Source of the DNA: an uncultured Alphaproteobacteria bacterium
Lineage (GTDB): Bacteria; Pseudomonadota; Alphaproteobacteria; JAPOUT01; G958296285
Direction of reading: 5' to 3'
Length of the DNA stretch: 64,000 nt
Assembly (NCBI GenBank): GCA_958296285.1
Contig: OY282459.1
Location: 1,208,336-1,272,335 of the forward strand
How positions within the stretch are numbered: the first letter of the stretch is position 1; every line of letters starts with the position of its first letter. Below the pieces are notes generated by a model that saw only the letters and a list, made by a program, of their open reading frames with translations, had not been told where the DNA came from and ran no database searches. Shown here piece by piece: positions 1-64,000 of the stretch. The translations under genes and the position numbers were made by a program.

Positions 1-447
1 GACTTTCTGCCAAATCAGATCGGCGCGGAGATGGTTGTGAAGAGTCGCCAGCGTCACCCCGTTATTCTCAAGAAGCGCGCGGAAGCGATCCATCCCCAAA
101 CCATTCCGCAGAACCAGCTGCCGAAGCGCCGCATCCACTTCCTCCTGCGGAACCTGAAGCGCCAAGCGCTTCGCCTCTTGAATCTGAAGCAGATCCTCAA
201 TCAGATGGGTCAGACTCCTCTCCTGAATCTTTTCCTTGTTCTGCGGCGTCAGCGGAATGTTGGAGGTCGCGATCAGAAGACGGCTATATTGATCCAAATC
301 ATAGCTGGAGATCGGCTCGTCATTGACGATGGCGGCGATCTTTTGAATTTCGCGCGCCGCCGATTCGCCGTGCCATAGCGGCAGGGCGAGAAGCATCGCG
401 GCGGCGAGACCGCTATGAAGCGCGCTTATTCTGAAGAGACGGCGCAT
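1..447 (-). CDS. surA: SurA-like periplasmic chaperone, N-terminal part (gene runs off left edge)
   Basis: Absent from the ORF track because there is no stop in the window. The reverse complement from the ATG at 447-445 reads MRRLFRISALHSGLAAAMLLALPLWHGESAAREIQKIAAIVNDEPISSYDLDQY... (signal peptide plus SurA N-domain-like sequence). The frame stays open to position 1. It lies directly downstream of lptD. Confidence 0.7.
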   Translation of the reverse strand, partial: MRRLFRISALHSGLAAAMLLALPLWHGESAAREIQKIAAIVNDEPISSYDLDQYSRLLIATSNIPLTPQNKEKIQERSLTHLIEDLLQIQEAKRLALQVPQEEVDAALRQLVLRNGLGMDRFRALLENNGVTLATLHNHLRADLIWQKV

Positions 448-539
448 TTCTGACCCTTCTTTGTCTTGTTCGGCGGCATGATCGTCCCCTGCGAATTCCT
501 TGCGGTTTATATAAACAGGATTGCCCATCGCGTCTAGCG

Positions 540-2729
540 TCAGCGCGCGAGGCTTCGCCTGCCGCCGCCCAAGCCTTTCAGCGATACGCGAAAACTGAGG
601 CTTCTCTCAGGACGCAAATCCCGATCCTCCGTTCTGTCGCTCTTATAGAGCAGATCCATCTGGAAGCACGGATCTTGATAGCGTATGCCGAGACTATAGC
701 CAATGCTCCGATTGTTCTCCAGATCGCGGCGCAGCGTCCCATAGACGCGCCAATTGTCAAAAAGACGCGCCACGCTCCCGGCGTGGATTTCGGAGCGAGG
801 GCTTTCCAAATCCGCGCCGAAGGAGGCGTCCAGCGCTCTGTAGCCGAGAAACACGGAAAGCCATTCATAGGAAAAATTCAAATCCACCTCATTGCGGCGC
901 AGTTCAAAACTTCTGTGGTTGAAGCGAAATTTATAGGCGAAGGCGAAACGGTCGCTTTGGATCAGCGCCACGCGCCCGACAACATCCGAAATATCCTGCT
1001 CCAGACCCGCCGCCGTCTGCGCCAAAGACGAATCCCGCGTCCGATAGCTCTGCCCGATCAGCAAGGAAAGACCCCAATCTTCCGTCTTGATGTCATAAAG
1101 CAGACCGGCGTTGAGGCGAAGCGAATCTTCCCAGCGATCAAAACCGGGAAAGCGATTCCGGCTGAAAAGATTCGTGTCGTCAAATTCAGGCGTGGGGCTG
1201 TCCTCATTCGGGATCGCTTTGTCGCCGAAGGAGTCGGAGTAGATGAATTGGAGTCTTGGTTCCAGCGTCTGCCGCAGCCCGCCTTCATCGCGCAGAAGGG
1301 GCAGACGCCACATGACCCCGGCGAGCGGCAGAAAGCGAGTCTGAAAGCGATCCTCTCTGGGACCGCCGCTGAAACTGTAGAGATCGCCGCGCATCTCGGC
1401 GAAAAACTCCAACACGCTGCCAAGCGGCGCGAAGCCGAAGCGCTCCCAGCTCATCCCTGCCGAGAAACGCTGAGAATCAATGCCGTTCCTTCGCGTCAGG
1501 GCGCGGAAACTCGCCGTCAGAGACCAGTCGCCGCCGAAGAAATCTCGCTGCGGCTGGTAGAGATATTCCATCAGCGGACCGGCGAAGGGCGTGCGCTCGG
1601 TGCCGGTGAGATCGGCGGGGCGCTGTTCAGGCACGAGCCTTTCAAAACGATACCCGCTCAAGAGAAAGCGATGGCGCGGCGCTGTCCATTCCACGAAAAG
1701 ACGCGAGGTGAGTTCGGTGCTGTCGTCCAGATTGTAGCTTTTCAGATAGGTGTCGTCGGAGGTGAAGCGCAGATCAAACCCCCACCGCGCCTGCTGCCCT
1801 ATATTGAAGCGCCCCTTTCCGAAAAAATGTCCGCGGAAGGCGCGCTCGCCTTCTCTCGGCCAAATCGCGCTGCCCCGGAGATCCACAAAGCCGCTCTTCA
1901 GCCGATGCCGATAGAGGAGATCAAACAAGACGCCTCTATCCGCGAAATAGGTTGGCTCAAAGGTCAGATTGGCCGAAGGCGTGATGCTCCAAAAGAAAGG
2001 CTGCTTATAGTAAAAGCCGAGCGTGCTGGAATTGCCGAGACTCGCCAGAAGGAATCCCGTCTTGCGCTCCACGTCCGGGCTGGGATGCCAAAAGACCGGC
2101 AGGTAGAGAACGGGAACGCCGAAAAATTCCAAAAAGGCGTTCCAATAGACGACAGTCTGGCTTTGCTCATAATGGATGACCTCGCTCGCGGTAATCTGCC
2201 AGAGGGGCGTGTCGCGCCCCCGTTTCGGACAGATCGGACAGGGGCTGTAGACGGCGGAGGTCAGGCGGCTCCTGTCGCCGGCGAGGCGGTCGGCGTAAGC
2301 CGCGGCGACGCGCGAGAGGTCTTTCCAGAGAATCGCCGGCGCTTCCAAAAAAGATTTCTCAAAGCCGTCCTCAAAAACGGCGTAATTGGCGGAAAGGACA
2401 GTCCCGCTGCCGTCATGCAGACGGACATCGCCCCAGACTTCCAAACGCGATTGCGTTTCGTCATAGCGGATTCGGTCGGCGGTGAGGGTGTATTTGCCGC
2501 GCGCCGCCTCCGCCGCGCCGACCGCTTCCATGACGCGGCTTTGGCTGTCATAGCGAATCTCTCGCGCTTGGATCAGATAGTCGCCGGACAGAAAAAAATC
2601 ATAGGCGCCGCGATCTTTCTCCTCTCCATGCGCCGCCGAGACAGACGCCGCCAACGGCAGAAGCCATAAAAAAAACGCCCACAGACGCCAGCGCCGATCT
2701 CGCTTATATGCCGGCGCGCGAGGATTCAT
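540..2729 (-). CDS. lptD: LPS-assembly outer membrane protein LptD
   Basis: Large ORF (track 540..2792) with an OstA-like N-domain and a long beta-barrel-like region. The likely start is MNPRAP at 2729, forming an ATGA overlap with the lptG stop. Synteny is lptG-lptD-surA. Confidence 0.85.
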   Translation of the reverse strand: MNPRAPAYKRDRRWRLWAFFLWLLPLAASVSAAHGEEKDRGAYDFFLSGDYLIQAREIRYDSQSRVMEAVGAAEAARGKYTLTADRIRYDETQSRLEVWGDVRLHDGSGTVLSANYAVFEDGFEKSFLEAPAILWKDLSRVAAAYADRLAGDRSRLTSAVYSPCPICPKRGRDTPLWQITASEVIHYEQSQTVVYWNAFLEFFGVPVLYLPVFWHPSPDVERKTGFLLASLGNSSTLGFYYKQPFFWSITPSANLTFEPTYFADRGVLFDLLYRHRLKSGFVDLRGSAIWPREGERAFRGHFFGKGRFNIGQQARWGFDLRFTSDDTYLKSYNLDDSTELTSRLFVEWTAPRHRFLLSGYRFERLVPEQRPADLTGTERTPFAGPLMEYLYQPQRDFFGGDWSLTASFRALTRRNGIDSQRFSAGMSWERFGFAPLGSVLEFFAEMRGDLYSFSGGPREDRFQTRFLPLAGVMWRLPLLRDEGGLRQTLEPRLQFIYSDSFGDKAIPNEDSPTPEFDDTNLFSRNRFPGFDRWEDSLRLNAGLLYDIKTEDWGLSLLIGQSYRTRDSSLAQTAAGLEQDISDVVGRVALIQSDRFAFAYKFRFNHRSFELRRNEVDLNFSYEWLSVFLGYRALDASFGADLESPRSEIHAGSVARLFDNWRVYGTLRRDLENNRSIGYSLGIRYQDPCFQMDLLYKSDRTEDRDLRPERSLSFRVSLKGLGGGRRSLAR

Positions 2730-3850
2730 CCTTCTTCCCGAAGGAGAAGGAAGCCAAGCCCGAAGCCCCAGCCGACAAAAACAGGCGTCCAAACCGACAC
2801 AAGCACCGGAATCTCGCCAGACTGTCCAAGCGCATGACTCGTCTCAATCAGAAAGTAAATCAGAATGCTCATGGCGAGACCAAAAAACGCCGTCAGCGCG
2901 AAACCCCGACCCCGATGCGCCGTGAAAAGACCGAAAACCGAACCCAAAAGAACCATCGCAGGCAGCAAAAAAGGCAGCGAAAGAAGACTATGAAAATAAA
3001 CGCTGTGCGTCTCCACCGAAAGACCGGTGGATTCCGCCAAATCTATGAAGCGCTTCAGCGCCAAAAGCGACATGGTCTTGGGGCGCGCGAAACTCTCGCG
3101 CACATGGTTCGGCGAGAGAGTCGTCGGATAGGAATCCGACTCGGCGAAAGACGCCGTCTCGCCCTTCGCCGAGCGCCGCCACGCATCACGCAGATTCCAG
3201 CGCCCCTCTTCCAGAAGAGCCTTGGCGGCGTCTATGCGTCCGACATAATTCTCTTCGCCGTCATAGAGAAAGATCGCCACATCGCTGAGCGCGTCTCCTT
3301 GCGGGTTGGCGCGGGCAGCGTGGAGAATCGCCTGTCCGCCGCCGCCCTCCTGATTCTGCGCGAGCCAAAGTCCGGTGTCCGAGACGGAAAATCGTCCGCC
3401 GGCGCGCTTCGCGATATGAGTCGCCTCCATCTCCTCAAAACGCGCCGTCAGAATGCTGGAGACAGGATTGTAAATCACGACATCCAAAAGACCGATCACG
3501 CCCCCCAAAAGAAGAGACGGCAGCAGAAACAGCCATAACGGAATCCCGCTCGTCTGAATCGCGATCACTTCACGATTCTTGGAGAAGGAGAAGGCCCAGC
3601 TCATCCCCCCGATGAAACAGGCGAAGGGAATGAAAATCTCGGCAAGCCCGGAACTGCTGAAAAACGCCATTTCCAAAACGCGTCCGAAGCCGACATCCTC
3701 TTTGGAACTGGTGCGGCGCAGAAGCTCGGTCAGGCTCAGCAGGAAGGTCATAAAAAAAAGCGCCCCGAAAACGCAGCCCGTATGGATTAGGAATTTCCGC
3801 GCCAAATAGCGCGAAAGCGTCCATGGGGGAAGAAGCGGGCGCATCGCCAT
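2726..3850 (-). CDS. lptG: LPS export ABC permease LptG
   Basis: 374-aa polytopic membrane protein of YjgP/YjgQ type. It is the second gene of a pair divergent from pepA, as in E. coli. Confidence 0.8.
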   Translation of the reverse strand: MAMRPLLPPWTLSRYLARKFLIHTGCVFGALFFMTFLLSLTELLRRTSSKEDVGFGRVLEMAFFSSSGLAEIFIPFACFIGGMSWAFSFSKNREVIAIQTSGIPLWLFLLPSLLLGGVIGLLDVVIYNPVSSILTARFEEMEATHIAKRAGGRFSVSDTGLWLAQNQEGGGGQAILHAARANPQGDALSDVAIFLYDGEENYVGRIDAAKALLEEGRWNLRDAWRRSAKGETASFAESDSYPTTLSPNHVRESFARPKTMSLLALKRFIDLAESTGLSVETHSVYFHSLLSLPFLLPAMVLLGSVFGLFTAHRGRGFALTAFFGLAMSILIYFLIETSHALGQSGEIPVLVSVWTPVFVGWGFGLGFLLLREEG

Positions 3851-5031
3851 TAGCCCGCGCCGGGGCGGAAAGACCCCGCCGAGAAACTTTTTAGACGGAA
3901 AGGATTCAGAATCATATAGAGGCGACTCAGAAGATAAATCACGATAGGCGTCAGATAAAGAAGAGGAATATAAAGGCTGTTCTTCTTCGCCTGCTGGACG
4001 AAAATCACGCCCAAAACCTGAATCGCCGCCATGACGAAGGAAAGAATCACGATGCGTCCGGCAATGTCATGACGGCTGCCGCGCGCCGGCGCGATCGCGT
4101 CCAGGGCGAGGAGCGTGAAGATCAGGCAGTGCAGGACGAGAACCAAATATCTATGCCCTGTCGCCAAGCGCAAGACCCGATCCTTCTCGCCAATCCCGTC
4201 AGGCGGAAAGAAAAGATCGCCGGGATAAAGTTCCCGCGCCTTGCGACTCACCCAATCCACCGGCCCCATCAGCGCCGAGAGATCGTAGGAATATTTGTCA
4301 AAAGAGAGAATCGTCAATCCGTTCTCGCGCGCGCGATCATTCTGTTGGATGATCCCGTTGAACATGACCAGACGCGCGCCGGTCTGGCTTCGCAGAAGCG
4401 CCCCCGTCTCGGCGATATAGGTCAGCGGACGATCGCGATCGCGCGAATCCTGAAACAGAATGCCGTGAATCTGTCCGTCCAAATCGTATTTCCGAATGAA
4501 TGCCGTGATCCCGTAAGCCGGATTGGTGAAAGCGCCGGCGCGCAGCATCGTGGAGGCGATGTCCGCCCGAACCTGATACAATTTCACGCGGCGCAAACGC
4601 TCGCTCCATGGACGCGGATAAAAAGCCACCAGCAAAGTCACGATCGCCACGAATAAGCCGAAAATCATCGCAGGACGCATCAGATTGCGGCGGCTGAAGC
4701 CCAGCGCGAACATCGCCGTGATCTCATTCTGCGAATCCAAATTGTAGAGCGCGTAAAGGAGCGCGATGAAAAGCGACAGCGGCAAAGCCATCGGCAGCGC
4801 CGCGATCAGCCAATAGGACAGAATCTCCAAATAGGTCGCGAAACTCTGCCCATTGATCACGATGATGTTCAAGACCTGAATCGCCGTCGGAAGCGTCAGC
4901 AGAATCGTCAGCGTGCAAGCCGTGATCGCGAAAGGCAGAAAAATCTGCGTCAGGATATAGCGCGTCAGACGCCGCATTTCAGGAAAGCGCATGGCGGCAA
5001 GACGCGCGGCTGAGAAAACCGAATAAACCAT
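3850..5031 (-). CDS. lptF: LPS export ABC permease LptF
   Basis: 393-aa YjgP/YjgQ-type membrane protein, first gene of the pair. Its stop overlaps the lptG start by 1 nt (TAATG). Confidence 0.8.
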   Translation of the reverse strand: MVYSVFSAARLAAMRFPEMRRLTRYILTQIFLPFAITACTLTILLTLPTAIQVLNIIVINGQSFATYLEILSYWLIAALPMALPLSLFIALLYALYNLDSQNEITAMFALGFSRRNLMRPAMIFGLFVAIVTLLVAFYPRPWSERLRRVKLYQVRADIASTMLRAGAFTNPAYGITAFIRKYDLDGQIHGILFQDSRDRDRPLTYIAETGALLRSQTGARLVMFNGIIQQNDRARENGLTILSFDKYSYDLSALMGPVDWVSRKARELYPGDLFFPPDGIGEKDRVLRLATGHRYLVLVLHCLIFTLLALDAIAPARGSRHDIAGRIVILSFVMAAIQVLGVIFVQQAKKNSLYIPLLYLTPIVIYLLSRLYMILNPFRLKSFSAGSFRPGAG

Positions 5032-5146
5032 CGCGCGGAAAATTTCTCCAAACGAAACGACATCTTATTCTATACATCGGCGCGGGGATTGCCAAAAGCC
5101 GCGCGAAGCTCTATCTCAAACGCCAAACGCCGAATCAGGAGCAGCT

Positions 5147-6682
5147 ATGCGAATCGCCTTTGACGCGAAAACGTGGGAATCGGGAAAAGCGGCAGAGACC
5201 GCCGCGCTTCCGGTCTGGGAAAAAAACCAACTGACGCCGACAGGGCGCGCGCTGGATAAAAAAACGAAAGGCGCTATCACAAGAGCCATGAAAGCGGCGG
5301 GCTTCACCGGCGCGCGAGGCTCTTTCGCCGACATTCTCGTCCCCGAAGGGCTGGGAATAGGACGTCTGATCTGCGCCGGTCTCGGAAAGAAAAAAGATTT
5401 CACAAGCCGCCGCGCCGAAAAAATGGGCGGCGCGATCGTCAGACGCCTCGCCCCGTCTTCGCCGAAAAAACTCGTCATCCTCCTCAAAGAGCTGGAGACG
5501 GGGAAAGAGAGCGCCGCTTCCGCCGCGGCGCATCTGGCTTTAGGCGCGAGGCTCGGCAGCTACCGTTTTGACGCCTACCGGACGAAGCTGAAACCGAAAG
5601 AAAAAGGAAAAGTCGGAGAGATCGTCATTATGTCTGACGATCCAGCCGGCGCGAAGCGCCTCTTCGCCGATATGGAGCGAATCGCCGAAGGAGTCGCTTT
5701 GGCGCGCGATTTGGTCAATGAGCCGCCCAACATCCTCTATCCCGAAGCTTTCGCCAAGCGCGCGCAGGAACTCGCCAAAAAGGGAGTCGCCGTCAAAACG
5801 CTCAACGAAGCGCAGATGAAAAAACTCAATATGAACGCCCTCCTCGGAGTCGGACAGGGAAGCGTCCGCGAAAGCCGTCTCGTCTCCATGCATTGGAAGG
5901 GCGGCGGCGAGAAAGACCCCGCCATCGCCATTGTCGGAAAGGGCGTCTGTTTTGACACGGGCGGAATCTCCATCAAGCCCGCCGGCGGCATGGGCGATAT
6001 GAAAGGCGATATGGGCGGCGCGGCGTGCGTGGTCGGTCTCATCCACGCTCTCGCGGCGCGGAAGGCGCGCCTCAATGTGATCGGCGTGATCGGACTGGTG
6101 GAGAATATGCCGGGCGGAAACGCGCAGCGCCCGGGCGACATCGTCCGATCCATGTCCGGCAAGACGATTGAAATCCTCAACACAGACGCCGAAGGACGTC
6201 TCGTCCTCGCCGATGCTCTCGCCTACGCCCAAAAGACTTTTAAGCCCGATATTCTGATAGACCTCGCCACGCTGACGGGCGCGATTCTGGTCGCGCTCGG
6301 GCAGGATCGCGCCGGACTCTTCTCCAATGACGACAAACTCGCCGCCCAGCTCCATCAAGCCGGCGAGGAAAGCGGCGAGAAAGTTTGGCGGCTGCCTCTG
6401 GGGCGCGCCTACGACAAAATGATCGATTCCAAAGTCGCCGATGTCAAAAATATCGGCGGCGGACGCTATGCCGGCTCCATCACCGCCGCGCAGTTCCTGC
6501 AGCGCTTCGTGGGGAAGGGCATGCGCTGGGCGCATTTGGATATCGCCGGAACCGCTTTCGCTTCGCCGCAATCGCCGATCAATCCGAGTTGGGGAAGCGG
6601 CTTCGGCGTGCGTCTTCTGCATCGCTTTCTCCAAACGCGCTTTGAGAAAAACGCCGCGCCTGACGGCAAGAGAACATCATGA
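5147..6682 (+). CDS. pepA: Leucyl aminopeptidase (M17)
   Basis: NTDAEGRL signature, the VGKGVCFDTGG motif, and pepA-holC synteny. Confidence 0.9.
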   Translation: MRIAFDAKTWESGKAAETAALPVWEKNQLTPTGRALDKKTKGAITRAMKAAGFTGARGSFADILVPEGLGIGRLICAGLGKKKDFTSRRAEKMGGAIVRRLAPSSPKKLVILLKELETGKESAASAAAHLALGARLGSYRFDAYRTKLKPKEKGKVGEIVIMSDDPAGAKRLFADMERIAEGVALARDLVNEPPNILYPEAFAKRAQELAKKGVAVKTLNEAQMKKLNMNALLGVGQGSVRESRLVSMHWKGGGEKDPAIAIVGKGVCFDTGGISIKPAGGMGDMKGDMGGAACVVGLIHALAARKARLNVIGVIGLVENMPGGNAQRPGDIVRSMSGKTIEILNTDAEGRLVLADALAYAQKTFKPDILIDLATLTGAILVALGQDRAGLFSNDDKLAAQLHQAGEESGEKVWRLPLGRAYDKMIDSKVADVKNIGGGRYAGSITAAQFLQRFVGKGMRWAHLDIAGTAFASPQSPINPSWGSGFGVRLLHRFLQTRFEKNAAPDGKRTS

Positions 6683-7131
6683 CTCGCGCCGCTTTCTACA
6701 ATCTTCAAACCGATTCCGTTGAGCGCGTCCTGCCTCTGCTTTTGGAAAAGAGTCTGAAGGAGGGCATGAAGGTTCTGCTCCGCGCCCCTTCCGAAGAGCG
6801 TCTGCGCGATTGGGACGCGCTCCTCTGGACCTATCGTCAGGAGAGTTTCATTCCCCACGGCGCGGCGGAGGACGGCAATGCCGAAAGGCAGCCCGTCTGT
6901 TTGACGACCGAGCCGGAAAATCCAAATGGCGCGGCGCTGCTGGCGCTCGCCGGCGGCGCCGAGCCTTTTGATGTCAGCGACTTCGCCCGCGCCATTTATC
7001 TCTATGACGGCGGAGACGAAGAATCCTGCCGTCTCGCCGAGCGCCATCAGGCGATCTTTAGAGACGCCGGCGCGGAGATTGTCGTCTGGCGGCAGACGCC
7101 TGACGGATGGCGCGAGGAGACCGCCCCATGA
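6679..7131 (+). CDS. holC: DNA polymerase III chi subunit
   Basis: 150-aa protein beginning MTRAAFYNL, chi-like. It overlaps the pepA stop and is followed by ndk. Confidence 0.75.
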   Translation: MTRAAFYNLQTDSVERVLPLLLEKSLKEGMKVLLRAPSEERLRDWDALLWTYRQESFIPHGAAEDGNAERQPVCLTTEPENPNGAALLALAGGAEPFDVSDFARAIYLYDGGDEESCRLAERHQAIFRDAGAEIVVWRQTPDGWREETAP

Positions 7132-7541
7132 AAGAGCGAACCCTTTCCATCGTCAAGCCTGAAGCCGTGCGGAAAGGTCTGACCGAGCCCATTGGCGAGA
7201 GGCTCAAGGCGGCGGGGCTGGAAATTGTCGCGCGGAAAAAAATGACGCTCACCGAAGCGCAGGCGCGCCGTTTCTACGACATCCATCGCGAGCAGCCTTT
7301 CTTTGAGAGCCTTGTCCTTTATATGGCGTCCGGAGAAATTGTCGCGCAGATTTTGGAAGGCGAGAACGCCGTCAAGCGAAACCGCGAAGCGATGGGCGCG
7401 ACCGATCCCGCCAAAGCGTCGGCCGGAACAATCCGCGCCGATTACGGAGAATCGGTGGAAGCCAACGCCGTCCATGGATCCGACAGCGCCGAGACCGCGC
7501 GACAAGAAATCGCCTTTTTCTTCGGCGCGGACAAGCCTTGA
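7128..7541 (+). CDS. ndk: Nucleoside diphosphate kinase
   Basis: MKERTLSIVKPEAV... with the NAVHGSDS active-site motif. The start at 7128 gives an ATGA overlap with holC. Confidence 0.95.
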   Translation: MKERTLSIVKPEAVRKGLTEPIGERLKAAGLEIVARKKMTLTEAQARRFYDIHREQPFFESLVLYMASGEIVAQILEGENAVKRNREAMGATDPAKASAGTIRADYGESVEANAVHGSDSAETARQEIAFFFGADKP

Positions 7542-7577
7542 AACTCGCCTCTCTCCCGCGTAAAAGTTGAAAGCGAA

Positions 7578-10268
7578 ATGACAGAATCCCCAACCCCCAT
7601 CGCCAACGGATCGGGCGGCGCGAGCGGCATCAGACCGATCGCGATAGAAGAGGAGATGAAGCGCTCCTATTTGGATTACGCGATGAGCGTGATCGTCTCG
7701 CGGGCGCTCCCGGACGTCCGAGACGGCTTAAAGCCTGTGCAGCGCCGAATCCTCTACGCCATGCTGGAGAGCGGCTATCTGTGGAATCGTCCTTATCGCA
7801 AGGCGGCGCGCATTGTCGGCGAGGTGATGGGGAAATACCACCCGCATGGCGATCAGTCCATCTATGACGCGCTGGCGCGTCTGACGCAGGATTTCTCGCT
7901 GCGGCTGCCTCTTTTGGACGGGCAGGGCAATTTCGGCTCTATGGACGGCGATCCTCCCGCCGCCATGCGCTACACCGAAACCCGTCTGACGCGCATCGCC
8001 GAAGAAGCCCTCCTCGCCGATATTGACCGCGATACTGTGGATTTCCAAACCAATTACGATTCCAGCGAATCCGAACCCGCCGTCCTGCCGGCGCTTCTGC
8101 CCAATCTGCTGATCAATGGGGCGGGAGGCATCGCGGTCGGCATGGCGACAAATATCCCGCCGCACAACCCCTCTGAGATTTTGGAAGCCTGTCTTGCTTT
8201 GCTGGAAGATCCCGAGATCAGCGCCGCGCAACTGCGAAAGATCGTCCCGGGGCCAGACTTCCCGACAGGCGGCATCATCATGGGAGACGAGGGAATCCGC
8301 GAAGCCTACGCCACAGGGCGCGGAGGGATTCTCGTCCGCGCCAAATTGGAAGTCCAAACGCCGAAGCGCGGCGGAGACGTCATCGTGCTGCGCGAACTCC
8401 CTTACCAAGTCAATAAAGCCGCGATGATTGAAAAAATCGCCGAACTCGTCCGATCGCGCCGCGTGGAAGGCATCGCGGCGCTCCGAGACGAATCCGATAG
8501 AGACGGCGTGCGAGTCGTCATAGAACTCAGGCGAGACGCCGAGACCGGAATCATCTTGAACCAACTTTATAAGCACACGCCCATGCAGAGCAGTTTCGGC
8601 GTCAATATGGTCGCGCTTTCGGGCGGACGCCCGGAGATTTTTGATCTCAAGACATTGATCCAAGAGTTCCTTTCCTTCCGCGAAGAGATTATCCGCCGCC
8701 GCACGCTCTTTCTGCTGGGCGAGGCGAGGCGGCGCGCGCATTTGCTGGCGGGGCTCTCCATCGCCGTCGTCCATATAGACAAGATTGTCGCGCTGATCCG
8801 CGCCGCCGAGGACGCCAAAGCCGCGCGAGACGCTCTGATGAAGCCCGAATGGGAGGCGCGTCAGGTCAAGCCGCTTTTGGAACTGATCGCCGATCCGCGC
8901 CACAGCGTTTCGGCGGAGGGGCGCTATCGGCTGTCGGAGGCGCAGGCGCGGGGCATTTTGGATCTCCGCCTCCAGAGACTCACCGCGCTCGGCCGCGAAG
9001 AAATAGAGAAGGAACTCGCCAAACTCAAAAAAGACATAGAGAGCAGCCTCGCCATTCTCCAAAAGCGCGAGAATCTGCTGCGCGTCATCAAGGAGGAACT
9101 GCAGGCGCTGCGCGAGCGTCTGACAAGCCCGCGCCGCACGCAGATCGCCGCCCGCGCCGAGCAGATTGACGATGAAGATCTGATCCAAAGCGAAGATATG
9201 GTCGTGATGGTCACCCATAGCGGCTATATCAAGCGCGTGCCGCTCTCGCGCTACAGGACGCAGGAGCGCGGCGGAAAAGGGCGCGCCGCGATAAAAATGC
9301 GAGACGAGGATTTCGTGACGACTCTCTTCACCGCCAGCACCCATGATTTGGTGCTGTTTTTCTCTTCGGCGGGGAAAGTCTATCAGATGAAAATTTGGAA
9401 CCTCCCCCTCGGACAGCCCCATACGAAAGGAAAGGCGCTCGTCAATCTTCTGTCGCTCGGCAAGCATGAGATCACCTCCTCCATCATGCCGATGCCGTCC
9501 GATGAGACGCAGTGGGAGAAAAAACAACTGATGTTCGCGACCAAAGGCGGACATGTCCGCCGCAACAAATTGGGCGATTTCGTCCGCGTCACCCGCGCCG
9601 GAAAAATCGCGATGAAACTGACCGCCGGCGACAAAATCATCGGAGTCGCCATTTGCGAGGAAGGGCGGGACGACATCCTGCTGACGAGCCGCAAAGGCAT
9701 GTGCGTGCGCTTTCCTGTCGGGGATGTTCGTCTTTTCGCCGGGCGCGGATCGCTGGGCGTGCGCGGCATGAGCCTCGCCCGAGACGACGCCGTCATCAGC
9801 ATGAGCGTGCTGCGTCATGCGATCGTTTCTCCCGAAGAGCGGGACGCCTATAAACGCCGCGAGGACAGCGAAGGCGAGCCGCCCGCCCTCGCCTTGACCG
9901 AAGAGCGCCGAACGGAAATGGCCGAATCCGAGCAATTCATCTTGGGCGTCAGTTCGCGCGGCTTCGGCAAGAGAACCTCGTCCCATGATTATCGCGTGAC
10001 GAAGCGCGGCGGAAAGGGCATTGTCGCCATGATCGCCAATGAGCGCAATGGCGATATCGCCGCCGCTTTCCCGGTTCATCGCAAAGATCAGATCATGCTC
10101 GTCACGAGCCGAGGGCAGACGATACGCCTCAATGTTGAGGGGAAAGAGAGGCCGATCCCGATCACGAGCCGCGCCACGCAAGGCGTCAACCTTTTCAAAC
10201 TTAAGGACGAAGATCAGGGCGATGTCGTTTCGGTCGCCCATATCCGCGAGATGGAGGAGGAGGCATGA
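7578..10268 (+). CDS. gyrA: DNA gyrase subunit A
   Basis: [25 protein letters not shown], a GyrA-box-like QERGGKG in the C-terminal domain, and a length of 896 aa. Confidence 0.9.
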
Positions 10269-10756
10269 GCGCGATTTGGCTCTATGCAGGGAGTTTTGAC
10301 CCCCTCACGCTCGGCCATATGGAGATCATCCGCCGCGCCCTCGCTTTGACCGACAAACTCATTGTCGCGACAGGGCAGCACGCCTCCAAAACCGCGCTTC
10401 TCTCGCCGCGAGAGCGCAAAGAGCTGATAGAGAAATCCGTCTCCGATCTGCCTGAAGCCAAAGACCGCGTGGAAGTCAGCCTCTTTGACGGACTTGTCGT
10501 GGATCACGCCCGAAAATGCGGCGCGAAGGCGATCCTCCGAAGCCTCCGAAACACCACCGATCACAATTACGAGGAAGGCATGGCGCAGATGAATAAGGTT
10601 CTAAACCCCGAACTGGAGACCGTCTTTTTGATGGCGTCCCCGCGCCATGCCGGCATATCCTCAACGCTCGTGCGGCAGATTTTCTCCATGGGGCGGGATG
10701 TCAAACCCTTCGTGCCGAAGCCTGTCGCCGAGCATCTTCAGGCGAAGCGCAGCTAG
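10265..10756 (+). CDS. coaD: Phosphopantetheine adenylyltransferase
   Basis: GSFDPLTLGHMEII nucleotidyltransferase motif, 163 aa, ATGA overlap with gyrA. Confidence 0.9.
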   Translation: MSAIWLYAGSFDPLTLGHMEIIRRALALTDKLIVATGQHASKTALLSPRERKELIEKSVSDLPEAKDRVEVSLFDGLVVDHARKCGAKAILRSLRNTTDHNYEEGMAQMNKVLNPELETVFLMASPRHAGISSTLVRQIFSMGRDVKPFVPKPVAEHLQAKRS

Positions 10757-10769
10757 GCGGAGACGAATC

Positions 10770-11402
10770 ATGCGAAAAACCCCAAAAATCCAAAAAACCA
10801 CAAAAGCCAAAAGCCCGATCATGGCAAGCCTGATGGCGATCCTCATGCCATGCTGGGCGGCGGCGCAGGAGGGCAATGTGGAAAACAGAATCCATATGGA
10901 GCTGGAAACAGGACTCGTCATCATAGAGCTGAACGACAAAAGCGCGCCGCTTCACGCGCAGCGCATTCGGCGGCTGGCGCGGGAGGGCTTTTATGACGGC
11001 GTCATATTCCACCGCGTCATAGACGGCTTCATGGCGCAGACAGGCGATCCGACAGGCACCGGCAGAGGCGGATCCTCTTACAAAGATCTGAAGGCGGAGT
11101 TCTCCAGCATTCCGTTTCGGCGCGGCACGGTCGGCATGGCGCGCGCCAACGATCCGGACAGCGCGAACAGCCAGTTCTTCATCTGCTTTCAGGACGCGCT
11201 CTTTCTGAACGGACAATACACAGTGATCGGGCAGGTCATCGCCGGCATGGATCGCGTGGACGCCATCGCCAGAGGCGAGCCGCCCGCCAATCCTGATAAA
11301 ATCTTGCGCCTCTATGTCGCTTCCGCCGCCGACAGCCAATCGCCTGAAAGCCCGCCAGCTGACGCGCCGCCGCCCGCCGCCCCAACGGAAGAGACTCCAT
11401 GA
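10770..11402 (+). CDS. Cyclophilin-type peptidyl-prolyl isomerase, secreted
   Basis: FHRVIDGFMAQTGDP and SQFFICF motifs. A signal peptide follows the start MRKTPK at 10770. Confidence 0.85.
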   Translation: MRKTPKIQKTTKAKSPIMASLMAILMPCWAAAQEGNVENRIHMELETGLVIIELNDKSAPLHAQRIRRLAREGFYDGVIFHRVIDGFMAQTGDPTGTGRGGSSYKDLKAEFSSIPFRRGTVGMARANDPDSANSQFFICFQDALFLNGQYTVIGQVIAGMDRVDAIARGEPPANPDKILRLYVASAADSQSPESPPADAPPPAAPTEETP

Positions 11403-12484
11403 TGGATATGGCGAGCGAAGCGCCTCCTGCCGCCTCGCCTCTTTCCCCCGATCTCTTTGATTTTGACGTCCCCGAAGATCGCATCGCGCTTCGCCCGGCG
11501 CGCCCCCGATCCTCGGCGCGCTTGCTTGTCGCGCCGTCCGAGGGCGCTTTCCAAGATCGGCGCGTAAAGGATCTGCCGGCGCTCCTTCCGCCCGGAATCG
11601 CCGTGCTGAACGATACGCGCGTCATCGCGGCGCGGCTTCGCGGAAAGAAATCCACAGGCGGCGCGGTGGAAGCGCTGCTCCTCAAGCGGCTCGGCCCCGA
11701 TTTTTGGCGCGTCATGCTCCGCCCTCAGAGGCGAATCAAACGGGGCGACAGGATTCTCTTCGCGGACGGGCTGGAAGCGATCCTCTCCGAAGATGCGAGC
11801 GCGGCGGGCGCGGCGCTTCGCTTCTCTCTGAAAGGCGCGGCGCTTCATCGCTGGATCGCGCGGCATGGCGAGACGCCTCTGCCGCCCTATATCCAAAAAC
11901 GCCGCCCCGCCGACAAGCGCGACAAGGAGGATTACCAAACCCTCCACGCCAAGACCGAAGGCGCGGTCGCCGCGCCGACCGCCGGGCTTCATATCACGCC
12001 GCAGCTTCTGTCCGCGCTCAAAAAAAAAGGCGTGGAGACGGCGTTCCTGACGCTCCACACCGGCGCGGCGAGTTTCGCGCCTGTGCGGGAGAAGAATGTC
12101 CGCGCGCATAAAATGGGGGCGGAGGAGGGCGTCCTTTCCGCCCAGACGGCGCGGCGCGTCAATGCGGCGCGGGCGCGGGGCGGGATCGTCCTCGCTGTCG
12201 GCACGACAGCGCTCCGCCTCTTGGAAAGCGCCGCGGACGATCAAGGCGCGCTCAGACCTTTTCAAGGAGAGACGGCGCTTTTTATTCTGCCGGGCTATCG
12301 GTTCAAGATCGTGGATGCGCTTTTGACGAATTTCCATCAGCCGCGCTCCACGCTTTTCATGCTGGTCGCGGCTTTCGGCGGTCTGCGGCGCATGGGCGAG
12401 GCTTACGCCCACGCGCTCAAAAACTCCTATCGCTTTCACTCCTATGGCGACGCCTGCCTCATCTTGCGCGATGGCGGCGTTTGA
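11399..12484 (+). CDS. queA: S-adenosylmethionine:tRNA ribosyltransferase-isomerase
   Basis: 361 aa, QueA-like throughout (PLPPYI, LTNFHQPRSTL), immediately upstream of tgt. Confidence 0.9.
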   Translation: MMDMASEAPPAASPLSPDLFDFDVPEDRIALRPARPRSSARLLVAPSEGAFQDRRVKDLPALLPPGIAVLNDTRVIAARLRGKKSTGGAVEALLLKRLGPDFWRVMLRPQRRIKRGDRILFADGLEAILSEDASAAGAALRFSLKGAALHRWIARHGETPLPPYIQKRRPADKRDKEDYQTLHAKTEGAVAAPTAGLHITPQLLSALKKKGVETAFLTLHTGAASFAPVREKNVRAHKMGAEEGVLSAQTARRVNAARARGGIVLAVGTTALRLLESAADDQGALRPFQGETALFILPGYRFKIVDALLTNFHQPRSTLFMLVAAFGGLRRMGEAYAHALKNSYRFHSYGDACLILRDGGV

Positions 12485-13595
12485 ATTCCAGCTGGAGGCG
12501 CAGGACGGCAAGGCGCGCGCCGCGCGGATGACAACGCCGCATGGCATTGTCCAAACGCCGCTCTTCATGCCTGTCGGGACGGTCGGCGCGGTCAAGGCGA
12601 TCATGCCGGAGCAGCTTGCCGCGAGCGGCGTCAAGATTCTCCTCGCCAACGCCTATCATCTTCTTCTGCGCCCGGGCATAGAGCGCGTGCGGCGTCTCGG
12701 AGGCTTGCGCCGATTCATGAACTGGAAGGGCGCGATCCTCACCGATTCCGGCGGCTTTCAGATCATGTCGCTCTCCAAAATGGTTAAAATAGACGAGGAC
12801 GGCGCGTCCTTCCGATCCCATATTGACGGAACGCTCCATCGGCTGACTCCGGAAAAATGCGCCGAAATCCAATGCGCCCTCGGATCCGACATCCAAATGC
12901 AGTTGGACGAATGCGTGGCGTGGCCGGCGCGCGAAAATCGCGCCGAAGAGGCGATGGCGCGATCTCTCCGATGGGCGGCGCGCGCGCGCGACGCCTTCAT
13001 CAACAGCCCGCAGAGACGGGAAGGGCAGGCGCTTTTCGGAATCGCGCAGGGCGGCGTCTATCCTTCGCTCCGCCGCGCTTCGGCAGAGGCGCTTTGCGAG
13101 ATGGGCTTTGACGGATACGCCATAGGCGGCTTGGCGGTCGGCGAAGGGCAGGAAATGATGCTCCAAACTCTCGCCGAAACGCTCCCCCATCTCCCCGAAA
13201 ACGCCCCGCGCTATCTGATGGGAGTCGGAACGCCAAGCGATCTGTTGGAAGCCGTCCGACTCGGCGTGGATATGTTTGACTGCGTTCTGCCGGCGCGCGA
13301 GGCGCGTCATGGGCATGTTTATTTGGGGGCGGCGCGCGTCAATCTCCGAAACGCCGCCTTCGCCGAAGACGCCGCGCCGCTGGACGCCAAAAGCGACTGT
13401 CCCGCATCTTCCGGCTACAGCCGCGCCTATCTGCATCATCTTCTGAAAATCGGCGAGCCGCTTGCGGCAACCCTCCTCACATGGCATAATATGGATAATT
13501 TCCAGAAACTGATGCGCCGCGCGCGTCAGGCGATCATGGAAGGGCGCTACGAATCCTATTGTCAGAGGCTTCTCTCAGGCGAGACCCTTTTATGA
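12471..13595 (+). CDS. tgt: Queuine tRNA-ribosyltransferase
   Basis: TPLFMPVGT, LTDSGGFQ and GGLAVGE motifs. The start MAAFEF at 12471 overlaps the queA end. Confidence 0.9.
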   Translation: MAAFEFQLEAQDGKARAARMTTPHGIVQTPLFMPVGTVGAVKAIMPEQLAASGVKILLANAYHLLLRPGIERVRRLGGLRRFMNWKGAILTDSGGFQIMSLSKMVKIDEDGASFRSHIDGTLHRLTPEKCAEIQCALGSDIQMQLDECVAWPARENRAEEAMARSLRWAARARDAFINSPQRREGQALFGIAQGGVYPSLRRASAEALCEMGFDGYAIGGLAVGEGQEMMLQTLAETLPHLPENAPRYLMGVGTPSDLLEAVRLGVDMFDCVLPAREARHGHVYLGAARVNLRNAAFAEDAAPLDAKSDCPASSGYSRAYLHHLLKIGEPLAATLLTWHNMDNFQKLMRRARQAIMEGRYESYCQRLLSGETLL

Positions 13596-14311
13596 ATATA
13601 AGAATCTCTTCCGCGATCCGCGCCGCCCTCCCAGCCGCTTTGCTGTTCCTGACGCTGACAGGCTGCGCGCCTTACGCATGGAGGCAGAGCGCTCTGATCT
13701 CTTCCGCCAAGAAAGGCGCGGCTTCGGGCGATCTCGCCTCCGCCATACGCCTCGCCGTCATGTATGAGACCGGCGCGCTCGTCAGGAAAGATCCGAAGCG
13801 CGCCGCCCATTGGCATCTGCAAGCCGCCGAGGCGGGCGATCCCGAATCGCAGCGTGTCGTGGCGCTTCTCTATCGCGAGGGGCGGGGCTTGGAGAAGAGC
13901 GAGACCAGCGCCGCGCGATGGATGCTCGCCGCCGCCAGACAAGGCGATCTCCTCGCCCAAAGAGAGATGGGGCTTTTCTACAAAAAGGGCGAGGGCATTC
14001 GCAAAGACATGAAAAAGGCGCTCTTCTGGCTGCGAAAGGCGTCTGAGGGCGGCGAGGCGGAGGCGCAATACGCGCTCGGCGCGATCTATGACGAGGGGCT
14101 GGACGGATCGCGCGATCCTTCCCGCGCTTATATTTGGTTCGCCCTCGCCGCTCTGAACGGGAAGGGCGGCGCGCTTTGGCGCGACCATCTGCGCGCGCGC
14201 GATCGGATCGCCCGCGAACTCAGCCCGATAGAATTCGTCCGCGCCGCCCATAAGGTTCGGACGCTCTGGCGGAATCAGCGAGCGAGAAAGCGAAATAAGG
14301 AGGGCGCGTGA
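13592..14311 (+). CDS. Sel1-repeat lipoprotein
   Basis: Lipobox LTGC. It has repeated Sel1-type units of the form A..WY.KAA..G...AQ..LG..Y..G. ATGA overlap with tgt. Confidence 0.8.
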   Translation: MNIRISSAIRAALPAALLFLTLTGCAPYAWRQSALISSAKKGAASGDLASAIRLAVMYETGALVRKDPKRAAHWHLQAAEAGDPESQRVVALLYREGRGLEKSETSAARWMLAAARQGDLLAQREMGLFYKKGEGIRKDMKKALFWLRKASEGGEAEAQYALGAIYDEGLDGSRDPSRAYIWFALAALNGKGGALWRDHLRARDRIARELSPIEFVRAAHKVRTLWRNQRARKRNKEGA

Positions 14312-14312
14312 A

Positions 14313-14729
14313 ATGAGACGATTCTTGATTGCCGCGGCGATGCTCGCGGGGCTTGCCGCTTGCGGCGAGATTTTTGACATTGCTCTGGATGAGGCGAAAA
14401 AGGGAGACGTGGAATCGCAGGCTGCTGTCGCCGGCATGTATTTCCATGGCTGGGGGGTGGAGAAAAACGAGACGCAAGCCTTCTTCTGGTATAAGAAAGC
14501 CGCGGATCAGGGTCATGTGGAGAGTTTGCATCTTGTCGGGCTTCTTTCGGCGAGGGGCGTCGGGACAAAGAAAGACGCAATTCGCGCCTATATCTATCTG
14601 ACTCTCGCCGAGGAGCGGGGCTATCAAGACGACAGCCGCGTCTTGGAGGCGCTGATAGCCGAGATGTCGCCGCAGGACATCGCGGAAGCGAAAACCGCGC
14701 TCGCGCGCCTCAAGGCGAGCGCCCTATGA
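14313..14729 (+). CDS. Sel1-repeat lipoprotein (short)
   Basis: Lipobox LAAC and two to three Sel1 units. Its stop overlaps the cysD start (ATGA). Confidence 0.75.
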   Translation: MRRFLIAAAMLAGLAACGEIFDIALDEAKKGDVESQAAVAGMYFHGWGVEKNETQAFFWYKKAADQGHVESLHLVGLLSARGVGTKKDAIRAYIYLTLAEERGYQDDSRVLEALIAEMSPQDIAEAKTALARLKASAL

Positions 14730-15520
14730 CGCCGATGGACGCTCTGGAAAGCCAGAGCATCTATATTTTCCGCGAGGCTTTCGCGAAAGTGAAGAATCTG
14801 GCGATGCTCTGGTCGCTGGGCAAGGATTCCAACGTCATGATCCATTTGGCGCGGAAGGCGTTTTTCGGGACAGTGCCTTTTCCGGCGCTGCATGTGGATA
14901 CAGGCAGGAAATTCCAAGAGATGTATGATTTTCGCGATCAATACGCCAAAGAGTGGCGGTTGAACTTCTTGCGCGAGACTTGTCCGCCTCTGGAAGAGAT
15001 GGACGAAACTCTGCCGCCGGCGGCCAGATCGGCGGCGCGGAAAACGGCGGGGCTGCGTCTCGCCATTCAGAAGCACGGCTTTGAAGCGCTCTTCGCGGGC
15101 ATCCGCCGCGATGAGGAAGCGACTCGCGCCAAAGAGCGCGTTTTTAGTCCGCGCGGTCTCGCCGGGCGCTGGGACTTTCGCGATCAGCCGCCGGAATTCT
15201 GGGATCAGTATAAGACCGAATTCCCGAAAGGGACGCATCTCCGAATTCATCCGATCCTGCATTGGACCGAGACCGACATATGGGAATATACGCTGCGCGA
15301 ATCTATTCCGGTGATCCCGCTCTATTTCGCGCGAGACGGCAAAAGATATCGCTCGCTCGGCGATCACGACATCACATTCCCGATGGAAAGCGAAGCCGCC
15401 ACAGTGGAAGAGATCATCGCCGAACTCCGAGACACCAAAACCGCCGAGCGCGCCGGACGCGCCATGGATCATGAAGAAGAAGGCGGTTTTGAACGGCTTC
15501 GCGCGGATGGCTATCTGTAA
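14726..15520 (+). CDS. cysD: Sulfate adenylyltransferase subunit 2
   Basis: PAPS-reductase-fold motif WSLGKDS, CysD-like throughout, followed by cysN. Confidence 0.9.
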   Translation: MTPMDALESQSIYIFREAFAKVKNLAMLWSLGKDSNVMIHLARKAFFGTVPFPALHVDTGRKFQEMYDFRDQYAKEWRLNFLRETCPPLEEMDETLPPAARSAARKTAGLRLAIQKHGFEALFAGIRRDEEATRAKERVFSPRGLAGRWDFRDQPPEFWDQYKTEFPKGTHLRIHPILHWTETDIWEYTLRESIPVIPLYFARDGKRYRSLGDHDITFPMESEAATVEEIIAELRDTKTAERAGRAMDHEEEGGFERLRADGYL

Positions 15521-15526
15521 GCGCCC

Positions 15527-17431
15527 ATGACAAAACGCCCGCCGAGCGCGCCGCGCCCTCCGCTCCCGATCGTCATTGTCGGACATGTGGATCACGGAAA
15601 ATCCACCGTCATCGGAAGACTCCTCTTTGAGACGAACAGTCTTCCGGAAGGCAAGGCGGAATCTGTCCGCGCCACCTCTGAAAAGCGCGGAATGCCCTTT
15701 GAGTGGGCTTTCGTCCTAGACGCTCTCCAAGCCGAGCGCGATCAGGGAATCACGATTGACACGACCCAAATCCGCTTCCAAACGAAAGCCAGACGCTACA
15801 TTCTGATAGACGCGCCGGGCCATGTGGAATTCTTGAAAAATATGATCACCGGCGCGGCGCAGGCCAAGGCGGCGCTTCTCGTCATGGACGCCGAAGAGGG
15901 CGCGCGCGACCAAACCCGACAGCACGCCTTCCTTCTCCATCTGATGGGATTGGAGACGATCGCCGTCATCATCAATAAGATGGATCGGGTCGGCTATCAG
16001 GAGCGGCGCTTTCAAGAACTGCGAGACAGCATCGGGCGGACGCTCCATGAGATGAATCTCAAAGTTTCGGGGGTCATTCCGGTCTCGGCGCGGGAGGGCG
16101 AGAATATCGCCGCGCCATCGGCTCATATGGCGTGGCATCGGGGCGAGACGCTGACGGCGCTGTTGGATTCTTTGCCTGACGCTCCATCGCAGAGCGAGAA
16201 GCCTCTGCGCTTTCCGATTCAGGACATCTACAAATTTGACGAGCGCCGCATCATCGCCGGGCGCATAGAGAGCGGGAGGCTGAAGGAGGGGGATCGTCTG
16301 CTGTTCTCGCCGTCCAATAAGAGCGCTGTCGTTTCCAGTTTGGAGAGCTGGCCGCCTCGTGAAGGGCGCGGATTCTCGGCGGAGGCGGGCGAGGCGGTTG
16401 GCGTCATGTTGGACAGGCAGCTTTTCTTGGAGCGCGGCGAGCTGGCGAGTCATCAGAGCGATCCGCCTTTTTTGAGCGATATCTTTCGCGCGCGGATTTT
16501 TTGGCTTGGCAGGCATCCGCTGACGCCTTCCGTTTCTTTGGTGATGAAGCGGGCGACTTCGGAGTTTTCTGTCGTTTTGCAGAGCGTGGAGCGCGTCATA
16601 GACGCGGCGTCGTTGGAGGAGGTTTCTGGCGAGAGGGTTTCGCGCAATCAGGTCGCGGACATTATTTTGCGCGCGCCGTCTTTGCAGGCGCTGGATTCTT
16701 TCGGCGAGAATGGTTTGATGGGGCGGTTTGTTTTGCTTGATGGTCGTGATATTGCCGGCGGCGGGGTTGTGTCGTTGGATGGTTATGCGGATCAGCGTCC
16801 TATTTTGGAGGCGCGGATGCGTGATGTCTCGCGCGTTTCGCACAAGGTTTCGCCGCGCGAGCGCGAGCTTCGCGCGCGTCATCGGGGCGGCGTTTTGTGG
16901 CTGACGGGCTTGTCGGGATCGGGGAAATCCACGCTTGCTTTCGCGTTGGAGAAGACGTTGTTTGATTTGGGTTATGGGGTTTATGTTTTGGACGGCGACA
17001 ATATTCGTCATGGGTTGAGCGAGGATTTGGGATTTTCGGTTGAGGATCGTTCTGAGAACATTCGGCGCGTGGCTGAGGCGGCGTCTCTTTTCGCGGATGC
17101 GGGGTTTGTGGCGCTTGTGTCGTTCATTTCGCCGATGCGGTCGGACAGGGCTCGGGCGCGGGGGATCATTCCGAATTTTCATGAGGTTCATGTCAGCGCG
17201 GATTTAGAGACGTGCGAGGCTCGTGATCCGAAGGGGTTATATAAGCGGGCGCGTGGGGGTGAGATTGAGGATTTTACGGGGGTATCGGCGGATTATGAGG
17301 TTCCTGAGGGGGCGGAGTTGGTTTTGGATACGGGGGTTGAGGGGGTTGAGGATTCTTTGCGGCGGTTGGTGGAGTATGTTGAGGGGCGGTTTCGGTTGGT
17401 TCCGGAGGGCGTTTCGGATTACGAGATTTGA
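15527..17431 (+). CDS. cysN: Bifunctional sulfate adenylyltransferase subunit 1 / adenylylsulfate kinase
   Basis: GTPase motifs [14 protein letters not shown] and NKMD. The C-terminal APS kinase has [18 protein letters not shown] and FISP. Confidence 0.9.
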
Positions 17432-17432
17432 T

Positions 17433-17633
17433 GGCTTGCTCCCGTTTTAGTGGCTTGCTCCCGTTGAGGGGGGTTTGGGGGGCTAGCCCCCCAAAAAAAG
17501 AGGGGGATCGGGGGGGAATCCCCCCCGAAAAGCGCGTGGGTGGGGTGGGGAAAAAGCATTTGCGAAGCGAGTGAAACGAGCAAGCAAATGCGACCCCACC
17601 CACGCGCCCCCTGCTAGAAGAGCTCTTGCGAGA
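17433..17633. repeat. Palindromic repeat family, locus R1 (left arm)
   Basis: GGCTTGCTCCCGTT (x2), then GGGGGGTTTGGGGGGCTAGCCCCCCAA, then GGGGGGGAATCCCCCCC. A nested hairpin follows: GCGTGGGTGGGGT...GCATTTGC...GCAAATGC...ACCCCACCCACGC. It ends with the centre CTGCTAGAAGAGCTCTTGCGAG. Confidence 0.9.
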
Positions 17634-17697
17634 AGACCTTCTTGCTTCGCGGCTTCGTCCGTGTCAGAATCAAATCACCTTCACAGGAGACCAAAAG

Positions 17698-17967
17698 ATG
17701 TGGGCGACCATCACGCAGGCGATAGGATCGGGGGGAACGGCTCTCGCTTTGATAGCCATCGGCATTGTTTTGGCTAAAGTCTTTCAGCACGACAGAGACA
17801 TTCACGCTCTGCAAGAGCAGGTGGCGACTCTCATCGCGCAGGTTCAGAAACTTGAGGTTTCCATTGCCAAACTGCAAGTTTCCATCGCCAATTTGAACGA
17901 TCTCGTCAGACAGACTTTGCAATCGCCGCAGAGTTCGGGGACAGAAAAACCGCCTCTTGACAGATAA
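17698..17967 (+). CDS. Small membrane-anchored coiled-coil protein (hypothetical)
   Basis: ATG at 17698 preceded by CAGGAGA. It has an N-terminal TM helix (GGTALALIAIGIVLAKVF) followed by heptad-like LQEQVATLIAQVQKLEVSIAKLQVSIANL. It sits between inverted arms R1 and R2. Confidence 0.5.
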   Translation: MWATITQAIGSGGTALALIAIGIVLAKVFQHDRDIHALQEQVATLIAQVQKLEVSIAKLQVSIANLNDLVRQTLQSPQSSGTEKPPLDR

Positions 17968-17970
17968 GAG

Positions 17971-18137
17971 CCTCTTGAAGAGCTCTTGCGAGCAGGGGGC
18001 GCGTGGGTGGGTCGCATTTGCTCGCTCGCTACTCTCGCTTCGCAAATGCTCTTTTCCCACCCACCCACGCGTTTTCGGGGGGATTCCCCCCGACCCCCCC
18101 TTTTCTCAAGGGGGGCAAGCCCCCCTTGACCCCCCTT
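17971..18137. repeat. Palindromic repeat family, locus R2 (right arm, inverted relative to R1)
   Basis: Reads as the reverse complement of the R1 modules: GAAGAGCTCTTGCGAGCAGGGGG, GCGTGGGTGGGTCGCATTTGC...GCAAATGC, GGGGGGATTCCCCCC, GGGGGGCAAGCCCCCC, CACGGGAG. Confidence 0.9.
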
Positions 18138-18224
18138 CACGGGAGCCCCCAATTGCAACATAGAGATAAAAAAATTGACCCCCACCCCTTTGCCCTATCC
18201 TAATCCCTCGCCTAATCTCAAATC

Positions 18225-19574
18225 ATGACACACATCACCATCATCATCCTCGCCGCAGGACAAGGCAAACGCATGGGAACCCAAACCCCCAAAGTCCTCA
18301 ACCCCATCGCAGGACAATCCATGCTCGCCCACACCCTCAACGCCGCCAAACACACCCCCAACGCCAAATATATCCTCGTCTCCCCACCCAACCAAAAAAC
18401 CATCACAGCCGAAGCCAAACGCGTCATCCCCCATATCGCCATCGCAACCCAAACAAACCCAAAAGGAACAGCCCACGCCGTCCAAATCGCGCTCCAATCA
18501 ACCCCAACCCCCCAAAACAAAGGACATATCCTCATCCTCTATGGCGACACCCCCCTGATCCAACAATCCACAATCGCCAAAATGCTACAAACCCTCAACG
18601 AAAACGCCGACTGCGCCATCTGCGCCTTCCACGAACCCCACGCCCCAGGCTACGGAAAACTCCTAGAAAACGCGAAGGGCGAAACCATCGCCATCGCCGA
18701 AGATGACGGCAGCCCCATCCCATCGCATCTCCGCGACACAGGATGGAAAAACGCAGGCTTCCTCGCTATCCACGCCGAAAAATTAACCCCGCTCCTCCCT
18801 AAAATCACCAGCGACAACCCCCAAAAAGAACGATACCTCACCGATCTTGTCGCCCTCGCCGCCGCGCGAGGCTTCTCATGCCGCCGCGTGGAATGCGAAA
18901 AATCCGAATCTCTCGGCGCGAACAACCTCGCCGAACTCGCCCAGCTGGAAGCCGTCTATCAAAACCGCCTCCGCCAAAAAATGATGCGAAACGGCGTCCG
19001 CCTCACAGCCCCCGACACCGTCCATTTCTCCTTTGACACCCGCCTGGAAAAAGGCGTCTCGGTCGCGCCCTATGTCGTCTTCGGGCGAGGAGTCCGGGCA
19101 GGGCAGGGCGCGACCATCCACGCCTTCTCCCATATTGAAGGCGCGGAAATCGCCGAAGGCGCGGAAATCGGCCCCTTCGCGCGGATTCGTCCGGGCGCGT
19201 CCATCGGCAAAGAGGCGCGCATCGGCAATTTCGTGGAAGTCAAAAACAGCGCGCTCGCCAAAGGCGTCAAAGCGAGCCACCTCGCCTATATCGGAGACGC
19301 CGAAATCGGCGCGGAAGCGAATATCGGCGCAGGCGTCATCACATGCAACTATGACGGCGCGGAGAAACATAAGACCAAAATCGGCGACAGCGCCTTTGTC
19401 GGCTCCAACAGCGCTCTGATCGCGCCTGTCCGCATAGGGGCGGGCGCTTATGTCGGCTCCGGCAGCGTCATAGAAGAGGATGTCGCCCCCGATTCTCTCG
19501 CCCTCGCCCGCGCCAAACAGATCGTCAAAACAGGCTGGGCGGCGAAATGGCGCAAGCGCCGCGGCTCGGCTTAA
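18225..19574 (+). CDS. glmU: Bifunctional GlcNAc-1-P uridyltransferase / GlcN-1-P acetyltransferase
   Basis: LAAGQGKRM N-terminal motif, C-terminal left-handed beta-helix hexapeptide repeats, followed by glmS. Confidence 0.9.
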   Translation: MTHITIIILAAGQGKRMGTQTPKVLNPIAGQSMLAHTLNAAKHTPNAKYILVSPPNQKTITAEAKRVIPHIAIATQTNPKGTAHAVQIALQSTPTPQNKGHILILYGDTPLIQQSTIAKMLQTLNENADCAICAFHEPHAPGYGKLLENAKGETIAIAEDDGSPIPSHLRDTGWKNAGFLAIHAEKLTPLLPKITSDNPQKERYLTDLVALAAARGFSCRRVECEKSESLGANNLAELAQLEAVYQNRLRQKMMRNGVRLTAPDTVHFSFDTRLEKGVSVAPYVVFGRGVRAGQGATIHAFSHIEGAEIAEGAEIGPFARIRPGASIGKEARIGNFVEVKNSALAKGVKASHLAYIGDAEIGAEANIGAGVITCNYDGAEKHKTKIGDSAFVGSNSALIAPVRIGAGAYVGSGSVIEEDVAPDSLALARAKQIVKTGWAAKWRKRRGSA

Positions 19575-19596
19575 TTGATCGGGGGCATGGGGGCTG

Positions 19597-21390
19597 ATGT
19601 GCGGCATTGTCGGCGCGATCGCGGATGGAGACGCGATCCCCTTCCTGATGAAGGGCTTGTCGCGTCTGGAATATCGCGGCTACGATTCGGCGGGTGTCGC
19701 CCTTCTGTCAGAAGGGACGATAGAGCGCCGCCGCGCCAAAGGCGATCTCTCGGCGCTCCGAGAATTGCTGCGGCGAAACCCTCCGCGCGGCGCGATCGGC
19801 ATCGGACATACGCGCTGGGCGACGCACGGCGCGCCAAGCGAGAAAAACGCCCATCCCCATATTGTCGGCGAAACCGCGATCGTCCATAACGGCATCATTG
19901 AGAATGGCGGCGCGCTGAAAAACGCGCTCCGCGAAAAGGGCGCGATCTTCACGAGCCAAACCGACAGCGAAGTCATCGCGCATCTCTTCCACGCCTTTCT
20001 GGCGGACGGTCTCGCGGCGGAAGACGCTTTCGCCAAAACGCTGGAATCGTTGGAGGGGGCGTTCGCCATCGCGGCTCTGACATGCTCCGCGCCGAACTCG
20101 CTTTTCGCGGCGGCGCGGCGATCGCCTCTCGTCATTGGGCGGGGCGGGGCGGGGGTCTATGTCGCCTCGGACGCCCTCGCGCTCGCCGCCGAAGCGGAGA
20201 GCCTCATCCATTTGGAAGATGGCGAGCGCGCGCGGCTGACGCGCGAGGGTTTTTCAATCCTCAACGCTGAAGGGCGCGCGGTCAAGCGCGTCCCAAAGAA
20301 GATGGCGCTTCAATCGGAGGAAGCGTCAAAAGGCGGACGCCGCTTCTTCATGGAAAAAGAGATTTATGAAACCCCGGAAGCCGCCGCCCGCGCGCTCGCC
20401 GTTCCGATCGGCGAGGAGGACGGCTTTTCGGCGGCGCGGATGCGGGACGCGCGGCAGATTTTCTTTCTCGGCTGCGGATCAGCCTTTTACGCCGGCTTGG
20501 CGGCGAGCTGCTGGATGGAGAAACTGGCGGGCGTTTCGGCGCGGGCTGAGATCGCGTCCGAGTTTCGGCATAGAGGCGCGGCGCTCTCCAAGCGCGATCT
20601 TGCCGTCTTCGTCTCGCAGTCCGGCGAGACTGCCGACACGCTCTCGGCGCTCCGCCATTGCGAGAGGGAGGGCGTCCCGACTTTGGCGCTCGTGAATGTC
20701 GTGGAATCCACGATGGCGCGTCTCGCCGACTGGACTTTGAGCATCGGCGCGGGGCCGGAGATCGGAGTCGCCTCCACGAAAACCCTGATATGCCAAATGA
20801 TCCTTTTGGCGCGTCTGGCGCTTTCTGTCGCCAAGCCTGCCGAAGCGAAGGAGGCGCGCGAGGATTTGTCGTCCCTCCCGCGCAAACTCCAAGAGGCGCT
20901 CGCTCTCAGCGAGGCTCTTCGCGCGATGGCGAAAGATTATCTCGCCCCTTCCGATTATGTTCTTTATTTGGGACGCGGCGCCGGCTACGCGGTCGCGCTG
21001 GAAGGGGCGCTCAAATGCAAGGAGATCGCTTATATTCCGTCAGACGGCGCGCCGGCCGGCGAGATGAAGCATGGGCCTATCGCTCTGATACAAGAGAAGA
21101 CGCCTGTCGTGGTCGTCGCGCCTTATGATCGGCTCTTTCCGAAAATGCTTTCCAATATGGAGGAGATCGCGGCGCGGGGCGGATATTTATGCCTCTTGAC
21201 GGACGCGGAAGGCGCGGCGGCGTCAAAAGATTTGACGCGCGCCTCTGTCGCCCTTCCCGCGGCGGGGGAGATTGGCGCGCCGATTCTTCACGCGCTCGCG
21301 GCGCAGATGCTCGCCTATCATTGCGCGGTGGCTCTAAAACATAATCCCGATCGCCCCCGCAATCTCGCCAAATCCGTGACTGTGGAATAG
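19597..21390 (+). CDS. glmS: Glutamine-fructose-6-phosphate aminotransferase
   Basis: MCGIVG N-terminal nucleophile, two SIS domains, C-terminus ...KSVTVE. Confidence 0.95.
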   Translation: MCGIVGAIADGDAIPFLMKGLSRLEYRGYDSAGVALLSEGTIERRRAKGDLSALRELLRRNPPRGAIGIGHTRWATHGAPSEKNAHPHIVGETAIVHNGIIENGGALKNALREKGAIFTSQTDSEVIAHLFHAFLADGLAAEDAFAKTLESLEGAFAIAALTCSAPNSLFAAARRSPLVIGRGGAGVYVASDALALAAEAESLIHLEDGERARLTREGFSILNAEGRAVKRVPKKMALQSEEASKGGRRFFMEKEIYETPEAAARALAVPIGEEDGFSAARMRDARQIFFLGCGSAFYAGLAASCWMEKLAGVSARAEIASEFRHRGAALSKRDLAVFVSQSGETADTLSALRHCEREGVPTLALVNVVESTMARLADWTLSIGAGPEIGVASTKTLICQMILLARLALSVAKPAEAKEAREDLSSLPRKLQEALALSEALRAMAKDYLAPSDYVLYLGRGAGYAVALEGALKCKEIAYIPSDGAPAGEMKHGPIALIQEKTPVVVVAPYDRLFPKMLSNMEEIAARGGYLCLLTDAEGAAASKDLTRASVALPAAGEIGAPILHALAAQMLAYHCAVALKHNPDRPRNLAKSVTVE

Positions 21391-21467
21391 TCCCCTCGCT
21401 TGACGACAGACCTAAGCGCGAGATACAAGAGGGTCTGTAAATCTTTCACGGAGAGGGAGAGAGCGTC

Positions 21468-22994
21468 ATGCGCCGCCGCAGATTTCTTAAAAACGCCGCC
21501 GCGACCGTCGCCGGCGTCTCATTTCTTCCGATGCTCGGCAGAAGCGCCGCCTTCGCGTTGAGCGATCCTTTCGTCAAAATGGACGCGACCGAGCAGGCGA
21601 GACGCGTCCGAGCAGGCGAGATTGATCCTGTGGAACTGCTGGAAGCCGCGATCAGACGAATAGAAGCGCTGAACCCGGCGCTTAACGCTGTCATTCATAA
21701 AATCTACGACAAAGCCCGCGAACTCGCGCGATCGGGCAGCCTTCCCGAAGGCGCGTTCCATGGCGTTCCCTATCTGATCAAGGATTTGGCGGAACTTGAA
21801 GGCGAGCCTCTGACGATGGGGTCTCGTCTTTTTGGCTTTGGCAATATCGCCGAATTTGATGTCGGGAGCGTCATGCGCGCGAAAGAGGCGGGTCTCGTCA
21901 TTCTCGGCAAGACGAACACGCCGGAATTCGGTCTGACCAGCACGACAGAATCGGTGCTTCTCGGCGCGGCGCGGAATCCATGGAACCCCGAATATCATAC
22001 AGGCGGATCGTCGGGGGGCGCGGCGGCGGCGGTCGCGTCCGGCATGACGCCGATCGCCCACGCTTCGGACGGCGGCGGCTCTATACGGATTCCGGCGTCC
22101 ATTTGCGGGCTTGTCGGCTTAAAACCGAGCCGCGGACGCCTCCATGTCGCCGAGGGCGAAGAGTTTCTAGGCGACATTGTCGTCCGTCTCGGCGTCAGCC
22201 GATCGGTGCGCGACACGGCGCGCCTCCTAGACATTGGCGAGCGGAAGGGATTCCGCGCGCATCTGCCGCCTGTCGGCATGGTGGAAAGACCATCGCGCGC
22301 GCGGCTCAAAATCGCCCTCCACACCAAGACCTATGTCGGAACGGAACCCCATCCGGACGTCAAAGCCGCGATTGAGAAAACCGCCCAACTCTGCGCCCGA
22401 TTGGGGCATGAAGTCACCGAGGCGCGTCCGCGCTACAATGGAGAGGAATTTCTGGAACACTTCATGGCGATCTGGACGACAACCCCTCTGGAACTCGCCG
22501 ACAATGCATGGATCATCGGCTTGGCGCAGGGACGGCTGCTCTCGGCGGAAGGCGCGCTGGAACCATGGACGCTCGGCTTGGCGGAATGGCATCGGAAGCG
22601 CGAGGAGGCGAAGCCCGGAATCGTCAAGCGCGCGCTGGACTATTTGGACAAATTCACCCGCCTCTATGACGACTATTTTCAGCGCTTTGACGCAGAGCTG
22701 ACTCCCGTCCTCCGACTGCCTCCGCGAAAACTCGGCGAGCAGGCGCCGACATTGGACTTTGAGACCGTCTATGATCGCGTGCTGGATTATGTCTCCTACA
22801 CGCCGCAGCATAACGCCGCCGGAACGCCGGCGATCTCGCTTCCCCTCTTTATGAGTCCTGACGGCCTCCCGATCGGAAGCCAATTCGCCGCGCGGCGAGG
22901 GCGCGAGAAGACCCTCCTAGAACTCGCTTATGAGCTGGAGCAGGCGCGACCATGGGCAGAGCGCTGGCCGGACATCTCCGCCGTCAATCTCTGA
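21468..22994 (+). CDS. Amidase-signature family amidase with Tat-type signal
   Basis: N-terminus MRRRRFLKNAAATVAG and amidase signature GGSSGGAAAAVA...DGGGSIRIPA. Confidence 0.85.
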   Translation: MRRRRFLKNAAATVAGVSFLPMLGRSAAFALSDPFVKMDATEQARRVRAGEIDPVELLEAAIRRIEALNPALNAVIHKIYDKARELARSGSLPEGAFHGVPYLIKDLAELEGEPLTMGSRLFGFGNIAEFDVGSVMRAKEAGLVILGKTNTPEFGLTSTTESVLLGAARNPWNPEYHTGGSSGGAAAAVASGMTPIAHASDGGGSIRIPASICGLVGLKPSRGRLHVAEGEEFLGDIVVRLGVSRSVRDTARLLDIGERKGFRAHLPPVGMVERPSRARLKIALHTKTYVGTEPHPDVKAAIEKTAQLCARLGHEVTEARPRYNGEEFLEHFMAIWTTTPLELADNAWIIGLAQGRLLSAEGALEPWTLGLAEWHRKREEAKPGIVKRALDYLDKFTRLYDDYFQRFDAELTPVLRLPPRKLGEQAPTLDFETVYDRVLDYVSYTPQHNAAGTPAISLPLFMSPDGLPIGSQFAARRGREKTLLELAYELEQARPWAERWPDISAVNL

Positions 22995-23090
22995 AAGCGA
23001 TAGTTTTAACGCTTGCCTTTCGCCGAAGATTTCATCAGAATTCCGCCCAACTCCAAGCGGGAGAGCAGGAGAGCAGGAGAGCAGGAAAGT

Positions 23091-23825
23091 ATGAGAGACG
23101 CCGAACAGGAAGCGCGCGTGGAACTCGCGGCAACCTATCGCCTTGTCGCCCATTATGGATGGGACGACCTCATCTACACCCATATTTCGGCGCGCGTGCC
23201 GGACGAGGATGGGCGATTCCTCATCAATCCCTATGGCATGGGCTTTGACGAAATCACCGCCTCCAATCTCATCAAAATAGATGTGGAGGGGAACAAAATC
23301 TCCGAATCCGATTATGACGTCAATCCTGCCGGCTTCACGATCCACAGCGCCGTCCATATGCACGACACGGAGGCGCATTGCGTCATTCATACCCATTCCA
23401 ATGACGGAGTCGCGGTCTCGGCGCAAGCCGAAGGGCTGCTGCCTCTGTCGCAGACGGCGATGATTATCCTCGGCGATCTCGCCTATCACGATTATGAGGG
23501 CATCGCGCTGGAACATGGCGAGCGCGAGCGTCTCGTCAAAGACCTCGGCGACAATCATTGCATGATCCTCCGCAACCACGGACTGCTGACGACAGGCGCC
23601 GATTGCGCTGACGCCTTTCTGCGTCTCTTCTTCATGGAGCGCGCCTGCACGATGCAAGTCAGAGGGCTGTCGGCGGGGCGCGAGCGCGTCAATATGCCGA
23701 ATCAGGGGGTCGCCGAAAAAACCGCCAGCCAAGCGAACTTCCGCGAGAGCAGAGGCTTCGGACAGATGGCATGGCCCGCCCTGATGCGGAAATTGGACAA
23801 AATAGACCCTTCTTTCAGGAACTGA
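23091..23825 (+). CDS. Class II aldolase/adducin-domain protein
   Basis: ELAATYRLVAHYGWDDLIYTHISARV... and HTHS motifs. The start at 23091 is preferred over the track start at 23013. Confidence 0.75.
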   Translation: MRDAEQEARVELAATYRLVAHYGWDDLIYTHISARVPDEDGRFLINPYGMGFDEITASNLIKIDVEGNKISESDYDVNPAGFTIHSAVHMHDTEAHCVIHTHSNDGVAVSAQAEGLLPLSQTAMIILGDLAYHDYEGIALEHGERERLVKDLGDNHCMILRNHGLLTTGADCADAFLRLFFMERACTMQVRGLSAGRERVNMPNQGVAEKTASQANFRESRGFGQMAWPALMRKLDKIDPSFRN

Positions 23826-23830
23826 CCCCG

Positions 23831-24853
23831 ATGCCGAAACTCATCCACAGCAATGACGAATTGATGGCGGAGCATGATTACGCCCGTCCGCATCAGGAAG
23901 GCGGCTATCGTCTGCATGGCGGCTTTGACGAGGCGGGGCGCTATATTTCGCCGCGCACGCTGCGCCGCGCGCCGGCGCTTCAAGCATGGGAGGAGGCGCT
24001 GAAGGCGCGAGGCGGAACGCTTTTGGACGCTTCCAAAGCGCTTCTCGCGCGAGGAACCTATCCCAATCAGCATCAGCAGCTCTTCCTTCTTGGGAACGGG
24101 TTCGGGCAGAGTTTTTGGAACTCGCTGACGATCACCGGCGTCATTGAGGCGCGAGGGCAGGCGCTCGTGGAATATCCCGCGCCGAAGATGCAGAAGATCT
24201 TCCATGAGGATATTTCCGCCATGTGCGTTGGACATTTGGAGAAGGGTCTTCTCGCGGCGCATGGCATGGATGAAGGCGGCGATCCCGCCCGTCCCGAAAT
24301 CGGCGCCCATGACGCCATGTGGTTCGCCGTCCGCGACATGATCTTCGGCGAAGACGCCTATCCCCGCCCCGAAGTCCCACAGAGCATCGGGCGTCCGAAA
24401 GAGGCGGCGTTCTTTCCCGATCTGCCCCCGCAATATGACGCTCTCTTGACGCTGCTGATGGACGTGCTGATGATTGAAGTCCGCGCGATCGCTTTCTTTG
24501 ATTTCTGCGTGAATATCTTGCGCGCGCCCGAATCTTTTCGCGGCAAGAACGCGGAGAAAGAACGCGCGGCTGTTCTCGTGGATCGCATTCGTCAAGATGA
24601 GATGGTTCATATCGGCTATCTCAGAATCGCCATGTCGGAAATGCGGCATTTGACGTTTCGGACAGTGTCCGGCGGCTCTCTTGACGGCAAGAGCGTCATA
24701 GATCCCGTTTGGCGGGATATGGTTCTGTGGCATGGCGAGACGCAGTTTGATCTGTTGCGCGAGCGCGCCCGCGCCTCGTTTCAAGAAAGAATGCCGGCGG
24801 CGCTCCTCAAGCAGTTTGACGCGCTGGAAGACGAAACCCCTCGCGCCGCCTAA
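23831..24853 (+). CDS. Hypothetical protein (340 aa), family not recognised
   Basis: Clean ORF starting MPKLIH, 5 nt after the aldolase stop. Codon usage matches its neighbours. I cannot name a motif with confidence. Confidence 0.55.
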   Translation: MPKLIHSNDELMAEHDYARPHQEGGYRLHGGFDEAGRYISPRTLRRAPALQAWEEALKARGGTLLDASKALLARGTYPNQHQQLFLLGNGFGQSFWNSLTITGVIEARGQALVEYPAPKMQKIFHEDISAMCVGHLEKGLLAAHGMDEGGDPARPEIGAHDAMWFAVRDMIFGEDAYPRPEVPQSIGRPKEAAFFPDLPPQYDALLTLLMDVLMIEVRAIAFFDFCVNILRAPESFRGKNAEKERAAVLVDRIRQDEMVHIGYLRIAMSEMRHLTFRTVSGGSLDGKSVIDPVWRDMVLWHGETQFDLLRERARASFQERMPAALLKQFDALEDETPRAA

Positions 24854-24879
24854 TCCCTTTAATGACAGGAGGATAGACA

Positions 24880-26169
24880 ATGAAATTCGGAATCTTTTAT
24901 GAGCATCAGCTTCCGCGCCCTTGGAAAGAGGGCGAGGAGCTGCAACTGTTTCAGGACGCGCTGGATCAGGTGGAACTCGCCGACAAACTCGGCATTGATT
25001 ACGCGTGGGAAGTGGAGCATCACTTTTTGGAGGAGTATTCGCATTCCTCCGCGCCCGAAGTTTTCCTCGCCGCCTGCTCGCAGAGGACAGAGCGGATTCG
25101 TTTGGGGCATGGGATCGTCCTGATGCCGCCGGGCTACAACCATCCGGCGCGAGTCGCCGAGCGCATCGCCACATTGGATTTGGTCTCCAAGGGCCGCGTG
25201 GAGTGGGGGACAGGCGAATCTTCCGCCATCTTGGAACTGGGCGGATACGGCGTCCCGGTGGAAGAGAAGCGCGATCAATGGCACGAGACTGTGGAGCAAG
25301 CCGCCAATATGCTCGCGATGGATCCTTATCCGGGCTTTGACGGGAAATATTTCTCCATGCCGTGCCGCAACATCGTTCCGAAGTCGGTGCAGAAGCCGCA
25401 TCCGCCGATCTGGGTCGCCTGCTCCAACCGCGAGACGATCAAACTCGCCGCCAAACTCGGCATTGGCGCGCTGACCTTCGCCTTCATTGATCCGAAGGAT
25501 GCGCGGCAGTGGGTCGGCGATTATTACCGCATTCTCAAAGAGGAATGCGTGCCGATTGGCCATGCGATCAATCCGAACATCTGCATGGTGAGCGGCTTCT
25601 CCATCCACGCGGACGCGCGGGAAGCCGTCCGCCGCGGCTTGGACGGCTTCCGCTTCTTCGGCTACGCGCTCGGGCATCATTATATTTTCGGCGAGCATAA
25701 GCCGGGGCGCACCGACATCTGGGCGAATTATGAGAAGACGCGCCAAGAAGGCGACATGGGCGAAGACGCCGGAATCGGCACGCCCGATGATCTCCGCCAG
25801 CATCTGCGCAAATTCTCGGGTTCCGGCGTGGATCAGGTCGCCTTCATTCAGCAGGGCGGACGCAACAAGCATCAGCATATTTGCGATGCGCTGGAACTTT
25901 TCGCCGAAGAGGTCATGCCGGAGTTCCATGAAGGCGAGGAGGAGCGCCAAGAGAAGAAGATAAAGGAACTCGCCCCTTATCTGGACGCCGCGATGGAGCG
26001 GAAGGATAAGATGCGTCCGCTTTCTGACGGTGAGATTCCGACTTTTGAGGCGCTTGGTCGTCAGATTGCCGAGCAGAAACTCACTCCCGAAGAAGAGAAA
26101 GCGCGCGATGAGTTTCTGAAAGCCTCGCATGTGCCGTTGGAGGATCCGACAAAAACGGCGGCGGAATGA
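24880..26169 (+). CDS. Luciferase-like (LLM class) flavin-dependent oxidoreductase
   Basis: MKFGIFYEHQLPRPW...GIDYAWEVEHHF...RIRLGHGI, typical of the LLM family. RBS GGAGG lies upstream. Confidence 0.8.
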   Translation: MKFGIFYEHQLPRPWKEGEELQLFQDALDQVELADKLGIDYAWEVEHHFLEEYSHSSAPEVFLAACSQRTERIRLGHGIVLMPPGYNHPARVAERIATLDLVSKGRVEWGTGESSAILELGGYGVPVEEKRDQWHETVEQAANMLAMDPYPGFDGKYFSMPCRNIVPKSVQKPHPPIWVACSNRETIKLAAKLGIGALTFAFIDPKDARQWVGDYYRILKEECVPIGHAINPNICMVSGFSIHADAREAVRRGLDGFRFFGYALGHHYIFGEHKPGRTDIWANYEKTRQEGDMGEDAGIGTPDDLRQHLRKFSGSGVDQVAFIQQGGRNKHQHICDALELFAEEVMPEFHEGEEERQEKKIKELAPYLDAAMERKDKMRPLSDGEIPTFEALGRQIAEQKLTPEEEKARDEFLKASHVPLEDPTKTAAE

Positions 26170-26894
26170 TGAAGAAGCCGATCGCGATTGTTTTGGGCGT
26201 TGGCGCGTCTGACGGTTTGGGCGCGGCGCTGGCGAGGCGCTTCGCTTCGGGCGGCATGGAGGTCGTCATTTCGGGTCGGACGGAGGAGAGGATCGCCAAA
26301 ATCGCCGAGGAGATCGGCGCGTCAGGGGGGAAGGCGCATTTTCATGCCGCCGATACCACTGATGCGGGGTCGGTAAGGTCTCTTTTTGAGATGGCGAGCG
26401 GGAAGGGCGGCATTGGCGCGGTTCTTTACAATGTTGGGAACAATATGCCTCTTCCTTTCGCTGATTTGACGCAGGAGATGTTTGAGGATTTTTGGCGCGT
26501 TTGTTGTTTCGGCGGATTCATCACGGCGAAGGCGGCGCTTCCCTTTTTGGAGGATGGCGGGGGGAGTTTATTTTTCACTGGGGCTTCGGCTTCCATGCGG
26601 GGTCGCGCGATGTTCGCGCATTTTGGATCGGCGAAGGCGGCGCTCAGGACTTTGGCGCAGGCTTTGGCGAAGGAATATGGGCCGCGGGGCGTTCATGTTG
26701 GTCATGTTGTTGTGGATGGGGCGATTGACGGGTCTAGGGTTCGCGAGCATTTTGCCGAGTATTTGGAGGGGTTGGGCGAGGATGGGTCGTTGAAGCCTGA
26801 TCATATTGCGGAGGCTTTTTGGATGATGCATAATCAGCATCGGAGCGTTTGGACGTTTGAGTTGGATGTTCGTCCGTTTAAGGAGAGTTGGTGA
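26166..26894 (+). CDS. Short-chain dehydrogenase/reductase
   Basis: N-terminal glycine-rich GVGASDGLGAALA, about 240 aa, ATGA overlap with the LLM gene. Confidence 0.8.
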   Translation: MMKKPIAIVLGVGASDGLGAALARRFASGGMEVVISGRTEERIAKIAEEIGASGGKAHFHAADTTDAGSVRSLFEMASGKGGIGAVLYNVGNNMPLPFADLTQEMFEDFWRVCCFGGFITAKAALPFLEDGGGSLFFTGASASMRGRAMFAHFGSAKAALRTLAQALAKEYGPRGVHVGHVVVDGAIDGSRVREHFAEYLEGLGEDGSLKPDHIAEAFWMMHNQHRSVWTFELDVRPFKESW

Positions 26895-26895
26895 G

Positions 26896-27114
26896 TCTCC
26901 CGTTAAGGGGGGTTTGGGGGGCTTAGCCCCCCAAGAAAACCAAGCGGGCGTAGCCCGCTACAGGTCGGCGGGCGTGGCGCAACGAAGCAAGCGAGGCGAG
27001 CATAGCGAGACGAGCTTGCGAGAAGCCCGCCGACCCCCCTGCTAGAAGAGCTGATAGGCGGGCTTGCGCCCGCCTTGTTTTTCGTGGGGGGCATAATGCC
27101 CCCCACACCCCCCT
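26896..27114. repeat. Palindromic repeat family, locus R3 (left arm plus short right arm)
   Basis: CTCCCGTTAAGGGGGGTTTGGGGGGCTTAGCCCCCC, AGCGGGCGTAGCCCGCT, the GTCGGCGGGC...GCCCGCCGAC long hairpin, a truncated centre, the GGCGGGCTTGCGCCCGCC hairpin, and GGGGGGCATAATGCCCCCC. Confidence 0.9.
27057..27084 (+). terminator. Intrinsic-terminator-like hairpin inside R3
   Basis: GGCGGGC-TTGC-GCCCGCC followed by TTGTTTTTCG, downstream of the SDR operon on the same strand. Confidence 0.5.
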
Positions 27115-27160
27115 TTTTTAAATCTTGACAAAACTCTTCGCCCAACCTAAAAGCAAAACC

Positions 27161-27472
27161 ATGACTGAGAGAACAAAAAGATTCTTCATCATCGCGCTCG
27201 CGGGAATCTTCCTGACCGCCTGCGCGAAACAGCAAGCGGGAATCACCGTCTCGCAATATGCCTCTGGAACGCCTGCCTTTGAGGAATCGCAATTCTTCTT
27301 CCTGTCAGGCATTGGACAAACAAAACATATCAACGCCGCAGAGATATGCAAAGGAGTGAGCAAAGTCCAGCGCGTGGAGTCGCAGCGGACGGGATGGGAT
27401 ATTGTTATTAGCGTTCTGACAGTGGGTATTATCACGCCCTGGACAGCCCGAGTTTATTGCGCAGGGAGATGA
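27161..27472 (+). CDS. Bor/Iss-family lipoprotein
   Basis: Lipobox LTAC. FFFLSGIGQTKHINAAEIC...TPWTARVYC matches the lambda Bor pattern (FFVSGIGQ...AAKIC...YTP..ARVYC) as recalled from memory. Confidence 0.75.
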   Translation: MTERTKRFFIIALAGIFLTACAKQQAGITVSQYASGTPAFEESQFFFLSGIGQTKHINAAEICKGVSKVQRVESQRTGWDIVISVLTVGIITPWTARVYCAGR

Positions 27473-27777
27473 AAATGACACGACTCGGCAAAATGATCCT
27501 TCCGTTCGCATGCATTCTTCTTCTTGCCTCATGCACGACACAGCGCTACGTCCTGCAGGAAAAGAAAATCGCGGATTTCGCTAATTATGAAAGCGGGCAA
27601 ACTTTCTTTCTTCAGGGGATCGGACAGACACAGCACATTGATGCCGCGCAAGTGTGCGGCGGCAAAAATAAAGTCGCGGCGGTAGAATTCCATCAAAGCG
27701 TGTTGGACATCCTTTTGGCGGTTTTGACCAATGGGCTTTATACTCCTCGGACAGTCGGGGTTTATTGCGCCCGCTAG
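27469..27777 (+). CDS. Bor/Iss-family lipoprotein (tandem paralog)
   Basis: Lipobox LASC and FFLQGIGQTQHIDAAQVCGG...YTPRTVGVYC. ATGA overlap with the first copy. Confidence 0.75.
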   Translation: MKMTRLGKMILPFACILLLASCTTQRYVLQEKKIADFANYESGQTFFLQGIGQTQHIDAAQVCGGKNKVAAVEFHQSVLDILLAVLTNGLYTPRTVGVYCAR

Positions 27778-27790
27778 CCGATAATCGGCT

Positions 27791-28522
27791 CTAGCCGATA
27801 AGAGTCTCTATCTCCTTTAGACACTCCGCCAACAGCTTCGGATGCGAGAAAAACGGCGAATGCGCCGAAGGCAAATCATAACGCCTCTCACAGCCGGCGC
27901 GCTCAACCATCCGAATCTGATTGGAATAACGGATCGCCTTGTCTTCCTTGCAAGCGATGTAATAGCGCTTCAGCCGACCAAAACGCTCCTCGCTCAAAGA
28001 CACTGCCTCCCGAAAAGGCGGCATCGCTTGCGGACGCAAATGCCGCTTGGCGAGAGCGATATCCTCGGCGGAGCAGTCTTCGTAGAAGCCGGGGACAAGA
28101 GCCTCGTCTTGGATTGTGAACTCTCCGCGAAGGTGATGAATCTTCAGGAAATCGGCAGGCTCGTCGGCAGGGATGAGGCTCATCAGGCTGTCGCCATTTT
28201 GAGGGAGAAACGCCGCCAAATAGATCAGCGCCCGAAAGCGATGCGGCGATCGCTCCGCCGCGGACGAAATCACAAGCCCTCCCATGGAATGTCCGACAGG
28301 CACGACATCGCCCTTTATGTTTTTGGCGAAATCGGCGACCGCGCGCCCATATTCTGCCATGCTGATTCGCCAGCCCCAGCGTTTTTGTGATTGTCCGAGT
28401 CCGGGCAGGTCTGGCGCCTGCCATTGCAGGCCGAGTTTTTTGAGTTCTGGCGTCAGACGCTGCCAGCACCATGCGCCGTGCCATGCGCCATGCACCAGCA
28501 AGAATGTTGGCGAGTTTGTCAT
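27791..28522 (-). CDS. Alpha/beta-fold hydrolase (esterase-like)
   Basis: FLLVHGAWHGAWCW N-terminus and the GHSMGG nucleophile elbow, 243 aa. Confidence 0.8.
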   Translation of the reverse strand: MTNSPTFLLVHGAWHGAWCWQRLTPELKKLGLQWQAPDLPGLGQSQKRWGWRISMAEYGRAVADFAKNIKGDVVPVGHSMGGLVISSAAERSPHRFRALIYLAAFLPQNGDSLMSLIPADEPADFLKIHHLRGEFTIQDEALVPGFYEDCSAEDIALAKRHLRPQAMPPFREAVSLSEERFGRLKRYYIACKEDKAIRYSNQIRMVERAGCERRYDLPSAHSPFFSHPKLLAECLKEIETLIG

Positions 28523-28561
28523 GGTTCTCCCCCTGATGTTCCGCCTGTTTTTGATTTCCGG

Positions 28562-28634
28562 TGCCGGCGGAGGGATTTGAACCCCCGACCCCCTGATTAC
28601 AAATCAGATGCTCTACCGACTGAGCTACACCGGC
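28562..28634 (-). tRNA. tRNA-Thr (anticodon UGU)
   Basis: The reverse complement folds by hand. Acceptor GCCGGTG/CGCCGGC (one G-U), D stem GCTC/GAGC, anticodon arm TCTGA-TTTGTAA-TCAGG, T arm GGGGG-TTCAAAT-CCCTC, discriminator A. Confidence 0.85.
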
Positions 28635-28646
28635 GCGAGAGCGGTT
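28572..28646. repeat. 75-bp direct repeat, left copy (tRNA-Thr positions 1-63 plus 12 nt of leader)
   Basis: Character-by-character identical to 30670..30744. Confidence 0.9.
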
Positions 28647-28715
28647 CTCTTCTTTGAACAACCTATACTCTATTGCGAGGGGCGGTCAAAGGCAGGAATG
28701 GCTTCGGGGCAGATA

Positions 28716-29759
28716 TCAACCAATTTGACGCATTCTAATCTGAAAGTTGTTTTTCTGCGCTTCTTCTTTAAGAAGAGTCAATGTCTTTTCCTGAATGACG
28801 CTCAAACGCGCCAAAGGCTTTCCGACGGTCAACTTCAAAACCGCTTTGGCGTTTAATTTTTTCCCATCCGCTTCCACATCCTGCAGGTTTGTGTACAGAA
28901 GCATCTTGATAAGGGCGTCTTTGATATCATCAATTGACGGTAATGCGTTTCTCGCGTGCTTTGCCTCTATCAAATGAATATCGGTTCCTTTCAGTTCCAC
29001 TTCATCTGCTGTGAAATAATAAAGGCCGCCAAGATAGTTCTTGATGGTTACGCTTGCCTTAGTTCCCGCAAGACGTTCTTTAGGCTGAACCGTAACAATT
29101 TCTCGCATTTGGGCATCTTTTGCCAATTGACGAGATAGATTCCTGAATTCCTCCGCACCCTTGCGCAATTTCGTGATCCTTCTCTCAAAAGTTTTGTGAG
29201 AATGCATCTCAACCCCGGTCTTCTTTGAAATGGTTTCATAATTTTCCAACGCTCTCTGAACATAAGAGCCGACCCTGTCAATTTCAGACAAATTCCAATG
29301 CAGCGCATCAGATTGATATGACAATATCTCCCTGATTCTCTTCTTTAGGTATCGCGCGTCAAATTGCTGATTTGTGATTTTGTCCGGATGGCGCGCGTTT
29401 CGCTCCGCGCTAGTGTAATAGCCAATGATCGCATATATGCCGATTAAGCTCATCAGTGAAATTGTGTCCCATTGCAAAAAATCTCTGTCTCCCCTTTTGC
29501 CTTCGTCTTTAACGATCGGAATGATCGTGATTCTCCTTCCGGAAAAGGAAAGAGTGTCATACACCCTCGCATAGGGATATGAGCGGGTGCGTTTTGGAGA
29601 CACCCAGCGGCTTACGGCGATTTTATGATCTTTGCCCGCATTCAGATTAAAGACTGAGTTCTTGAGAGCCTCTTCCAAATCCTTGAACGCATAATCCCTC
29701 CGCTCCGCGCAAAGAAGCGGCTTATAGCTAAGCCCTTTGATTTGCGCGGAGATATTCAT
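28716..29759 (-). CDS. Putative type II restriction endonuclease
   Basis: Overlaps the 3' end of the methyltransferase gene. It has a C-terminal PD-(D/E)XK-like motif (FTADEVELKGTDIHLIEAKH). GC is low relative to the flanks. The start MNISAQ at 29759 is assumed; the track ORF extends to 29789. Confidence 0.55.
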   Translation of the reverse strand: MNISAQIKGLSYKPLLCAERRDYAFKDLEEALKNSVFNLNAGKDHKIAVSRWVSPKRTRSYPYARVYDTLSFSGRRITIIPIVKDEGKRGDRDFLQWDTISLMSLIGIYAIIGYYTSAERNARHPDKITNQQFDARYLKKRIREILSYQSDALHWNLSEIDRVGSYVQRALENYETISKKTGVEMHSHKTFERRITKLRKGAEEFRNLSRQLAKDAQMREIVTVQPKERLAGTKASVTIKNYLGGLYYFTADEVELKGTDIHLIEAKHARNALPSIDDIKDALIKMLLYTNLQDVEADGKKLNAKAVLKLTVGKPLARLSVIQEKTLTLLKEEAQKNNFQIRMRQIG

Positions 29760-30600
29760 AATTGTCTGTCTGCCTCGTGATAATCTCAAATTGATCGTTT
29801 CTGTTGCTGAACAAATTGCCTTGTCCGCCGTGGAAGCCCAATTTTTCCTTAATGATGGGCAGGAGAGATTTTTTTATTTCAAAGCCGACGCTGTTTCTTT
29901 CCAGCTCGCGCGCCTTTTTCATGGTCGTGCCGCTGCCCGCGAAGGGATCCAGCACGGTTTCGCCCTTATAGGAGAAGAGTTTGATTGCCCGATAGGGCAG
30001 TTCTTCAGGGAAAGCGGCGATGTCCTTCTCAAGAGGCGAGCCGGGCATGACATTGTTCATTTCCCAAAGCGTCATATACCACTTCTTTTCTTGAAACTCT
30101 TTCGTATCCACTTTGGACGCTTCTCTCACAGATTGAGGAATAGAGCGGTAATTGAATTTCCCCTTCTGGAAGATGATGATGCTTTCAAGCAGGTTGTCGG
30201 GATAAAAATACATAGGATAAGGGTTCTGCAAAACGACTCCGCTACGACGGCTGATTCTCAGATAGCCGTCGGGTTTTTTCCAAATGATTCTATCCCTGTA
30301 TCGGAAGCCTGCCTCTTGAAAGATTTTTGTCGCGTCCGCGACGATCGGAAATTTCTCGCCATCAATCAGCATGTCATCTATGTTCAGCACGACGATCCTG
30401 CCGCTCTGCAGGACGCGGTGCGTTTCTTGGGCGAAATGCCGCAATATGTTGAGATATTGCTCGTAGCTCTTGAACAAGCCCTTATAGTCAAAGGGCGCGT
30501 TGAAGTAGGGGGGCGAGGTCACCATCAGATGGACGCTTCCGCTAGAAAGTTCCGCCATGCTGGTACAGCTGCCGAGAATAAGTTTATGATTCGTTCCCAT
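29728..30600 (-). CDS. Beta-class DNA methyltransferase (N4-cytosine or N6-adenine)
   Basis: Motif IV SPPY lies near the N-terminus and motif I DPFAGSGTT near the C-terminus (IV-before-I order). SPPY favours N4-cytosine. Confidence 0.85.
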   Translation of the reverse strand: MGTNHKLILGSCTSMAELSSGSVHLMVTSPPYFNAPFDYKGLFKSYEQYLNILRHFAQETHRVLQSGRIVVLNIDDMLIDGEKFPIVADATKIFQEAGFRYRDRIIWKKPDGYLRISRRSGVVLQNPYPMYFYPDNLLESIIIFQKGKFNYRSIPQSVREASKVDTKEFQEKKWYMTLWEMNNVMPGSPLEKDIAAFPEELPYRAIKLFSYKGETVLDPFAGSGTTMKKARELERNSVGFEIKKSLLPIIKEKLGFHGGQGNLFSNRNDQFEIITRQTDNYEYLRANQRA

Positions 30601-30669
30601 CTCTGCCGACCGTAGAGATTTTTAAAACTTTCGCAAGAAGAAACCGCATAGTTTGCTGTCGGGGATTGT

Positions 30670-30744
30670 GGGATTTGAACCCCCGACCCCCTGATTACAA
30701 ATCAGATGCTCTACCGACTGAGCTACACCGGCGCGAGAGCGGTT
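30670..30744 (-). pseudogene. Truncated duplicate of tRNA-Thr (positions 1-63 plus 12-nt leader), the right copy of the 75-bp direct repeat
   Basis: Identical to 28572..28646. The sequence that would form the 3' acceptor strand (AATCCCC) cannot pair with GCCGGTG, and the T stem has a mismatch. Confidence 0.8.
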
Positions 30745-31146
30745 TCATCCGGGCAGACGCTCATAACTTGCCACGCCTTCGGGGATTGTATGGAAGGTCT
30801 GTTTGTCTAGCGTGAAGATTGCCATATCCGGCATTCCGAAGATGCTGGGATCGTCCAGCGTTCCGACTTTGATGAAGACGAGCGGCATATTTGGCACACG
30901 CGAGACGATATGGGTTCCGCATGTTCCGCAGAATTCGCGGGTGCTGCCGTTTTCAAGGTCGGCTCGTTTGAAGTGTTTGGGTTCGCCTTTTGTGTATGCG
31001 AAGGAGTCTTCTGGGACGCCCATCAAGACGTTGGGTGATCCGCCTGAGATATATTGGCATTCGCGACAGTGGCATTGTCCTTTCATTGCGGGGTCTCCTG
31101 CTTTGTATTGGAGTTCGCCGCAATAGCATCGTCCTGTGGTTCCCAT
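30745..31146 (-). CDS. GFA (glutathione-dependent formaldehyde-activating / CENP-V-like) family protein
   Basis: Cys-rich pattern CYCGELQY...CHCRECQ...FCGTCGTHI, 133 aa. Confidence 0.8.
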   Translation of the reverse strand: MGTTGRCYCGELQYKAGDPAMKGQCHCRECQYISGGSPNVLMGVPEDSFAYTKGEPKHFKRADLENGSTREFCGTCGTHIVSRVPNMPLVFIKVGTLDDPSIFGMPDMAIFTLDKQTFHTIPEGVASYERLPG

Positions 31147-31302
31147 GATGTTTCCTTTTCTTATAGGGGTTTGATTGAGTGGGGTTATTATTCATGGGGG
31201 TTGCGTTTGATGTCAAGGCGGGCGGCGAGCCGCCGCGGGCATCTTTTGCATGGAGTGGAGTTTGTTTTTGCCGCAGGGGAACTAATGCATAGAAGCTAGA
31301 GG

Positions 31303-31514
31303 TGAAGGGGGGTTTGGGGGGCTAGCCCCCCAAGAAAAACCAAGCGGGCGTAAGCCCGCTATAGTCGGCGGGCGTGGCGCAACGAAGCAAGCGAGGCGAG
31401 CATAGCGAGACGAGCTTGCGAGAAAGCCCGCCGACCCCCCCTGCCGCTTGCATGAGTGGCGGGCTTCGCCCGCCTTGTTTTTTCGCGGGGGGTGTCGCAC
31501 CCCCCGCACCCCCC
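31303..31514. repeat. Palindromic repeat family, locus R4 (near-identical to R3, same orientation)
   Basis: It shares with R3 even the variable loop GTGGCGCAACGAAGCAAGCGAGGCGAGCATAGCGAGACGAGCTTGCGAGAA. Confidence 0.9.
31334..31360 (-). terminator. Intrinsic-terminator-like hairpin inside R4 (minus-strand sense)
   Basis: On the minus strand it reads AGCGGGC-TTAC-GCCCGCT followed by TGGTTTTTCTT. It lies downstream of the minus-strand Sel1 gene. Confidence 0.45.
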
Positions 31515-32111
31515 TTATTTGTCAGAATTTGCGTTAGGTTGCCAGTTCCGCGACAATCTCTGACCTTCGGCAATCTGTTCCTGCGTCATGGACTGTTCCA
31601 GTAAGTTAAGACATACGAGGGCGGATTCATGCCCTCGCGCCGATGCCAAATTGCACCACTTGTAAGCCTTCACATAATCCTTCGGAACGCCCCATCCTAG
31701 ATGATACATCAAGCCGAGAACACCCTGCGCCCATGCGTCGCCCTGATCGGCAGCCTTGCGGTACAAGCGCGCGGCTCTTTGATAATCCTTCGGAACGCCT
31801 TTGCCTTCGTAATACATTCTGCCGAGAAGAACTTGCGCCGATGCGTTGCCCTGATCCGCAGCTTTGTAATACCAGAGCAGAGCTTTCCGATAATCCTTCC
31901 CAACGCCCCAGCCATTGGCATACATCCAGCCGAGAAAGCCCTGCGCCGATGCCTCGCCCTTCTCGGCAAGAGGCAGGCATAAACGATAGGCGGTTTTATA
32001 GTCCTTGCGAACAGCTGCCGCCTCGCAGGAGTCGGCTGAAGCAGGAGGCGCGGCATGAAAAAACGCCAACGCGAAGAGACCCATAAAGAGCGCCGCCCGC
32101 TTATTCATCAT
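31515..32111 (-). CDS. Sel1-repeat protein, secreted
   Basis: Signal peptide and four Sel1 units. It is a close paralog of the N-terminal half of 39533..40906. The stop codon abuts R4. Confidence 0.8.
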   Translation of the reverse strand: MMNKRAALFMGLFALAFFHAAPPASADSCEAAAVRKDYKTAYRLCLPLAEKGEASAQGFLGWMYANGWGVGKDYRKALLWYYKAADQGNASAQVLLGRMYYEGKGVPKDYQRAARLYRKAADQGDAWAQGVLGLMYHLGWGVPKDYVKAYKWCNLASARGHESALVCLNLLEQSMTQEQIAEGQRLSRNWQPNANSDK

Positions 32112-32253
32112 CGCCCTCTTCCATTAACCCTAGCCTAGCCAAGATTATAGCACCTTTTCTCAGCAAGAACTCTTTAGGATTGCGCGAAAAGCCTAGAACA
32201 TCTATTGTCATCAAGACCCTACCATCGCCTCTGGCGCAAAAGAGGAGCGAGAC

Positions 32254-32475
32254 ATGAAGAATCGCGGAGCGACCCTTAAGGATAAGCGGAAAGCAAGCCT
32301 CTTAATCCGATTCTTGAAAGAGTTTGATGCTCATCCTTTGGTGCTTTTTGATCTTGGAGGTGGGAGTTTTGGGCGCTTTGGCAGAGATCACGCTGACGCG
32401 GACGCTTTAACATCGGACATGGCAGCCATCGGACGCGATATGCATAAGGTTCTTGAGAGAATTGACCGAGGATAA
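32254..32475 (+). CDS. Hypothetical 73-aa protein
   Basis: ORF only, with no recognisable motif. It overlaps the next ORF in another frame. Confidence 0.3.
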   Translation: MKNRGATLKDKRKASLLIRFLKEFDAHPLVLFDLGGGSFGRFGRDHADADALTSDMAAIGRDMHKVLERIDRG

Positions 32476-32878
32476 AAATAAAGATCCTTCGGGCGAGAAT
32501 ATCGCGCCATCTTCTCGCAAGGAAGATGGCGTTCCTGCGGTTGTTCGTCAGAGCGCTCATTTTTCGGGCCCCATTCCGCCTCCTCAAATTCTAAAGCAGT
32601 ATGGGGACGTCATGCCCGGCTTGCCTGAAAAGATTGTCGCGAGTTGGGAGGCGGAGCAGAGGCATCGTCGGGGCATGCAGAGCAAAGCGCAGATCATGGC
32701 GTTTATTTTGGTTTTGCTAGCTTTCGGGATCACTGTGTTGTTGATTTTTGAGAGGCAATATATTGCGGCGGGCGTATTTGGGAGTTTTTCCACGTTATTT
32801 GTTGTTCTCGGCGCGGGGTTGTTTAATTATTTCGTTCATCTGCTTCGGGGACGCAGAGCAGCCGACAATGAGGAATGA
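32453..32878 (+). CDS. DUF2335-like membrane protein
   Basis: IPPPQILKQYGDVMPGLPEKIVASWEAEQRHRR followed by two TM helices, the DUF2335 pattern as I recall it. The start codon (TTG) is uncertain. Confidence 0.6.
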   Translation: MRELTEDKNKDPSGENIAPSSRKEDGVPAVVRQSAHFSGPIPPPQILKQYGDVMPGLPEKIVASWEAEQRHRRGMQSKAQIMAFILVLLAFGITVLLIFERQYIAAGVFGSFSTLFVVLGAGLFNYFVHLLRGRRAADNEE

Positions 32879-32905
32879 ATTTTCGCTGTTCCTCTCTGCT
32901 CGCTT

Positions 32906-33052
32906 GAGCTCTTGCGAGCAGGGGGTCGGCGGGCTTCTCGCGGGCTTGCCTACGGCTTCGCCCGCTTCGTTGCGCCACGCCCGCCGACTATTCGGGGGGA
33001 TTCCCCCCGATCCCCCCTTCTTCGCGGGGGGCTTCGCCCCCCACACCCCCCC
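32906..33052. repeat. Palindromic repeat family, locus R5 (right arm only)
   Basis: GAGCTCTTGCGAGCAGGGGG, the GTCGGCGGGC...GCCCGCCGAC hairpin, GGGGGGATTCCCCCC, GGGGGGCTTCGCCCCCC. Confidence 0.9.
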
Positions 33053-33118
33053 TTGACCAAAAACATATTCCCTCCTAACTATATGCAAATCATTCTCACT
33101 CGCAAATAAAGCAACCCC

Positions 33119-33418
33119 ATGCCCCGAACCCTCGCCTACGCCCTCTGCGCCGCGACAACAATCGCCCTCGCCTCGCACGCCCAGGCAGAGGAAGACTGCC
33201 TCGTCCCATACAAAGCCTTCCAAAAATATACCCCCAGCATCGCCCTCCAAACATGCCCCGATTGGACAGACGCCGACAACGGTTTCTGCCGACTCACCCT
33301 AGAAGATGGACGCGCGACAATGTATATCTTTGAGAAAGACAATGGCGAAGCCTGTCTGAAGCGCGCGCGATCATGGTCTGTGGAAGCCTTCTTCAAACGC
33401 TTCGCCGAAGGCTTCTAA
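33119..33418 (+). CDS. Small secreted cysteine-containing hypothetical protein
   Basis: Signal peptide MPRTLAYALCAATTIALASHAQA, four Cys in the mature part, 99 aa. Confidence 0.45.
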   Translation: MPRTLAYALCAATTIALASHAQAEEDCLVPYKAFQKYTPSIALQTCPDWTDADNGFCRLTLEDGRATMYIFEKDNGEACLKRARSWSVEAFFKRFAEGF

Positions 33419-33446
33419 CGACAGAGCGACAGAAGGGGAGGGCAAA

Positions 33447-34907
33447 ATGGCAAAAGAAACGGGAATCTCCGCCTTCGGAGCCTATATTCCGCGTCTGCGT
33501 CTGAAACGACAGGCGGCGGCCATGGCAAACGCATGGCTCGCGCCGGCGCTTATCGCCAAAGCCAAGGGCTTCCGAAGCATGGCGAACTGGGACGAAGACA
33601 GCCTCACCATGGCCGTGGAAGCATGCCGCGATCTCCTCGGACCCGACGACAATCGCGAGCACGTGGATTCGCTCGCCTTCGCCTCCACGACCATGCCCTT
33701 CGCCGACAGACAAAATAGCGCGATTGTCGCCGCCGCGCTGACGCTCAAAGAGGATATGCGCTCTTGGGACGCCAGCGCCTCCATGCGCGCCGGAACGAGC
33801 GCGCTCATCCAAGCCTTCGTCTCAGCGAGGGCGGGCGAGGGCAGCGCGCTTGTCGTGGCGTCTGACAAAAGACGCGCCCGCGCCGCCAGCGCGCAAGAGC
33901 TGGATTACGGCGACGGCGCCGCGGCGTTCTTGGTCGGGCAGGGCGAGGGAATCGCCAAATTTCTCGGATCCCACACGCTCACCGTGGATTTCGCCGATCA
34001 CTTTCGCGGCGCGTCAGAAGAGTTTGATTATCACTGGGAGGAGCGATGGATACGCGATGAGGGTTTCGCCAAACTTGTCCCGCAGACAGTCGGCGCGCTT
34101 TTCAAGAAAACGGGCGCGAAGCCTTCGGACGTGAAGCATTTTATTCTGCCTTGTCCGTTTCCGAGGATTGTCGGGGGGCTGGCGAAAAGCTGCGGCGTTT
34201 CTCCTGACGCGGTTCGGGATTCTTTGGCGGAGGAGGTCGGCGCGACAGGCGCGGCGCATCCGTTTCTGATGCTGGCGCATGCGTTGGAGGAGGCGAAGCC
34301 GGGCGAGAAGATTCTGTTGGCGCAGTTCGCGTCTGGCTGTGATGCGCTTCTTTTTGAGGCGACAAAGGACATAAAGGCGAAAGTTTCGCATCGGCGGGGC
34401 GTATCGGGGCATTTGTCGGAGCGGCAGGAGGAGGAGAACTATATGAAGTTCTTGGTCTTCAATGGTCTCATTGAGTGGGAGAAGGGGATGCGCGCCGAGC
34501 AGGATCGCAAGACGGCTTTGACCACTTTATATCGGAACAGGGAGGCGATTTTGGGTTTGGTGGGCGGCAAATGTTCCAAGACGGGGACGATACAGTTTCC
34601 TCGCACGCGGATATCGGTCAATCCGAATGATCCTGCTGTGGATACGCAGGAGCCTTATAAGTTCGCGGAGCGGAGGGCGAAGATTTTGTCGTGGTCGGGG
34701 GATTATTTGTCGTTTGGGGTCAATCCGCCGAATCACTATGGGATGATGGTTTTTGACGAGGGCGGACGGATTATGATGGACATGACGGATGTTTCGCCGG
34801 GGGAGGTTGAGACGGGGATGTTGGTTCGGATGGTTTTTCGGGTGAAGGATGTTGATGAGAAGCGGGGTTTCACGCGGTATTTTTGGAAGGCTGTGCCTGT
34901 GCGGTAG
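33447..34907 (+). CDS. HMG-CoA-synthase-like (thiolase-fold) domain fused to DUF35-type Zn-ribbon/OB-fold domain
   Basis: The N-terminus GISAFGAYIPRLRL...DEDSLTMAVEA resembles archaeal-type HMGCS. The C-terminus (GGKCSKTGTIQFP...MVFR) resembles DUF35. Confidence 0.7.
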   Translation: MAKETGISAFGAYIPRLRLKRQAAAMANAWLAPALIAKAKGFRSMANWDEDSLTMAVEACRDLLGPDDNREHVDSLAFASTTMPFADRQNSAIVAAALTLKEDMRSWDASASMRAGTSALIQAFVSARAGEGSALVVASDKRRARAASAQELDYGDGAAAFLVGQGEGIAKFLGSHTLTVDFADHFRGASEEFDYHWEERWIRDEGFAKLVPQTVGALFKKTGAKPSDVKHFILPCPFPRIVGGLAKSCGVSPDAVRDSLAEEVGATGAAHPFLMLAHALEEAKPGEKILLAQFASGCDALLFEATKDIKAKVSHRRGVSGHLSERQEEENYMKFLVFNGLIEWEKGMRAEQDRKTALTTLYRNREAILGLVGGKCSKTGTIQFPRTRISVNPNDPAVDTQEPYKFAERRAKILSWSGDYLSFGVNPPNHYGMMVFDEGGRIMMDMTDVSPGEVETGMLVRMVFRVKDVDEKRGFTRYFWKAVPVR

Positions 34908-34929
34908 TTAGGCTCGGCGTTTTGACGCG

Positions 34930-35090
34930 CTCCCGTTAAGGGGGGTTTGGGGGGCTAGCCCCCCAAAAAAAACCAAGCGGGCGAAGCCCGCTATAGTCGG
35001 CGGGCGTGGCGAAACGAAGCGGGCGCAGCGCGTAGCGCAAGCCCGCGAGAAAGCCCGCCGACCCCCCTGAACGCCAAGAGCTCTTGCGAG
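34930..35090. repeat. Palindromic repeat family, locus R6 (left arm)
   Basis: CTCCCGTTAAGGGGGGTTTGGGGGGCTAGCCCCCC, AGCGGGCGAAGCCCGCT, the GTCGGCGGGC...GCCCGCCGAC hairpin, and the centre CAAGAGCTCTTGCGAG. Confidence 0.9.
34965..34992 (-). terminator. Intrinsic-terminator-like hairpin inside R6 (minus-strand sense)
   Basis: On the minus strand it reads AGCGGGC-TTC-GCCCGCT followed by TGGTTTTTTTT. It lies downstream of the minus-strand small ORF 35112..35435. Confidence 0.5.
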
Positions 35091-35111
35091 CGGGGAAATC
35101 TTGTTGAGGCT

Positions 35112-35435
35112 TCACCCGAACATGATTCGGATGAAAGCCATCGCCATAAGACCCAATATCCCTCCGCACATCCATTTTAGCAGGGTGATGTCGGCTCGGA
35201 CTTCTCCGAGGCCTTTTTGCATCTCGGCTCGGAGTTCTCCGGAGTTTTTTTCCATTTCGGCTCGGATTTCTCCGAAGCCTTTTTCCATGTCGGCTCGGAG
35301 TTCTCCGATTTGCACTTCCATACGCCGCAACCGCGCTTCTTCGCGGACGTTTTCTATGGCTTCTACGGCGGCGGTGGCTTTGGCGTCATCCACATTCGCG
35401 GCTTTGAGCGCGTCATAGACTGCGACAAGGCTCAT
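35112..35435 (-). CDS. Small tail-anchored coiled-coil protein (DUF1640-like, from memory)
   Basis: Repetitive LRADMEKGFGEIRAEMEKNSGELRAEMQKGLGEVRADI followed by the C-terminal TM WMCGGILGLMAMAFIRIMF. It sits between inverted arms R6 and R7. Confidence 0.55.
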   Translation of the reverse strand: MSLVAVYDALKAANVDDAKATAAVEAIENVREEARLRRMEVQIGELRADMEKGFGEIRAEMEKNSGELRAEMQKGLGEVRADITLLKWMCGGILGLMAMAFIRIMFG

Positions 35436-35535
35436 GGTTTTCTCCTTCGAATGGTATCTGTGTAGCAGTTTTCTGTCTCACCCGCAATTTCCTAACGAGA
35501 GAAAGAGAAAAAAGCGCCCCACGCGCCCCATGCCG

Positions 35536-35705
35536 CAAGAGCTCTTTTAGCAGGGGGGTCGGCGGGCTTTCTCGCGGGCTTGCGCTGTCGCGCTTCGCCC
35601 GCTTCGTTGCGCCACGCCCGCCGACTTTTCGGGGGGGATTCCCCCCCGATCCCCCTCTTTTTTTGGGGGGCTAGCCCCCCAAACCCCCCTCCACGGGAGC
35701 AAGCC
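35536..35705. repeat. Palindromic repeat family, locus R7 (right arm)
   Basis: CAAGAGCTCTTTTAGCAGGGGGG, the long hairpin, GGGGGGGATTCCCCCCC, GGGGGGCTAGCCCCCC, CACGGGAGCAAGCC. Confidence 0.9.
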
Positions 35706-35728
35706 AAAACTCCTATAATCATAAAACT

Positions 35729-36775
35729 ATGAAAGAAAATATCCGCCCAGCCCTCCTCACCCTCTCCATCAGCGCATTCCTCTGCGCCGCGCCATCCGCC
35801 CGCGCCAACCCCTGCTCAGAGGCCTATGAAAGCGACAAACGCAAAGAAACAAAAAAAGCCTACAGCCTCTGCCTGCCCCTCGCCGTGGAAGGAGACGCCG
35901 AAGCCCAAAAAAACCTCGGATGGCTCCACGCCCACAGCAACCTCGTAACCCAAGATGACGACGTCGCCGTCTATTGGCTCCGCAAAGCCGCGAAGCAAGG
36001 CAATGCGACGGCAGAATATCTCCTCGGCGGAATGTATGAGGACGGCAGAGGAGTCCCGAAAAATAACGAGAAAGCCATGCGATGGTATCTCAAAGCCGCG
36101 AAACAAGGCCAGGCTCTCGCGGAAAATGAACTTGGCTGGATCTATCATAAAGGCACGATCGCCCCGCAAGATTACGCGAAAGCCCTGCGATGGTATCGCA
36201 AAGCCGCCAAGCGTGGCGATGAATGGGCGCAATTTCATCTGGGCAAGATGCTTGAAGAAGGCGAAGGCGTGGAGCAAGATTTCGCCGAAGCCGCGCGCCT
36301 CTATCGCCAAGCGGCGAAGCAGGGCTTGGCATGGGCGCAGTTTCATCTGGGCATGATGTATCAAAAAGGCAAGGGCGTTCCAAAAGACGCGGCGAAAGCC
36401 ATCTTCTGGTATCACGAAGCCGGCAATAAAGGGTGGTCGGAGGCGATCCACGCCCTAGGCGCGATGCACGACAAAGGAGACGGCGTCAAACAGGACAAGG
36501 AGAAAGCCCTTGAATGGTATGGGATAGCCGCTCAGCGAGGCTACGCGGAGTCGCAATATGCGCTCGGCGTGATGCATCGGGACGGCGAGAGCGTGGAGCA
36601 AGATTTGGTGGAAGCGCATAAGTGGATCGGGCTCGCGTCTCCGCACATGAAAAAGGCTCTCAAGGAACTCCTCCTCCTGCAAAAGCAAATGACGCGCGCC
36701 CAAATCGCCGAAGCGCAAGCTCTCGCCCGCGAATGGCACAAAGGTCGGAATGGCAAAGGAAGCGAACCTCCATAA
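35729..36775 (+). CDS. Sel1-repeat protein, secreted (348 aa)
   Basis: Signal peptide and about eight Sel1 units (..A..WY.KAAKQG.A.A...LG.MY..G.GV..D). Confidence 0.85.
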   Translation: MKENIRPALLTLSISAFLCAAPSARANPCSEAYESDKRKETKKAYSLCLPLAVEGDAEAQKNLGWLHAHSNLVTQDDDVAVYWLRKAAKQGNATAEYLLGGMYEDGRGVPKNNEKAMRWYLKAAKQGQALAENELGWIYHKGTIAPQDYAKALRWYRKAAKRGDEWAQFHLGKMLEEGEGVEQDFAEAARLYRQAAKQGLAWAQFHLGMMYQKGKGVPKDAAKAIFWYHEAGNKGWSEAIHALGAMHDKGDGVKQDKEKALEWYGIAAQRGYAESQYALGVMHRDGESVEQDLVEAHKWIGLASPHMKKALKELLLLQKQMTRAQIAEAQALAREWHKGRNGKGSEPP

Positions 36776-36858
36776 ACAGATCGCCTCTTGCCACGATCGC
36801 AAAAAATGCTAGACTCCTCGCCACCCGAACCCTGCCAAAACAAAGAGGGAGAAACATC

Positions 36859-38061
36859 ATGGCTACAGGAATCAAAGATAAAGTCGCCATTCTCGGAATG
36901 GGCTGCTCCAAATTCGGCGAAAGATGGGACTCAAACCCCGAAGACCTCATGGTGGAAGCCTATCTGGAAGCCATGAAAGACGCCGCCATTGAACCGTCGC
37001 AAATAGACGCCGCCTGGTTCTCTCACCACATTGACGAAGTCGGAGTCGGAAAAGGCGGAACGCCTCTCTCTAACGCGCTCCGCCTGCCCAATATCGCCGT
37101 CACCCGCGTGGAAAATTTCTGCGCGTCAGGATCGGAATCCTTCCGCGGCGCGGTCTATGCGGTCGCGGCAGGCGCGGCGGACATCGCGCTCGCGCTCGGC
37201 GTGGAAAAACTCAAAGACACAGGCTACGGAGGACTCCCGACAAGCAATATGGGAACCTACTCCCCGCAAGTCGCCCCAAACGGATCCGCCCCCGGAAGTT
37301 TCGCGCAACTCGCCTCAGCCTATCGCGCGAAACATAAAGTCTCCAAAGACGACCTCAAACGCGCCATCGCGCATGTCTCCGTCAAGAGCCACGCCAATGG
37401 CGCGAAAAATCCGAAAGCGCATCTTAGACGCGAAGTCTCAGAAGAGCAGGTCATGAACGCGCCGATGATCGCCGAGCCGCTCGGACTCTTTGACTGCTGC
37501 GGCGTTTCAGACGGCGCGGCGGCGGCGATTGTCACAACCCCGGAGATCGCAAAATCCATGGGGAAAGAGAACATCATCACCGTCAAGGCGCTCCAGCTCT
37601 CGCTCTCCAACGGGCTGGAAAGCCAGCACAATAGCTGGGACGGCTCTTATTTCCACACGGCGAGAATCGCCGCCAAGAAAGCCTATAACGAGGCAGGCAT
37701 CACCAAGCCGCGCGAGGAAATCAGCATGATGGAAGTCCATGATTGCTTCTCCATCACGGAAATGGTCACGATGGAGGATCTTTTCATCTCGCCGGAAGGC
37801 GGCGCGGTCAAGGACGTCATGGATGGCTTTTACGATTCGGACGGCAAAGTGCCGTGCCAAATTGACGGCGGTCTGAAATGTTTTGGACACCCGATTGGCG
37901 CGAGCGGATTGCGCATGCTTTATGAGATGTATCTTCAGCTGCAGGGACGGGCTGGAGATCGTCAGTTGGAGAACCCGAAGATTGGTCTGACGCATAATTT
38001 GGGCGGCGCGCCATCGCAGAATGTTTGCTCGGTGGCGATTGTCGGCTCTTCTGATGTCTGA
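36859..38061 (+). CDS. Thiolase-like protein (SCP-x / nonspecific lipid-transfer type)
   Basis: Begins MATGIKDKVAILGMGCSKFGE, has the nucleophile motif ENFCASGS and HPIGASG near the C-terminus. RBS GAGGGAG lies upstream. The track ORF start at 36622 is too early. Confidence 0.85.
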   Translation: MATGIKDKVAILGMGCSKFGERWDSNPEDLMVEAYLEAMKDAAIEPSQIDAAWFSHHIDEVGVGKGGTPLSNALRLPNIAVTRVENFCASGSESFRGAVYAVAAGAADIALALGVEKLKDTGYGGLPTSNMGTYSPQVAPNGSAPGSFAQLASAYRAKHKVSKDDLKRAIAHVSVKSHANGAKNPKAHLRREVSEEQVMNAPMIAEPLGLFDCCGVSDGAAAAIVTTPEIAKSMGKENIITVKALQLSLSNGLESQHNSWDGSYFHTARIAAKKAYNEAGITKPREEISMMEVHDCFSITEMVTMEDLFISPEGGAVKDVMDGFYDSDGKVPCQIDGGLKCFGHPIGASGLRMLYEMYLQLQGRAGDRQLENPKIGLTHNLGGAPSQNVCSVAIVGSSDV

Positions 38062-39013
38062 CGCCGCTTTCGGCGCCGTTGAGGGAAACAGCCAGAGCGC
38101 CGCCTTTAAGGCGCAGGGGCGCATCGCGGCGCTCGTCCGCCAGAGGGCGGAGGCGAAGGCTTGGAGCGAAGCCGCCTCTGAGAAGGAGGGAATCGCCTTC
38201 ACGCCCTTGTCGCCGGCGATTGGCGCGGAGGTGTCGGGCGTTCATCTCTCAGAGCCGTTGGACGAGGCTCGCAAGGCGGTTCTTTATGATGGTCTTTTGG
38301 AGCATAAGGTTCTTTTTTTCCGCGATCAGGACATCACGACCGATCAGCATATCGCCTTCGCTAGGCGTTTTGGGACTTTGGAGAAGCATCCTTTCGCGGC
38401 TGTGAAGGAGGGTTATCCTGAGGTCATTCCGATCACGCATGACGCGGAGAATCCGGGGCGCGAGAATGCGTGGCATAGTGATGTCACGTGGCGGAAGGAG
38501 CCGTCTTTGGGGTCTATTTTGCGTTTGTTGGAGGTGCCGGAGACTGGAGGCGACACGCTTTTCGCTGACATGTATGCGGCGTATGATGGTCTTTCTGACG
38601 AGGTGAAGGAGAAGATTGAGGGTCGCGTGGCGATTCATGATTTCGCGGTATTTCGGGAGCGTTTGAAGAAGCGGGGCGCGTCTGAGGCTGAGATTGAGGC
38701 GTTTAACAGGGAGTATCCGAGGGTGGAGCATCCGATTGTTCGGACGCATCCTGATACGGGTCGGCGGGGGTTGTATGTGAATGTTGCGTTCACGGAGGCG
38801 ATTAGGGACATGGATGATTTGGAGGCTCAGCCTTTGTTGCGGCATTTATATGGGCAGGCGGCGATTCCGGAGTATCAGTGTCGGTTTCGGTGGCGGAGGA
38901 ATTCGGTAGCGTTTTGGGACAATCGTTGCACGCAGCATTATGCGGCGGCGGATTATTGGCCTCGTCGGCGTGTTGCGGAGCGGGTGACGATTGAGGGGGA
39001 TGCGCCTTACTGA
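38054..39013 (+). CDS. TauD/TfdA-family Fe(II)/2-oxoglutarate dioxygenase
   Basis: WHSDVTW (HxD) and ETGGDTLFADM motifs. The start MSDAAF overlaps the thiolase stop. Confidence 0.8.
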   Translation: MSDAAFGAVEGNSQSAAFKAQGRIAALVRQRAEAKAWSEAASEKEGIAFTPLSPAIGAEVSGVHLSEPLDEARKAVLYDGLLEHKVLFFRDQDITTDQHIAFARRFGTLEKHPFAAVKEGYPEVIPITHDAENPGRENAWHSDVTWRKEPSLGSILRLLEVPETGGDTLFADMYAAYDGLSDEVKEKIEGRVAIHDFAVFRERLKKRGASEAEIEAFNREYPRVEHPIVRTHPDTGRRGLYVNVAFTEAIRDMDDLEAQPLLRHLYGQAAIPEYQCRFRWRRNSVAFWDNRCTQHYAAADYWPRRRVAERVTIEGDAPY

Positions 39014-39017
39014 CATG

Positions 39018-39182
39018 CTCCTGTGAAGGGGGGGTTGGGGGGCTAGCCCCCCAAGAAAAGGGGGTTCGGGGGAAACCCCCGAAAAGTCGGCGGGCGTGGC
39101 GAAACGAAGTCCACAAGCCCGAAGGGCGCAGTGAAACGAAGCGGGCGAAGCCGAAGGCAAGCCCGCGAGAAAGCCCGCCGAC
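39018..39182. repeat. Palindromic repeat family, locus R8 (left arm, no centre)
   Basis: CTCCTGTGAAGGGGGGTTGGGGGGCTAGCCCCCC, GGGGGAAACCCCC, and the GTCGGCGGGC...GCCCGCCGAC hairpin with an enlarged loop. Confidence 0.85.
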
Positions 39183-39532
39183 CTTCCCTTATCCTATCTA
39201 AATAGGAGCGCTAACAAGGGGGACTTCTGCGATGAGATTTAACCTTGACTGGCTTTGGACCAGGCTTATTGCCCTTCCGCACAACGCGAGATACGGGCTT
39301 TTTGGGAGGGCATTTACTGCTTTTCTTTGCCATAATAATTGTCTCCTGTGAGGTTAGTTGTGGCGAGAGCGCCATGATCGTCTATATATGGGGTGGAACC
39401 CCCAGATTTTCAATGACTATTAAACAAAATAAACAAAAATTCTCATTGCCTCGTAGAGGCGAGCGCACAAGAAGACCACCGCCATCGCCCTGCATCGCGT
39501 GAATTCATGCTTTTCTGTCGATTTTTCGTATA

Positions 39533-40906
39533 ATGGACGCTATGGGAAAGGATAAGAAAAACGCCGCGATAAAATGGAAGGCTTGCGCCGCCATCTTTTC
39601 TCTATGCGCGGGGATGTTATTTCATGCCGTGCCTCCTGCTTCAGCCGACTCTTGCAAGGCGGCAACTGTTCGTGGGGACTATGAAACCGCCTATCGTTTA
39701 TGCCTGCCTCTTGCCGAGAACGGAGACGCATTGGCGCAGGGCCTTCTCGGCTGGATGTATGAGAATGGCGAGGGCGTTCGGAAGGATTATCAGAGGGCCG
39801 CGCGCTGGTATCGCAAAGCCGCCGATCAGGGAAACGCATCGGTACAGGTCAAACTCGGCTTGATGTATGACGAGGGCAAGGGCGTTCCGAAAGATTATCA
39901 GGAAGCCGCATACTGGTATCGCAAAGCCGCCGATCAGGGCGAGGCACGGGCACAATTCAATCTCGGCATTATGTATCTTAAAGGCGATGGCGTTCCGAAG
40001 GATTATCAGCAAGCCCTGCGCTGGTTTCGCAAAGCCGCCGATCAGGGCGAGGCACGGGCGCAGTACAATCTCGGCGTGATGTATGACTTCGGCAAAGGCG
40101 TTCCGAAGGATTATCAGGAAGCTTACAAGTGGTATAGTTTGGCGGGGGCAAAAGGGCATAAGAGCGCTCGTCATAATCTTAACCTGTTAGAGCGATCCAT
40201 AACGGGGGGGCAGATTGCCGAAGGTCAGAGATTGGCGCGGAACTGGAAGCCTGGCGCAAGCTCCGATGCGGAAAAGTCTCCTGGCAAGAGGCCTCCCTCC
40301 GGCAACGGATCCGGATTTCTTGTCAGCGATAAAGGTCATATTCTCACGAATGAGCATGTCGTCTCCGATTGTCGTTCTTTTCGTGTTTCGCCCCCTGGCG
40401 ATCCCGCCATTTTGCGCGGGCGCGATAAAGCCAACGATTTGGCGTTGTTGCAAGTGCCTCCGCATAAATCCATGCGCCCCGTTTCCTTTCAGGAGCGATC
40501 GGCGCAGCTCGGCAGCGATGTTCTCGCCGTGGGCTACCCTTTGCGCGGAAAGGCAGGACGCGGCTTGAATATCACAAAAGGCACAATAAGCGCTCTTTCG
40601 GATGGCGATGGCGACTCGCGCCTTCTCCAATTCACAGCCCCCGTTCAGCCCGGCAATAGCGGCGGGCCTTTGCTGGACGAGTCGGGACTAGTCGTTGGCG
40701 TCATTGTGAGCCGATTGGAGGAAACGGCGGGCGGGCGTCCTGTGCAGAATGTTAACTTCGCTATCCGCGCTAAAGTGGCGCGCGCATTTCTAGACAGCAA
40801 CTCTGTCCTCTATGAAAGCGGAAAAGGCGGTTGGCTGTCGCCAAAAGCAGAGACGGTCGCCGAGAATGCCCGCGCCCATACCGTCATGGTGGAGTGCTAT
40901 CAATAA
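39533..40906 (+). CDS. Secreted Sel1-repeat / trypsin-like (S1, DegP-type core) serine protease fusion
   Basis: The N-terminal half has Sel1 units, paralogous to 31515..32111. The C-terminal half has GSGFLVSDKGHILTNEHVV (His), NDLALLQV (Asp) and GNSGGPLLD (Ser). Confidence 0.8.
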   Translation: MDAMGKDKKNAAIKWKACAAIFSLCAGMLFHAVPPASADSCKAATVRGDYETAYRLCLPLAENGDALAQGLLGWMYENGEGVRKDYQRAARWYRKAADQGNASVQVKLGLMYDEGKGVPKDYQEAAYWYRKAADQGEARAQFNLGIMYLKGDGVPKDYQQALRWFRKAADQGEARAQYNLGVMYDFGKGVPKDYQEAYKWYSLAGAKGHKSARHNLNLLERSITGGQIAEGQRLARNWKPGASSDAEKSPGKRPPSGNGSGFLVSDKGHILTNEHVVSDCRSFRVSPPGDPAILRGRDKANDLALLQVPPHKSMRPVSFQERSAQLGSDVLAVGYPLRGKAGRGLNITKGTISALSDGDGDSRLLQFTAPVQPGNSGGPLLDESGLVVGVIVSRLEETAGGRPVQNVNFAIRAKVARAFLDSNSVLYESGKGGWLSPKAETVAENARAHTVMVECYQ

Positions 40907-40921
40907 GCCACTCGCTCGCAT

Positions 40922-41060
40922 GAGCTCTTGCGATGCAGGGGGGTCGGCGGGCTTCTCGCCTCGCTACGCTCGGCTTCGTTGCGCCACGCCCGCCGACCTT
41001 TCGGGGGGATTCCCCCCGACCCCCCCTTTCTCAAGGGGGGCAAGCCCCCCTTGACCCCCC
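40922..41060. repeat. Palindromic repeat family, locus R9 (right arm)
   Basis: GAGCTCTTGCGATGCAGGGGGG, the long hairpin, GGGGGGATTCCCCCC, GGGGGGCAAGCCCCCC. Confidence 0.9.
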
Positions 41061-41419
41061 TATTTTTGGTGCTTCCCATAGCGAGGCTGATCCACAGCAA
41101 CCTTATCCAAAACAGTCTCCCAAAGATGATCCTTAAGCGTCTCAAGAGAAATCTCGCCAGCCTCAATTTTCTTGCAAAGACGGCGATTCGCCTCCTCCAG
41201 CGACAGCCCATCCTCTAACCCCAAAAGGCGTTGAAGACGCGCCTTCTCCCTCTCCCGCGCCGCCTCGCCCGAAACAATCTCGCGCATGACAATCTCTAAA
41301 ACATTGACGGCAACCAGCGCATGAAAACGACTCTGATCCTTAAGATCAGGTATCAATTTCTCTTTGATGAAATCACGCGCCGCTCTAAGAAGCGCTTCGG
41401 AAGAAGGCGGATCAAACAT
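41060..41419 (-). CDS. Small helical hypothetical protein partnered with the upstream phosphotransferase
   Basis: 119 aa. It overlaps the stop of 41412..42398. I recall similar small proteins (DUF6285-like) downstream of APH-type kinases, but this is unverified. Confidence 0.5.
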   Translation of the reverse strand: MFDPPSSEALLRAARDFIKEKLIPDLKDQSRFHALVAVNVLEIVMREIVSGEAAREREKARLQRLLGLEDGLSLEEANRRLCKKIEAGEISLETLKDHLWETVLDKVAVDQPRYGKHQK

Positions 41420-42398
41420 CGCCGCCGCCCCCGCGCGGCGCGAGCAGATTCAGAAGATTGATCTCCGTCTCCGAAACGCGCCTGCCAATCGCCGCCTGCT
41501 CCAAAGCGCCAGACTCGTTGAACGCCGCCATCATCGCGCAAATGACGCCCCATTTCAACGTTCCCAAAAGACGCCAAAAATCAAGACGCTTCCGATCCAC
41601 CATCTCACCGCGCGCGCGCTCATAAGAAGCAATCAGAGAAGGCAGATCGCCAAAGCCTCCCACAATTTTCTCCATCACGCCAAAACGCCAAGACGCGCCG
41701 CAGAGCCAGCCCAAATCCTCCAACGGATCGCCGAAATGCGCGAGCTCCCAATCCAAAACAGCGCGAATCCCCTCCTCGCCGACAATGAAATTCCCATTGC
41801 GGAAATCTCCATGCACGAGACGCGGCGGCGTCTCTTCGGGCATATTCTCCTCAAGCCATCGGAAAGCGAGCGCCATGACAGGGCGCGGATGCCCGATCGC
41901 GTCATGAATCTCCCGATATTTGCGCGCCTCCTCGCGCGCGCCGGAGACAGGCAGAGGCGGCATATTTTCAGGCGTCAGCTGATGGATCTTGGCAAGAATC
42001 TCGGCGCATTGTCCTGTCATCTCGCGCCGCGCGCGCCGATATCGCGGATCGCGCAAGATTTTCCGCGCGATCGTCTCGCCTTCAATCCGCGCCATGATGA
42101 AGCCCGAACCCTGCTCCGAAGATTGAAGCCGATGACGCAATGTCGGAACGGGAATCGCGGTATCAGAGAGCGCTTCAAGAAGGACGGCTTCCTCGTCCAG
42201 CGAAAGAGACGCGCCGCTCCCGGCATGAGAGGCGCGGCGAAGGATCAAGCGCTCGCGCTTGCCGTTTTGGCAGGCGTCAAAAGCGACGGTCTCCTTGCTC
42301 GCGCCCCCGGAAAGACGGCGCAGATTCGCCACTGTCGCTCCCTTCATTTCCTCCTCCAGCAGGAGGCGGAGGGAATCGGAATCGCTGTCCTGCCCCAT
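41412..42398 (-). CDS. Aminoglycoside-phosphotransferase-fold (APH/ChoK family) kinase
   Basis: VHGDFRNGNFIV catalytic loop and the DWELAHFGDPLEDL motif. The long + strand ORF 41364..42422 is its antisense shadow. Confidence 0.8.
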   Translation of the reverse strand: MGQDSDSDSLRLLLEEEMKGATVANLRRLSGGASKETVAFDACQNGKRERLILRRASHAGSGASLSLDEEAVLLEALSDTAIPVPTLRHRLQSSEQGSGFIMARIEGETIARKILRDPRYRRARREMTGQCAEILAKIHQLTPENMPPLPVSGAREEARKYREIHDAIGHPRPVMALAFRWLEENMPEETPPRLVHGDFRNGNFIVGEEGIRAVLDWELAHFGDPLEDLGWLCGASWRFGVMEKIVGGFGDLPSLIASYERARGEMVDRKRLDFWRLLGTLKWGVICAMMAAFNESGALEQAAIGRRVSETEINLLNLLAPRGGGGDV

Positions 42399-42512
42399 CT
42401 CTTTACAGAGCCTTTCCTCTGACGGCGTTTTTTGTCATATAGTTGTCGTCCCAACCCTCTATGCGATTCGCATGATCCGAGAAGCCTCCGCGATAATAGA
42501 TAAAAGGTCTCC

Positions 42513-43247
42513 ATGAGGAAAGATGCCGCGAAGGGCGCGCGCGCCCCCAAATCCGAAACTGTTCTGGTGAGCAATCCGCGACAGGCTCGCTTCATTGAGG
42601 GTTTTTTGCGCCGTCTGCGCCGCTATTTTCTTACGGGGCTTGTCGTGGCGGCGCCTCTCGGCATCACGCTCTATCTGACGGTCTGGTTCATAGACTTCGC
42701 CGACGGGACGGTGCGCGTTTTTCTGCCGCCCGAATATCATCCCGAAAATCTGCTGCCGGTGGAAATCCCTGGTTTGGGTTTGATGCTCGCTGTCGGCGGG
42801 CTGATTTTGCTGGGCGCGCTCGTCACGAATTTTGTCGGCAGAGCCTTTATGAATTATGGCGAGCAGCTTTTGGGAAGAATGCCGATCGTCCGAACCCTTT
42901 ATGGCGGCCTCAAGCAGATTTTTGAGACGGCGCTCTCCGGCGACAACCACACTTTTCGGCAGGCGGCGCTGCTGGAATATCCGCGCAAGGGGATTCACGC
43001 GCTCGTTTTCGTGACGATGAACTCGCAGGGCGAAGTCGCGCGAAAATTGCGCGGCGGCAAGGAGGTGATCGGCGTTTTTCTGCCGACAACGCCCAATCCG
43101 ACCTCCGGCTTCCTGCTCTTCGTTCCGGAAGAGGAACTCATTTTGCTGGATATGGATATTGAAGATGCCGCGAAAATGATCGTCTCGGCGGGGATTTTGG
43201 AGCCGCCAATCTCCAAGCCTCGTATTTTGGAAAAAAGGCTAGCCTGA
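42513..43247 (+). CDS. DUF502-like membrane protein
   Basis: RRYFLTGLVVAAPLGITLYL...GRMPIVRTLY...PTTPNPTSGF pattern, 244 aa. Confidence 0.7.
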   Translation: MRKDAAKGARAPKSETVLVSNPRQARFIEGFLRRLRRYFLTGLVVAAPLGITLYLTVWFIDFADGTVRVFLPPEYHPENLLPVEIPGLGLMLAVGGLILLGALVTNFVGRAFMNYGEQLLGRMPIVRTLYGGLKQIFETALSGDNHTFRQAALLEYPRKGIHALVFVTMNSQGEVARKLRGGKEVIGVFLPTTPNPTSGFLLFVPEEELILLDMDIEDAAKMIVSAGILEPPISKPRILEKRLA

Positions 43248-43252
43248 ACAGG

Positions 43253-45358
43253 CTAGCCTGAGCGGAGGGTTCGCGCGGCTTCGTCTCGTCCGAAAAGATA
43301 GAGCAGAAGACGCAGCGCTTCGCCGCGCTCGGATTTTAGTTGCGGATCCTCTTGGAGAATGCGAGCCGCCTCGTCATGCGCCCGCGCGAAGAGATCGCTT
43401 TGGGCGGCTGGGTCTCCGAGCAGAAAACTGACCGCGCCGCTCTGCTTCGTTCCGAGAATCTCGCCGCCGCCCCTGAGGCGCAAATCCTCTTCGGCGATGC
43501 GGAATCCGTCTTCGGTCTCGCGCATGATGTCCAAACGCGCCCGCGCCGTTTCGCCGAGCGGCGCGCGGTAAAGCAGAAGGCACGCCGAATCCTTCTCGCC
43601 CCGCCCGACCCGCCCCCGCATCTGATGCAGCTGCGCCAAGCCGAAGCGCTGCGCGTCCTCTATGACCATCACGGTCGCTTCCGCGACATCCACGCCGACC
43701 TCTATGACGCTTGTCGCGACAAGGAGCTGGATTTTTCCCTGCTGAAAAGCGGTGAGCGTTCGGTCTTTTTCGTCTCCCGCCATGCGTCCATGCACGAGAC
43801 CCGCGCCGCAATCCAAGATCGCCGACAAATGCCGATGCCGATCGCTGGCGGCGGTGAGGGCAAGCGCCGCATCCGCGCCTTCCTCGCCCTCCTCCCCGAC
43901 AAGAGGGCATATCCAATAGACGCGCCGCCCTTGGCTCGCGGCGCGGCGGACGGCTTCCACGACATCGTCCAAACGCTCTAGCGGAAGCGCCCGAGTCGCG
44001 ACAGGACGCCGCCCCGGCGGCTTCTCGCGCAGCGCCGACATATCCATATCGCCATAATGGGCGAGCGCCAAGGTTCGCGGGATCGGGGTCGCCGTCATGA
44101 CGAGCATATCCACGCTTTTGCGCCCTTTGCCGGAGAGCGTCAGCCTCTGATGGACGCCGAAGCGATGCTGCTCGTCAATGACGCAGAGACCCAAATCGCG
44201 GAACGCGACATGTTTTTGGAAAAGACTATGGGTGCCGGCGACAAGCCGCGCCATGCCGGTCTGAATGTCGGTCAGGACGCGGCGCTTCTCCGCCGCCGAT
44301 TGTCGCGCCGTCAGGAGCGTGAGAGGCGCGCCGATCTTTTGGCAGAGCGGCAGAAGCGTCTTAAAATGCTGACGCGCGAGGATTTCGGTCGGCGCCATAA
44401 TCGCCGCCTGCGCTCCGGCTTCCACGGCGTTGAGCATCGCCAAAAAGGCGACGATTGTCTTGCCGCTTCCGACATCCCCTTGCAGAAGACGAAGCATCCG
44501 CATTGGCTGTCCCATATCGCCGTCTATTTCGGCGATCGCCGCCTCTTGCGCTGATGTCAGCGCGAAGGGGAGGGCGCTCATCGCTTTCTCCCGAAGCGCC
44601 GCCGCTTTCGGGAAAATCCGCCCCGGCAGACGGCGCATCCATTGCCGCGTCAGGATAAGCGCGAGCTGGCTCGCCAAATACTCATCATAGGCGAGGCGCT
44701 CGCGCGCCGGCGAGGAGGGCGACAAATCCTCTTCATCTTGAGGCTCATGCGCTTTCAAGACGGCCTCTTTCCATGGCGGCCATTTCTTTTCGCTCATCCA
44801 ATCCGCCGAGAGCCATTCGGGAAGATCGGGCAGGGATTTCAGCGCTCCCCGCGCGATCTTCGCATAGTGCCGAGAGGTGATCCCTGCCGTCACGCGATAG
44901 ACGGGCTCAAAGGCGGGCATTTCGTCATATTCTTGGCGGGTTAGAATATAGTCGGGATGCGCCATTTGTCGGCGTTCTTGGTAGGCTTGAATTGTTCCTG
45001 ATATGAAGCGCGTTTTGCCTGGCGGCAGGACGCGGCGCAGATAATCGGCATGGGCGCGGAAGAAGACGAGTTCCATTTCGCCGGTTTCGTCATGGCATGA
45101 GACGCGATAGGGTTGGCGTCCGAAGGGGCGGGGGGTTTTATGCGCGCCGACTTCCACTTCCAGCGTGGCGAGGGTGCCGGGCTCGGCGTCCGCGATTTTC
45201 ACGCGCCGCGATCGGTTGATGAATCCTGTTGGCAGGCGCCAGCATAGTGAGATCAGGGTTTCGCCTGCCAGTTCGGCGATAATTTTTTTCGCGCGGGGGC
45301 CGATGCCGGGGAGGCTTTGGGTTGGGGTATAGAGTGGGAAGAGGATTTGGGGGCGCAT
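43253..45358 (-). CDS. recG: ATP-dependent DNA helicase RecG
   Basis: GDVGSGKT, DEQHRFG and TATPIPRT motifs. The preferred start is MRPQILF at 45358; the track ORF runs on into repeat R10 (to 45541). Confidence 0.9.
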   Translation of the reverse strand: MRPQILFPLYTPTQSLPGIGPRAKKIIAELAGETLISLCWRLPTGFINRSRRVKIADAEPGTLATLEVEVGAHKTPRPFGRQPYRVSCHDETGEMELVFFRAHADYLRRVLPPGKTRFISGTIQAYQERRQMAHPDYILTRQEYDEMPAFEPVYRVTAGITSRHYAKIARGALKSLPDLPEWLSADWMSEKKWPPWKEAVLKAHEPQDEEDLSPSSPARERLAYDEYLASQLALILTRQWMRRLPGRIFPKAAALREKAMSALPFALTSAQEAAIAEIDGDMGQPMRMLRLLQGDVGSGKTIVAFLAMLNAVEAGAQAAIMAPTEILARQHFKTLLPLCQKIGAPLTLLTARQSAAEKRRVLTDIQTGMARLVAGTHSLFQKHVAFRDLGLCVIDEQHRFGVHQRLTLSGKGRKSVDMLVMTATPIPRTLALAHYGDMDMSALREKPPGRRPVATRALPLERLDDVVEAVRRAASQGRRVYWICPLVGEEGEEGADAALALTAASDRHRHLSAILDCGAGLVHGRMAGDEKDRTLTAFQQGKIQLLVATSVIEVGVDVAEATVMVIEDAQRFGLAQLHQMRGRVGRGEKDSACLLLYRAPLGETARARLDIMRETEDGFRIAEEDLRLRGGGEILGTKQSGAVSFLLGDPAAQSDLFARAHDEAARILQEDPQLKSERGEALRLLLYLFGRDEAARTLRSG

Positions 45359-45390
45359 GGTGTTATCATAGTGCATAGGAGCTTGAAGGT

Positions 45391-45694
45391 GCAGGGGGGT
45401 GTGGGGGGCTAGCCCCCCGCGAAAAGGGGGTTCGGGGGAAACCCCCGAAAAGCGCGTGGGTGGGGTGGGGAAAAAAGCATTTGCGAGCAAACGCAGTGCA
45501 GCGAGCAAATGCGACCCCACCCACGCGCCCCCTGCTCGCAAGAGTTTTTGCGATGCAGGGGGGTCGGCGGGCTTTCTCGCGCACTTGCGCTACGCGCTTC
45601 GTGCGCTTCGTTTCGCCACGCCCGCCGACTATTCGGGGGGATTCCCCCCGACCCCCCCTTTTTCGCGGGGGGTCTCCGACCCCCCACACCCCCC
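45391..45694. repeat. Palindromic repeat family, locus R10 (complete element, both arms)
   Basis: Left arm with a W-type core hairpin (GCGTGGGTGGGGT...), the centre CTGCTCGCAAGAGTTTTTGCGATGCAG, and a right arm with a G-type core hairpin (GTCGGCGGGC...). Confidence 0.9.
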
Positions 45695-45724
45695 TCTTTT
45701 GGAGCTTCAATGGTAAAATGCACC

Positions 45725-46009
45725 ATGGAACCTCTCCGAAAACGCCTCCGCTACAGAGCAGCCCGCCGCGGAACAAAAGAAATGGACCTGATCCTCAACA
45801 ACTTCGCCAACAAAAACCTCGCCAACATGAACCCAACCCAACTCCGCGCCTTTGACGACCTCCTCGCAATCGCCGACCCAGATTTGGAAAACTATCTCAA
45901 AAAAAACCTCCTCCCCCCTTCCATAAAAACAGAGAACCACGCCCTCAAAACAATGCTCCAATCGCTCAAGAAAGATTATCTGTCAGGAGACTTCGCCAAA
46001 AATGTCTGA
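45725..46009 (+). CDS. sdhE: FAD assembly factor SdhE (DUF339)
   Basis: LRYRAARRGTKEMDLIL contains the RGxxE motif. The recG / sdhE-mfd neighbourhood supports it. An alternative start lies at 45710. Confidence 0.75.
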   Translation: MEPLRKRLRYRAARRGTKEMDLILNNFANKNLANMNPTQLRAFDDLLAIADPDLENYLKKNLLPPSIKTENHALKTMLQSLKKDYLSGDFAKNV

Positions 46010-49000
46010 CGCGCCGCTCTCATGGTCTGATCTGACAGGAGAAGCTTTTCCTAATCTGCCCAATGAAGGCGCTCTGAAAATCGGCGGCGCGGCGCAGCCT
46101 CTGGACGCGCTCTTTGTCGCCGAAGCGCTGAAAACCAACAGAATCACAAGCGCGCTCTGGATCGTCAGCGGCAACGCCAGACTCGCCGCGCTTGCCAAAA
46201 CGCTGGACATCCTCGCCCCCAATCTCCAAAAAATCACGATCCCCGCCTGGGACTGCCTCCCCTATGATCGCGTCTCGCCCGATCCGACAAGCGCCGCCGA
46301 AATCGCCGCAGCCCTCGCCGAAATCGCGCAGGACGCCAAGACCGCTCCGCTTATCCTCGCCGCCGCCCCGATGGTCTCGCGGAAGATTCCGCCCAAAAAC
46401 ATCATGGCGGAAGGCTCTCTGACGATAAGAAAAGGCGAGAGGCAGGACAGAGCCTCCATCATCCGCTTTCTTGAGCGATGGGGTTTTAGGCGCGCGGCGT
46501 CTGTCGCGCAGCTCGGAGACTATGCCCTTCGCGGGAGCATCATAGACGTCTATCCGCCCCGCGCCGCGCCGACACGGATAGATTTCTTCGGCGATGAGGC
46601 GGAGACCCTCCGCCATTTTGACGTGGCAAGCCAGCGCACGCTCGCCGAAACGGAGAGAATCACAATCCGCGCCGCCAGCGAAGTCAGGCTGGACGAAGAA
46701 ACCGCCAAAAACTTTCGGACAGCATGGCGCGAGATTTTCGGCGTCAAGGCGGCGCGCGAAACTTTTCCGACAGCGATCGGCGAGAGAATCCGCGAACCGG
46801 GCATGGAGCATAATCTCCCTCTTTTCTATCAAACCATGACGACGATCTTCTCCTATATCCCTCAAAATGCCGCGATTTTTCTAGATCCCGACAGCGAAGA
46901 GGCGGCAGAGCGGCATCGCGATCTCATCCGCTCCTGCCATGACGAGCGCGCGCGACTCGCCAAACACGCCGAAGAAGAGGAGGCATGGCGACCCCTTCCT
47001 CCCAAAAAACTCTGGCTGGACGAAAAACTATGGCGGCAGGCGCTTCAAGCGCGGCGCGGTCTGACGTTCAGCCCTTTCGCCGCGAGAGACGGAATCGCCG
47101 ATTTGGGAGGGCGAGCCGTTCCGGATTTCTCCGCGCATCGCATAAAGAGGGAAGGGCTTCTTCAAGCGCTCCGCGAGCGCGCCCAAGAAATTTGGAAAAC
47201 AGGCGGGATGGTTCTCCTCGCGGCGCGAGACGAGGCGGCATTGAATCGTCTTGAAAACACGCTGGAAAAAGAAGCCGCGCTCCCATCGGCGCGGACGGAT
47301 TGGACGCGCCTCGCCTCTCTGCCTCCGAAAACTGTCGGTCTGATCGCGATCCCGCTAGAAACAGGCTTTCGCGTCAGGCGTCTGACGCTGCTGACGGAAG
47401 GCGATCTCTTCGGACATAAAAGACGCCGCCCTATCGCGATCTCGCGCGCGGACGCGAAAGACGTTCTCCGCCGCTTTCAATCGCTGATGCCCGGCGATCT
47501 GATCGTCCATCTGGAACATGGAGTCGGACGCTTCCACGGACTCCGCCGCCTCCGCGTCTCCGAAGACGAGCATGAATGTTTTGAACTCGTCTATCAGAAT
47601 GACGACCGCCTGCTGCTGCCTGTGGAAAACGCCGAACTCCTCTCGCGCTATGGCGGAGACGGCGAAGCCCCGCTGGACAAACTCGGCGCGGCGGGATGGC
47701 AGGCGCGTCATGCGCGAGTGAAAAAGCGCGTCCGCGAGATGGCAGGGGAGCTTATTCGGTTGGCGGCGGAGCGCAGCGCCTCGCAGGCGGCGCGCTTGAC
47801 CCCGCCCCAAGGACTCTATGACGAATTCCGCGCCCGCTTCCCCTATGACGAAACCCCCGATCAGGCGCGAGCCGAAGAAGAGATGATCGCCGATCTCTCG
47901 GCAGGAAAGCCGATGGATCGTCTGATTTGCGGGGATGTCGGCTTCGGCAAGACCGAGCTCGCGCTCCGCGCCGCCTTCATTGTGGCGATGGCGGGGCGGC
48001 AGAGCGCTATCATCACGCCAACGACCCTCCTCTGCCGACAGCATCTGGAGACGTTCCGCCTCCGTTTTGAAGGCTTGCCGATGAAAATCGGCCATGTGTC
48101 CCGACTCGTCTCGCGCAAGGAGATTGACGCCGCCCGCCGTCAATGCCGAGACGGAACGATGGACATCGTCATCGGAACCCATGCGCTTTTGTCGGAAGAG
48201 ACGGCGTTCCGCGATCTGGGGCTTCTTGTCGTGGATGAAGAGCAGCATTTCGGGGTCGCCCATAAAGAGAGGCTGAAGGCGCTCAAGGAGAAGAAGGAGA
48301 ATGTCCATGTGCTGACGCTGACGGCGACTCCGATCCCGCGCACGCTGCAGCTGGCGCTCTCCGGAGCGCGGGATATGTCCCTGATTGGGACGCCGCCGCG
48401 CGACCGCATCTCGGTGCAGAGTTTCGTCGGCCCCTTTGACGCGATGACGCTCCGCCGCGCCATGATCCGCGAGAAGGCGCGGGGAGGGCAGAGTTTTATT
48501 GTCGTCCCGCGCATATCCGATCTGCCTCGGATGGAGCGCTTTTTAGAAACCCATCTCGCCGACCTCAAGAGAATCGCGCTTCACGGACGCATGCCCCCTA
48601 AAGAGATGGAGCGCGGCATCGGCGCGTTCTATGACGGAAACGCCGATATTCTCCTCTCCACCCATATTGTGGAATCCGGGCTGGACATCCCCGCCGCCAA
48701 CACGATCATCATTTATCGGTCGCATATGTTTGGCTTGGCGCAGCTGCATCAGCTGCGGGGGAGGGTCGGGCGATCCGATCGGCAAGCCTATGCCTATTTC
48801 ACGCTGCCGGCAGGCGCTCTGACAGGCAATGCCGAGCGCAGATTGTCGGCGCTTCAGGCGGTCGATTCTTTGGGCGCGGGCTTCTCATTGGCGGCGCAGG
48901 ATTTGGATCTGCGCGGCGCAGGGAATCTCCTCGGCGCCGAGCAGTCCGGACATATCCGCGAAGTCGGCTATGAACTCTATCAGCAGATGCTGGAAGACGC

Positions 49001-49607
49001 CGTCCGAAATCTTCGCCAAAATGGCGTTCGCCAAAATGGCGTGCGCCAAAATGGCGTTCGCCAAAATGGCGTCCGCAAAGAGGGCGAAAGCCCGAAAGAC
49101 GCCGAAGCGCCGTTCTCCCCGACGATGAGGATTGGCGTCACGGCGCTCATTCCCGAAGATTACGCGCCGGATTTGGCGCTCCGCCTGCGTCTCTATCGCC
49201 GCCTCGCCGATATGACCCGCGATTCGGAGATAGAGGAATTCCGCGAGGAACTGCGAGACCGTTTCGGCGCGACTCCTCCGCCTTTGGAGAATCTGCTCAA
49301 ACTCGCCTCTTTGAAGAATCTCTGCCGCCGCGCGAATATCGCTTCGGTGGAGGCGGGCGCGGGCGGCGGACGTTTCACGTTCCATCGCGGGCGGTTCGCC
49401 AATCCCGAAGGTCTGGCGCGCTTTCTGATGGAGGGGGCGGGCGCGTCTCTTTCGCCGGATCATGTCCTTTCCGTCCGAAGAGATTGGCGCGAGAATCGCA
49501 TGGAGGCGCTGCAGGATTTCCTTGCGCGTCTTGTCAAGATTGCCGAAAATACAAATACAGCCAACAATGGAGCGACAAGAGAAAGCGATGCTAAAACCCC
49601 TCTCTGA
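46002..49607 (+). CDS. mfd: Transcription-repair coupling factor
   Basis: 1201 aa, with GDVGFGKTE, DEEQHFGV, TATPIPRT and the central CarD-like region HLEHGVGRF. Confidence 0.95.
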   Translation: MSDAPLSWSDLTGEAFPNLPNEGALKIGGAAQPLDALFVAEALKTNRITSALWIVSGNARLAALAKTLDILAPNLQKITIPAWDCLPYDRVSPDPTSAAEIAAALAEIAQDAKTAPLILAAAPMVSRKIPPKNIMAEGSLTIRKGERQDRASIIRFLERWGFRRAASVAQLGDYALRGSIIDVYPPRAAPTRIDFFGDEAETLRHFDVASQRTLAETERITIRAASEVRLDEETAKNFRTAWREIFGVKAARETFPTAIGERIREPGMEHNLPLFYQTMTTIFSYIPQNAAIFLDPDSEEAAERHRDLIRSCHDERARLAKHAEEEEAWRPLPPKKLWLDEKLWRQALQARRGLTFSPFAARDGIADLGGRAVPDFSAHRIKREGLLQALRERAQEIWKTGGMVLLAARDEAALNRLENTLEKEAALPSARTDWTRLASLPPKTVGLIAIPLETGFRVRRLTLLTEGDLFGHKRRRPIAISRADAKDVLRRFQSLMPGDLIVHLEHGVGRFHGLRRLRVSEDEHECFELVYQNDDRLLLPVENAELLSRYGGDGEAPLDKLGAAGWQARHARVKKRVREMAGELIRLAAERSASQAARLTPPQGLYDEFRARFPYDETPDQARAEEEMIADLSAGKPMDRLICGDVGFGKTELALRAAFIVAMAGRQSAIITPTTLLCRQHLETFRLRFEGLPMKIGHVSRLVSRKEIDAARRQCRDGTMDIVIGTHALLSEETAFRDLGLLVVDEEQHFGVAHKERLKALKEKKENVHVLTLTATPIPRTLQLALSGARDMSLIGTPPRDRISVQSFVGPFDAMTLRRAMIREKARGGQSFIVVPRISDLPRMERFLETHLADLKRIALHGRMPPKEMERGIGAFYDGNADILLSTHIVESGLDIPAANTIIIYRSHMFGLAQLHQLRGRVGRSDRQAYAYFTLPAGALTGNAERRLSALQAVDSLGAGFSLAAQDLDLRGAGNLLGAEQSGHIREVGYELYQQMLEDAVRNLRQNGVRQNGVRQNGVRQNGVRKEGESPKDAEAPFSPTMRIGVTALIPEDYAPDLALRLRLYRRLADMTRDSEIEEFREELRDRFGATPPPLENLLKLASLKNLCRRANIASVEAGAGGGRFTFHRGRFANPEGLARFLMEGAGASLSPDHVLSVRRDWRENRMEALQDFLARLVKIAENTNTANNGATRESDAKTPL
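49024..49083 (+). repeat. In-frame 15-bp tandem repeat x4 (plus a partial fifth) inside mfd
   Basis: CGCCAAAATGGCGT(T/G/C) repeated, encoding (RQNGV)x4. Confidence 0.9.
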
Positions 49608-50943
49608 AACGATCCGCCCCGAAAAAGGGGGATACAAACCCGCCTACGGCATAAAATATCCGAACAAGCCCGGCGGCTTTGATCTCTCCGACATGGTGCA
49701 GTTCAAACAGGGGCAGCCCTATGACTATTTCCATAAATTGAGAAAGGCGGCGCCGGTCTCATGGTGGGAACTGCCTGAAGGCGTGGAAATGGCGGGCTAT
49801 TGGTCGCTGACGCGCTATGAGGACGTCAAAGCCTGCGACTCGGACGCCAAGCGCTTCTCGTCCCAAAAAGGCGGAATCCTGATGGGCTATATGGAAGACG
49901 AAAATTTCGTCTCCAATCTCCGCCCCGTCAAGAGATTGAGCGCGGCGAGTCTGAACAGCATGATCAATCTGGATCAGCCTTTTCATATTCCGCTGCGGAT
50001 GGAGCATCGTCCTTTTTTCACGCCGGACTTCGTCAAAAAATTGCGGGGCAGCGTGGAAGCGGAGGTGGATCGCCTCTTGGACAAGATGGAGGCAATCGCC
50101 AAGACGCAAAACGGCTATGTGGATATGGTGCCGCATTTCTCGGAGCGGCTGCCTCTTTTCACCGTGTGCGAGATGCTCGGCGTGGATCAGAAAGATCGCC
50201 CGAAAATCGTCCGATGGATGCATTATTTGGAACTCGCCGGCTATATCCTCGCCGATCCTGAAAGTTCGGTCAGTCCGTTGTTTGTCGGGAAATTCCTATG
50301 GAACGTCAGGCAGATGTTCCGCTTCGGCGAGAAAATCCTGCAAGAGCGCCGCGACAATCCCCGTGACGATCTCCTAACGCTGATCGCCAACGCCAAACTG
50401 GACGGCAAGCCGATGGAGCAGAACTATCTGGACGGATCATGGCTTCTGATCGTCTTCGCCGGGAACGACACGACCCGAAACTCTCTCTCAGGCACGATGA
50501 AACTCCTGACGCAGTTCCCCGATCAAAAGCGAATGCTGACAGAAGACCCCGCGCTGATGCCAAAAATGACGCCTGAGGCGCTCCGCCTCGTCTCGCCTGT
50601 CATGTATATGCGCCGCACGGCTCTGGAAGACGCCGAATTCTCCGAACAAAAAATCGCCAAAGGCGAGAAAATCGTCATGTGGTATGGCGCGGCGAACCGC
50701 GATCCCGAAATCTTCGCCGATCCCGATCGGATGGACATCCATCGCAACAACGCCGCCGATCATCTCGCCTTTGGGACGGGACCGCATGTCTGTCTCGGGC
50801 AGAGGATCGCTATCATGCAGCTGGAAGCCGCCTATGCGAGGATTCTCGCGCGCTTCCCAAAGATCCGATGGACAGGGCGGGTCAATCATGCGCCGAGCAA
50901 TTTCGTTCATGCGATCTCCAGCCTCACTGTCAAACTGCATTGA
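49588..50943 (+). CDS. Cytochrome P450
   Basis: Heme-thiolate loop [11 protein letters not shown] and ExxR (EALR). The start is 49588 or 49567, and both overlap the mfd 3' end. Confidence 0.85.
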
Positions 50944-50959
50944 AGGAAAAGGAGAAACA

Positions 50960-52111
50960 ATGGGACAGGGACCTCTCTCAGGCATAAAAATGCTGGAATT
51001 CGCCGGGATCGGCCCCGGCCCTTTCTGCGCGATGCTGCTCGCCGATATGGGCGCGGAGATCATTCGGATTGACAGAAAAACGGGCGAGCTCGGCGGATCG
51101 GCGGCGCGCGGACAGCATGACATCATGCGGCGCGGACGGCGATCTCTGGCGATCAATCTGAAAAAACCGGAGAGCGTGGAGACTTGTCTGCGTCTGATGG
51201 AAAAAGCGGACGCGATTATGGAAGGCTTTCGCCCCGGCGTCATGGAAAGACTCGGATTGGGGCCGGAGGTCGCCCTCAAGCGGAATCCATCGCTCGTCTA
51301 TGGGCGCATGACGGGATGGGGGCAGACAGGCCCGCTCGCCCTCGCCGCCGGCCATGACATCAATTATATCGCGCTCACCGGCGTCCTCCACGCGATGGGC
51401 AGGGAAGGGGAGAAGCCCTATCCGCCGCTCAATCTGACAGGCGATTTCGGAGGCGGCGCGCTCTATTTGGCGATGGGCATTTGCGCCGCGCTGTTGGAGG
51501 CGAAGCGGTCGGGGAAGGGGCAGGTCGTGGATTGCGCCATGACGGACGGCTCGGCATCCCTAATGGCGATGTTCTTCGGCATGAAAGCGGCGGGCATCTG
51601 GGACGCCGAGACGCGCGGCGTCAATGTCTTGGACGGCGGCGCGCATTTTTACGACTCTTACGAAACCGCAGACGGCAAATGGATTTCCATCGGCTCTATA
51701 GAGCCGCAATTCTACGCGATCCTCCGCGAAAAGACCGGTCTCGCCGAAGATAAAAATTTTGATGCGCAAATGTCCCGCGAGGATTGGCGCGACATGCGCG
51801 GCAAACTGACCGCAATCTTCAAAACAAAAACGCGCGAGGAATGGAACGAAATCTTGGAGGGCAGCGACGCCTGTTTCGCCCCCGTTCTTTCCATGGAAGA
51901 GGCGGCGAATCATCCGCATAATAAGGCGCGCGAAACCTTCGTGGAGCTGGACGGCGTCATGCAGCCGAATGTCGCGCCGCGCTTCAGTCGGACGCCGAGC
52001 GCGATTCAGCATCCGCCTCCCTCGCAGGGCGCGGACGGCAGGACGATCCTCAAAGATTGGGGCTTCTCCAAGGACGAAATCACCGCGCTGGAGAAAACCG
52101 AATCCATCTAA
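50960..52111 (+). CDS. Family III CoA-transferase (CaiB/BaiF / alpha-methylacyl-CoA racemase-like)
   Basis: N-terminus [32 protein letters not shown] with RBS GGAGAA upstream. The track ORF start at 50684 is too early. Confidence 0.85.
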
Positions 52112-52869
52112 TCCTGTCGGCGCTTTTCGGTCTGACGGCGCTTGTCTATGCGAGCGTGGGCTTTGGCGGCGGATCCACCTATATCGCGCTTCTGGCGATC
52201 AGCGGCGCGGATTATCGGATGATTCCGATTGTCGCGCTCTCCTGCAACCTTTGCGTTGTCGCCGGAGGCGTCATGCGCTTCGCCGCCGCAGGGCATTTGG
52301 ATATTTTGAAGATTCTGCCGCTTGTGATCGTCTCGGCGCCGATGGCGTGGGCCGGCGGCTCTCTCATTGTCTCGGAGGCGCTTTTTCTCGGTCTCTTGGG
52401 GTGGACGCTTCTCGCCGCGTCTCTTTTAACATGGCGGGGCGGGGCGCTTGATAGATCGCCGATTGTTAAAGGCGGCAAGACGGCTCTTCTTCTTGCGAGC
52501 GGCGGGGTTGGGTTTTTGTCGGGACTTGTCGGGATTGGCGGCGGGATTTTCCTCAGCCCTCTCCTTCATATCGCGCGGTGGGCGAAGCCGAAGGAGATTG
52601 CCGGAACGGCGGCGCTCTTTATTTTTGTCAATTCGGCGGCGGGGTTGATCGGACAGATCGGGAAAGGGTCTGGCGCGATTTATGGCGAGGCTCTGGGTTT
52701 CGCGCCTTTGCTGATCGCGGTGATTGTCGGCGGACAGATCGGCGCATTGTGGGGGGCGCGCCGCGCCGCGCAGGCGCGTCTCCGCAAGATCACGGCGGCG
52801 CTTGTTTTTCTCGTCTCTTTGCGCTTATTGTGGCGGTGGGGCGGACTCATCGGAATCTCGGCGTTATGA
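52057..52869 (+). CDS. TauE/SafE-family anion exporter-like membrane protein
   Basis: Polytopic, with two GxGGG-type motifs (VGFGGGS, VGIGGGI). The start is uncertain; TTG at 52057 overlaps the upstream gene. Confidence 0.65.
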
Positions 52870-53849
52870 AGAGGCTGACAGACAATTTCGGTCGCCGCAT
52901 TGATTATTTGCGTCTTTCGGTCACGGATCGCTGCAATTTGCGATGCGTGTATTGCATGCCGAAGAGGATGCGATTTCTTCCGAAGAGGGATGTTCTATCC
53001 ATTGAGGAGTTGGAGGCGCTGGCTTCGGCTTTCATTCGGCGGGGCGTCAGGGCTGTGCGGATCACCGGCGGCGAGCCTTTGATGCGCGGCGGCGTGATGC
53101 GATTGTTTCGCGCTTTGTCCCGTCATTTGCGCCGAGGGGATTTGGACGAGATCGCTTTAACGACGAATGGGTCGCGTCTTGCGTCTTTTGCCGGCGCTTT
53201 GAGGGATTGCGGCGTGGAGCGCGTCAATGTTTCTTTGGACACGTTGAAGCCTGATATTTTTTCGGCGCTGACGCGGGGCGGGTTGCTTTCGGAGGTTTTA
53301 TCGGGGCTTGAGGCTGCTGACAAAGCGGGGTTGAGGGTTAAGATTAATCTTGTTGTTCTTGGCGATGCGAATCTTGATGAGGTTCCGGAGGTTATTATGT
53401 GGGCGCATGGTCGGGGTTATGCGGTTTCGTTGATTGAGGTTATGCCGTTGGGGGATGTGGGCGAGGATCGTTTGGCGCAATATGTTCCGTTGGATTTTGT
53501 TCGGCGGCGTTTGTCTGAGCGATGGGTTTTGGAGGCGGAGGGTTATCGGAGTTTGGGGCCGTCGCGTTATGTTCGGGTGAGGGAGACGGGGGGGTTATTG
53601 GGTTTTATCACGCCGTTGACGGAGAATTTTTGCGCTTCGTGCAATCGGGTTCGGGTGAGTTGTGTTGGGGAGTTTTTTGGGTGTTTGGGTCGCGGGGTTT
53701 CTGTGGATTTGCGCGGGGCGTTGCGCGGGGGATTTTTGGATGAGGCGATAGACAGGGCGTTATTGGGGAAGATGTGGGGTCATGATTTTCGGATTGGTGG
53801 GGGAGTTGGGGTGCCTGTGGCGCGGCATATGTCGGTGACGGGGGGCTAG
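52866..53849 (+). CDS. moaA: GTP 3',8-cyclase (molybdenum cofactor biosynthesis)
   Basis: Radical-SAM CNLRCVYC motif and a C-terminal CASCNR cluster motif. ATGA overlap with the upstream gene. Confidence 0.9.
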   Translation: MKRLTDNFGRRIDYLRLSVTDRCNLRCVYCMPKRMRFLPKRDVLSIEELEALASAFIRRGVRAVRITGGEPLMRGGVMRLFRALSRHLRRGDLDEIALTTNGSRLASFAGALRDCGVERVNVSLDTLKPDIFSALTRGGLLSEVLSGLEAADKAGLRVKINLVVLGDANLDEVPEVIMWAHGRGYAVSLIEVMPLGDVGEDRLAQYVPLDFVRRRLSERWVLEAEGYRSLGPSRYVRVRETGGLLGFITPLTENFCASCNRVRVSCVGEFFGCLGRGVSVDLRGALRGGFLDEAIDRALLGKMWGHDFRIGGGVGVPVARHMSVTGG

Positions 53850-53890
53850 GCGGCTCCCGTTGAGGGGGGTTTGGGGGGCTAGCCCCCCAA

Positions 53891-53916
53891 GAAAAACCAA
53901 GCGGGCGAAGCCCGCT
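53891..53916 (-). terminator. Intrinsic-terminator-like hairpin in the R11 left arm (minus-strand sense)
   Basis: On the minus strand it reads AGCGGGC-TTC-GCCCGCT followed by TGGTTTTTC. It would end transcripts of the SBP gene after they cross the element. Confidence 0.45.
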
Positions 53917-54088
53917 ATAGTCGGCGGGCGTGGCGAAACGAAGCGAGCGTTAGCGAGCGAGAAAGCCCGCCGACCCCCCTGCTAGAAGAGCTCTTGTAAG
54001 CAGGGGCGGTTGGGGGGTGGGTCGCTTTTCCTCGTTTCGCTACGCTTCACTCGGAAAAGCTTTTTTCCCACCCCACCCCCCAACCTAT

Positions 54089-54118
54089 AGGCTGCCTTAC
54101 GGCAGCCTTGGTTTTTTT
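54089..54118 (+). terminator. Intrinsic-terminator-like hairpin in the R11 right arm
   Basis: AGGCTGCC-TTAC-GGCAGCCT followed by TGGTTTTTTT, downstream of moaA on the same strand. Confidence 0.5.
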
Positions 54119-54143
54119 GGGGGGCAAGCCCCCCAAACCCCCC

Positions 54144-55916
54144 TCAACGGGAGCCCCCCTCAAGCCACCACAAATCCGCCGCCGTCCCATATAACGAACC
54201 CCTCTCAGGAAACCCAACCCAATCCCATGCCGCTAACCACTGATCCCCCGAATAAAACAACGGAATCACATAAAACCCCGACAACAAAACCCGATCCAAC
54301 GCCCTCACCGCATCCCGAAAACCCCCACGATCCTCAGCCCCAACCAACGCCCCTATCAAAAAATCCACAGCCCCAGACCGAACCCCCGCATAATTCCTGC
54401 TCCCCTCAAACCCCGCCGCCTCACTCCCCCAATAAAAAGCCTGCTCATTCCCAGGCGACAACGATACCCCCCAACGATAAAAAATCATGTCAAAATCAAA
54501 ATCCCTCATCCGACGCTCCCCCTGCGCCGAATCCACAAAACGAACCCGAGCCTCCACCCCCGCCAACCGCAACTGCCGCGCGAAAACTAAAGCCAACCGC
54601 TCCTCATGACGCCGAACACACAAAATCTCAAAACGAAAAACCTCGCCCCCAACATCCCGAAGAACGCCGCCCTCTAAAAACCACCCCGCCTCCCCAAAAA
54701 GCGCGAGCGCCGCCCTCCGACCCGCCCGATTGTGCCGACCCTCCGAAACAGGCGGACGATAACCGCCCTCCAAAATCTCCGGCGCAACCTCATCAGCAAA
54801 AGACGCAAGCAAAGCGCGCTCGCCAGCGCTCGCCCCCAACCCATGAGACGATAAATCCGAATTGGCGAAAAAACTCCCAATCCGCCGATACTTCCCATGA
54901 AAAAGATGCGCATTAATCCACTCAGCATCCAACAAAAGCGAAAGAGCCTCGCGGACGCGCCTGTCCGAAAAAATCCCCCGCCGCGTGTTGAAAACAAGAC
55001 CCCACATGCCAGACGGCGACCCCGTCGGAATCTCCTTCAACAGAATGCGTCCGCGATCCCTCGCCGGCGCGTCATATTGAACAGCCCAGCGCGAAACATC
55101 TCGCTCCGCGCGCGCGTCAATCTCGCCCGCCTTAAAAGCCTCAAAAGCCGAACCCTCATCACGAAAATAACGATACAAAACCCGATCCGCATTAAATCGC
55201 CCGCGATTGACAGGCAAATCCTTCCCCCAATAATCCAAATCGCGCTGATAAAGAATCTTCTCGCCCGGCGCGATCTCGGCAACCCGATACGCCCCGCTCC
55301 CTAAAGGCGTTTTAAGAGAGGTCTCGTCAAACCTATGCTTCGTGAAATAAGCCCGCGACAAGATCGGCATCAAACCCATAATGAGCGGCATCTCCCTGTC
55401 GCTCCCCGCCTTGAAAACAAAACGGACGCCCCGCGCGCCAACCTTCTCCATCCGAGCGATCTTGCCATAATAAAAACGATGATTCGGACGACCCTTCTCC
55501 CGAAGCGTCCGCGCCGAAAACAAAACATCCTCCGCGCGGACAGGAGAGCCGTCAGAAAAACGCGCCTTCGGATGAAGCGTGAAAAGAACGGAGCTTCTGT
55601 CCGGCGGCGTCTCAATCGTCTCGGCAAGAAGACCATAAAGCGTGAAAGGCTCGTCCCATCCGCGCGCCATCAGACTCTCATAGACAAATTCGCGCAAGCC
55701 GGCGGCAGGCTTCCCCCGAATGATGAAAGGATTGACGCTGTCAAACGTCCCGCTGCGCGAAAGATGAAGCGTCCCGCCTTTCGGCGCGTCAGGACGAACA
55801 TAGGGAAAATGAGAGAAGCCTCTCTGATAAAGCGGCGCGCCATGCATGGCGATCGCGTGAGAATCGGCGAGAGCGCCCCCGGCGTCCGCCGTCAGAAAAG
55901 CGCAGGCGAGCGCCAA
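54144..55916 (-). CDS. Family-5 extracellular solute-binding protein (orphan ABC SBP, YejA-like)
   Basis: 590 aa, SBP_bac_5-like throughout. No permease or ATPase gene is adjacent. The last codons and the stop lie inside the R11 terminal repeat. Confidence 0.8.
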   Translation of the reverse strand: MALACAFLTADAGGALADSHAIAMHGAPLYQRGFSHFPYVRPDAPKGGTLHLSRSGTFDSVNPFIIRGKPAAGLREFVYESLMARGWDEPFTLYGLLAETIETPPDRSSVLFTLHPKARFSDGSPVRAEDVLFSARTLREKGRPNHRFYYGKIARMEKVGARGVRFVFKAGSDREMPLIMGLMPILSRAYFTKHRFDETSLKTPLGSGAYRVAEIAPGEKILYQRDLDYWGKDLPVNRGRFNADRVLYRYFRDEGSAFEAFKAGEIDARAERDVSRWAVQYDAPARDRGRILLKEIPTGSPSGMWGLVFNTRRGIFSDRRVREALSLLLDAEWINAHLFHGKYRRIGSFFANSDLSSHGLGASAGERALLASFADEVAPEILEGGYRPPVSEGRHNRAGRRAALALFGEAGWFLEGGVLRDVGGEVFRFEILCVRRHEERLALVFARQLRLAGVEARVRFVDSAQGERRMRDFDFDMIFYRWGVSLSPGNEQAFYWGSEAAGFEGSRNYAGVRSGAVDFLIGALVGAEDRGGFRDAVRALDRVLLSGFYVIPLFYSGDQWLAAWDWVGFPERGSLYGTAADLWWLEGGSR

Positions 55917-55947
55917 AACAACGCCGCAAGGCGAAGGCGCGAGAGAA

Positions 55948-56280
55948 TTAGTGCAAATAATTCTGCCTTATCCGATAAGCGCCCTTCTCCAACGCGCCGA
56001 AAAGCTCGCCCACCTTCGGATGACGGATAGGCTCGCCGCTCTCGTCCGGCAGAAGATTCTGCTCGGAAACATAGGCGATGTAATCGCTCTCGGCATTCTC
56101 GGCAAGAAGGTGGTAAAAGGGCTGATCCTTGTGAGGCCTAATCTCGGCAGGAATGGACTGCCACCACTCCTCCGTATTGTTGAAAACGGGATCTACGTCA
56201 AAAATCACGCCCCGAAACGGATAAATGCGGTGGCGGACGACCTGTCCGATTTTGAATTTCGCGCTGCGCGTCTCAGACAT
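55948..56280 (-). CDS. hspQ: Heat-shock protein HspQ (YccV-like hemimethylated-DNA-binding domain)
   Basis: KFKIGQVVRHRIYPFRGVIFDVDP...PFYHLL pattern, 110 aa. Confidence 0.8.
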   Translation of the reverse strand: MSETRSAKFKIGQVVRHRIYPFRGVIFDVDPVFNNTEEWWQSIPAEIRPHKDQPFYHLLAENAESDYIAYVSEQNLLPDESGEPIRHPKVGELFGALEKGAYRIRQNYLH

Positions 56281-56467
56281 AATGCGCCCCCTTCCATAGC
56301 GGTTGGCATGACGGGAAAACTCACAGATTATCCCCTATTTAACCAATTTAGAAAAATTATGAAAATCAAACCTTGAAAAAATCAAGAAAAAAAGGTAATT
56401 CATTAGGAGAAAAGGGGCATGCAAACCACGAAGCACGTTGACTTCACCTTGTTCTAACGTAGGCTGA

Positions 56468-58486
56468 ATGATGAGCGCAAATGCAGTCCATACATCGCGC
56501 CCGCTTTCCCGATGGATGAAGCTGATCTACGGCTCAGGCGCTATGGCGTTTGGCGTCAAGGATGCCGCTTTGGCTTATCTGCTGCTCCTCTATTACAACC
56601 AAGTCCTCGGGCTGGACGCGAAATTGGTCGGAATCGCGCTGCTGCTCTCTTTCCTGCTGGACGGCATCTCCGATCCCATAGTCGGCTATATTTCCGACAA
56701 TATCCAAACCCGATGGGGCAGACGGCATCCCTTTATGTATGTCTCGGCGATTCCCGCCTTCATCTGCTTCTACTATCTGTGGAATCCGCCGGCGGGACTC
56801 TCGCAGACGGATCTCTTCGTCTATCTGCTGACCTTCACAATCCTGACGCGTCTCGTGATCACCTTCTACGAAACGCCGAGCTCGGCTCTGATCGCCGAAA
56901 TCACCGATTCCTACCATCAGCGCACAAACCTTCTCACCTATCGCCTTGTCTTCGCATGGGTCGGCGGATTGCTGCTCTCGCTTCTCGCCTATGGCGCGCT
57001 GCTTGTCCCAACGCCCGAATATCCGGTCGGACAGCTCAATCCGGAAGGCTATCAAACGATGGGGCTCATCGGCAGCGCGGCAATTCTTTTCACGATCCTG
57101 ATCTCCTCTCTCGGAACCCATCACTACATCCCCCGCCTCAAAACCCCCACCTCCATCACAAAAATCGGAAGCGGACGCGCCTTCCGCGAAGCCTTTGAGA
57201 GTTTGTCCAATCCGTCCTTCGTCTATCTTTTCGCTTACGCCATGTTTTCCGCCGTGGGTTTCGGAATCGTCACCGGGCTCAATATCTATATCAACACCTA
57301 TTTTTGGGAACTCAGCGCGAAGCAGATCTTCCTGGCGAATCTCGCGCTTTTGCTCTCCGCCGCGATCGCCGCGATCATCACGACTCCCATGTCGCGCGTC
57401 ATCGGCAAGAAAACAGCCGCGATAGGAACCTCTTTCCTATCCTTCCTGCTCATTCCGCTTCCGATCATTCTGCGGCTGTTGGACGTGCTGCCGCCCAATG
57501 GCGGCGAGCCGGTCTATGAAATTCTCGGCATCGGCGTCACGTCTATCATGATCTACGTCATGGGCTTCCAGATTGTGGATGTCGTCATGATCATCGCGTC
57601 CAACATTCTGCTCGCCTCCATGATCGCCGATATTGTGGAAGATAATCTCGTGCAGACCGGAAGACGCTCGGAGGGTTTGTTTTTCGCGTCCCGCACCTTC
57701 ATTCTGAAATGCGTCACGGGTTTGGGCGGTTTGCTCTCGGCTTTCGTGATCGCGGCGGCAGGGTTTCCTGAAAACGCCAAGCCGGGGGAGGTGGAGCCGG
57801 AAGTCGTGCGGAATCTCGGAATTCTCTACGCGCCTCTCTTAGTCGGCCTCTTCGCGATCGCCATGTTTTTCCTCAGAGGATATGGGATTGACAAGGTCAA
57901 GCATGAAATGAATCTCAAAATCATAGGCGGAATGACGAACCGTCATAAGGGCGGCGTCATTTGGCTGACAGGCTTGTCCGGAGCCGGAAAATCCACTCTG
58001 GCGGCGGAGCTGGAAAGAAACCTCGCCGATTCGGGATATTCCGCCTATGTCGTGGATGGCGACAAAATCCCGATTGCCCAGAACCCCAAATCTGAATATT
58101 CCAGCGAAGATTACGCGCGCGAAGCCAAGCGCGTCCGTGAAATCGCCGCGCTCTTCGCCGAGTCCGGACTCGTCACGATCGCCGCTTCCATCTCGCCCGA
58201 TCGCTTTGACAGAGTCCTCGCCAGAGACATATGCCCCAACTTCCACGAAGTCTATGTCAAGGCGAATATCACGGTGTGCGTGGCGCGCGACCCCAACAAT
58301 TTGTATAAAAAGGCTCGCGCCGGAGAAATCCAAGACTGTCCAGGAATCTCCGCGACCTATGAGGAGCCGAAAGAAGCCGATCTTGTCGTGGACACCAATA
58401 CGGATGACGTTGAGACATGCGCCGCGAAACTCGTCCAATATGTCAAATCGCATTTCCCTCTTATCCCTCAAGCCGCGCCGGCGTGA
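56468..58486 (+). CDS. GPH/MFS_2-type transporter fused to a divergent adenylylsulfate-kinase-like P-loop domain
   Basis: The first roughly 480 aa are 12-TM MelB-like (DGISDPIVGYISD...RWGRRHPF). The C-terminal roughly 185 aa have GLSGAGKST, DGDK, SISP and ARDPNNLYKKARAGE, paralogous to the CysNC C-terminus. Confidence 0.8.
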   Translation: MMSANAVHTSRPLSRWMKLIYGSGAMAFGVKDAALAYLLLLYYNQVLGLDAKLVGIALLLSFLLDGISDPIVGYISDNIQTRWGRRHPFMYVSAIPAFICFYYLWNPPAGLSQTDLFVYLLTFTILTRLVITFYETPSSALIAEITDSYHQRTNLLTYRLVFAWVGGLLLSLLAYGALLVPTPEYPVGQLNPEGYQTMGLIGSAAILFTILISSLGTHHYIPRLKTPTSITKIGSGRAFREAFESLSNPSFVYLFAYAMFSAVGFGIVTGLNIYINTYFWELSAKQIFLANLALLLSAAIAAIITTPMSRVIGKKTAAIGTSFLSFLLIPLPIILRLLDVLPPNGGEPVYEILGIGVTSIMIYVMGFQIVDVVMIIASNILLASMIADIVEDNLVQTGRRSEGLFFASRTFILKCVTGLGGLLSAFVIAAAGFPENAKPGEVEPEVVRNLGILYAPLLVGLFAIAMFFLRGYGIDKVKHEMNLKIIGGMTNRHKGGVIWLTGLSGAGKSTLAAELERNLADSGYSAYVVDGDKIPIAQNPKSEYSSEDYAREAKRVREIAALFAESGLVTIAASISPDRFDRVLARDICPNFHEVYVKANITVCVARDPNNLYKKARAGEIQDCPGISATYEEPKEADLVVDTNTDDVETCAAKLVQYVKSHFPLIPQAAPA

Positions 58487-58549
58487 TGGAGCGAATCGCC
58501 ATGGCAAGATGGAAAAGATAGCCTCCTGAAAAGGGGAGCAGGGGATACA

Positions 58550-60028
58550 ATGACAAGCGAGGAAGTCCAAACCACGCGTCCCGTCCCGCGATGGCTGAAG
58601 TTCTGCTATGGATTAGGATCCGTCGCCTATGGCGTGAAGGATAATGGTCTCTCTTTCTTTCTGCTGATTTATTACAACCAGATTCTCGGACTGCATGCGA
58701 CTTTGGTCGGTTTGGCGCTGCTGATCTCGCTGCTGATAGACGGCGTGTCCGATCCGATCGTCGGCTATGTCTCTGACAGAATCAAGACGCGCTGGGGCAG
58801 ACGACATCCTTTCATGTATTGCTCGGCTGTTCCGGCGCTGCTCTGCTATTTTTATCTTTGGAATCCGCCTTTGGGGCTTTCGCAGGCGGCGCTTTTCGCC
58901 TATCTGATCACGCTGACGGTGACAGTGCGCCTCGCCCTGACCTTCTACGAGACGCCAAGCACGGCTCTGGTCGCCGAAATCACCGATTCCTACCATCAGC
59001 GCACCAATCTGCTGAGTTTCCGCTTTTTCTTCGGTTGGTGGGGCGGATTGACGATGGCGCTGCTCTCTTACGGCGTTCTCTTGGCGCCGACCGAAGCCTA
59101 TCCGGACGGACAGCTCAATCCGGAAGGCTATCAGGCGATGGGTCTTATTGGGGGCGGCATCATTGTCTCGGCGATTCTGATTTCGGCGCTCGGGACGCAT
59201 CCCTATATCAAGCATCTGAAGAAGCCGCCGCCGCCTGTCGGAGGATTCGCCATCACGCGAATGTGGCGCGAGGTCAAGGAGAGTCTGTCCAACCCGTCCT
59301 TTCTCTATCTTTTCATCGCGGCGATCTTTTCGGCGATGGCGGCGGGAATCGTGACCGGCTTAAACATTTACATCAACACCTATTTTTGGGAGTTCTCGTC
59401 TCAGCAGATTTTTCTGACGGTCACCACCAATTTTCTCTCCGCCGCGATCGCGGTGTCCATCGCCACGCCTTTGTCGCGTCTTTTGGGGAAGAAACTGGCG
59501 GCGATTCTCTCTTCCCTTGTCGCCTTCACGCTTCTGCCTCTGCCCGTTCTGCTGCGCCTGATGGACGTCCTTCCCGCCAATGGGGGCGAGCCTCTTTACA
59601 TGCTGCTCGGCATTCCTGTCACGCCGATCCTGAACGTCATTCTCATCACGAACATGATAGACGTCATTCTGATTATCGCCTCCAGCATTCTCTTGACGTC
59701 CATGATCGCGGATCTGGTGGAGGACAGCCAAATTGAAACGGGGCGGCGATCGGAGGGTTTGTTTTTCGCGGCGCGCACATTCATTCTGAAGGCGATGTCG
59801 GGCTTGGGGGGCATGATCTCCACGATCATCCTCGTCCTGTCCGGCTTTCCGAGAGACGCCAAGCCCGGCGAGGTCGCGCCCGAAATTTTATGGAATTTGG
59901 GGATTCTCTACGCGCCGCTGCTCCTCTGTCTCTACGCGATCGCCATCTTCTTCCTGACAGGCTACAGAATCAATCAGCAGAAGCACGAGAGCAATCTGCG
60001 AATTCTCTCGGCGAGAGCCAAAGCCTAG
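58550..60028 (+). CDS. GPH/MFS_2-type transporter (unfused paralog)
   Basis: Collinear with the transporter part of 56468..58486 (DGVSDPIVGYVSD...RWGRRHPF), 492 aa. Confidence 0.85.
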   Translation: MTSEEVQTTRPVPRWLKFCYGLGSVAYGVKDNGLSFFLLIYYNQILGLHATLVGLALLISLLIDGVSDPIVGYVSDRIKTRWGRRHPFMYCSAVPALLCYFYLWNPPLGLSQAALFAYLITLTVTVRLALTFYETPSTALVAEITDSYHQRTNLLSFRFFFGWWGGLTMALLSYGVLLAPTEAYPDGQLNPEGYQAMGLIGGGIIVSAILISALGTHPYIKHLKKPPPPVGGFAITRMWREVKESLSNPSFLYLFIAAIFSAMAAGIVTGLNIYINTYFWEFSSQQIFLTVTTNFLSAAIAVSIATPLSRLLGKKLAAILSSLVAFTLLPLPVLLRLMDVLPANGGEPLYMLLGIPVTPILNVILITNMIDVILIIASSILLTSMIADLVEDSQIETGRRSEGLFFAARTFILKAMSGLGGMISTIILVLSGFPRDAKPGEVAPEILWNLGILYAPLLLCLYAIAIFFLTGYRINQQKHESNLRILSARAKA

Positions 60029-60047
60029 GGCTAGGGCGCGAGACCCA

Positions 60048-60138
60048 TGGCGGATGGGGTGGGATTCGAACCCACGAGACGCGATAAACGTCTGCTGGTT
60101 TTCAAGACCAGTGCCTTCAACCGCTCGGCCACCCATCC
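60048..60138 (-). tRNA. tRNA-Ser (anticodon UGA)
   Basis: Reverse complement GGATGGGTGGCCGAGCGGTTGAAGGCACTGGTCTTGAAAACCAG... with a long variable arm, T arm GTGGG-TTCGAAT-CCCAC and an encoded CCA. Confidence 0.9.
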
Positions 60139-60274
60139 CAGTCGGGACGACTTAAAATCTCATATTCCGTTTCGCGGCGCATGGCAAGCATGGCAAGAAA
60201 GGGCGCGAAAAATCGTGCTAATCTCCGCCTAGGTTGAGATTCGTTCGCGGAATGAGACATCAGGAGAGAAGGGA

Positions 60275-61231
60275 ATGCGGCAGAGCCTCCCAAGGCGCAG
60301 CGTCTTTGTCGGTCTTTGCGAGGCGCTGCTTTTGGGGGTTTTCGCCGCTTGCGCCGCTCCGCAGGACGAGCCTTATTTGGAAGGGCAGGGCGGGAGTTTC
60401 AAAATCGGCGAGCCATACACCATCAACGGCAAAAGCTACAGACCAAAACGCCCCGCCGCCTCCTTCATCCAGACAGGAGTCGCCTCATGGTATGGCGAGG
60501 ATTTCCACGGACGAAAAACCGCCAATGGCGAAATCTTTGACATGAATAAAGCCTCCGCCGCCCATCGCACTCTGCCGCTTCCGTCCTATGTGCAGGTTCG
60601 CAATCTTGAGAATGGGCGCGAATTGACAGTCCGCGTCAATGACAGGGGGCCTTTCACGAAAGATCGCGTCATAGATCTGTCGCGCCACGCGGCGGAGGTT
60701 TTGGGTTTTAAGGAGGAGGGGACAGCGAGAGTGGAGCTGCGCTTTATCCGTCTCGCCCGCCTGCAAGAGCATCAAACTCCGAAGATCTATGACAAACCTC
60801 CGCGAGGCGAGCCTCTCGGAGGCAAACCTCTCCGAGGCAAGCCTCGCAAAGAGACTCGCCCCGGAGAGGCTCGCCCCGCCCCGCCGACCGCGAAAACGCC
60901 CCCAGCCCCCGAAACCCCCTTCTATGTGCAGGCGGGAAGTTTCTCGTCTCGCCAAAGAGCCGAAGCCGTCGGCGAAACGCTGCTTGAGTTCGGAAAAGCG
61001 CAAATCATTCAGCGGAAAAGCGGAGACGAGACGCTTTATGCCGTCAGACTTGGCCCTTTCTTCGGACGCCTTGTGGCCGAAGCCATCCGCGCCAATCTGC
61101 GAGCCAAAGGCGTCTCGGACGCTTTCATCACCGAAAAAGGGTCTCGCCCCGCAAGGGCTCGCCCCTTAGAGTCTCGCCCCGCAGGGGCTCGCCCCGGAGA
61201 GTCTCGCCCCGCAAAAGACGAAACATCGTAA
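60275..61231 (+). CDS. rlpA: Septal-ring lytic transglycosylase RlpA (DPBB plus SPOR domains)
   Basis: GVASWYGEDFHGRKTANGEIFD...VRVNDRGPF (DPBB) and FYVQAGSFSSRQRAE (SPOR). Low-complexity repeats lie between and after the domains. Confidence 0.85.
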   Translation: MRQSLPRRSVFVGLCEALLLGVFAACAAPQDEPYLEGQGGSFKIGEPYTINGKSYRPKRPAASFIQTGVASWYGEDFHGRKTANGEIFDMNKASAAHRTLPLPSYVQVRNLENGRELTVRVNDRGPFTKDRVIDLSRHAAEVLGFKEEGTARVELRFIRLARLQEHQTPKIYDKPPRGEPLGGKPLRGKPRKETRPGEARPAPPTAKTPPAPETPFYVQAGSFSSRQRAEAVGETLLEFGKAQIIQRKSGDETLYAVRLGPFFGRLVAEAIRANLRAKGVSDAFITEKGSRPARARPLESRPAGARPGESRPAKDETS

Positions 61232-61321
61232 GAGAATTTGAGTCTATGCGATATGACATAGGCGGGCAGAATATGATATGAGATTGTCGGCAAGGGCAAA
61301 AAGGGCAAGGAGGACGCTCTG

Positions 61322-62491
61322 ATGAAGGCGAATTTTTTTGGACGATCACGCCTCGCGGCGATGCTGTTCGCGGCTTTGCTGTTCGCGGCTCTGCCGGCGC
61401 GCGCCTTCTTGGAAATCGGAACGAAAGCCCCCTACGCTCTGCTGATGGAGGTGGAGACAGGCGCGATCCTCTTTGAGAAAAACGCCGACACGCTGATGGA
61501 ACCCGCCAGCATGACGAAAATTGTCACGCTGACGCTCCTCTTTGAGGAAATCCGAAAGGGGCGCGTTTCGCTGGACGACAAAATCTATATCAGCCGCAAC
61601 GCTTGGGAGAGGGGGGGTCCGCCGTCAGGCTCTTCCACGATGTTTTTGGAGCCTGAGTCGCTGGTGTCGGTGGGCGATCTGATTATGGGGGTCGCCGTGC
61701 AGTCCGGGAATGACGCCACGATCGCCATCGCCGAGCATCTCGCCGGCACCGAAGAGGATTTCGCCCGAGCCATGACGCGTCATGCGCGCGCGCTCAATCT
61801 CAAGCGCTCGCTCTTTCTCAACGCCTCGGGATGGCCGCAGTCGGGACACGAGACCACCGCGCGCGAAATCGCGCAATTGGCGCTCTATCAAATCCGCAAT
61901 TACCCCAAACTCTACGCCTTCTACGGCAATAAGGAATTTGTCTGGAACGGAATCTCGCAGAGAAACAGGAACAATCTTCTGAGTCTCAATCTGGGCGTGG
62001 ATGGCATAAAGACCGGACACAGCAAATCGGCGGGTTATGGGATTGTCGTCTCGGCGGAGCGGCAGGGGCGGCGTCTTCTTCTTGTCGTCAGCGGCTTGCC
62101 CTCTGAGCGCGCCCGAACCGCCGAGGCGAAACGACTCTTGGAATGGGGTTTTAAGGCTTTCCGACCCTATCGGCTGTTTGAGCCGGGCGATTCGGTGGAG
62201 CCTGCCGTCGTCTGGCATGGGAGGCGTCCGCGCGTTCCTCTGACCGTGGATGAGCCGCTCGCCGTCACGATCACCGACAAAATGCGGAGCGAAATGCGCG
62301 TCCGAATCTCTTATACGACTCCTCTCATCGCCCCTCTGGAGCGCGGGCAGAAAGTCGGAAAAATTGAAGTGCTGGACGGCGAGGGCAGAATTCTCGCCCA
62401 GACTCATTTGGTCACCGGACGAGAAGTCGTTCAGGAAGGGCTGTTCGGGCGCGCTTTCAACACGCTGGAGCATCTGCTCTTTGGCGGATGA
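61322..62491 (+). CDS. D-alanyl-D-alanine carboxypeptidase (S11, PBP5-type)
   Basis: SMTK (SxxK), SGND (SxN) and KTGHS (KTG) motifs, with a signal peptide. Confidence 0.85.
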   Translation: MKANFFGRSRLAAMLFAALLFAALPARAFLEIGTKAPYALLMEVETGAILFEKNADTLMEPASMTKIVTLTLLFEEIRKGRVSLDDKIYISRNAWERGGPPSGSSTMFLEPESLVSVGDLIMGVAVQSGNDATIAIAEHLAGTEEDFARAMTRHARALNLKRSLFLNASGWPQSGHETTAREIAQLALYQIRNYPKLYAFYGNKEFVWNGISQRNRNNLLSLNLGVDGIKTGHSKSAGYGIVVSAERQGRRLLLVVSGLPSERARTAEAKRLLEWGFKAFRPYRLFEPGDSVEPAVVWHGRRPRVPLTVDEPLAVTITDKMRSEMRVRISYTTPLIAPLERGQKVGKIEVLDGEGRILAQTHLVTGREVVQEGLFGRAFNTLEHLLFGG

Positions 62492-62510
62492 GGCAGACGA
62501 GGCGAACAGA

Positions 62511-63161
62511 ATGGCAGGCGCGGGTCTCTTCCTGACTTTTGAGGGCATTGAGGGCGCCGGCAAGACGACCCAAATCGCTCTCTTAAAACCCCGAATCGCC
62601 GCCATCGGGCGCGAGCTTCTCACGACAAGAGAGCCGGGCGGAACCCCGATTGGCGATCTCATCAGGAAGCATTGTTTTCAAGACGCGCAGGACGAACTCG
62701 CGCCCCTGACCGAAACCCTTCTTTTGGGGGCGGCGCGCGCCGAGCATATGCGCCGCGTCATTTTGCCGGCGCTGGCGCGAGGCGCATGCGTCTTATCCGA
62801 TCGCTTCGCCGATTCCACGATCGCCTATCAGCATCACGCGCGGGGGCTCGCCAAGGAGACGGCGGAGCGCGTCAATCGCTGGGCGACTTATGACAGAATG
62901 CCGGACAAAAGTTTCATCTTCATCCTGCCGCCGAACAGAGTCGCCGAAAGGACGGCGAAAAGAGCGCGCGGCGGCGAAACCCCAAGCCGATACGATCTCC
63001 AATGCGCTGAATTTCATCAAAAAGTCCAAAATGGCTTTTTGGCGATCGCCCGCGAGAATCCAAAACGCTGCGTTCTGTTGGACGCCGCCCTCCCAAAAGA
63101 GATTCTCGCCGAAAAATTGTGGGATCATGCGCGTCCGCTCCTAAAGGGAGAAAGAGGATGA
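62511..63161 (+). CDS. tmk: Thymidylate kinase
   Basis: FLTFEGIEGAGKTTQ P-loop. The start at 62511 is preferred over the track start at 62250. Confidence 0.9.
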   Translation: MAGAGLFLTFEGIEGAGKTTQIALLKPRIAAIGRELLTTREPGGTPIGDLIRKHCFQDAQDELAPLTETLLLGAARAEHMRRVILPALARGACVLSDRFADSTIAYQHHARGLAKETAERVNRWATYDRMPDKSFIFILPPNRVAERTAKRARGGETPSRYDLQCAEFHQKVQNGFLAIARENPKRCVLLDAALPKEILAEKLWDHARPLLKGERG

Positions 63162-64000
63162 ACGAGACGCAAGACTCGCCCCGTCTGCCCCATCCGCGCG
63201 AGCATCAGCGCTTTTTCGGCCATCAAGAGGCCGAGGCGGCGTTCCTTCAGACCCTCCATGCCGGGCGGATTCATCATGGCTGGATGATCACCGGCCCGAG
63301 AGGCGTTGGGAAGGCGACTCTCGCTTTTCGTCTCGCGCGGTTTCTTCTGAAATATCGCGGTCAGACCCCGCCTTCGCAATCTTTGACGATGGACGAGAAA
63401 GATCCGATTTTCAAACAGGTCGCCGCCCTGAGCCATCCCGATCTTCTCGTCATTGAGAGCGCCGCCGAAACGGCGCTCCCGATCATCAAATTGGAGGAGG
63501 CGCGGGAAATGCGCGGCTTCTTCGCCAAGACCGCCGCCTTTAGCGGATGGCGCGTCTGCGTCATAGACGCCGCGGACGACATGAACATCCACGCCGCCAA
63601 CGCCCTCTTAAAAACGCTGGAAGAGCCGCCGCCCCGCGCGATTGTCCTGCTGATCGCCCACAGACCCCATCTCCTGCCGGCGACAATGCGATCGCGCTGT
63701 CGGGCGCTGGCGCTGAAACCTCTGCCGCCGGAGACTGTCCGCCGCATCGCCGCGCCCGCCCTCGCCGATGCCGACCCCGCCGCGACAGACCGCGCCTGTC
63801 GTTTCGCCGAAGGATCGCCGGGCTTGGCGATGGACTATCTCCTGATGGGCGGCGATGATCTTTATAGGATCGCCTCCGCCTTCCTCTCATCTCTCCCCGA
63901 TCCCGACCCGCAGCGCCTCCATGAGATCGGCGCGCGTTTCACGAAGAAGGGCGGGAATCCTCGTCTCTGGAGCCTCTTTTTGGAAATCCTGACAGACGCG
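63158..64000 (+). CDS. holB: DNA polymerase III delta-prime subunit (3' end beyond window)
   Basis: Absent from the ORF track because there is no stop. ATG at 63158 (ATGA overlap with tmk) reads MNETQDSPRLPHPREHQRFFGHQEAEAAFLQTLHAGRIHHGWMITGPRGVGKATLAFRLARFLL. tmk-holB synteny supports it. Confidence 0.8.
   Translation, partial: MNETQDSPRLPHPREHQRFFGHQEAEAAFLQTLHAGRIHHGWMITGPRGVGKATLAFRLARFLLKYRGQTPPSQSLTMDEKDPIFKQVAALSHPDLLVIESAAETALPIIKLEEAREMRGFFAKTAAFSGWRVCVIDAADDMNIHAANALLKTLEEPPPRAIVLLIAHRPHLLPATMRSRCRALALKPLPPETVRRIAAPALADADPAATDRACRFAEGSPGLAMDYLLMGGDDLYRIASAFLSSLPDPDPQRLHEIGARFTKKGGNPRLWSLFLEILTDA

Follow-up and report, generated by a model that had tools for sequence, protein, structure and literature searches.

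Mirror-image strand bias around palindromic repeat units in a small alphaproteobacterial genome: evidence that its sign follows the side of the repeat rather than transcription

In replication-associated strand skew the leading strand carries more G than C and more T than A, with a change of sign at the origin and at the terminus, and in vertebrate mitochondrial DNA the heavy strand accumulates C>T and A>G changes in step with the time it spends single-stranded. Both resemble a bias found in a small alphaproteobacterial genome, of which a stretch of 64,000 nucleotides (the window) was analysed. As in replication skew, one strand shows the excess of G over C and of T over A, mostly at third codon positions, and each repeat unit resembles a miniature terminus; however, a chromosome has two such sign changes whereas eight occur here in approximately 40 kb, the bias extends over about 1.4 kb and is linked to a repeat family rather than to ori/ter, and its third-position amplitude is 0.5-0.8 in the flanks as opposed to within about 0.2 in the genome background. 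As in the mitochondrial heavy strand, C>T and A>G changes on one strand accompany G/T-richness and a positional gradient, but here the pattern is bipolar, occurs at many dispersed sites of a bacterial chromosome and leaves the total substitution rate unraised, with partner-strand rates below background.

Palindromes and resected breaks offer further parallels. It has been reported that a long palindrome in E. coli is cut by SbcCD to give a two-ended break repaired from the sister chromosome (PMC3315005, PMC4752480), that repair in this lacZ palindrome system involves RecBCD and Chi (PMC3315005, PMC4752480, PMC8386832) and that the DNA synthesis involved is convergent (PMC4752480, PMC8386832). 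The units described here (230-310 nt) share with that palindrome a fixed site, very stable hairpin potential, a two-sided effect on roughly a kilobase of flank and a high rearrangement of the unit itself; on the other hand, the lacZ palindrome is engineered, single and was followed over hours, and cleavage, SbcCD and Chi apply here only by analogy. No evolutionary compositional footprint of the lacZ system was found in the literature. In yeast, single-stranded DNA at resected breaks is known to be hypermutable, and the mutation clusters seen there and in cancer kataegis (PMC6786661, PMC3521656) show the same strand switch, with the 3'-ended strand affected on each side, but these are somatic bursts of raised mutation density, often due to APOBEC in a TC context, whereas the present flanks are at steady state, filtered by selection, rate-neutral and devoid of strong sequence context. 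Like REP/BIME/REPIN and MITE-type repeats, the units are multi-copy, intergenic, mosaic GC-rich hairpins arranged as inverted halves, whose copies differ through module shuffling, but they are much larger (230-800 nt), may enclose gene cargo and have kilobase skew gradients in their flanks, a feature on which the titles and abstracts of papers on those repeats (PMC2817692, PMC3116915, PMC3184786) are silent. A literature search found no earlier description of a mirror-image strand bias around palindromic repeats.

Skewed flanks of approximately 1-1.5 kb lie on each side of the repeat copies. At all eight units of the window G and T prevail on the plus strand to the left of the repeat and C and A to its right, in every case it is the strand ending 3' at the repeat that is rich in G and T, and the cumulative skew has a maximum at each unit; left-minus-right contrasts range from 0.29 to 0.99 (z = 4.2-14.3), and the top nine peaks of a blind scan all coincide with repeats. 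The bias declines smoothly from about +0.4 to 0 across some 1.4 kb, running through gene boundaries, with equal amplitudes on the left and the right. It is greatest at third codon positions and leaves second positions nearly unaffected, and flank third positions compared with background are raised in T and G and lowered in C and A, with GC content falling from 0.60 to 0.54; no one oriented oligomer is prominent there, and the depletion of C extends to all dinucleotide contexts. Two independent sister-strain assemblies give the same profile. Recently acquired DNA (cargo, the island of low GC content and a replaced allele with 73% identity) is free of the skew, which indicates that the bias accumulates in place. 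The skew is still present at a site with only a left arm (L044 9764-12935) and at an armless site (L046 9786-10442), so that the bias may not depend on an intact hairpin.

A divergently transcribed locus illustrates the pattern around unit E8 (45389-45693; R10 of the earlier note), a 305-nt composite palindrome defined by repeat families and inverted pairs. It consists of a G-run outer left arm (45394-45451), a first inner hairpin GCGCGTGGGTGGGG...CCCCACCCACGCGC (45452-45528), a central palindrome (45532-45558), a second inner hairpin GTCGGCGGGC...GCCCGCCGAC (45563-45629) and a C-run outer right arm (45630-45694), with a predicted single-stranded fold of -127.7 kcal/mol (z = -14.8) and no family match in Rfam; the order of the inner hairpins is flipped in a sister strain. 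The assignments of recG (43253-45358, minus strand), sdhE (45725-46009, plus strand) and mfd (46002-49607, plus strand), all pointing outward from the unit, hold, for recG by translation and for all three by RecG, Sdh5 and TRCF domains on the genes called at the syntenic locus L041; recG further has 22 orthologues at 48-56% identity, and sdhE matches Pfam Sdh5 with E = 1.4e-19. In the left skewed flank (44850-45388) the plus strand, whose 3' end faces the repeat, is G/T-rich, with (G+T-A-C)/N of +0.27, +0.19 and +0.11 in successive 200-nt bins outward and a GC skew of up to +0.46. In the right flank (45694-46400) the plus strand is C/A-rich, and the G/T-rich minus strand has its 3' end towards the repeat, with bins of -0.31, -0.22, -0.22 and -0.12 and a GC skew as low as -0.49. 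The skew reaches about 500 nt leftward and 700 nt rightward, and the contrast is 0.44 (z = 6.4 against the repeat-free background of the window). A recount of the two intervals first singled out gave the same 31 G and 6 C at 45301-45360 (A10 C6 G31 T13), which is indeed the antisense of recG codons 1-19, and the same 6 G and 23 C at 45781-45840 (A23 C23 G6 T8). Among 28,963 background windows of 60 nt more than 2.5 kb away from any repeat, none equals the former G-C value of +25 (maximum 19), and 0.5% attain the latter value of -17.

Amino-acid content, controlled for by means of orthologues, does not account for these values. The recG sense strand is C/A-rich over its first approximately 500 nt (45358 down to about 44850), and its first 300 nt have a sense value of -0.24, outside the range of -0.10 to +0.16 in the 22 orthologues; for sdhE the sense (G+T-A-C)/N is -0.38 compared with -0.09 to +0.01 in 13 orthologues, with third-position GC and T-A skews of -0.66 and -0.56. 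In mfd the skew is confined to the first 400 nt or so, the first 133 codons giving -0.18 as against -0.11 to +0.10 in 13 orthologues. The divergent locus had been proposed to argue against a transcription-based cause, and it does so only by contrast with convergent and tandem loci; taken alone it fits a transcription-linked cause, because recG and sdhE both have C/A-rich sense strands. The polarity is indeed the same at unit E9 (53849-54158), which lies between the convergent genes moaA(+) and SBP5(-) and has the strongest gradient of the window (contrast 0.99, z 14.3), and at unit E1 (17451-18146), located between the tandem genes cysNC(+) and glmU(+).

The suggested classification by gene orientation was carried out on the plus-strand third-position (G+T-A-C)/N of 33 flank gene segments, from the window and four further loci of sister strains. 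Mean values were +0.58 for genes on the left pointing toward the repeat (n = 12), +0.37 on the left pointing away (n = 5), -0.49 on the right pointing away (n = 9) and -0.57 on the right pointing toward it (n = 7). Across these four classes the sign depended on side in 32 of the 33 segments (p = 8e-9), in agreement with the claim that the asymmetry tracks position relative to the palindrome and not the coding strand. Two genes lying between two repeats even change sign inside a single ORF, namely a DAHP synthase gene (L044 17175-18551; -0.58 then +0.52) and a biotin-synthase-like gene (L049 8754-9764; -0.53 then +0.61). These data support the view that the sign of the bias is set by the side of the repeat, independently of transcription. 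Genes pointing toward the repeat have somewhat larger magnitudes than those pointing away (0.58 versus 0.45, p = 0.11), so that a small additive sense-strand effect on top of the side effect would be compatible with the data.

Substitutions were polarised in a three-strain comparison of the right flank of E8 and both flanks of E9, the master strand being the one whose 3' end faces the repeat. In these three flanks C>T, A>G and G>T occur on the master strand at 1.72, 1.44 and 1.84 times background and on the partner strand at 0.66, 0.58 and 0 times, values that derive from small counts (15, 11, 9, 7, 7, 0) and from a three-taxon polarisation that is ambiguous for the root-bearing branch. The total rate at all sites is 0.0182 in the flanks and 0.0186 in the background; the strand asymmetry is thus ongoing and the total rate unchanged. 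A dead relic predicts a forward fraction of 0.34 and is rejected (P = 0.002) by 24 forward versus 18 reverse transitions in the polarised set. Forward/reverse ratios at third positions, estimated from the third-position skews, are approximately 3-4 on average and 6-8 in the most skewed flanks beside the boundary.

With its geometry, its independence of transcription, its concentration at third positions and its ongoing, rate-neutral asymmetry observed directly, the flank bias looks like a trace left in evolution by strands being removed and resynthesised time and again, as in break or nick repair. That this happens recurrently, in the 5'->3' direction and from the repeat outward, is the best explanation, to which we give about an even chance of being correct; we infer strand removal as the cause, and any enzyme that would start it is likewise a matter of inference. 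One strand would be removed 5'->3' from the unit, outward on both sides, in tracts seldom longer than about 1.5 kb, and then resynthesised, either through resection and fill-in of a two-ended double-strand break, for instance after hairpin or cruciform cleavage, or through nick translation out of nicks at both unit ends. The strand with its 3' end toward the repeat would survive as master strand and template its new partner, so that its lesions and misincorporations (deaminated C and A, oxidised G) would be copied and fixed and those on the removed strand erased; therefore substitutions would shift between strands while the total rate stayed the same, and over 12 pooled flanks the 50 transitions found are close to the 53 that such a symmetric redistribution would give. 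At equilibrium the master strand would be G/T-rich, which is the plus strand on the left and the minus strand on the right, and the gradient would mirror the length distribution of tracts. Equal left and right amplitudes are predicted by a two-ended process, and a G/T-rich strand 3'-ended at the repeat is predicted, by sequence logic, by 5'->3' removal of its partner. By the same logic 3'->5' removal, outward transcription and an origin-like site would each give the opposite polarity. The recombinational activity of the units, the lack of skew in recently acquired DNA and the SbcCD-cut palindrome of E. coli also speak for this reading. One difficulty is that the observed ratios would call for strands to be replaced in considerably more than half of all lineage-generations, unless damage to exposed single strands adds in; another is the skew at the one-armed and the armless site.

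Alternative readings differ in how they deal with the rate-neutral substitution pattern. With plain hypermutation, recurrent breaks would expose 3' tails or displaced strands to extra deamination of C and A, and a raised local mutation rate would drive the skew, as in the vertebrate mitochondrial heavy strand or yeast break clusters. The polarity, the C>T and A>G changes on the exposed strand and the GC dip all agree with this, as does the yeast precedent, yet third-position divergence is not elevated in 12 pooled flanks (0.0242 versus 0.0234 in the background), nor is the all-site rate; a stationary model with a simply raised forward rate expects 95 transitions in these flanks where 50 were found (P = 2e-7), and extra damage alone could not lower partner-strand rates below background. 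A raised rate could be masked by homogenising recombination between strains, but we regard the reading as doubtful. A fixation bias at a recombination hot spot, by which G or T on the 3'-ended strand is favoured at sites of frequent break and exchange, is possible though rather unlikely. It might operate through selection, since G/T-rich tails would be better at RecA loading and pairing, look like Chi-type signals and fold less, or through base-specific repair of fixed-polarity heteroduplex, that is, strand-asymmetric biased gene conversion. It does predict raised forward and lowered reverse changes without a rate effect (53 transitions expected under symmetric redistribution, 50 observed, and the per-base ratios), and it agrees with the frequent G<->T exchanges on the master strand (20 versus an estimated 12.6 or so expected by composition), with the turnover of units and cargo between strains and with the reported binding of RecA to TGG and to Chi-like, GT-rich DNA (PMC3763553). 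On the other hand, oligomer and dinucleotide composition single out no signal, selection would be needed on synonymous sites that number in the hundreds and lie as far as 1.4 kb away, repair from an identical sister chromosome would leave no mismatches for conversion, and no known glycosylase bias would be expected to yield T and G together on one strand.

Other readings turn on polarity and shape. Each unit might be a local termination zone, where after each break both strands are degraded to a Chi-like site and rebuilt by two repair forks converging on the unit, thus imposing the ordinary leading-strand G/T bias from both sides. This is improbable, for although the units have the polarity of a replication terminus and convergent repair synthesis has the E. 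coli precedent, ordinary replication skew is weak here (background third-position skews within about +/-0.2), at most one extra replication per generation would be too little for skews of 0.5-0.8, and a plateau up to discrete Chi sites is predicted where a smooth fall from the boundary is seen. An asymmetry caused by transcription, be it from lesions in the non-template strand or from transcription-coupled repair, has a base signature of the same kind (a G/T-rich non-template strand) and would fit the slightly larger skews of unit-facing genes, but it is very improbable given that the sense-strand sign splits exactly by orientation (19 positive, 13 negative) and flips within two single ORFs, and that the skew climbs toward the unit at 5' and 3' gene ends alike; transcription running outward from the unit would give the reverse sign, and an inward version needs strong antisense promoters in every away-pointing gene. 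Finally, we give scarcely any credence to the absence of any process, with amino-acid content, a foreign origin of the neighbouring genes or an artefact of assembly or sequencing as the source. Composition does differ among genes, and this is all that speaks for it; the recG, sdhE and mfd orthologues lack the bias, core genes with intact ORFs make up the flanks, the profile recurs in the two sister-strain assemblies, and truly foreign DNA beside units is the unskewed part.

The most conserved 24-mer of the unit occurs neither in GTDB representative genomes nor in JGI metagenomes, and no transposase associated with the units was seen in the DNA analysed. The remaining units of the window vary in architecture. 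E2 (26896-27126) has an SDR gene on its left, where the skew is strong, and borders a low-GC island on its right, where it is weak; E3 (31297-31527) has a minus-strand GFA gene on its left, a second case of a left-side gene pointing away; and E4 (32898-33066) consists of the centre and right arm only. Cargo is found in E1, with a small ORF inside, in E5 (34916-35713), which contains a DUF1640-like gene (35112-35435, minus strand), and in the composite E6-E7 (39011-41061), whose left (39011-39189) and right (40907-41061) arms enclose 1.7 kb of unskewed cargo with a Sel1-trypsin gene, the skew lying only outside the arms. The interior of E1 is inverted in strain B, and more generally unit interiors are inverted or rebuilt, and cargo swapped, between strains with 98-99% identical flanks: the units are recombinationally active.

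Compositional asymmetry between bacterial DNA strands is normally ascribed to replication and, to a lesser extent, to transcription. In the window, local asymmetry is set by a dispersed repeat family and overrides gene orientation. This family is represented by nine copies or arms (E1-E9) of one mosaic hairpin element, which make up eight functional units (E6-E7 being one composite unit) with varying module order and with arm pairs that are 72-98% complementary, forming an inverted repeat able to adopt a hairpin or cruciform. When bias is expressed throughout as (G+T-A-C)/N of the + strand, that strand is G/T-rich to the left and C/A-rich to the right of every unit in the window, and the left-minus-right contrast over 600 nt amounts to 0.29-0.99 per unit (z = 4.2-14.3), against 0.00 +/- 0.07 with a maximum of 0.22 in repeat-free background. 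A blind scan of the window placed its nine highest peaks all on units. Averaged over 11 clean flanks, the bias declines from about +0.4 at the unit boundary to zero at about 1.4 kb, continuing across gene boundaries, with GC content lowered from 0.60 to 0.54 in the same flanks. In the unit at 39011-41061, whose two arms enclose a cargo of 1.7 kb, skew is absent from this cargo and the gradients begin outside the arms.

The unit at the divergent locus, E8, is a composite palindrome of 305 nt (45389-45693) situated between recG (43253-45358, - strand) and sdhE (45725-46009, + strand, Pfam Sdh5), with mfd (46002-49607, + strand) beyond the latter; genes carrying the same domains as these three are called at the syntenic locus of a sister strain. 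Folded as single-stranded DNA, E8 forms an outer stem of some 55 bp and reaches -127.7 kcal/mol (z = -14.8). It matches no Rfam family, the sole Rfam matches of the window at the gathering threshold being three tRNAs. The base counts reported in the earlier note are exact, with 31 G and 6 C at 45301-45360 and 6 G and 23 C at 45781-45840; in a set of 28,963 60-nt windows, all at a distance of over 2.5 kb from the nearest repeat, a G-C difference of +25 is never reached (maximum 19), and one of -17 is reached by 0.5%. In successive 200-nt bins the bias runs +0.27, +0.19 and +0.11 leftward of E8, and -0.31, -0.22, -0.22 and -0.12 rightward. Only some 30 nt separate the palindrome from either start codon (45359-45388 on the recG side and 45694-45724 on the sdhE side), so that both promoters must lie in or across it. 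A GGAGCTTNAA-like word is present on both sides of E8 and could be a target-site duplication.

To separate side from orientation, 33 flank gene segments were classified, 16 from the window and 17 from sister-strain loci (L044, L046 and L049) that had been found via a multi-copy DUF1640-like cargo protein; the orthologous loci of the other sister strain (L045 and L047) entered the divergence comparison only. Mean third-position bias of the + strand was +0.58 for genes on the left pointing toward the unit (n=12) and +0.37 for those pointing away (n=5), and on the right it was -0.49 for genes pointing away (n=9) and -0.57 for those pointing toward it (n=7). The earlier proposal that the sign of the skew follows side and not orientation was thus borne out in 32 of the 33 segments (p = 8e-9). 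Transcription-associated asymmetry, which keeps a constant sign relative to the sense (non-template) strand, is contradicted: the sense-strand third-position sign was positive in 19 cases and negative in 13, split exactly by orientation, and two open reading frames lying between two units flip sign internally, namely that of DAHP synthase (L044 17175-18551; -0.58 in its 5' part, +0.52 in its 3' part) and a biotin-synthase-like gene (L049 8754-9764; -0.53, then +0.61). Taken alone, recG-sdhE would fit a transcription-linked cause, because both sense strands are C/A-rich, and it is the contrast with the convergent (moaA/SBP5, around E9) and tandem (cysNC/glmU, around E1) loci that is decisive. 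The position-not-transcription reading is therefore supported. Amino-acid content is excluded as the cause, since sense bias over the initial 300 nt of recG is -0.24 (third positions -0.58), outside the -0.10 to +0.16 of 22 orthologues, and that of sdhE is -0.38, whereas 13 orthologues range from -0.09 to +0.01; a foreign origin and an artefact are likewise contradicted. The sole exception to the side rule, and the only flank segment devoid of skew, is a hypothetical gene (L044 15897-16856 versus L047 15660-16640) with 73% identity between strains that are otherwise 98-99% identical; the allele was therefore probably replaced recently, and looks like an allelic replacement at a recombination hot spot.

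The bias resides mostly at third codon positions, second positions being nearly unaltered. Third-position GC and T-A skews are +0.54 and +0.87 in cysNC, -0.74 and -0.65 in glmU, +0.55 and +0.75 in moaA, +0.70 and +0.83 in SBP5 (sense) and -0.66 and -0.56 in sdhE; in size, these skews are 0.4-0.87 in flank genes, compared with values within about +/-0.2 in background genes. On the strand running 5' to 3' toward the unit, third positions contain A 0.07, C 0.17-0.18, G 0.46-0.48 and T 0.285, against A 0.15, C 0.35, G 0.35 and T 0.15 in background, i.e. C and A have been lost and T and G gained. Depletion of C in the flanks occurs after every 5' base, and a k-mer scan of the flanks revealed no dominant k-mer, no oriented Chi-like oligomer and no deaminase context.

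Among GTDB representatives, the closest RecG shares 56% identity, exact searches with MoaA, GlmU and GFA of the window gave no match, and the 24-mer best conserved in the unit, GTCGGCGGGCGTGGCGMAACGAAG, was absent from GTDB representative genomes and JGI metagenomes. Two sister lineages were found in ENA assemblies, strain A as a circular-looking 1.72-Mb contig and strain B in the contigs of ERZ19489054; in their flanks they share 98-99% identity with the window, and they display the same gradients. The locus P0002/L042 was discarded as an outgroup, as it belongs to an unrelated organism with 68% GC and without skew. Comparison between strains showed that the units are remodelled: the interior of E1 is inverted (window 17607-18066 versus L043 12805-13256), the inner hairpins of E8 have swapped order (45389-45693 versus L041 2508-2820), and E9 carries other modules together with a copy of window 31217-31296 (53849-54158 versus L041 10985-11390). 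One insertion site adjoining the nuo operon contains different cargo by strain, a DUF1640-like gene being accompanied in L044 (10001-12925) by a restriction-modification pair (an N6_N4 methyltransferase and a HinfI-type endonuclease), and in L047 (10001-13138) by a TnpB-like gene (RuvC_1, Cas12f1-like_TNB).

Third-position divergence between strains was 0.0183 within 500 nt of a unit, 0.0200 at 501-1000 nt, 0.0217 at 1001-2000 nt and 0.0216 beyond 2000 nt, and with 12 flanks pooled it was 0.0242 versus 0.0234 in far regions. Simple local hypermutation was rejected on this equality of flank and far divergence. Against 50 transitions observed, a stationary model in which forward changes (C>T, A>G) are simply raised predicts 95 (P = 2e-7), symmetric redistribution between strands predicts 53, and a dead relic at background rates predicts 62. 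Singletons polarised among three lineages (the right flank of E8 and both flanks of E9; rates per base within 1200 nt, relative to far regions) were compared between the master strand, whose 3' end faces the unit, and its partner: C>T changes stood at x1.72 (n=15) on the master strand versus x0.66 (n=11) on the other, A>G at x1.44 (n=9) versus x0.58 (n=7) and G>T at x1.84 (n=7) versus 0 (n=0), counts that are small and whose polarisation is ambiguous on the root-bearing branch. The total polarised rate was 0.0182 in flanks versus 0.0186 in far regions, and thus the asymmetry redistributes substitutions between strands and adds none. Transitions in the polarised flanks comprised 24 forward and 18 reverse changes, a forward fraction of 0.57 that rejects a dead relic of a past process (0.34 expected at background rates, P = 0.002), which argues that the asymmetry is maintained now, near equilibrium.

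On either side of a unit it is always the strand ending 3' at the unit that is favoured, and the amplitude is the same on the two sides. This arrangement may reflect a two-ended process at the unit that takes off the partner strand in the 5' to 3' direction, equivalently by break resection with fill-in or by nick translation from nicks at both unit ends. The removed strand would be resynthesised on the retained strand, such that lesions or misincorporations on the retained strand would become fixed up to twice as often per lineage and those on the removed strand would be erased, down to zero, with the sum of rates constant. The pooled transition counts and the polarised per-base rates have the pattern that strand removal and resynthesis predicts, which suggests that this process, starting from the unit, causes the skew. 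The opposite sign would be expected from 3' to 5' degradation, from outward transcription, from an origin-like site and from strand displacement starting at the unit. Third-position forward/reverse ratios near the boundary, which we estimate at up to about 6-8 in the most skewed flanks, would require that strands be replaced very often, unless single-strand damage contributes as well. Skew also occurs at one site that has a single arm (L044 9764-12935) and at another that has none but retains the family's typical small cargo gene (L046 9786-10442); unless these sites are relics, the trigger must be something other than the hairpin.

Other processes have to be weighed against strand removal. 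A fixation bias, whether through selection for G/T-rich recombinogenic tails or through strand-asymmetric biased conversion, fits the rates equally well, and the cited passages on RecA describe a preference for G/T-rich recombinogenic DNA (PMC3763553); however, a search for an oriented motif in the flanks gave none. Convergent repair forks would give the right sign of skew but seem too weak, ordinary replication skew being small in this genome. Plain hypermutation of exposed single strands conflicts with the unaltered total rate. It has also been examined whether templated growth of the palindrome into its flanks (quasi-palindrome correction) could be involved, and this was rejected, as left/right complementarity did not exceed the prediction from composition and codon periodicity.

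Several known systems share part of these features. Replication skew likewise enriches G over C and T over A on one strand, most strongly at synonymous positions, but it changes sign once each at origin and terminus, on the scale of replichores, whereas eight local sign changes, each about 1-1.5 kb wide, occur here from kb 17 to kb 54 of the window. Gradients of single-strand exposure, of the mtDNA heavy-strand or kataegis type, show a graded excess of C>T and A>G on the exposed strand, as the 3'-ended strand does here, but they raise the local rate, which is not raised here. The base signature is that of replication skew and the mitochondrial heavy strand, and the geometry that of strand-switching mutation clusters at breaks. 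In yeast, single-stranded DNA at resected breaks has been shown to gather strand-coordinated mutations (PMC6786661, PMC3521656). For E. coli, the cited passages describe cleavage of long palindromes by SbcCD and repair from the sister chromosome (PMC3315005, PMC4752480, PMC8386832), and E8 is, as in such break sites, a long near-perfect inverted repeat. As multi-copy intergenic palindromic mosaics, with nine copies or arms in 64 kb and further copies in L044 and L049, the units also recall REP/BIME/REPIN elements or MITEs and resemble large REP/BIME-like mosaics; no transposase was seen in the window, and a TnpB-like cargo gene occurs at one site in one strain. In full-text searches, no description was retrieved of skew gradients that extend for kilobases, mirror each other around the copies of a dispersed repeat family and are independent of gene orientation; the phenomenon is a form of strand-asymmetric substitution with a new geometry and a proposed new cause.

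It seems possible, if somewhat short of probable, that the repeats are chronic, perhaps programmed, break or nick sites densely distributed in a 1.7-Mb genome, and that strand replacement there is a third general source of strand-asymmetric evolution besides replication and transcription. Synonymous sites and some amino acids have been reshaped in core genes such as recG, sdhE, glmU, moaA, nuoA and that of DAHP synthase; if the repeats are such sites, strand replacement would recode essential genes, at third positions and in some amino acids, over about 1.4 kb on each side, leaving in the sequence a quantitative evolutionary trace of repair-tract lengths and of the strand that acts as inherited master. 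Likewise, if strand removal is recurrent, the flanks would constitute a natural, long-term read-out, otherwise requiring engineered systems, of the frequency of palindrome processing in vivo, the reach of resection or nick translation, and the conversion of lesions on retained versus removed strands into substitutions. In genomes rich in such repeats, skew-based prediction of origin and terminus, codon-usage measures and phylogenies are open to local distortion.

The DUF1640-like cargo protein is a small, coiled-coil, membrane-anchored protein with a 33-nt internal repeat and a faint DUF1640/CCDC90 match, encoded at 35112-35435 (- strand) in the window and at 10001-104xx in L044, L045, L046, L047 and L049. 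The family is lineage-restricted, with at least 14 paralogues per 1.7-Mb genome that sit at skew-switch sites, including the arm-less L046 9786-10442. Using a Sel1 protein as query for paralogous loci failed, as matches were swamped by unrelated Sel1 proteins, and the repeat 25-mer GGGGGGTTTGGGGGGCTAGCCCCCC was set aside, since all it matched was an unrelated short hairpin motif, chiefly from Rhodobacteraceae. This 25-mer is part of a conserved motif of about 35 nt, AAATATCCTGGGGGGTTTGGGGGGCTAGCCCCCC, that adjoins genes in many Rhodobacteraceae and a few unrelated bins, and no flank skew was found at the sites of either sequence in L001-L014. A low-GC island (0.46-0.53; window 27100-33000) is bounded by units, whose flanks facing it are weakly skewed, and contains a duplicated tRNA (28562-28634 and 30660-30732), a Bor-like lipoprotein, a DUF2335 gene and a Sel1 gene. 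Repeats within coding regions, at 48997-49101, 61138-61212, 31674-31997, 35990-36412 and 39713-40135, consist of 15-nt tandem repeats and of 108-nt Sel1 repeat arrays, the latter common to three Sel1 genes, including one carried as cargo within a unit. Two tandem paralogues of an MFS transporter (56468-58486 and 58550-60028) share about 72% nucleotide identity, the first being fused to an APS-kinase domain.

What the first reader, a model, noticed from the sequence alone, without database searches (positions are those of the whole stretch)
52300..55900. Mirror-symmetric strand-composition gradient centred on repeat R11 (G+T-rich to its left, C+A-rich to its right)
Approaching R11 from the left (TauE-like gene and moaA), the + strand becomes progressively G+T-rich and C+A-poor. 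Leaving R11 to the right (SBP gene), the + strand is C+A-rich, and the bias fades by about 55.5-55.9 kb.
Hand counts: 53765-53849 has about 43 G against 10 C; 54161-54260 has about 11 G against 43 C.
On both sides, therefore, the strand whose 3' end points toward the palindrome is G/T-rich. The encoded proteins still read as ordinary MoaA and family-5 SBP. The bias must lie largely at synonymous sites, which looks mutational.
Loss of C and A with gain of T and G on one strand is the signature expected from deamination of single-stranded DNA. The geometry fits 3'-tailed resection intermediates spreading from recurrent breaks at a long palindrome. In E. coli, long palindromes are cleaved by SbcCD and repaired through RecBCD. 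Another possibility is selection for co-oriented Chi-like G/T-rich words.
The same pattern is visible by eye at R1/R2, R3, R5, R6/R7, R8/R9 and R10. I do not know of a described repeat family with such local skew around each copy.
Basis: partly seen in the sequence, partly recalled or inferred. Interest (0 to 1): 0.85.

Follow-up and report, generated by a model that had tools for sequence, protein, structure and literature searches.

The report
Mutation gradients flanking palindromic repeats
Every copy of a hairpin-rich repeat in this small bacterial genome is flanked on both sides by about 1.5 kb of DNA that has steadily lost C and A from the strand pointing into the repeat, a mutational footprint like that seen around meiotic DNA breaks in humans and one I could not find described for bacteria.

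Summary
The + strand reaches GC skew +0.55 / AT skew -0.5 left of the repeat at 53.85-54.15 kb and -0.62 / +0.5 right of it. That is 5-6 SD from element-free background.

The same flip occurs at 13 of 15 repeat flanks in the window. At third codon positions (G+T-A-C)/n falls smoothly from +0.81 next to a repeat to 0 by about 1.6 kb.

The sign follows repeat geometry, not gene orientation. Two-fold sites show that C>T and A>G drive it. Comparison with a syntenic relative adds C>G. That relative has neither repeats nor skew at the same gene junctions.

Among three strains that are 98-99% identical, these changes are 2.5x more frequent per site on the 'into' strand within 800 nt (p=0.0005). Forward and reverse counts are equal, so the process is ongoing and at equilibrium.

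I found no sequence-context preference and no Chi-, KOPS- or G4-like word enrichment. The repeats are also rearrangement hotspots.

Best reading: the 3'-ended strand next to each repeat is repeatedly exposed and recopied, by break plus resection or by replication gaps. Spontaneous deamination alone is unlikely, because A>G nearly matches C>T.

The parts
53853..54154 (.). It has terminal inverted repeats GCTCCCGTTGAGGGGGGTTTGGGGGGCTAGCCCCCCAAGAAAAACCAAG / its complement. These enclose a string of separate stem-loops and a central palindromic core, CCCCCCTGCT-AGAAGAGCTCTTGTA-AGCAGGGG.
   Evidence: Inverted repeat I13: 59 nt, 86% complementary. ssDNA fold of -122.6 kcal/mol, z=-13. Sequence.
52300..53852 (+). 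Left gradient, covering the 3' part of tauE plus moaA. The + strand is G+T-rich and C+A-poor, and the bias rises toward E9.
   Evidence: (moaA K at codon positions 1/2/3 = +0.41/+0.32/+0.79).
54155..55900 (-). Right gradient, covering the SBP_bac_5 gene on the - strand. The - strand is G+T-rich, fading by about 55.6-55.9 kb.
   Evidence: SBP5 K at positions 1/2/3 = +0.55/+0.19/+0.85.
17457..18146 (.). Repeat E1. It has about 184-nt arms and a cargo ORF (17698-17967; 89 aa, TM plus coiled coil) bracketed by two copies of the core GAAGAGCTCTTGCGAG.
   Evidence: The interior is inverted in strain C. Strain B has no cargo and different left-arm modules.
16400..17456 (+). Left gradient of E1, over the 3' end of cysNC.
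   Evidence: K3 +0.75.
18147..19100 (-). Right gradient of E1, over the 5' end of glmU. glmU is on the + strand, so here the coding strand is C+A-rich.
   Evidence: K3 -0.85 on the coding strand.
26897..27126 (.). Repeat E2. Only its left flank is skewed. The right flank is a replaced, variable segment.
26200..26896 (+). Left gradient of E2, over the SDR gene.
31302..31527 (.). Repeat E3. The left flank (GFA gene, 5' end) is skewed and the right flank is weak.
32900..33066 (.). Half-element E4 (core plus right arm), with a short right-hand gradient to about 33.3 kb.
34929..35706 (.). Repeat E5, carrying a cargo ORF on the - strand (107 aa; 11-aa repeats plus a C-terminal TM).
34000..34928 (+). 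Left gradient of E5, over the 3' end of the thiolase-like gene.
35707..36050 (-). Right gradient of E5, over the 5' end of a Sel1 gene on the + strand.
39017..41066 (.). E6 (left arm, 39017-39190) and E7 (core plus right arm, 40907-41066) bracket a Sel1/trypsin-like cargo gene (39533-40906). Strain B has one cargo-less element at this site.
38200..39016 (+). Left gradient of E6, over the 3' end of TauD.
   Evidence: K3 +0.80.
41067..41800 (-). Right gradient of E7, over DUF6285 and the 3' end of APH.
45385..45707 (.). Repeat E8, lying between recG and sdhE.
45000..45384 (+). Left gradient of E8, over the 5' end of recG. recG is on the - strand, so its coding strand is C+A-rich here.
45708..46400 (-). 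Right gradient of E8, over sdhE and the 5' end of mfd, both on the + strand.

Best explanation
Each copy of a hairpin-rich, terminally inverted repeat is a recurrent site of strand interruption. Most likely the folded element breaks and is repaired by recombination.

From the element outward, the strand whose 5' end lies at the element is removed and later resynthesised. The distance covered is roughly exponentially distributed, with a mean of about 0.4 kb. Meanwhile the complementary strand, whose 3' end points into the element, persists as single-stranded template.

C and A on that exposed strand are miscopied, either because they are damaged or because the fill-in synthesis is low-fidelity and escapes mismatch repair. 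This fixes C>T, C>G and A>G on that strand. Repeated over evolutionary time, it drives both flanks to a mirror-symmetric G+T excess. Purifying selection holds this back only at non-synonymous sites.

Shown: the polarity, spectrum, gradient, dependence on the element and ongoing nature.
Inferred: the single-stranded or resynthesis intermediate.
Speculative: the trigger (a double-strand break) and the enzymes involved.
For: Geometry. 13 of 15 flanks are G+T-rich on the strand running 5'->3' into the element. Third-position K declines from +0.81 to about 0 over 1.6 kb. The implied excess of C>T over its reverse fits 14.8*exp(-d/362 nt), and A>G fits 6.6*exp(-d/457 nt).

Orientation. K3 is +0.44 to +0.85 (+0.67 to +0.85 in six of the seven) for genes whose 3' end abuts an element. 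It is -0.48 to -0.85 on the coding strand for glmU, GFA, Sel1, recG and sdhE, whose 5' ends abut.

Transitions. At two-fold sites T/(C+T) is 0.78 against 0.50 in background, and G/(A+G) is 0.91 against 0.56, with the mirror image in outward genes.

Polarisation against the element-free syntenic relative L096, within 600 nt of an element. At codon position 1: C>T 50:13, A>G 45:11, C>G 34:9. At position 2: 27:11, 40:11, 17:7. There is no such asymmetry beyond 1.5 kb. L096 has no elements and no skew at the same junctions.

Ongoing process. In three-strain polarised differences within 800 nt, C>T+A>G+C>G number 31 of 1470 sites, against 27 of 3198 for the mirror changes (OR 2.53, p=0.0005). OR is 0.96 at 801-1600 nt and 0.94 beyond 1600 nt.

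Context. No neighbour preference was found.

Recombinational activity at the elements, among strains 1-2% apart: cargo gain or loss, cargo inversion, arm-module exchange, and a replaced flank at E2.

Precedent. Human meiotic DSB flanks (+/-2 kb) show C>N and A>N on the 3'-tailed strand, mainly C>T, C>G and A>G (PMC7615360). E. coli DSBs give local mutation hotspots through resection and gap-filling synthesis (PMC3607216).
Against: - No physical break is demonstrated, and the genome's repair gene set could not be inspected.
- The elements are mosaics of short hairpins with 48-59-nt terminal inverted repeats, not the long perfect palindromes known to be cut by SbcCD.
- Nine elements in about 40 kb suggest a few hundred per 1.73-Mb genome. 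Even about 1% breakage per element per generation would then mean several breaks per generation.
- Overall strain divergence near elements is only 1.2x background, so the process is a modest, directional addition rather than gross hypermutation.
- A>G is nearly as strong as C>T, which does not fit plain spontaneous deamination.
- Cargo DNA inside elements shows no skew.
- The correlation with arm complementarity is weak (Spearman 0.75, p=0.054, n=7).
Confidence: 0.45

Rival explanations
1. Replication gaps without breakage. The very stable G/C hairpins fold on each template strand and block the polymerase, and synthesis restarts downstream. The uncopied template always lies 5' of the block, which is the strand running into the element. 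Both flanks therefore spend extra time as single-stranded daughter-strand gaps and are later filled in with low fidelity.
For: - It gives the same polarity on both sides whichever way the fork travels (inference from polymerase direction).
- It gives the same kb scale. Classical daughter-strand gaps are about 1 kb (own knowledge).
- It needs no long perfect palindrome, so it fits the hairpin mosaic.
- It acts once per replication at every copy without lethal breaks, which suits the high element density.
- The gradient and spectrum are equally well explained.
Against: - It does not by itself explain the cargo insertions, inversions, arm exchanges and flank replacement at the elements.
- No stalling data exist.
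- Ordinary REP/BIME-type hairpin repeats in other bacteria are not known to carry such flanks (own knowledge).
- The bare G6/C6 hairpin in other genomes has no skew.
Confidence: 0.27
2. Double-strand degradation from a break back to a stochastic stop, followed by resynthesis of the 3'-ended strand toward the element by repair synthesis that escapes mismatch repair. Ordinary G.T-type misincorporations (dGTP opposite T, dTTP opposite G) then load the new strand with G and T.
For: - It accounts for a context-blind, transition-dominated spectrum with A>G comparable to C>T. This is typical of uncorrected polymerase errors (own knowledge).
- The exponential tract length fits.
- The E. coli model of RecD-dependent resection plus gap-filling synthesis is a precedent (PMC3607216).
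Against: - C>G asymmetry is not a typical polymerase transition error.
- No Chi-like stop signal was found.
- It requires breaks, so it carries the same burden problem as the main model.
Confidence: 0.12
3. Programmed enzymatic editing. A DNA deaminase, or a pair acting on C and A, or another mutator is recruited to the elements and acts on one strand of the flanks.
For: - Amplitude is large at synonymous sites (K3 0.8).
- Both C and A are affected.
- The family appears confined to this lineage, so a lineage-specific factor is conceivable.
Against: - There is no neighbour-base preference for either C or A loss, whereas known DNA deaminases have one (own knowledge).
- The targets are housekeeping genes with no obvious benefit from diversification.
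- No candidate gene lies in the window.
- The recent rate excess is modest.
Confidence: 0.06
4. Selection for polar G/T-rich signals that converge on the element, such as Chi-like sites, RecA-loading GT-rich DNA, KOPS-like guide words or G-quadruplexes.
For: The geometry is the same as Chi orientation relative to a break, or KOPS orientation relative to dif (own knowledge). GGGG runs number 118 on the into-strand against 6 on the opposite strand.
Against: - No word is enriched beyond composition. The best 5- to 7-mers with an expected count of at least 2 are 2-6x over expectation, known Chi sequences are absent or unremarkable, and KOPS, G4 and G-run counts equal those in phase-preserving shuffles.
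- About 90% of third positions are affected, which is implausible for selection on sparse words.
Confidence: 0.04
5. A by-product of gene orientation, transcription or protein composition, or an assembly artefact.
For: At the focal locus both genes converge on the repeat, and TauE is a T-rich membrane protein.
Against: - The sign reverses on the coding strand for genes that start at an element.
- The bias is strongest at third positions and at two-fold and four-fold sites.
- The pattern is present in three independent assemblies with intact reading frames.
- Orthologues in the relative are unbiased.
Confidence: 0.01

Closest known systems
Strand-asymmetric mutagenesis around meiotic double-strand-break hotspots in humans (Hinch et al. 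2023, PMC7615360)
   Same: C>N and A>N occur on the strand that is single-stranded after 5'->3' resection, with the mirror changes on the other side. The main types are C>T, C>G and A>G, and the extent is 1-2 kb (compared).
   Different: The human pattern is seen as rare de novo mutations and polymorphisms at short-lived, PRDM9-defined hotspots. Here it has reached compositional equilibrium (K3 0.8) in a bacterium, at fixed repeat copies, inside housekeeping genes. No break has been shown here.
Kataegis: break-associated, strand-coordinated mutation showers caused by AID/APOBEC on resected DNA (PMC3628087, listed)
   Same: Strand-coordinated changes at C that switch strand across the breakpoint, on a kb scale.
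   Different: Kataegis is TC- or WRC-context specific and restricted to C. Here there is no context preference and A is also affected. Here the pattern results from evolutionary accumulation, not single-event clusters.
Break-proximal mutation hotspots in E. coli (Shee et al. 2012, PMC3607216) and SbcCD/RecBCD processing of chromosomal palindromes (PMC4752480, PMC8386832, listed)
   Same: Bacterial breaks produce local, distance-decaying mutagenesis through resection and resynthesis, and palindromes are natural break sites.
   Different: These are laboratory systems. The hotspot range is 2-60 kb and no compositional skew was described in the passages retrieved; the palindromes used were engineered (own knowledge). 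Here the scale is about 0.4 kb mean and the elements are hairpin mosaics.
Replication-associated GC/TA skew of bacterial chromosomes
   Same: The same kind of bias: a keto (G+T) excess on one strand, attributed to asymmetric single-strand exposure and copying.
   Different: Replication skew is chromosome-scale, with one switch at the origin and one at the terminus, and a typical amplitude of 0.2 or less (own knowledge). Here there are at least 7 local flips in 64 kb, with amplitude 0.5-0.6 overall and 0.8 at third positions.
Intergenic mosaic palindromic repeats (REP/BIME of enterobacteria, RIME of rhizobia, MITE-like elements)
   Same: A multi-copy, intergenic, modular array of stem-loops with terminal inverted repeats and no transposase of its own.
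   Different: There is no sequence similarity to any collection searched and no Rfam hit. The element carries cargo genes at a palindromic core. To my knowledge, no such family has been reported with flanking compositional gradients.

Membership tests
Break/resection-associated strand-asymmetric mutagenesis | C (and A) changes lie on the strand whose 3' end faces the centre, with the mirror changes on the other side | tested here: met
Break/resection-associated strand-asymmetric mutagenesis | kb-scale decay with distance from the centre | tested here: met
   K3 falls from 0.81 to 0 over 1.6 kb. The exponential fit gives 360-460 nt.
Break/resection-associated strand-asymmetric mutagenesis | A physical double-strand break and 5'->3' resection at the centre | not testable with these tools
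   Only indirect evidence: rearrangements at the elements among strains.
Kataegis (AID/APOBEC type) | TC or WRC context preference, with changes restricted to cytosines | tested here: not met
   C is depleted in all neighbour contexts and A is also depleted.
Replication-associated skew (origin/terminus) | One chromosome-scale sign change at the origin and one at the terminus | tested here: not met
   At least 7 local + to - flips in 64 kb, each centred on a repeat.
Transcription-associated strand asymmetry | The sign follows the transcribed strand of each gene | tested here: not met
   The coding strand is G+T-rich when the 3' end abuts an element and C+A-rich when the 5' end abuts.
SbcCD-cleavable long palindrome | A long, near-perfect inverted repeat with a short spacer | tested here: inconclusive
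   E9 has a 59-nt, 86% terminal inverted repeat with 192 nt of separate hairpins between the arms. E1 has about 184-nt arms with about 330 nt of cargo.
SbcCD-cleavable long palindrome | Presence of sbcCD and recBCD/addAB in the genome | not testable with these tools
   Only about 70 kb of the 1.73-Mb genome could be read.
Chi-site or KOPS-like polar word arrays | A specific oriented oligomer enriched beyond composition | tested here: not met
Mosaic palindromic intergenic repeats (BIME/RIME/MITE-like) | Multi-copy, intergenic, with terminal inverted repeats and modular stem-loops | tested here: met
   Nine copies or half-copies and the fold.
Mosaic palindromic intergenic repeats (BIME/RIME/MITE-like) | Target-site duplication and a cognate transposase (for example RAYT) | tested here: inconclusive
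   No duplication is visible at the E1, E5 or E9 borders. No transposase lies in the window. The rest of the genome was not seen.

The most novel reading that the evidence does not exclude
The repeats are fixed, programmed break or nick sites. They would be docking sites for gene cassettes, with a palindromic core AAGAGCTCTT, served by an undiscovered nuclease or recombinase. That would make them a bacterial counterpart of meiotic recombination hotspots. Because the sites do not move, their flanks have reached mutational equilibrium and record the polarity, tract length (about 0.4 kb) and error spectrum of break repair in a natural population.
Probability: 0.2. Interest if true: 0.9.

Novelty: new variant of a known kind. 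Interest (0 to 1): 0.8.

Why it matters
If this is confirmed genome-wide, it would be the first case I know of in which a bacterial repeat family imprints a local, mirror-symmetric compositional gradient on its neighbours.

- It shows that single-strand exposure or repair synthesis at defined sites can dominate sequence evolution of adjacent housekeeping genes, including their codon usage and partly their amino-acid composition.
- It gives a natural read-out of tract length and error spectrum for break or gap repair in an uncultured lineage.
- It offers a way to date repeat insertions, since flanks next to recently acquired DNA are flat.
- It warns that local skew, odd codon usage and long spurious ORFs near repeats can have a mutational origin.
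- It makes a long-standing question directly testable with a transplantable 300-bp element: how much mutation in nature comes from repair of structure-induced lesions?

Tried and rejected
1. Elevated SNP density near elements. The first estimate was 48.6/kb. It was retracted because it came almost wholly from one replaced allele right of E2 (27133-27610). Without that segment the density is 16.7 against 13.6/kb.
2. Gene orientation, transcription and protein composition as causes. Rejected.
3. C<->G / A<->T transversions as the main route. Rejected, because two-fold sites shift strongly. C>G contributes.
4. A motif-specific deaminase signature. None found.
5. Chi-like words, known Chi sequences, KOPS, G4 motifs and G-runs. 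None is above composition.
6. Scaling with arm complementarity. Inconclusive.
7. Searches for the element elsewhere:
   - The bare 25-nt hairpin motif has 14 single hits in unrelated genomes, with no skew.
   - Longer end motif: 0 hits in metagenome contigs.
   - Inner module: 0 hits in genome and metagenome contigs.
   - No plasmid hit and no Rfam family.
   - The sequence appears in no paper.
8. Taxonomic placement. MoaA and GlmS reach only 43-64% identity to scattered Alphaproteobacteria.
9. Sequence beyond the window's right end. The proteins tried were not on record.
10. Literature searches for a bacterial precedent. None found.

Full report
OBSERVATION

The described gradient is real and strong. 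In 200-nt windows the + strand has GC skew +0.54 to +0.56 and AT skew about -0.5 at 53.4-53.8 kb. It flips to -0.62 / +0.51 at 54.2-54.4 kb. GC skew fades to about zero near 52.1 kb and 55.6-55.8 kb, while AT skew on the right stays positive beyond 55.9 kb.

I use K=(G+T-A-C)/n as the measure. In 307 windows lying more than 2.2 kb from any repeat, K has sd 0.092 and never exceeds 0.35. The focal windows are at +0.51 and -0.57, which is 5-6 SD. The window as a whole has no skew (G 18645, C 18608). The flanking genes are TauE, MoaA and a family-5 solute-binding protein.

THE REPEAT

The centre (53853-54154, 'E9') belongs to a family with nine copies or half-copies between 17 and 54 kb.

- Each copy has a terminal inverted repeat (GCTCCCGTTGA-GGGGGG-TTT-GGGGGGCTAGCCCCCC-AAGAAAAA...).
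- Inside are several independent G/C-rich stem-loop modules in varying combinations.
- At the centre is a palindromic core (...CCCCCTGCT-AGAAGAGCTCTTGCGAG-CAGGGGG...).
- E9 folds as single-stranded DNA at -122.6 kcal/mol (z=-13).

Some copies carry cargo next to the core. E1 holds an 89-aa TM/coiled-coil ORF. E5 holds a 107-aa repeat protein. A Sel1/trypsin-like gene lies between E6 and E7. The family has no Rfam match. It was not found in plasmids, genome contigs, metagenome contigs or the literature. The bare 25-nt hairpin occurs singly in unrelated genomes, where the flanks are unbiased.

THE BIAS IS TIED TO THE REPEAT, NOT TO THE GENES

I oriented every flank on the strand that runs 5'->3' into the element. 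On that basis 13 of 15 flanks are G+T-rich, and the pooled skew decays to zero by about 1.25 kb.

The focal genes converge on E9, but other genes start at an element: glmU, a GFA gene, a Sel1 gene, recG, and sdhE/mfd. In those genes the coding strand is C+A-rich, with third-position K of -0.48 to -0.85. In genes that end at an element, third-position K is +0.44 to +0.85 (+0.67 to +0.85 in six of the seven). Background K is about 0.

Pooled third positions give a smooth gradient. K3 is +0.81 at 1-100 nt, 0.54 at 301-400, 0.30 at 801-900, 0.09 at 1401-1500, and about 0 beyond 1.6 kb. I converted this to the excess of the forward over the reverse substitution ratio. C>T then fits 14.8*exp(-d/362 nt) and A>G fits 6.6*exp(-d/457 nt). 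Positions 1 and 2 are shifted less. The proteins still read as normal family members to their ends.

WHICH CHANGES

At two-fold degenerate sites only transitions are silent, and these sites shift strongly. On the into-strand T/(C+T) is 0.78 against 0.50 in background, and G/(A+G) is 0.91 against 0.56. Outward genes show the mirror image. So C>T and A>G on the into-strand are the main route.

Four-fold sites go from G .36, T .11, C .45, A .08 to G .53, T .29, C .14, A .03. That includes a small extra purine gain.

C and A are depleted whatever their 5' or 3' neighbour.

RELATIVES

The window comes from a 1,733,000-bp contig, apparently a small genome. Two further strains exist at 97.6-99.5% nucleotide identity. 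The lineage is otherwise poorly sampled. GlmU has one relative at 59% identity and the rest are at 50% or below. GlmS and MoaA reach 43-64% identity to scattered Alphaproteobacteria.

The 59% relative (L096) is syntenic: gyrA...cysNC-glmU-glmS...thiolase-like-thiolase-TauD-recG-sdhE-mfd. It has no such elements and no skew flip at the orthologous junctions.

I polarised window codons against L096 on the into-strand, within 600 nt of an element.

- Position 1: C>T 50:13, A>G 45:11, C>G 34:9.
- Position 2: C>T 27:11, A>G 40:11, C>G 17:7.
- Beyond 1.5 kb these asymmetries vanish.

Protein identity is only slightly lower near elements (0.66 against 0.69).

A 21-kb element-free stretch of a sister strain shows no flip.

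IS IT STILL HAPPENING?

I polarised three-strain differences by majority rule. My first pass suggested a 3.6-fold higher SNP density next to elements. That was wrong. It came from one roughly 480-nt segment right of E2 where the window strain carries a replaced allele: about 60 undirected differences. This is also a flank with no skew.

With that variable region excluded, density is 16.7/kb within 800 nt against 13.6/kb elsewhere. The strand asymmetry is nevertheless clear.

- C>T 18/811 against its mirror G>A 16/1826 (OR 2.6, p=0.008).
- A>G 10/659 against T>C 8/1372 (OR 2.6, p=0.04).
- Pooled with C>G: 31/1470 against 27/3198 (OR 2.53, p=0.0005).
- OR 0.96 at 801-1600 nt and 0.94 beyond 1600 nt.

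Forward and reverse raw counts are equal (31 against 27). That is what a composition at mutational equilibrium predicts. A decaying relic would show an excess of reverse changes. The counts are small, and majority-rule polarisation with three strains cannot separate mutation bias from biased fixation.

RIVALS BASED ON SELECTED WORDS

- No oligomer stands out in the flanks. The best 5- to 7-mers with an expected count of at least 2 are 2-6x over a second-order expectation.
- One 8-mer, TTCGGCGA, occurs 11 times against 1.0 expected.
- Known Chi sequences are absent or unremarkable.
- KOPS-like words, G4 motifs and G-runs occur as often as in shuffles that preserve phase-specific composition.
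- With about 90% of third positions affected, selection on sparse signals is implausible.

THE ELEMENTS ARE RECOMBINATIONALLY ACTIVE

The strains are only 1-2% apart, yet they differ at the elements in several ways.

- E1 has cargo in two strains but not the third. Its interior is inverted in one strain, and its left arm uses different modules in another.
- E6/E7 with a 1.7-kb cargo in the window is a single cargo-less element in strain B.
- The DNA abutting E2 has been replaced in the window strain.
- Next to that lies a 2.1-kb low-GC insert bounded by a duplicated tRNA 3' part.

Flanks made of such recently arrived DNA are flat. This fits a slow, cumulative process.

MECHANISM

What is shown is a local process centred on the element that is independent of gene orientation, blind to sequence context and still ongoing. 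It converts C to T or G, and A to G, on the strand whose 3' end faces the element. Its intensity decays exponentially over a few hundred nucleotides.

The simplest class of explanation is that this strand is repeatedly left single-stranded, and then copied, next to the element.

Route 1: break and resection. A break in the folded element followed by 5'->3' resection gives exactly this geometry. It is the accepted explanation for the same asymmetry (C>N and A>N; chiefly C>T, C>G and A>G; +/-2 kb) around human meiotic breaks (PMC7615360). In E. coli, breaks create local mutation hotspots through resection and gap-filling synthesis (PMC3607216). The rearrangements at the elements favour this route, and I take it as the best explanation.

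Route 2: stalling and gaps. A polymerase reading any template 3'->5' and stalling at a hairpin leaves the template 5' of the block uncopied. That is again the into-strand, on both sides and for either fork direction. This route needs no long palindrome and no breaks, which suits a dense family of short, very stable hairpins.

I cannot separate the two routes from sequence alone.

Chemistry. From my own knowledge of deamination rates, about 2e-10 per second for C in single-stranded DNA is ample to explain C>T at around 1% events per generation. Adenine deaminates roughly 50 times more slowly, yet A>G is within about two-fold of C>T here. Low-fidelity or mismatch-repair-exempt fill-in synthesis, other single-strand lesions, or an enzyme must contribute.

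COMPARISON AND NOVELTY

The phenomenon works like break-associated strand-asymmetric mutagenesis at meiotic hotspots and in kataegis, and like replication skew in miniature. It fails the defining tests for three known categories:

- replication skew, because there are many local flips;
- transcription asymmetry, because the sign does not follow genes;
- APOBEC-type kataegis, because there is no context preference and A is also affected.

The repeat resembles BIME/RIME/MITE-like mosaic elements in architecture but not in sequence. I found no report of a bacterial repeat family with such flanks. I therefore class it as a new variant of a known kind of process.

LIMITS

- Only about 70 kb of one lineage was available, giving 15 flanks.
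- Only 58 polarised transitions and C>G events lie within 800 nt of an element.
- Synonymous sites are saturated against the only outgroup.
- There is no physical evidence for breaks or gaps.

Noticed in passing
window 28562-30744: A 2.1-kb low-GC (about 46%) insert is bounded by an exact 75-bp direct repeat (28572-28646 and 30670-30744). The repeat is the 3' part of a tRNA gene (tRNAs called at 28562-28634 and 30660-30732). It looks like a small integrated island with attL and attR.
   Followed up: partly
window 27133-27610: Directly right of repeat E2 the window strain differs from both sister strains at about 60 sites in about 480 nt, with no directional pattern. This is a replaced or recombinant allele abutting the element, in the Lambda_Bor lipoprotein region. 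This flank has no skew.
   Followed up: yes
window 17698-17967 and 35115-35435 (- strand): The cargo ORFs inside repeats E1 and E5 encode small membrane-anchored coiled-coil or repeat proteins. One is 89 aa. The other is 107 aa, with 11-aa repeats GELRADMEKGF encoded by a 33-bp tandem repeat. No Pfam family was found for the E1 region ORF tested, which lay on the opposite strand. The E1 cargo is inverted in strain C and absent in strain B.
   Followed up: partly
window 39533-40906; also 31515-32111 and 35729-36775: Sel1-repeat genes with 108-bp internal tandem repeats occur next to or inside elements. One is fused to a trypsin-like protease. They are similar to one another in inverted orientation (81% over 406 nt between 31674-32079 and 39601-40006). 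The 39.5-40.9 kb gene is absent in strain B.
   Followed up: partly
window 48997-49101 (inside mfd): A 15-bp tandem repeat (TTCGCCAAAATGGCG, about 5-6 units) lies within the mfd coding region. Mfd is 1201 aa in the window strain and 1196 aa in the two other strains. That difference is consistent with one repeat unit.
   Followed up: no
window 60850-61212: There is a second 15-bp tandem repeat array (AGGGGCTCGCCCCGC-like units), with a related pair 288 bp upstream.
   Followed up: no
window 56468-58486 and 58550-60028: Two adjacent paralogous MFS transporter genes share 72-74% nucleotide identity over several hundred bp. The first is fused to an APS-kinase domain.
   Followed up: no
loci L001-L014 (for example L004 5212-5236, L013 5066-5090): The exact 25-mer GGGGGGTTTGGGGGGCTAGCCCCCC occurs in Rhodobacterales genomes inside a different conserved unit of about 50 nt (...TCATCTTN6-8AAATATCCT|25-mer|AA). 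It also occurs in a cyanobacterial and a Lachnospiraceae MAG. From 4^25 possible 25-mers against about 1.2x10^12 searched positions, I reckon this is far more often than chance allows. It has no flanking skew there.
   Followed up: partly
window 52578-53849, 54017-54916 and similar: A-poor or T-poor skewed flanks contain few stop codons. Long spurious ORFs therefore open in several frames, and real genes appear extended upstream. Examples are the 423-aa ORF against the 327-aa MoaA, and a 299-aa + strand ORF opposite the SBP gene. This is a trap for gene callers.
   Followed up: partly

Follow-up and report, generated by a model that had tools for sequence, protein, structure and literature searches.

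LacS of Streptococcus thermophilus is a 12-TM carrier of the GPH/MFS_2 family that ends in a cytoplasmic, hydrophilic C-terminal domain of ~160-190 aa (PMC10710835, PMC8154325), which is PTS IIA-Glc-like and for which regulation has been demonstrated. MelB (melibiose:Na+) and MFSD2A (Na+:lysophosphatidylcholine), the members of MFS_2 whose structures have been characterised, carry no fused enzyme-like domain. Import and modification at the cytoplasmic face are combined in PTS group translocation, in PnuC/NadR-type trapping and in LplT-Aas fusions. As for APS kinase (CysC, CysNC/PAPSS; EC 2.7.1.25), it is met either as a stand-alone enzyme or after CysN/ATP sulfurylase, and its fold has been repurposed within a larger polypeptide in fungal ATP sulfurylase (P. 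chrysogenum, 1I2D/1M8P). The APS-kinase-like domain of this fungal enzyme is allosteric: the ATP function of its P-loop has been lost, and PAPS is still bound as an effector.

The gene described here, which lies in a 64,000-nucleotide stretch of alphaproteobacterial DNA analysed as a whole (the window), attaches an APS_kinase-family domain to a membrane transporter. In layout the product resembles LacS, its hydrophilic C-terminal portion (residues 487-672) following an MFS_2 carrier, but the attached domain belongs to the unrelated P-loop APS_kinase family, there is no HPr-phosphorylatable IIA His, no PTS family came up in the Pfam scan, and a regulatory role is here a candidate reading. The pattern is the inverse of that in the fungal domain, the ATP site being kept and the APS/PAPS site lost. 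Should the mechanism that we tentatively favour below be true, the protein would share import plus cytoplasmic-face modification with the PTS, PnuC/NadR and LplT-Aas systems, to which it has no homology, by means of a putative P-loop kinase on an ion-coupled MFS_2 symporter.

The fused gene and its unfused neighbour

The features of the locus, and of the resident sulfate-activation genes used for comparison, are as follows.

56468..58486, plus strand: fused transporter-kinase gene, 672 aa (ORF list, Pfam, NCBIfam)
56525..57895, plus strand: MFS_2/GPH transporter domain, residues 20-476 (PF13347, HMMER alignment to MelB 4M64)
57896..57949, plus strand: cytoplasmic tail and junction, residues 477-494, reading ...GIDKVKHEMNLKII before the junction and GGMTNRHKGG after it (tail alignment with the paralog and relatives, DNA read)
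57950..58486, plus strand: APS_kinase-family domain, Pfam match to residues 495-642, the domain reaching the stop codon (PF01583, TIGR00455, AF2, Foldseek)
57971..57997, plus strand: P-loop GLSGAGKST, residues 502-510, intact (alignment)
58055..58063, plus strand: D530-G531-D532, intact, equivalent to D478/D480 of M. tuberculosis (Mtb) CysC (alignment)
58064..58138, plus strand: rewritten acceptor-binding loop, residues 533-557 (alignment)
58277..58351, plus strand: lid and adenine-pocket strand, residues 604-628 (alignment)
58550..60028, plus strand: unfused tandem paralog, 492 aa, MFS_2 only (ORF list, Pfam)
14726..15520, plus strand: CysD, sulfate adenylyltransferase small subunit, upstream of CysNC (annotation)
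15527..17431, plus strand: canonical CysNC, kinase domain about 16820-17431 (annotation, alignment)

The pair of ORFs, one fused and one not, that the sequence-only reading had proposed is present as described, the second with MFS_2 only, and the Pfam scan of the fused protein returned MFS_2 (311 bits) and APS_kinase (153 bits). Gene callers begin the fused ORF at the second ATG (56471), which yields 671 aa. The linker between transporter and kinase domain is about 24 residues long, and in the tail alignment with the paralog and relatives, the conserved H-E-x-N-L motif of the transporter tail is followed within about 5 residues by (R)NxHKGG, with which the kinase begins. No terminator-like site is present in the 63-nt intergenic spacer between the fused gene and the paralog.

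A frameshift or stop-codon error in assembly or sequencing could merge two genes in this way, and such an artefact would fit with the Met codon (M489) at the junction and with an architecture that is otherwise unseen. However, three independent assemblies hold distinct, 99%-identical alleles in an identical frame, with no indels, stops or frameshifts, one of these assemblies being a 1.72-Mb contig whose name we read as hifiasm-style. Logan contigs from four sequencing runs, which cover 57565-58299 or more, have zero indels or gaps, also at the junction near 57.9 kb, the very place where a joining error had been suspected. M489 is moreover not an ancestral start, because the N-terminal segment of stand-alone and CysNC kinases is absent from the fused domain. 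With both Pfam domains found, and three assemblies and four read sets in frame, the fusion is genuine, an artefact being extremely improbable.

The architecture is also neither common nor annotated, as had been surmised: an exhaustive search of 1.84 billion cluster representatives found a single protein matching both the transporter and the kinase parts, and the fusion is essentially unique so far. It is confined to one species-level alphaproteobacterial lineage, the nearest syntenic relative having a single, unfused transporter. The fused gene is a singleton, and its source lineage is uncultured and phylogenetically isolated. Its neighbours at the locus (hspQ, rlpA, dacC and tmk) are housekeeping genes and uninformative.

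The transporter half matches PF13347 over its whole length (311 bits, profile positions 1-427 of 427) and represents a divergent branch of MFS_2, with relatives widespread in metagenomes at 45-50% identity; for TIGR00792 (gph), it scores 147 bits and the paralog 151, both under the cutoff of 231. Alignment to MelB (4M64) is full-length but distant (HMMER, E=2.5e-11), and MFSD2A matches the N-terminal half (E=7e-17). In this HMMER alignment to 4M64, the counterparts of D55, D59 and T121 in the MelB cation site are D65, D69 and T132, and those of K18/D19, D124 and R149 in the sugar site are K31/D32, E135 and R159, whereas W128 aligns to a serine (S139), bearing in mind that the alignment is a distant one; the roles of these MelB residues have been described (PMC8329300). 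The overlapping segments seen in a crude hydropathy scan would fit 11-12 helices. Judged by its sequence, the transporter half looks functional. GPH carriers have cytoplasmic C-termini, an established feature of MelB topology, so the kinase domain would, by extension from MelB, have access to ATP. The fused transporter half and the paralog are 63% identical, and the single ortholog in the syntenic relative is closer to the paralog (68%) than to the fused copy (56%). The fused copy has diverged in both of its halves, which fits joint neofunctionalisation.

The kinase domain and its APS site

By descent the C-terminal domain is CysC-type. The fused protein scores above the curated cutoffs of TIGR00455 (apsK; 171.7 bits versus 138.7) and NF003013 (167.4 versus 163), and its PF01583 match of 153 bits (cutoff 21) compares with 190-225 for canonical homologs. 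The domain shares 47-56% identity with CysC and CysNC kinase domains of alphaproteobacteria, and the paralogy to the resident CysNC noticed in the sequence-only reading is borne out by 52% identity to its kinase domain, in which every APS ligand is intact and which served as in-genome comparator. The fold, as predicted by AF2 (pLDDT 89.6, pTM 0.86), is that of APS kinases, with Foldseek TM of 0.82-0.86 to PAPSS1, Arabidopsis APSK and Mtb CysC. The fungal structure 1M8P is among its fold and sequence matches.

What has been kept is the family signature (P-loop, (L/V)DGD, ISP, lid Arg and LYxxARxGEI) and, within it, the ATP site: G502-T510 including K508/S509, D530 and the lid residue R607 are present. 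In Mtb CysC, D478 is a ligand of Mg-bound water, the lid residue R559 stacks on the ATP adenine and D480 is the proposed catalytic base (PMC4373884); the equivalent of D480, D532, is present as well. The ISP motif has likewise retained its main-chain contacts. Out of 86 columns conserved at >=90%, 61 are kept and 25 are lost, and the losses are clustered, 13/16 falling within the loop 533-557 versus 12/70 elsewhere. The boundary is sharp, since D530-G531-D532 are all kept and change starts at the very next residues. Within this loop, residues 537-542 are the one part of the AF2 model predicted with low confidence.

Alignment of the loop, DGDKIPIAQNPKSEYSSEDYAREAKRV, with canonical DGDN[ILV]RxGLxxxLGFSxEDRxENIRRV needs no gaps; the exact length is preserved, there is no indel, and the loop is not the product of a frameshift. 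Replacements include R→P535, F→Y544, R→Y549 and N→E552, and polar and aromatic residues have been gained. When APS-ligand positions are defined from the crystal structures of Mtb CysC (PMC4373884), all five side-chain ligands are found to be changed (R483→P, F492→Y, R497→Y, K562→N and F576→C). Across 149 diverse cluster representatives of the family, at most 2/5 of these positions deviate in any one sequence, against 5/5 in the fused domain. R483 and R497 bind the APS phosphosulfate, F492 and F576 sandwich the APS adenine and K562 is the lysine of the lid, for which stabilisation of the transition state has been proposed (PMC4373884). The corresponding residues are P535 and Y549, where the representatives have Arg in 147/149 and 149/149, Y544 (a conservative change) and C624, where they have Phe in 143/149 at each, and N610, where they have Lys in 145/149. 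Arg at position 554 is likewise invariant (149/149). In the lid, canonical RDPKGLYK reads RDPNNLYK with R607 kept, and in the adenine-pocket strand canonical DFTGI reads DCPGI.

That the APS-contacting segment is rewritten, as had been noticed by eye, is therefore upheld by the gapless alignment. The accompanying claim that P-loop, DGD, SISP and lid are all conserved was right for the first two but not for the lid, where PKG has become PNN and the loss of the K562 equivalent had been missed; SISP stands for canonical (A/S)FISP, its F replaced by S at 574, where other family members vary too: Mtb has Ala, and 38/149 representatives have L, A or C. Since all five APS ligands are replaced, the domain does not qualify as a canonical APS kinase. 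A local supply of PAPS, one of the functions suggested earlier, would depend on the binding of APS and is unlikely: both phosphosulfate arginines, one adenine-stacking Phe and the lid Lys are gone. The other suggestion, an acceptor different from APS, gains from the same replacements, which make APS very unlikely. It might be argued that the domain still is an APS kinase, binding APS in an unusual manner and supplying PAPS beside the transporter, e.g. for a sulfated product, in line with the TIGR00455 and NF003013 scores and with the ISP contacts. We give this very little credence, because the equivalents of R483, R497, K562 and F576 are P, Y, N and C, because deviation at every ligand position is far outside the range of the family, and because no sulfotransferase was found among the genes annotated, which were the immediate neighbours of the locus and some of those in the remainder of the window.

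What the fused protein may do

Very probably, a tandem duplication was followed by an in-frame, CysC-type fusion of which the donor half was kept and the acceptor half rewritten, leaving a protein that is no longer a canonical APS kinase. An MFS_2/GPH cation symporter in a housekeeping context would have been duplicated in tandem, after which, in one isolated lineage, one copy would have acquired, in frame, a CysC-type P-loop kinase domain at its cytoplasmic C-terminus. The phosphoryl-donor half (K508/S509, D530, D532, R607 and the fold) would have been retained while the acceptor half was rewritten.

Our leading mechanism, put forward tentatively, is that of an acceptor-switched small-molecule kinase, using ATP and acting on a non-APS compound. 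In DxD P-loop kinases (shikimate, gluconate, chloramphenicol and APS kinase), acceptor specificity resides in the segment after the DxD. The acceptor would probably be an uncharged hydroxylated compound, the most economical candidate being the solute imported by the tethered transporter, so that uptake would be physically coupled to the first metabolic step or to trapping; the ancestral transport job would be left to the unfused paralog. This mechanism is favoured because (i) donor site and catalytic base are kept, the acceptor site is lost and the fold is retained, (ii) the fused gene is real and in frame, with both halves diverged, and (iii) the transporter half looks functional and pairwise dN/dS in the kinase part is 0.06-0.19. 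This last range comes from three strains and 11 polymorphic codons (8 synonymous-only and 3 amino-acid-changing), and these few strain differences suggest that the kinase domain is under purifying selection. The mechanism is weakened, as is transport-coupled phosphorylation in general, because the proposed catalytic lid lysine is N610. It is further weakened because (i) an N/K polymorphism at residue 611 is odd for an essential catalytic position, (ii) no acceptor can be named and the context is housekeeping, (iii) trapping is not needed by an ion-coupled symporter, which accumulates solute by itself, (iv) a single species-level lineage gives no comparative support and (v) dN/dS rests on 11 polymorphic codons and the rewritten loop is modelled at low confidence. 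The more specific proposal that the acceptor pocket has been remodelled to take the transported solute in place of APS, for PTS-independent uptake-coupled phosphorylation, the catalytic lysine having possibly been relocated (N→K533 or K611), is conceivable but doubtful. K533 adjoins the catalytic Asp, and K611 is found in sister strains: residue 611 is N in the window strain and K in the other two strains, and the reads show this polymorphism too (58300 T>A).

A regulatory role, in which the domain binds ATP without catalysis, is roughly as likely as transport-coupled phosphorylation. The domain would in that case be a pseudokinase without phosphotransfer, binding ATP/ADP and probably dimerising as APS kinases do, through which energy state gates or tunes the symporter. 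We regard this as possible, although doubtful, since the loss of the catalytic lid lysine and of every APS ligand contrasts with a P-loop and lid Arg kept under purifying selection, and since the sulfate-activation family has already yielded non-catalytic domains, e.g. in fungal ATP sulfurylase. C-terminal regulatory domains on MFS/GPH carriers are besides a known theme, the fusions described including LacS IIA, CBS, cNMP-binding and (ATP-binding) UspA domains (PMC10710835; PMC8154325). On the other hand, D532 is dispensable for mere nucleotide binding, yet it is kept beside a stretch in which 13/16 columns changed; the loop has its exact length, with polar and aromatic gains instead of degeneration; and no precedent for an APS_kinase-family domain as sensor was found. 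The protein might instead be an evolutionary relic, a fortuitous recent fusion with a redundant cysC fragment that is decaying and merely tolerated. This would agree with its restriction to one species-level lineage, with APS-kinase activity being already supplied by the resident CysNC, with the two derived changes, K611N and P630T, by which the window allele departs from the family consensus, and with an excess of amino-acid polymorphism in the fused transporter half (10 changing versus 4 synonymous-only codons in the three strains). We nevertheless consider a relic unlikely, for decay would be expected in the P-loop, DGD and lid too, whereas 58/70 conserved columns outside the loop are kept, the three alleles are undamaged, dN/dS in the kinase part is low and the fold is confidently predicted.

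Meaning for the APS-kinase family

APS kinase is among the most uniform small-molecule kinase families, its five ligands being nearly invariant in the 149 representatives. A member that has kept the ATP machinery, replaced all five of these ligands and become attached to a transporter is therefore a natural experiment on giving up acceptor specificity or catalysis. If the domain is an active kinase, it would bring a new acceptor to the APS-kinase family and a new coupling between uptake and phosphorylation. If it is acceptor-switched, it would be a case of natural acceptor switching inside an otherwise monofunctional family, and if it is a pseudokinase, an ATP sensor derived from APS kinase would join the plug-on regulators of transporters.

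The fused gene, its neighbours and its distribution

The sequence-only reading had described a transporter joined to an APS-kinase-like domain next to an unfused paralog, and both genes are present in the window as it had delimited them, the genome also carrying CysD and a canonical CysNC 40 kb upstream of the fused gene.

Features of the fusion locus and cys genes
56468-58486 (+): fused gene, 672 aa
residues 20-476 of its product: MFS_2 (Pfam, 311 bits, whole profile)
residues 495-642 of its product: APS_kinase (Pfam, 153 bits)
58550-60028 (+): paralog, 492 aa, with MFS_2 as sole Pfam domain
14726-15520: CysD
15527-17431 (+): CysNC, canonical

The C-terminal domain scores above the curated cutoff of the NCBIfam apsK equivalog-domain model (171.7 vs 138.7 bits), whereas the transporter half falls below that of the GPH subfamily (147 vs 231 bits). 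The two genes are probably co-transcribed, since their 63-nt spacer holds no terminator-like site and a purine-rich stretch precedes the paralog ATG; no clearly labelled RNA run was found to contain the locus. A tRNA-Ser(TGA) gene lies on the opposite strand 20 nt past the paralog stop codon, at 60048-60138 (-). A TauE/SafE-family (sulfite exporter/TSUP) membrane protein gene (52057-52869), moaA and a P450 gene are found 3.6-7 kb upstream of the fusion, and no functional link of any of the three to the fused kinase domain could be drawn.

That the fusion is real is seen from its occurrence in the same frame in three distinct protein sequences from three assemblies, which differ pairwise by 4 to 12 amino-acid substitutions: the window's own, P0001 (on a 1.72-Mb contig whose name we read as hifiasm-style) and P0242 (on a 28-kb contig). 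Logan contigs from four public sequencing runs (X1-X4) cover the junction with zero indels.

Logan contigs across the junction
X1: covers 56896-59000
X2 and X3: cover 57565-58299
X4: covers 57565-58275

The sole indel across 3.9 kb is a 6-nt deletion polymorphism at 60025, at the extreme end of the paralog ORF, in X3 and X4. These alleles and run contigs rule out a frameshift or assembly artefact joining two genes. As for the junction itself, M489 is not an ancestral start, because stand-alone and CysN-linked kinases extend further at the N-terminus, the additional segment including an Arg conserved at 98% whose counterpart in the fused protein is Gly487.

The domain-architecture search proposed with the sequence-only reading yielded no second MFS_2 plus APS_kinase fusion. 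Beyond the self cluster, a full-length search gave the paralog (62%), a single syntenic relative (57%) and then hundreds of MFS_2 proteins without a fusion (≤50%), and a GTDB scan with one genome per species found no such fusion; two longer fusion-like matches (loci L020 and L006) were spurious tblastn over-extensions. In an exhaustive HMMER search of residues 381-672 against 1.84 billion cluster representatives, where matches to both halves would outrank single-domain ones, only P0001 matched both (636 bits). The runner-up, at 194 bits, was kinase-only, and a Pfam check found the transporter absent from ten odd-length matches. In the syntenic relative (L032, on a contig of ERZ22155170), the surrounding genes are the same (CoA-transferase, SBP_bac_5, hspQ, then rlpA, dacC, tmk, holB, metG, tatD), and its one transporter is unfused. 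In the literature, C-terminal fusions on MFS carriers are extensive and varied (PMC10710835), and none of the papers searched mentions a transporter plus APS_kinase architecture.

Phylogenetically the host is an isolated alphaproteobacterium (genome ~1.7 Mb), its GyrA (gyrA, 7578-10268) being ≤62% identical to any other protein in a collection of 5.8 billion; the named best matches are from Hyphomicrobiales-type genera (Tepidamorphus, Microvirga, Chelatococcus, Amorphus), and this strain and its sister strain L001 are each a single contig of 1.72-1.73 Mb. The singleton status of the fusion is partly due to sparse sampling.

The rewritten half of the kinase domain

In an alignment of the fused domain with its 120 best homologs, human PAPSS1 and the resident CysNC domain, 86 columns are conserved at ≥90%; the fused domain keeps 61 of them and has lost 25, the losses falling on 13/16 columns within residues 533-557 vs 12/70 elsewhere. 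In crystal structures of M. tuberculosis CysC, F492 and F576 sandwich the APS adenine, R483 and R497 together with main-chain I523/S524 bind the phosphosulfate, and D480 is the proposed base (PMC4373884). The fused domain has Y544 and C624 in place of the two Phe and P535 and Y549 in place of the two Arg, and retains I575/S576 and D532 (for D480). Also retained are the P-loop (K508, S509), D530 and the ATP-stacking lid Arg R607. The lid lysine (K562 in M. tuberculosis) is replaced by N610, so that the lid, which had been read as fully conserved, is altered at the site that matters for catalysis.

How unusual this is emerged from a repeat of the ligand check on 149 diverse 50%-cluster representatives of the APS-kinase family. 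The phosphosulfate Arg positions hold Arg in 147/149 and 149/149, the lid Lys is found in 145/149, and the stacking Phe in 143/149 at each position. Among these five positions, 133 of the 149 show no deviation, 14 show one and two show two, whereas the fused domain deviates at all five. The earlier claim that APS-contacting residues have been replaced is thus borne out.

The rewritten loop contains no indel and keeps in-frame anchors (I534, S545, E547, D548, R555, V556); compensating frameshifts were ruled out as its source, the other two frames giving unrelated sequence. An AlphaFold2 model of the domain (pLDDT 89.6, pTM 0.86) superposes on APS kinases with TM 0.82-0.86, its sole low-confidence stretch (residues 537-542) lying inside that loop. 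The domain may derive from the resident cysNC or from another source: it is 52% identical to the CysNC of the same genome vs up to 56% to other alphaproteobacterial kinases, and shares only four rare residues with the former (I588, P590, N591, P667), a count that several unrelated sequences match.

Inverted-repeat elements and strand asymmetry

Long inverted repeats with many G6/C6 runs delimit three intergenic elements in the window. The elements share the terminus CCCGTTGAGGGGGGTTTGGGGGGCTAGCCCCCCAA (5 copies at ≤3 mismatches vs 0 expected), the central core of each is CTGCTAGAAGAGCTCTTG-like, and two of them contain a short ORF whose product combines a TM segment with a coiled coil.

Intergenic elements and their ORFs
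17468-18134: copy 1, ~30 nt past the cysNC stop codon
17698-17967 (+): small ORF in copy 1, 89 aa (our reading of the sequence)
34916-35713: copy 2
35112-35435 (-): small ORF in copy 2, 107 aa
53849-54158: copy 3, without ORF

Two copies are flanked by ~2 kb of extreme mirror-image strand bias and the third by a weaker flip. The extreme asymmetry, centred on elements, spans ~16000-19500 and 52000-56000, and weaker skew flips occur near 27.0, 32.9, 35.2, 39.0 and 45.5 kb. Keto skew, (G+T-A-C)/N, climbs to +0.35 left of the element, switches to between -0.36 and -0.42 on its right side and fades over ~2 kb; in both arms the G/T-rich strand is the one with its 3' end towards the element. On the coding strand, third-codon skews (GC3/AT3) reach -0.66/+0.51 for glmU, +0.56/-0.75 for moaA and +0.49/-0.83 for SBP_bac_5. 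Gene orientation alone is insufficient to explain the asymmetry, as cysNC and glmU share the + strand; deamination of DNA that repeatedly becomes single-stranded is a possible cause. The fusion locus lies outside these patches (absolute keto skew ≤0.11), which rules them out as the cause of the kinase domain divergence.

The element near 54 kb is hypervariable among strains (53896-54138), with no alignment at all in L001 and, in the 2 kb around it, ~41 differences per kb vs the other sister strain, L040 (~10 per kb elsewhere). A Pro/Thr/Lys-rich ORF of 299 aa at 54017-54916 (+) was rejected as a gene, being an antisense by-product of the extreme G/T-rich codon usage in the SBP_bac_5 gene (54144-55916, -). 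Two tRNA-Thr(TGT) genes 2 kb apart, 28560-28634 and 30658-30733 (-), fall where the window has its lowest GC (0.50-0.53 vs ~0.58-0.61 elsewhere) and may represent a tRNA target that was duplicated on either side of an insertion.

Transporter, selection and possible roles of the kinase domain

The N-terminal half of the transporter best matches MFSD2A (E=7e-17), and MelB aligns full-length (E=2.5e-11). In MelB, D55, D59 and T121 are cation ligands and K18, D19, D124, R149 and W128 sugar ligands (PMC8329300). By this distant alignment, the former correspond to D65, D69 and T132, and the latter to K31, D32, E135, R159 and S139. The paralog carries the same motifs, and the residues of the fused transporter would fit an ion-coupled symporter for a hydroxylated solute. 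The neighbourhoods of transporter homologs, examined for clues to the substrate, are housekeeping or inconsistent and offer none. A conserved tail motif, H-E-x-N-L, is followed within ~5 residues by the kinase core, which is therefore predicted to stay near the point where TM12 ends in the cytoplasm.

Of the kinase-part codons that vary among the three alleles, 8 differ only synonymously and 3 change the amino acid (pairwise dN/dS 0.06-0.19; 0.11-0.13 for the paralog). Though these numbers are small, they speak against a domain left to decay freely. The fused transporter half, by contrast, shows 10 changing vs 4 synonymous-only codons, mostly in residues 303-366 (57374-57564), which suggests, again on small numbers, that the membrane part is the faster-evolving part of the fused copy; its identity of only 56% to the single ortholog of L032, vs 68% for the paralog, is consistent with this. 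Two of the three kinase-part amino-acid polymorphisms, N611K and T630P, are linked in haplotypes of the sampled population, where they are seen as 58300 T>A and 58355 A>C at ~40-50% depth in X2-X4.

Ranked by our own preference, the readings begin, tentatively, with a kinase that has switched acceptor and would phosphorylate something other than APS, in the simplest case the imported solute. In favour of it, D530-G531-D532 is intact right to the edge of the rewritten stretch, the loop has gained polar and aromatic residues at unchanged length, there is evidence that selection has been purifying, and the fused copy has diverged in both its halves. In the related shikimate, gluconate and chloramphenicol kinases, the segment matching the rewritten loop bears specificity. 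The loss of the lid lysine, and the N or K seen at position 611 among strains, speak against an acceptor switch. A doubtful but serious rival is a pseudokinase that would bind ATP/ADP and regulate the carrier or make it dimerise, with precedents in LacS-IIA and in CBS, UspA and cNMP-binding fusions on MFS transporters (PMC10710835, PMC8154325). The layout of LacS resembles that of the fused protein, but its appended domain is unrelated to the APS_kinase domain.

A tolerated relic is unlikely, and a domain that is still an APS kinase is very improbable. It resembles CysC but without the CysC substrate site, and the pattern of loss in the allosteric domain of fungal ATP sulfurylase is the inverse of the one seen here. 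The 'local PAPS supply' once proposed for the fused domain is unlikely, and an artefact, ranked last, has next to no chance of explaining the gene.

In conclusion, the fusion is real and restricted to one lineage. The ATP-binding half of its kinase domain is conserved and the acceptor half specifically rewritten. By descent the domain thus belongs to the APS_kinase homologous family, yet it fails on four features that define the function, and it should not be annotated as an adenylyl-sulfate kinase.
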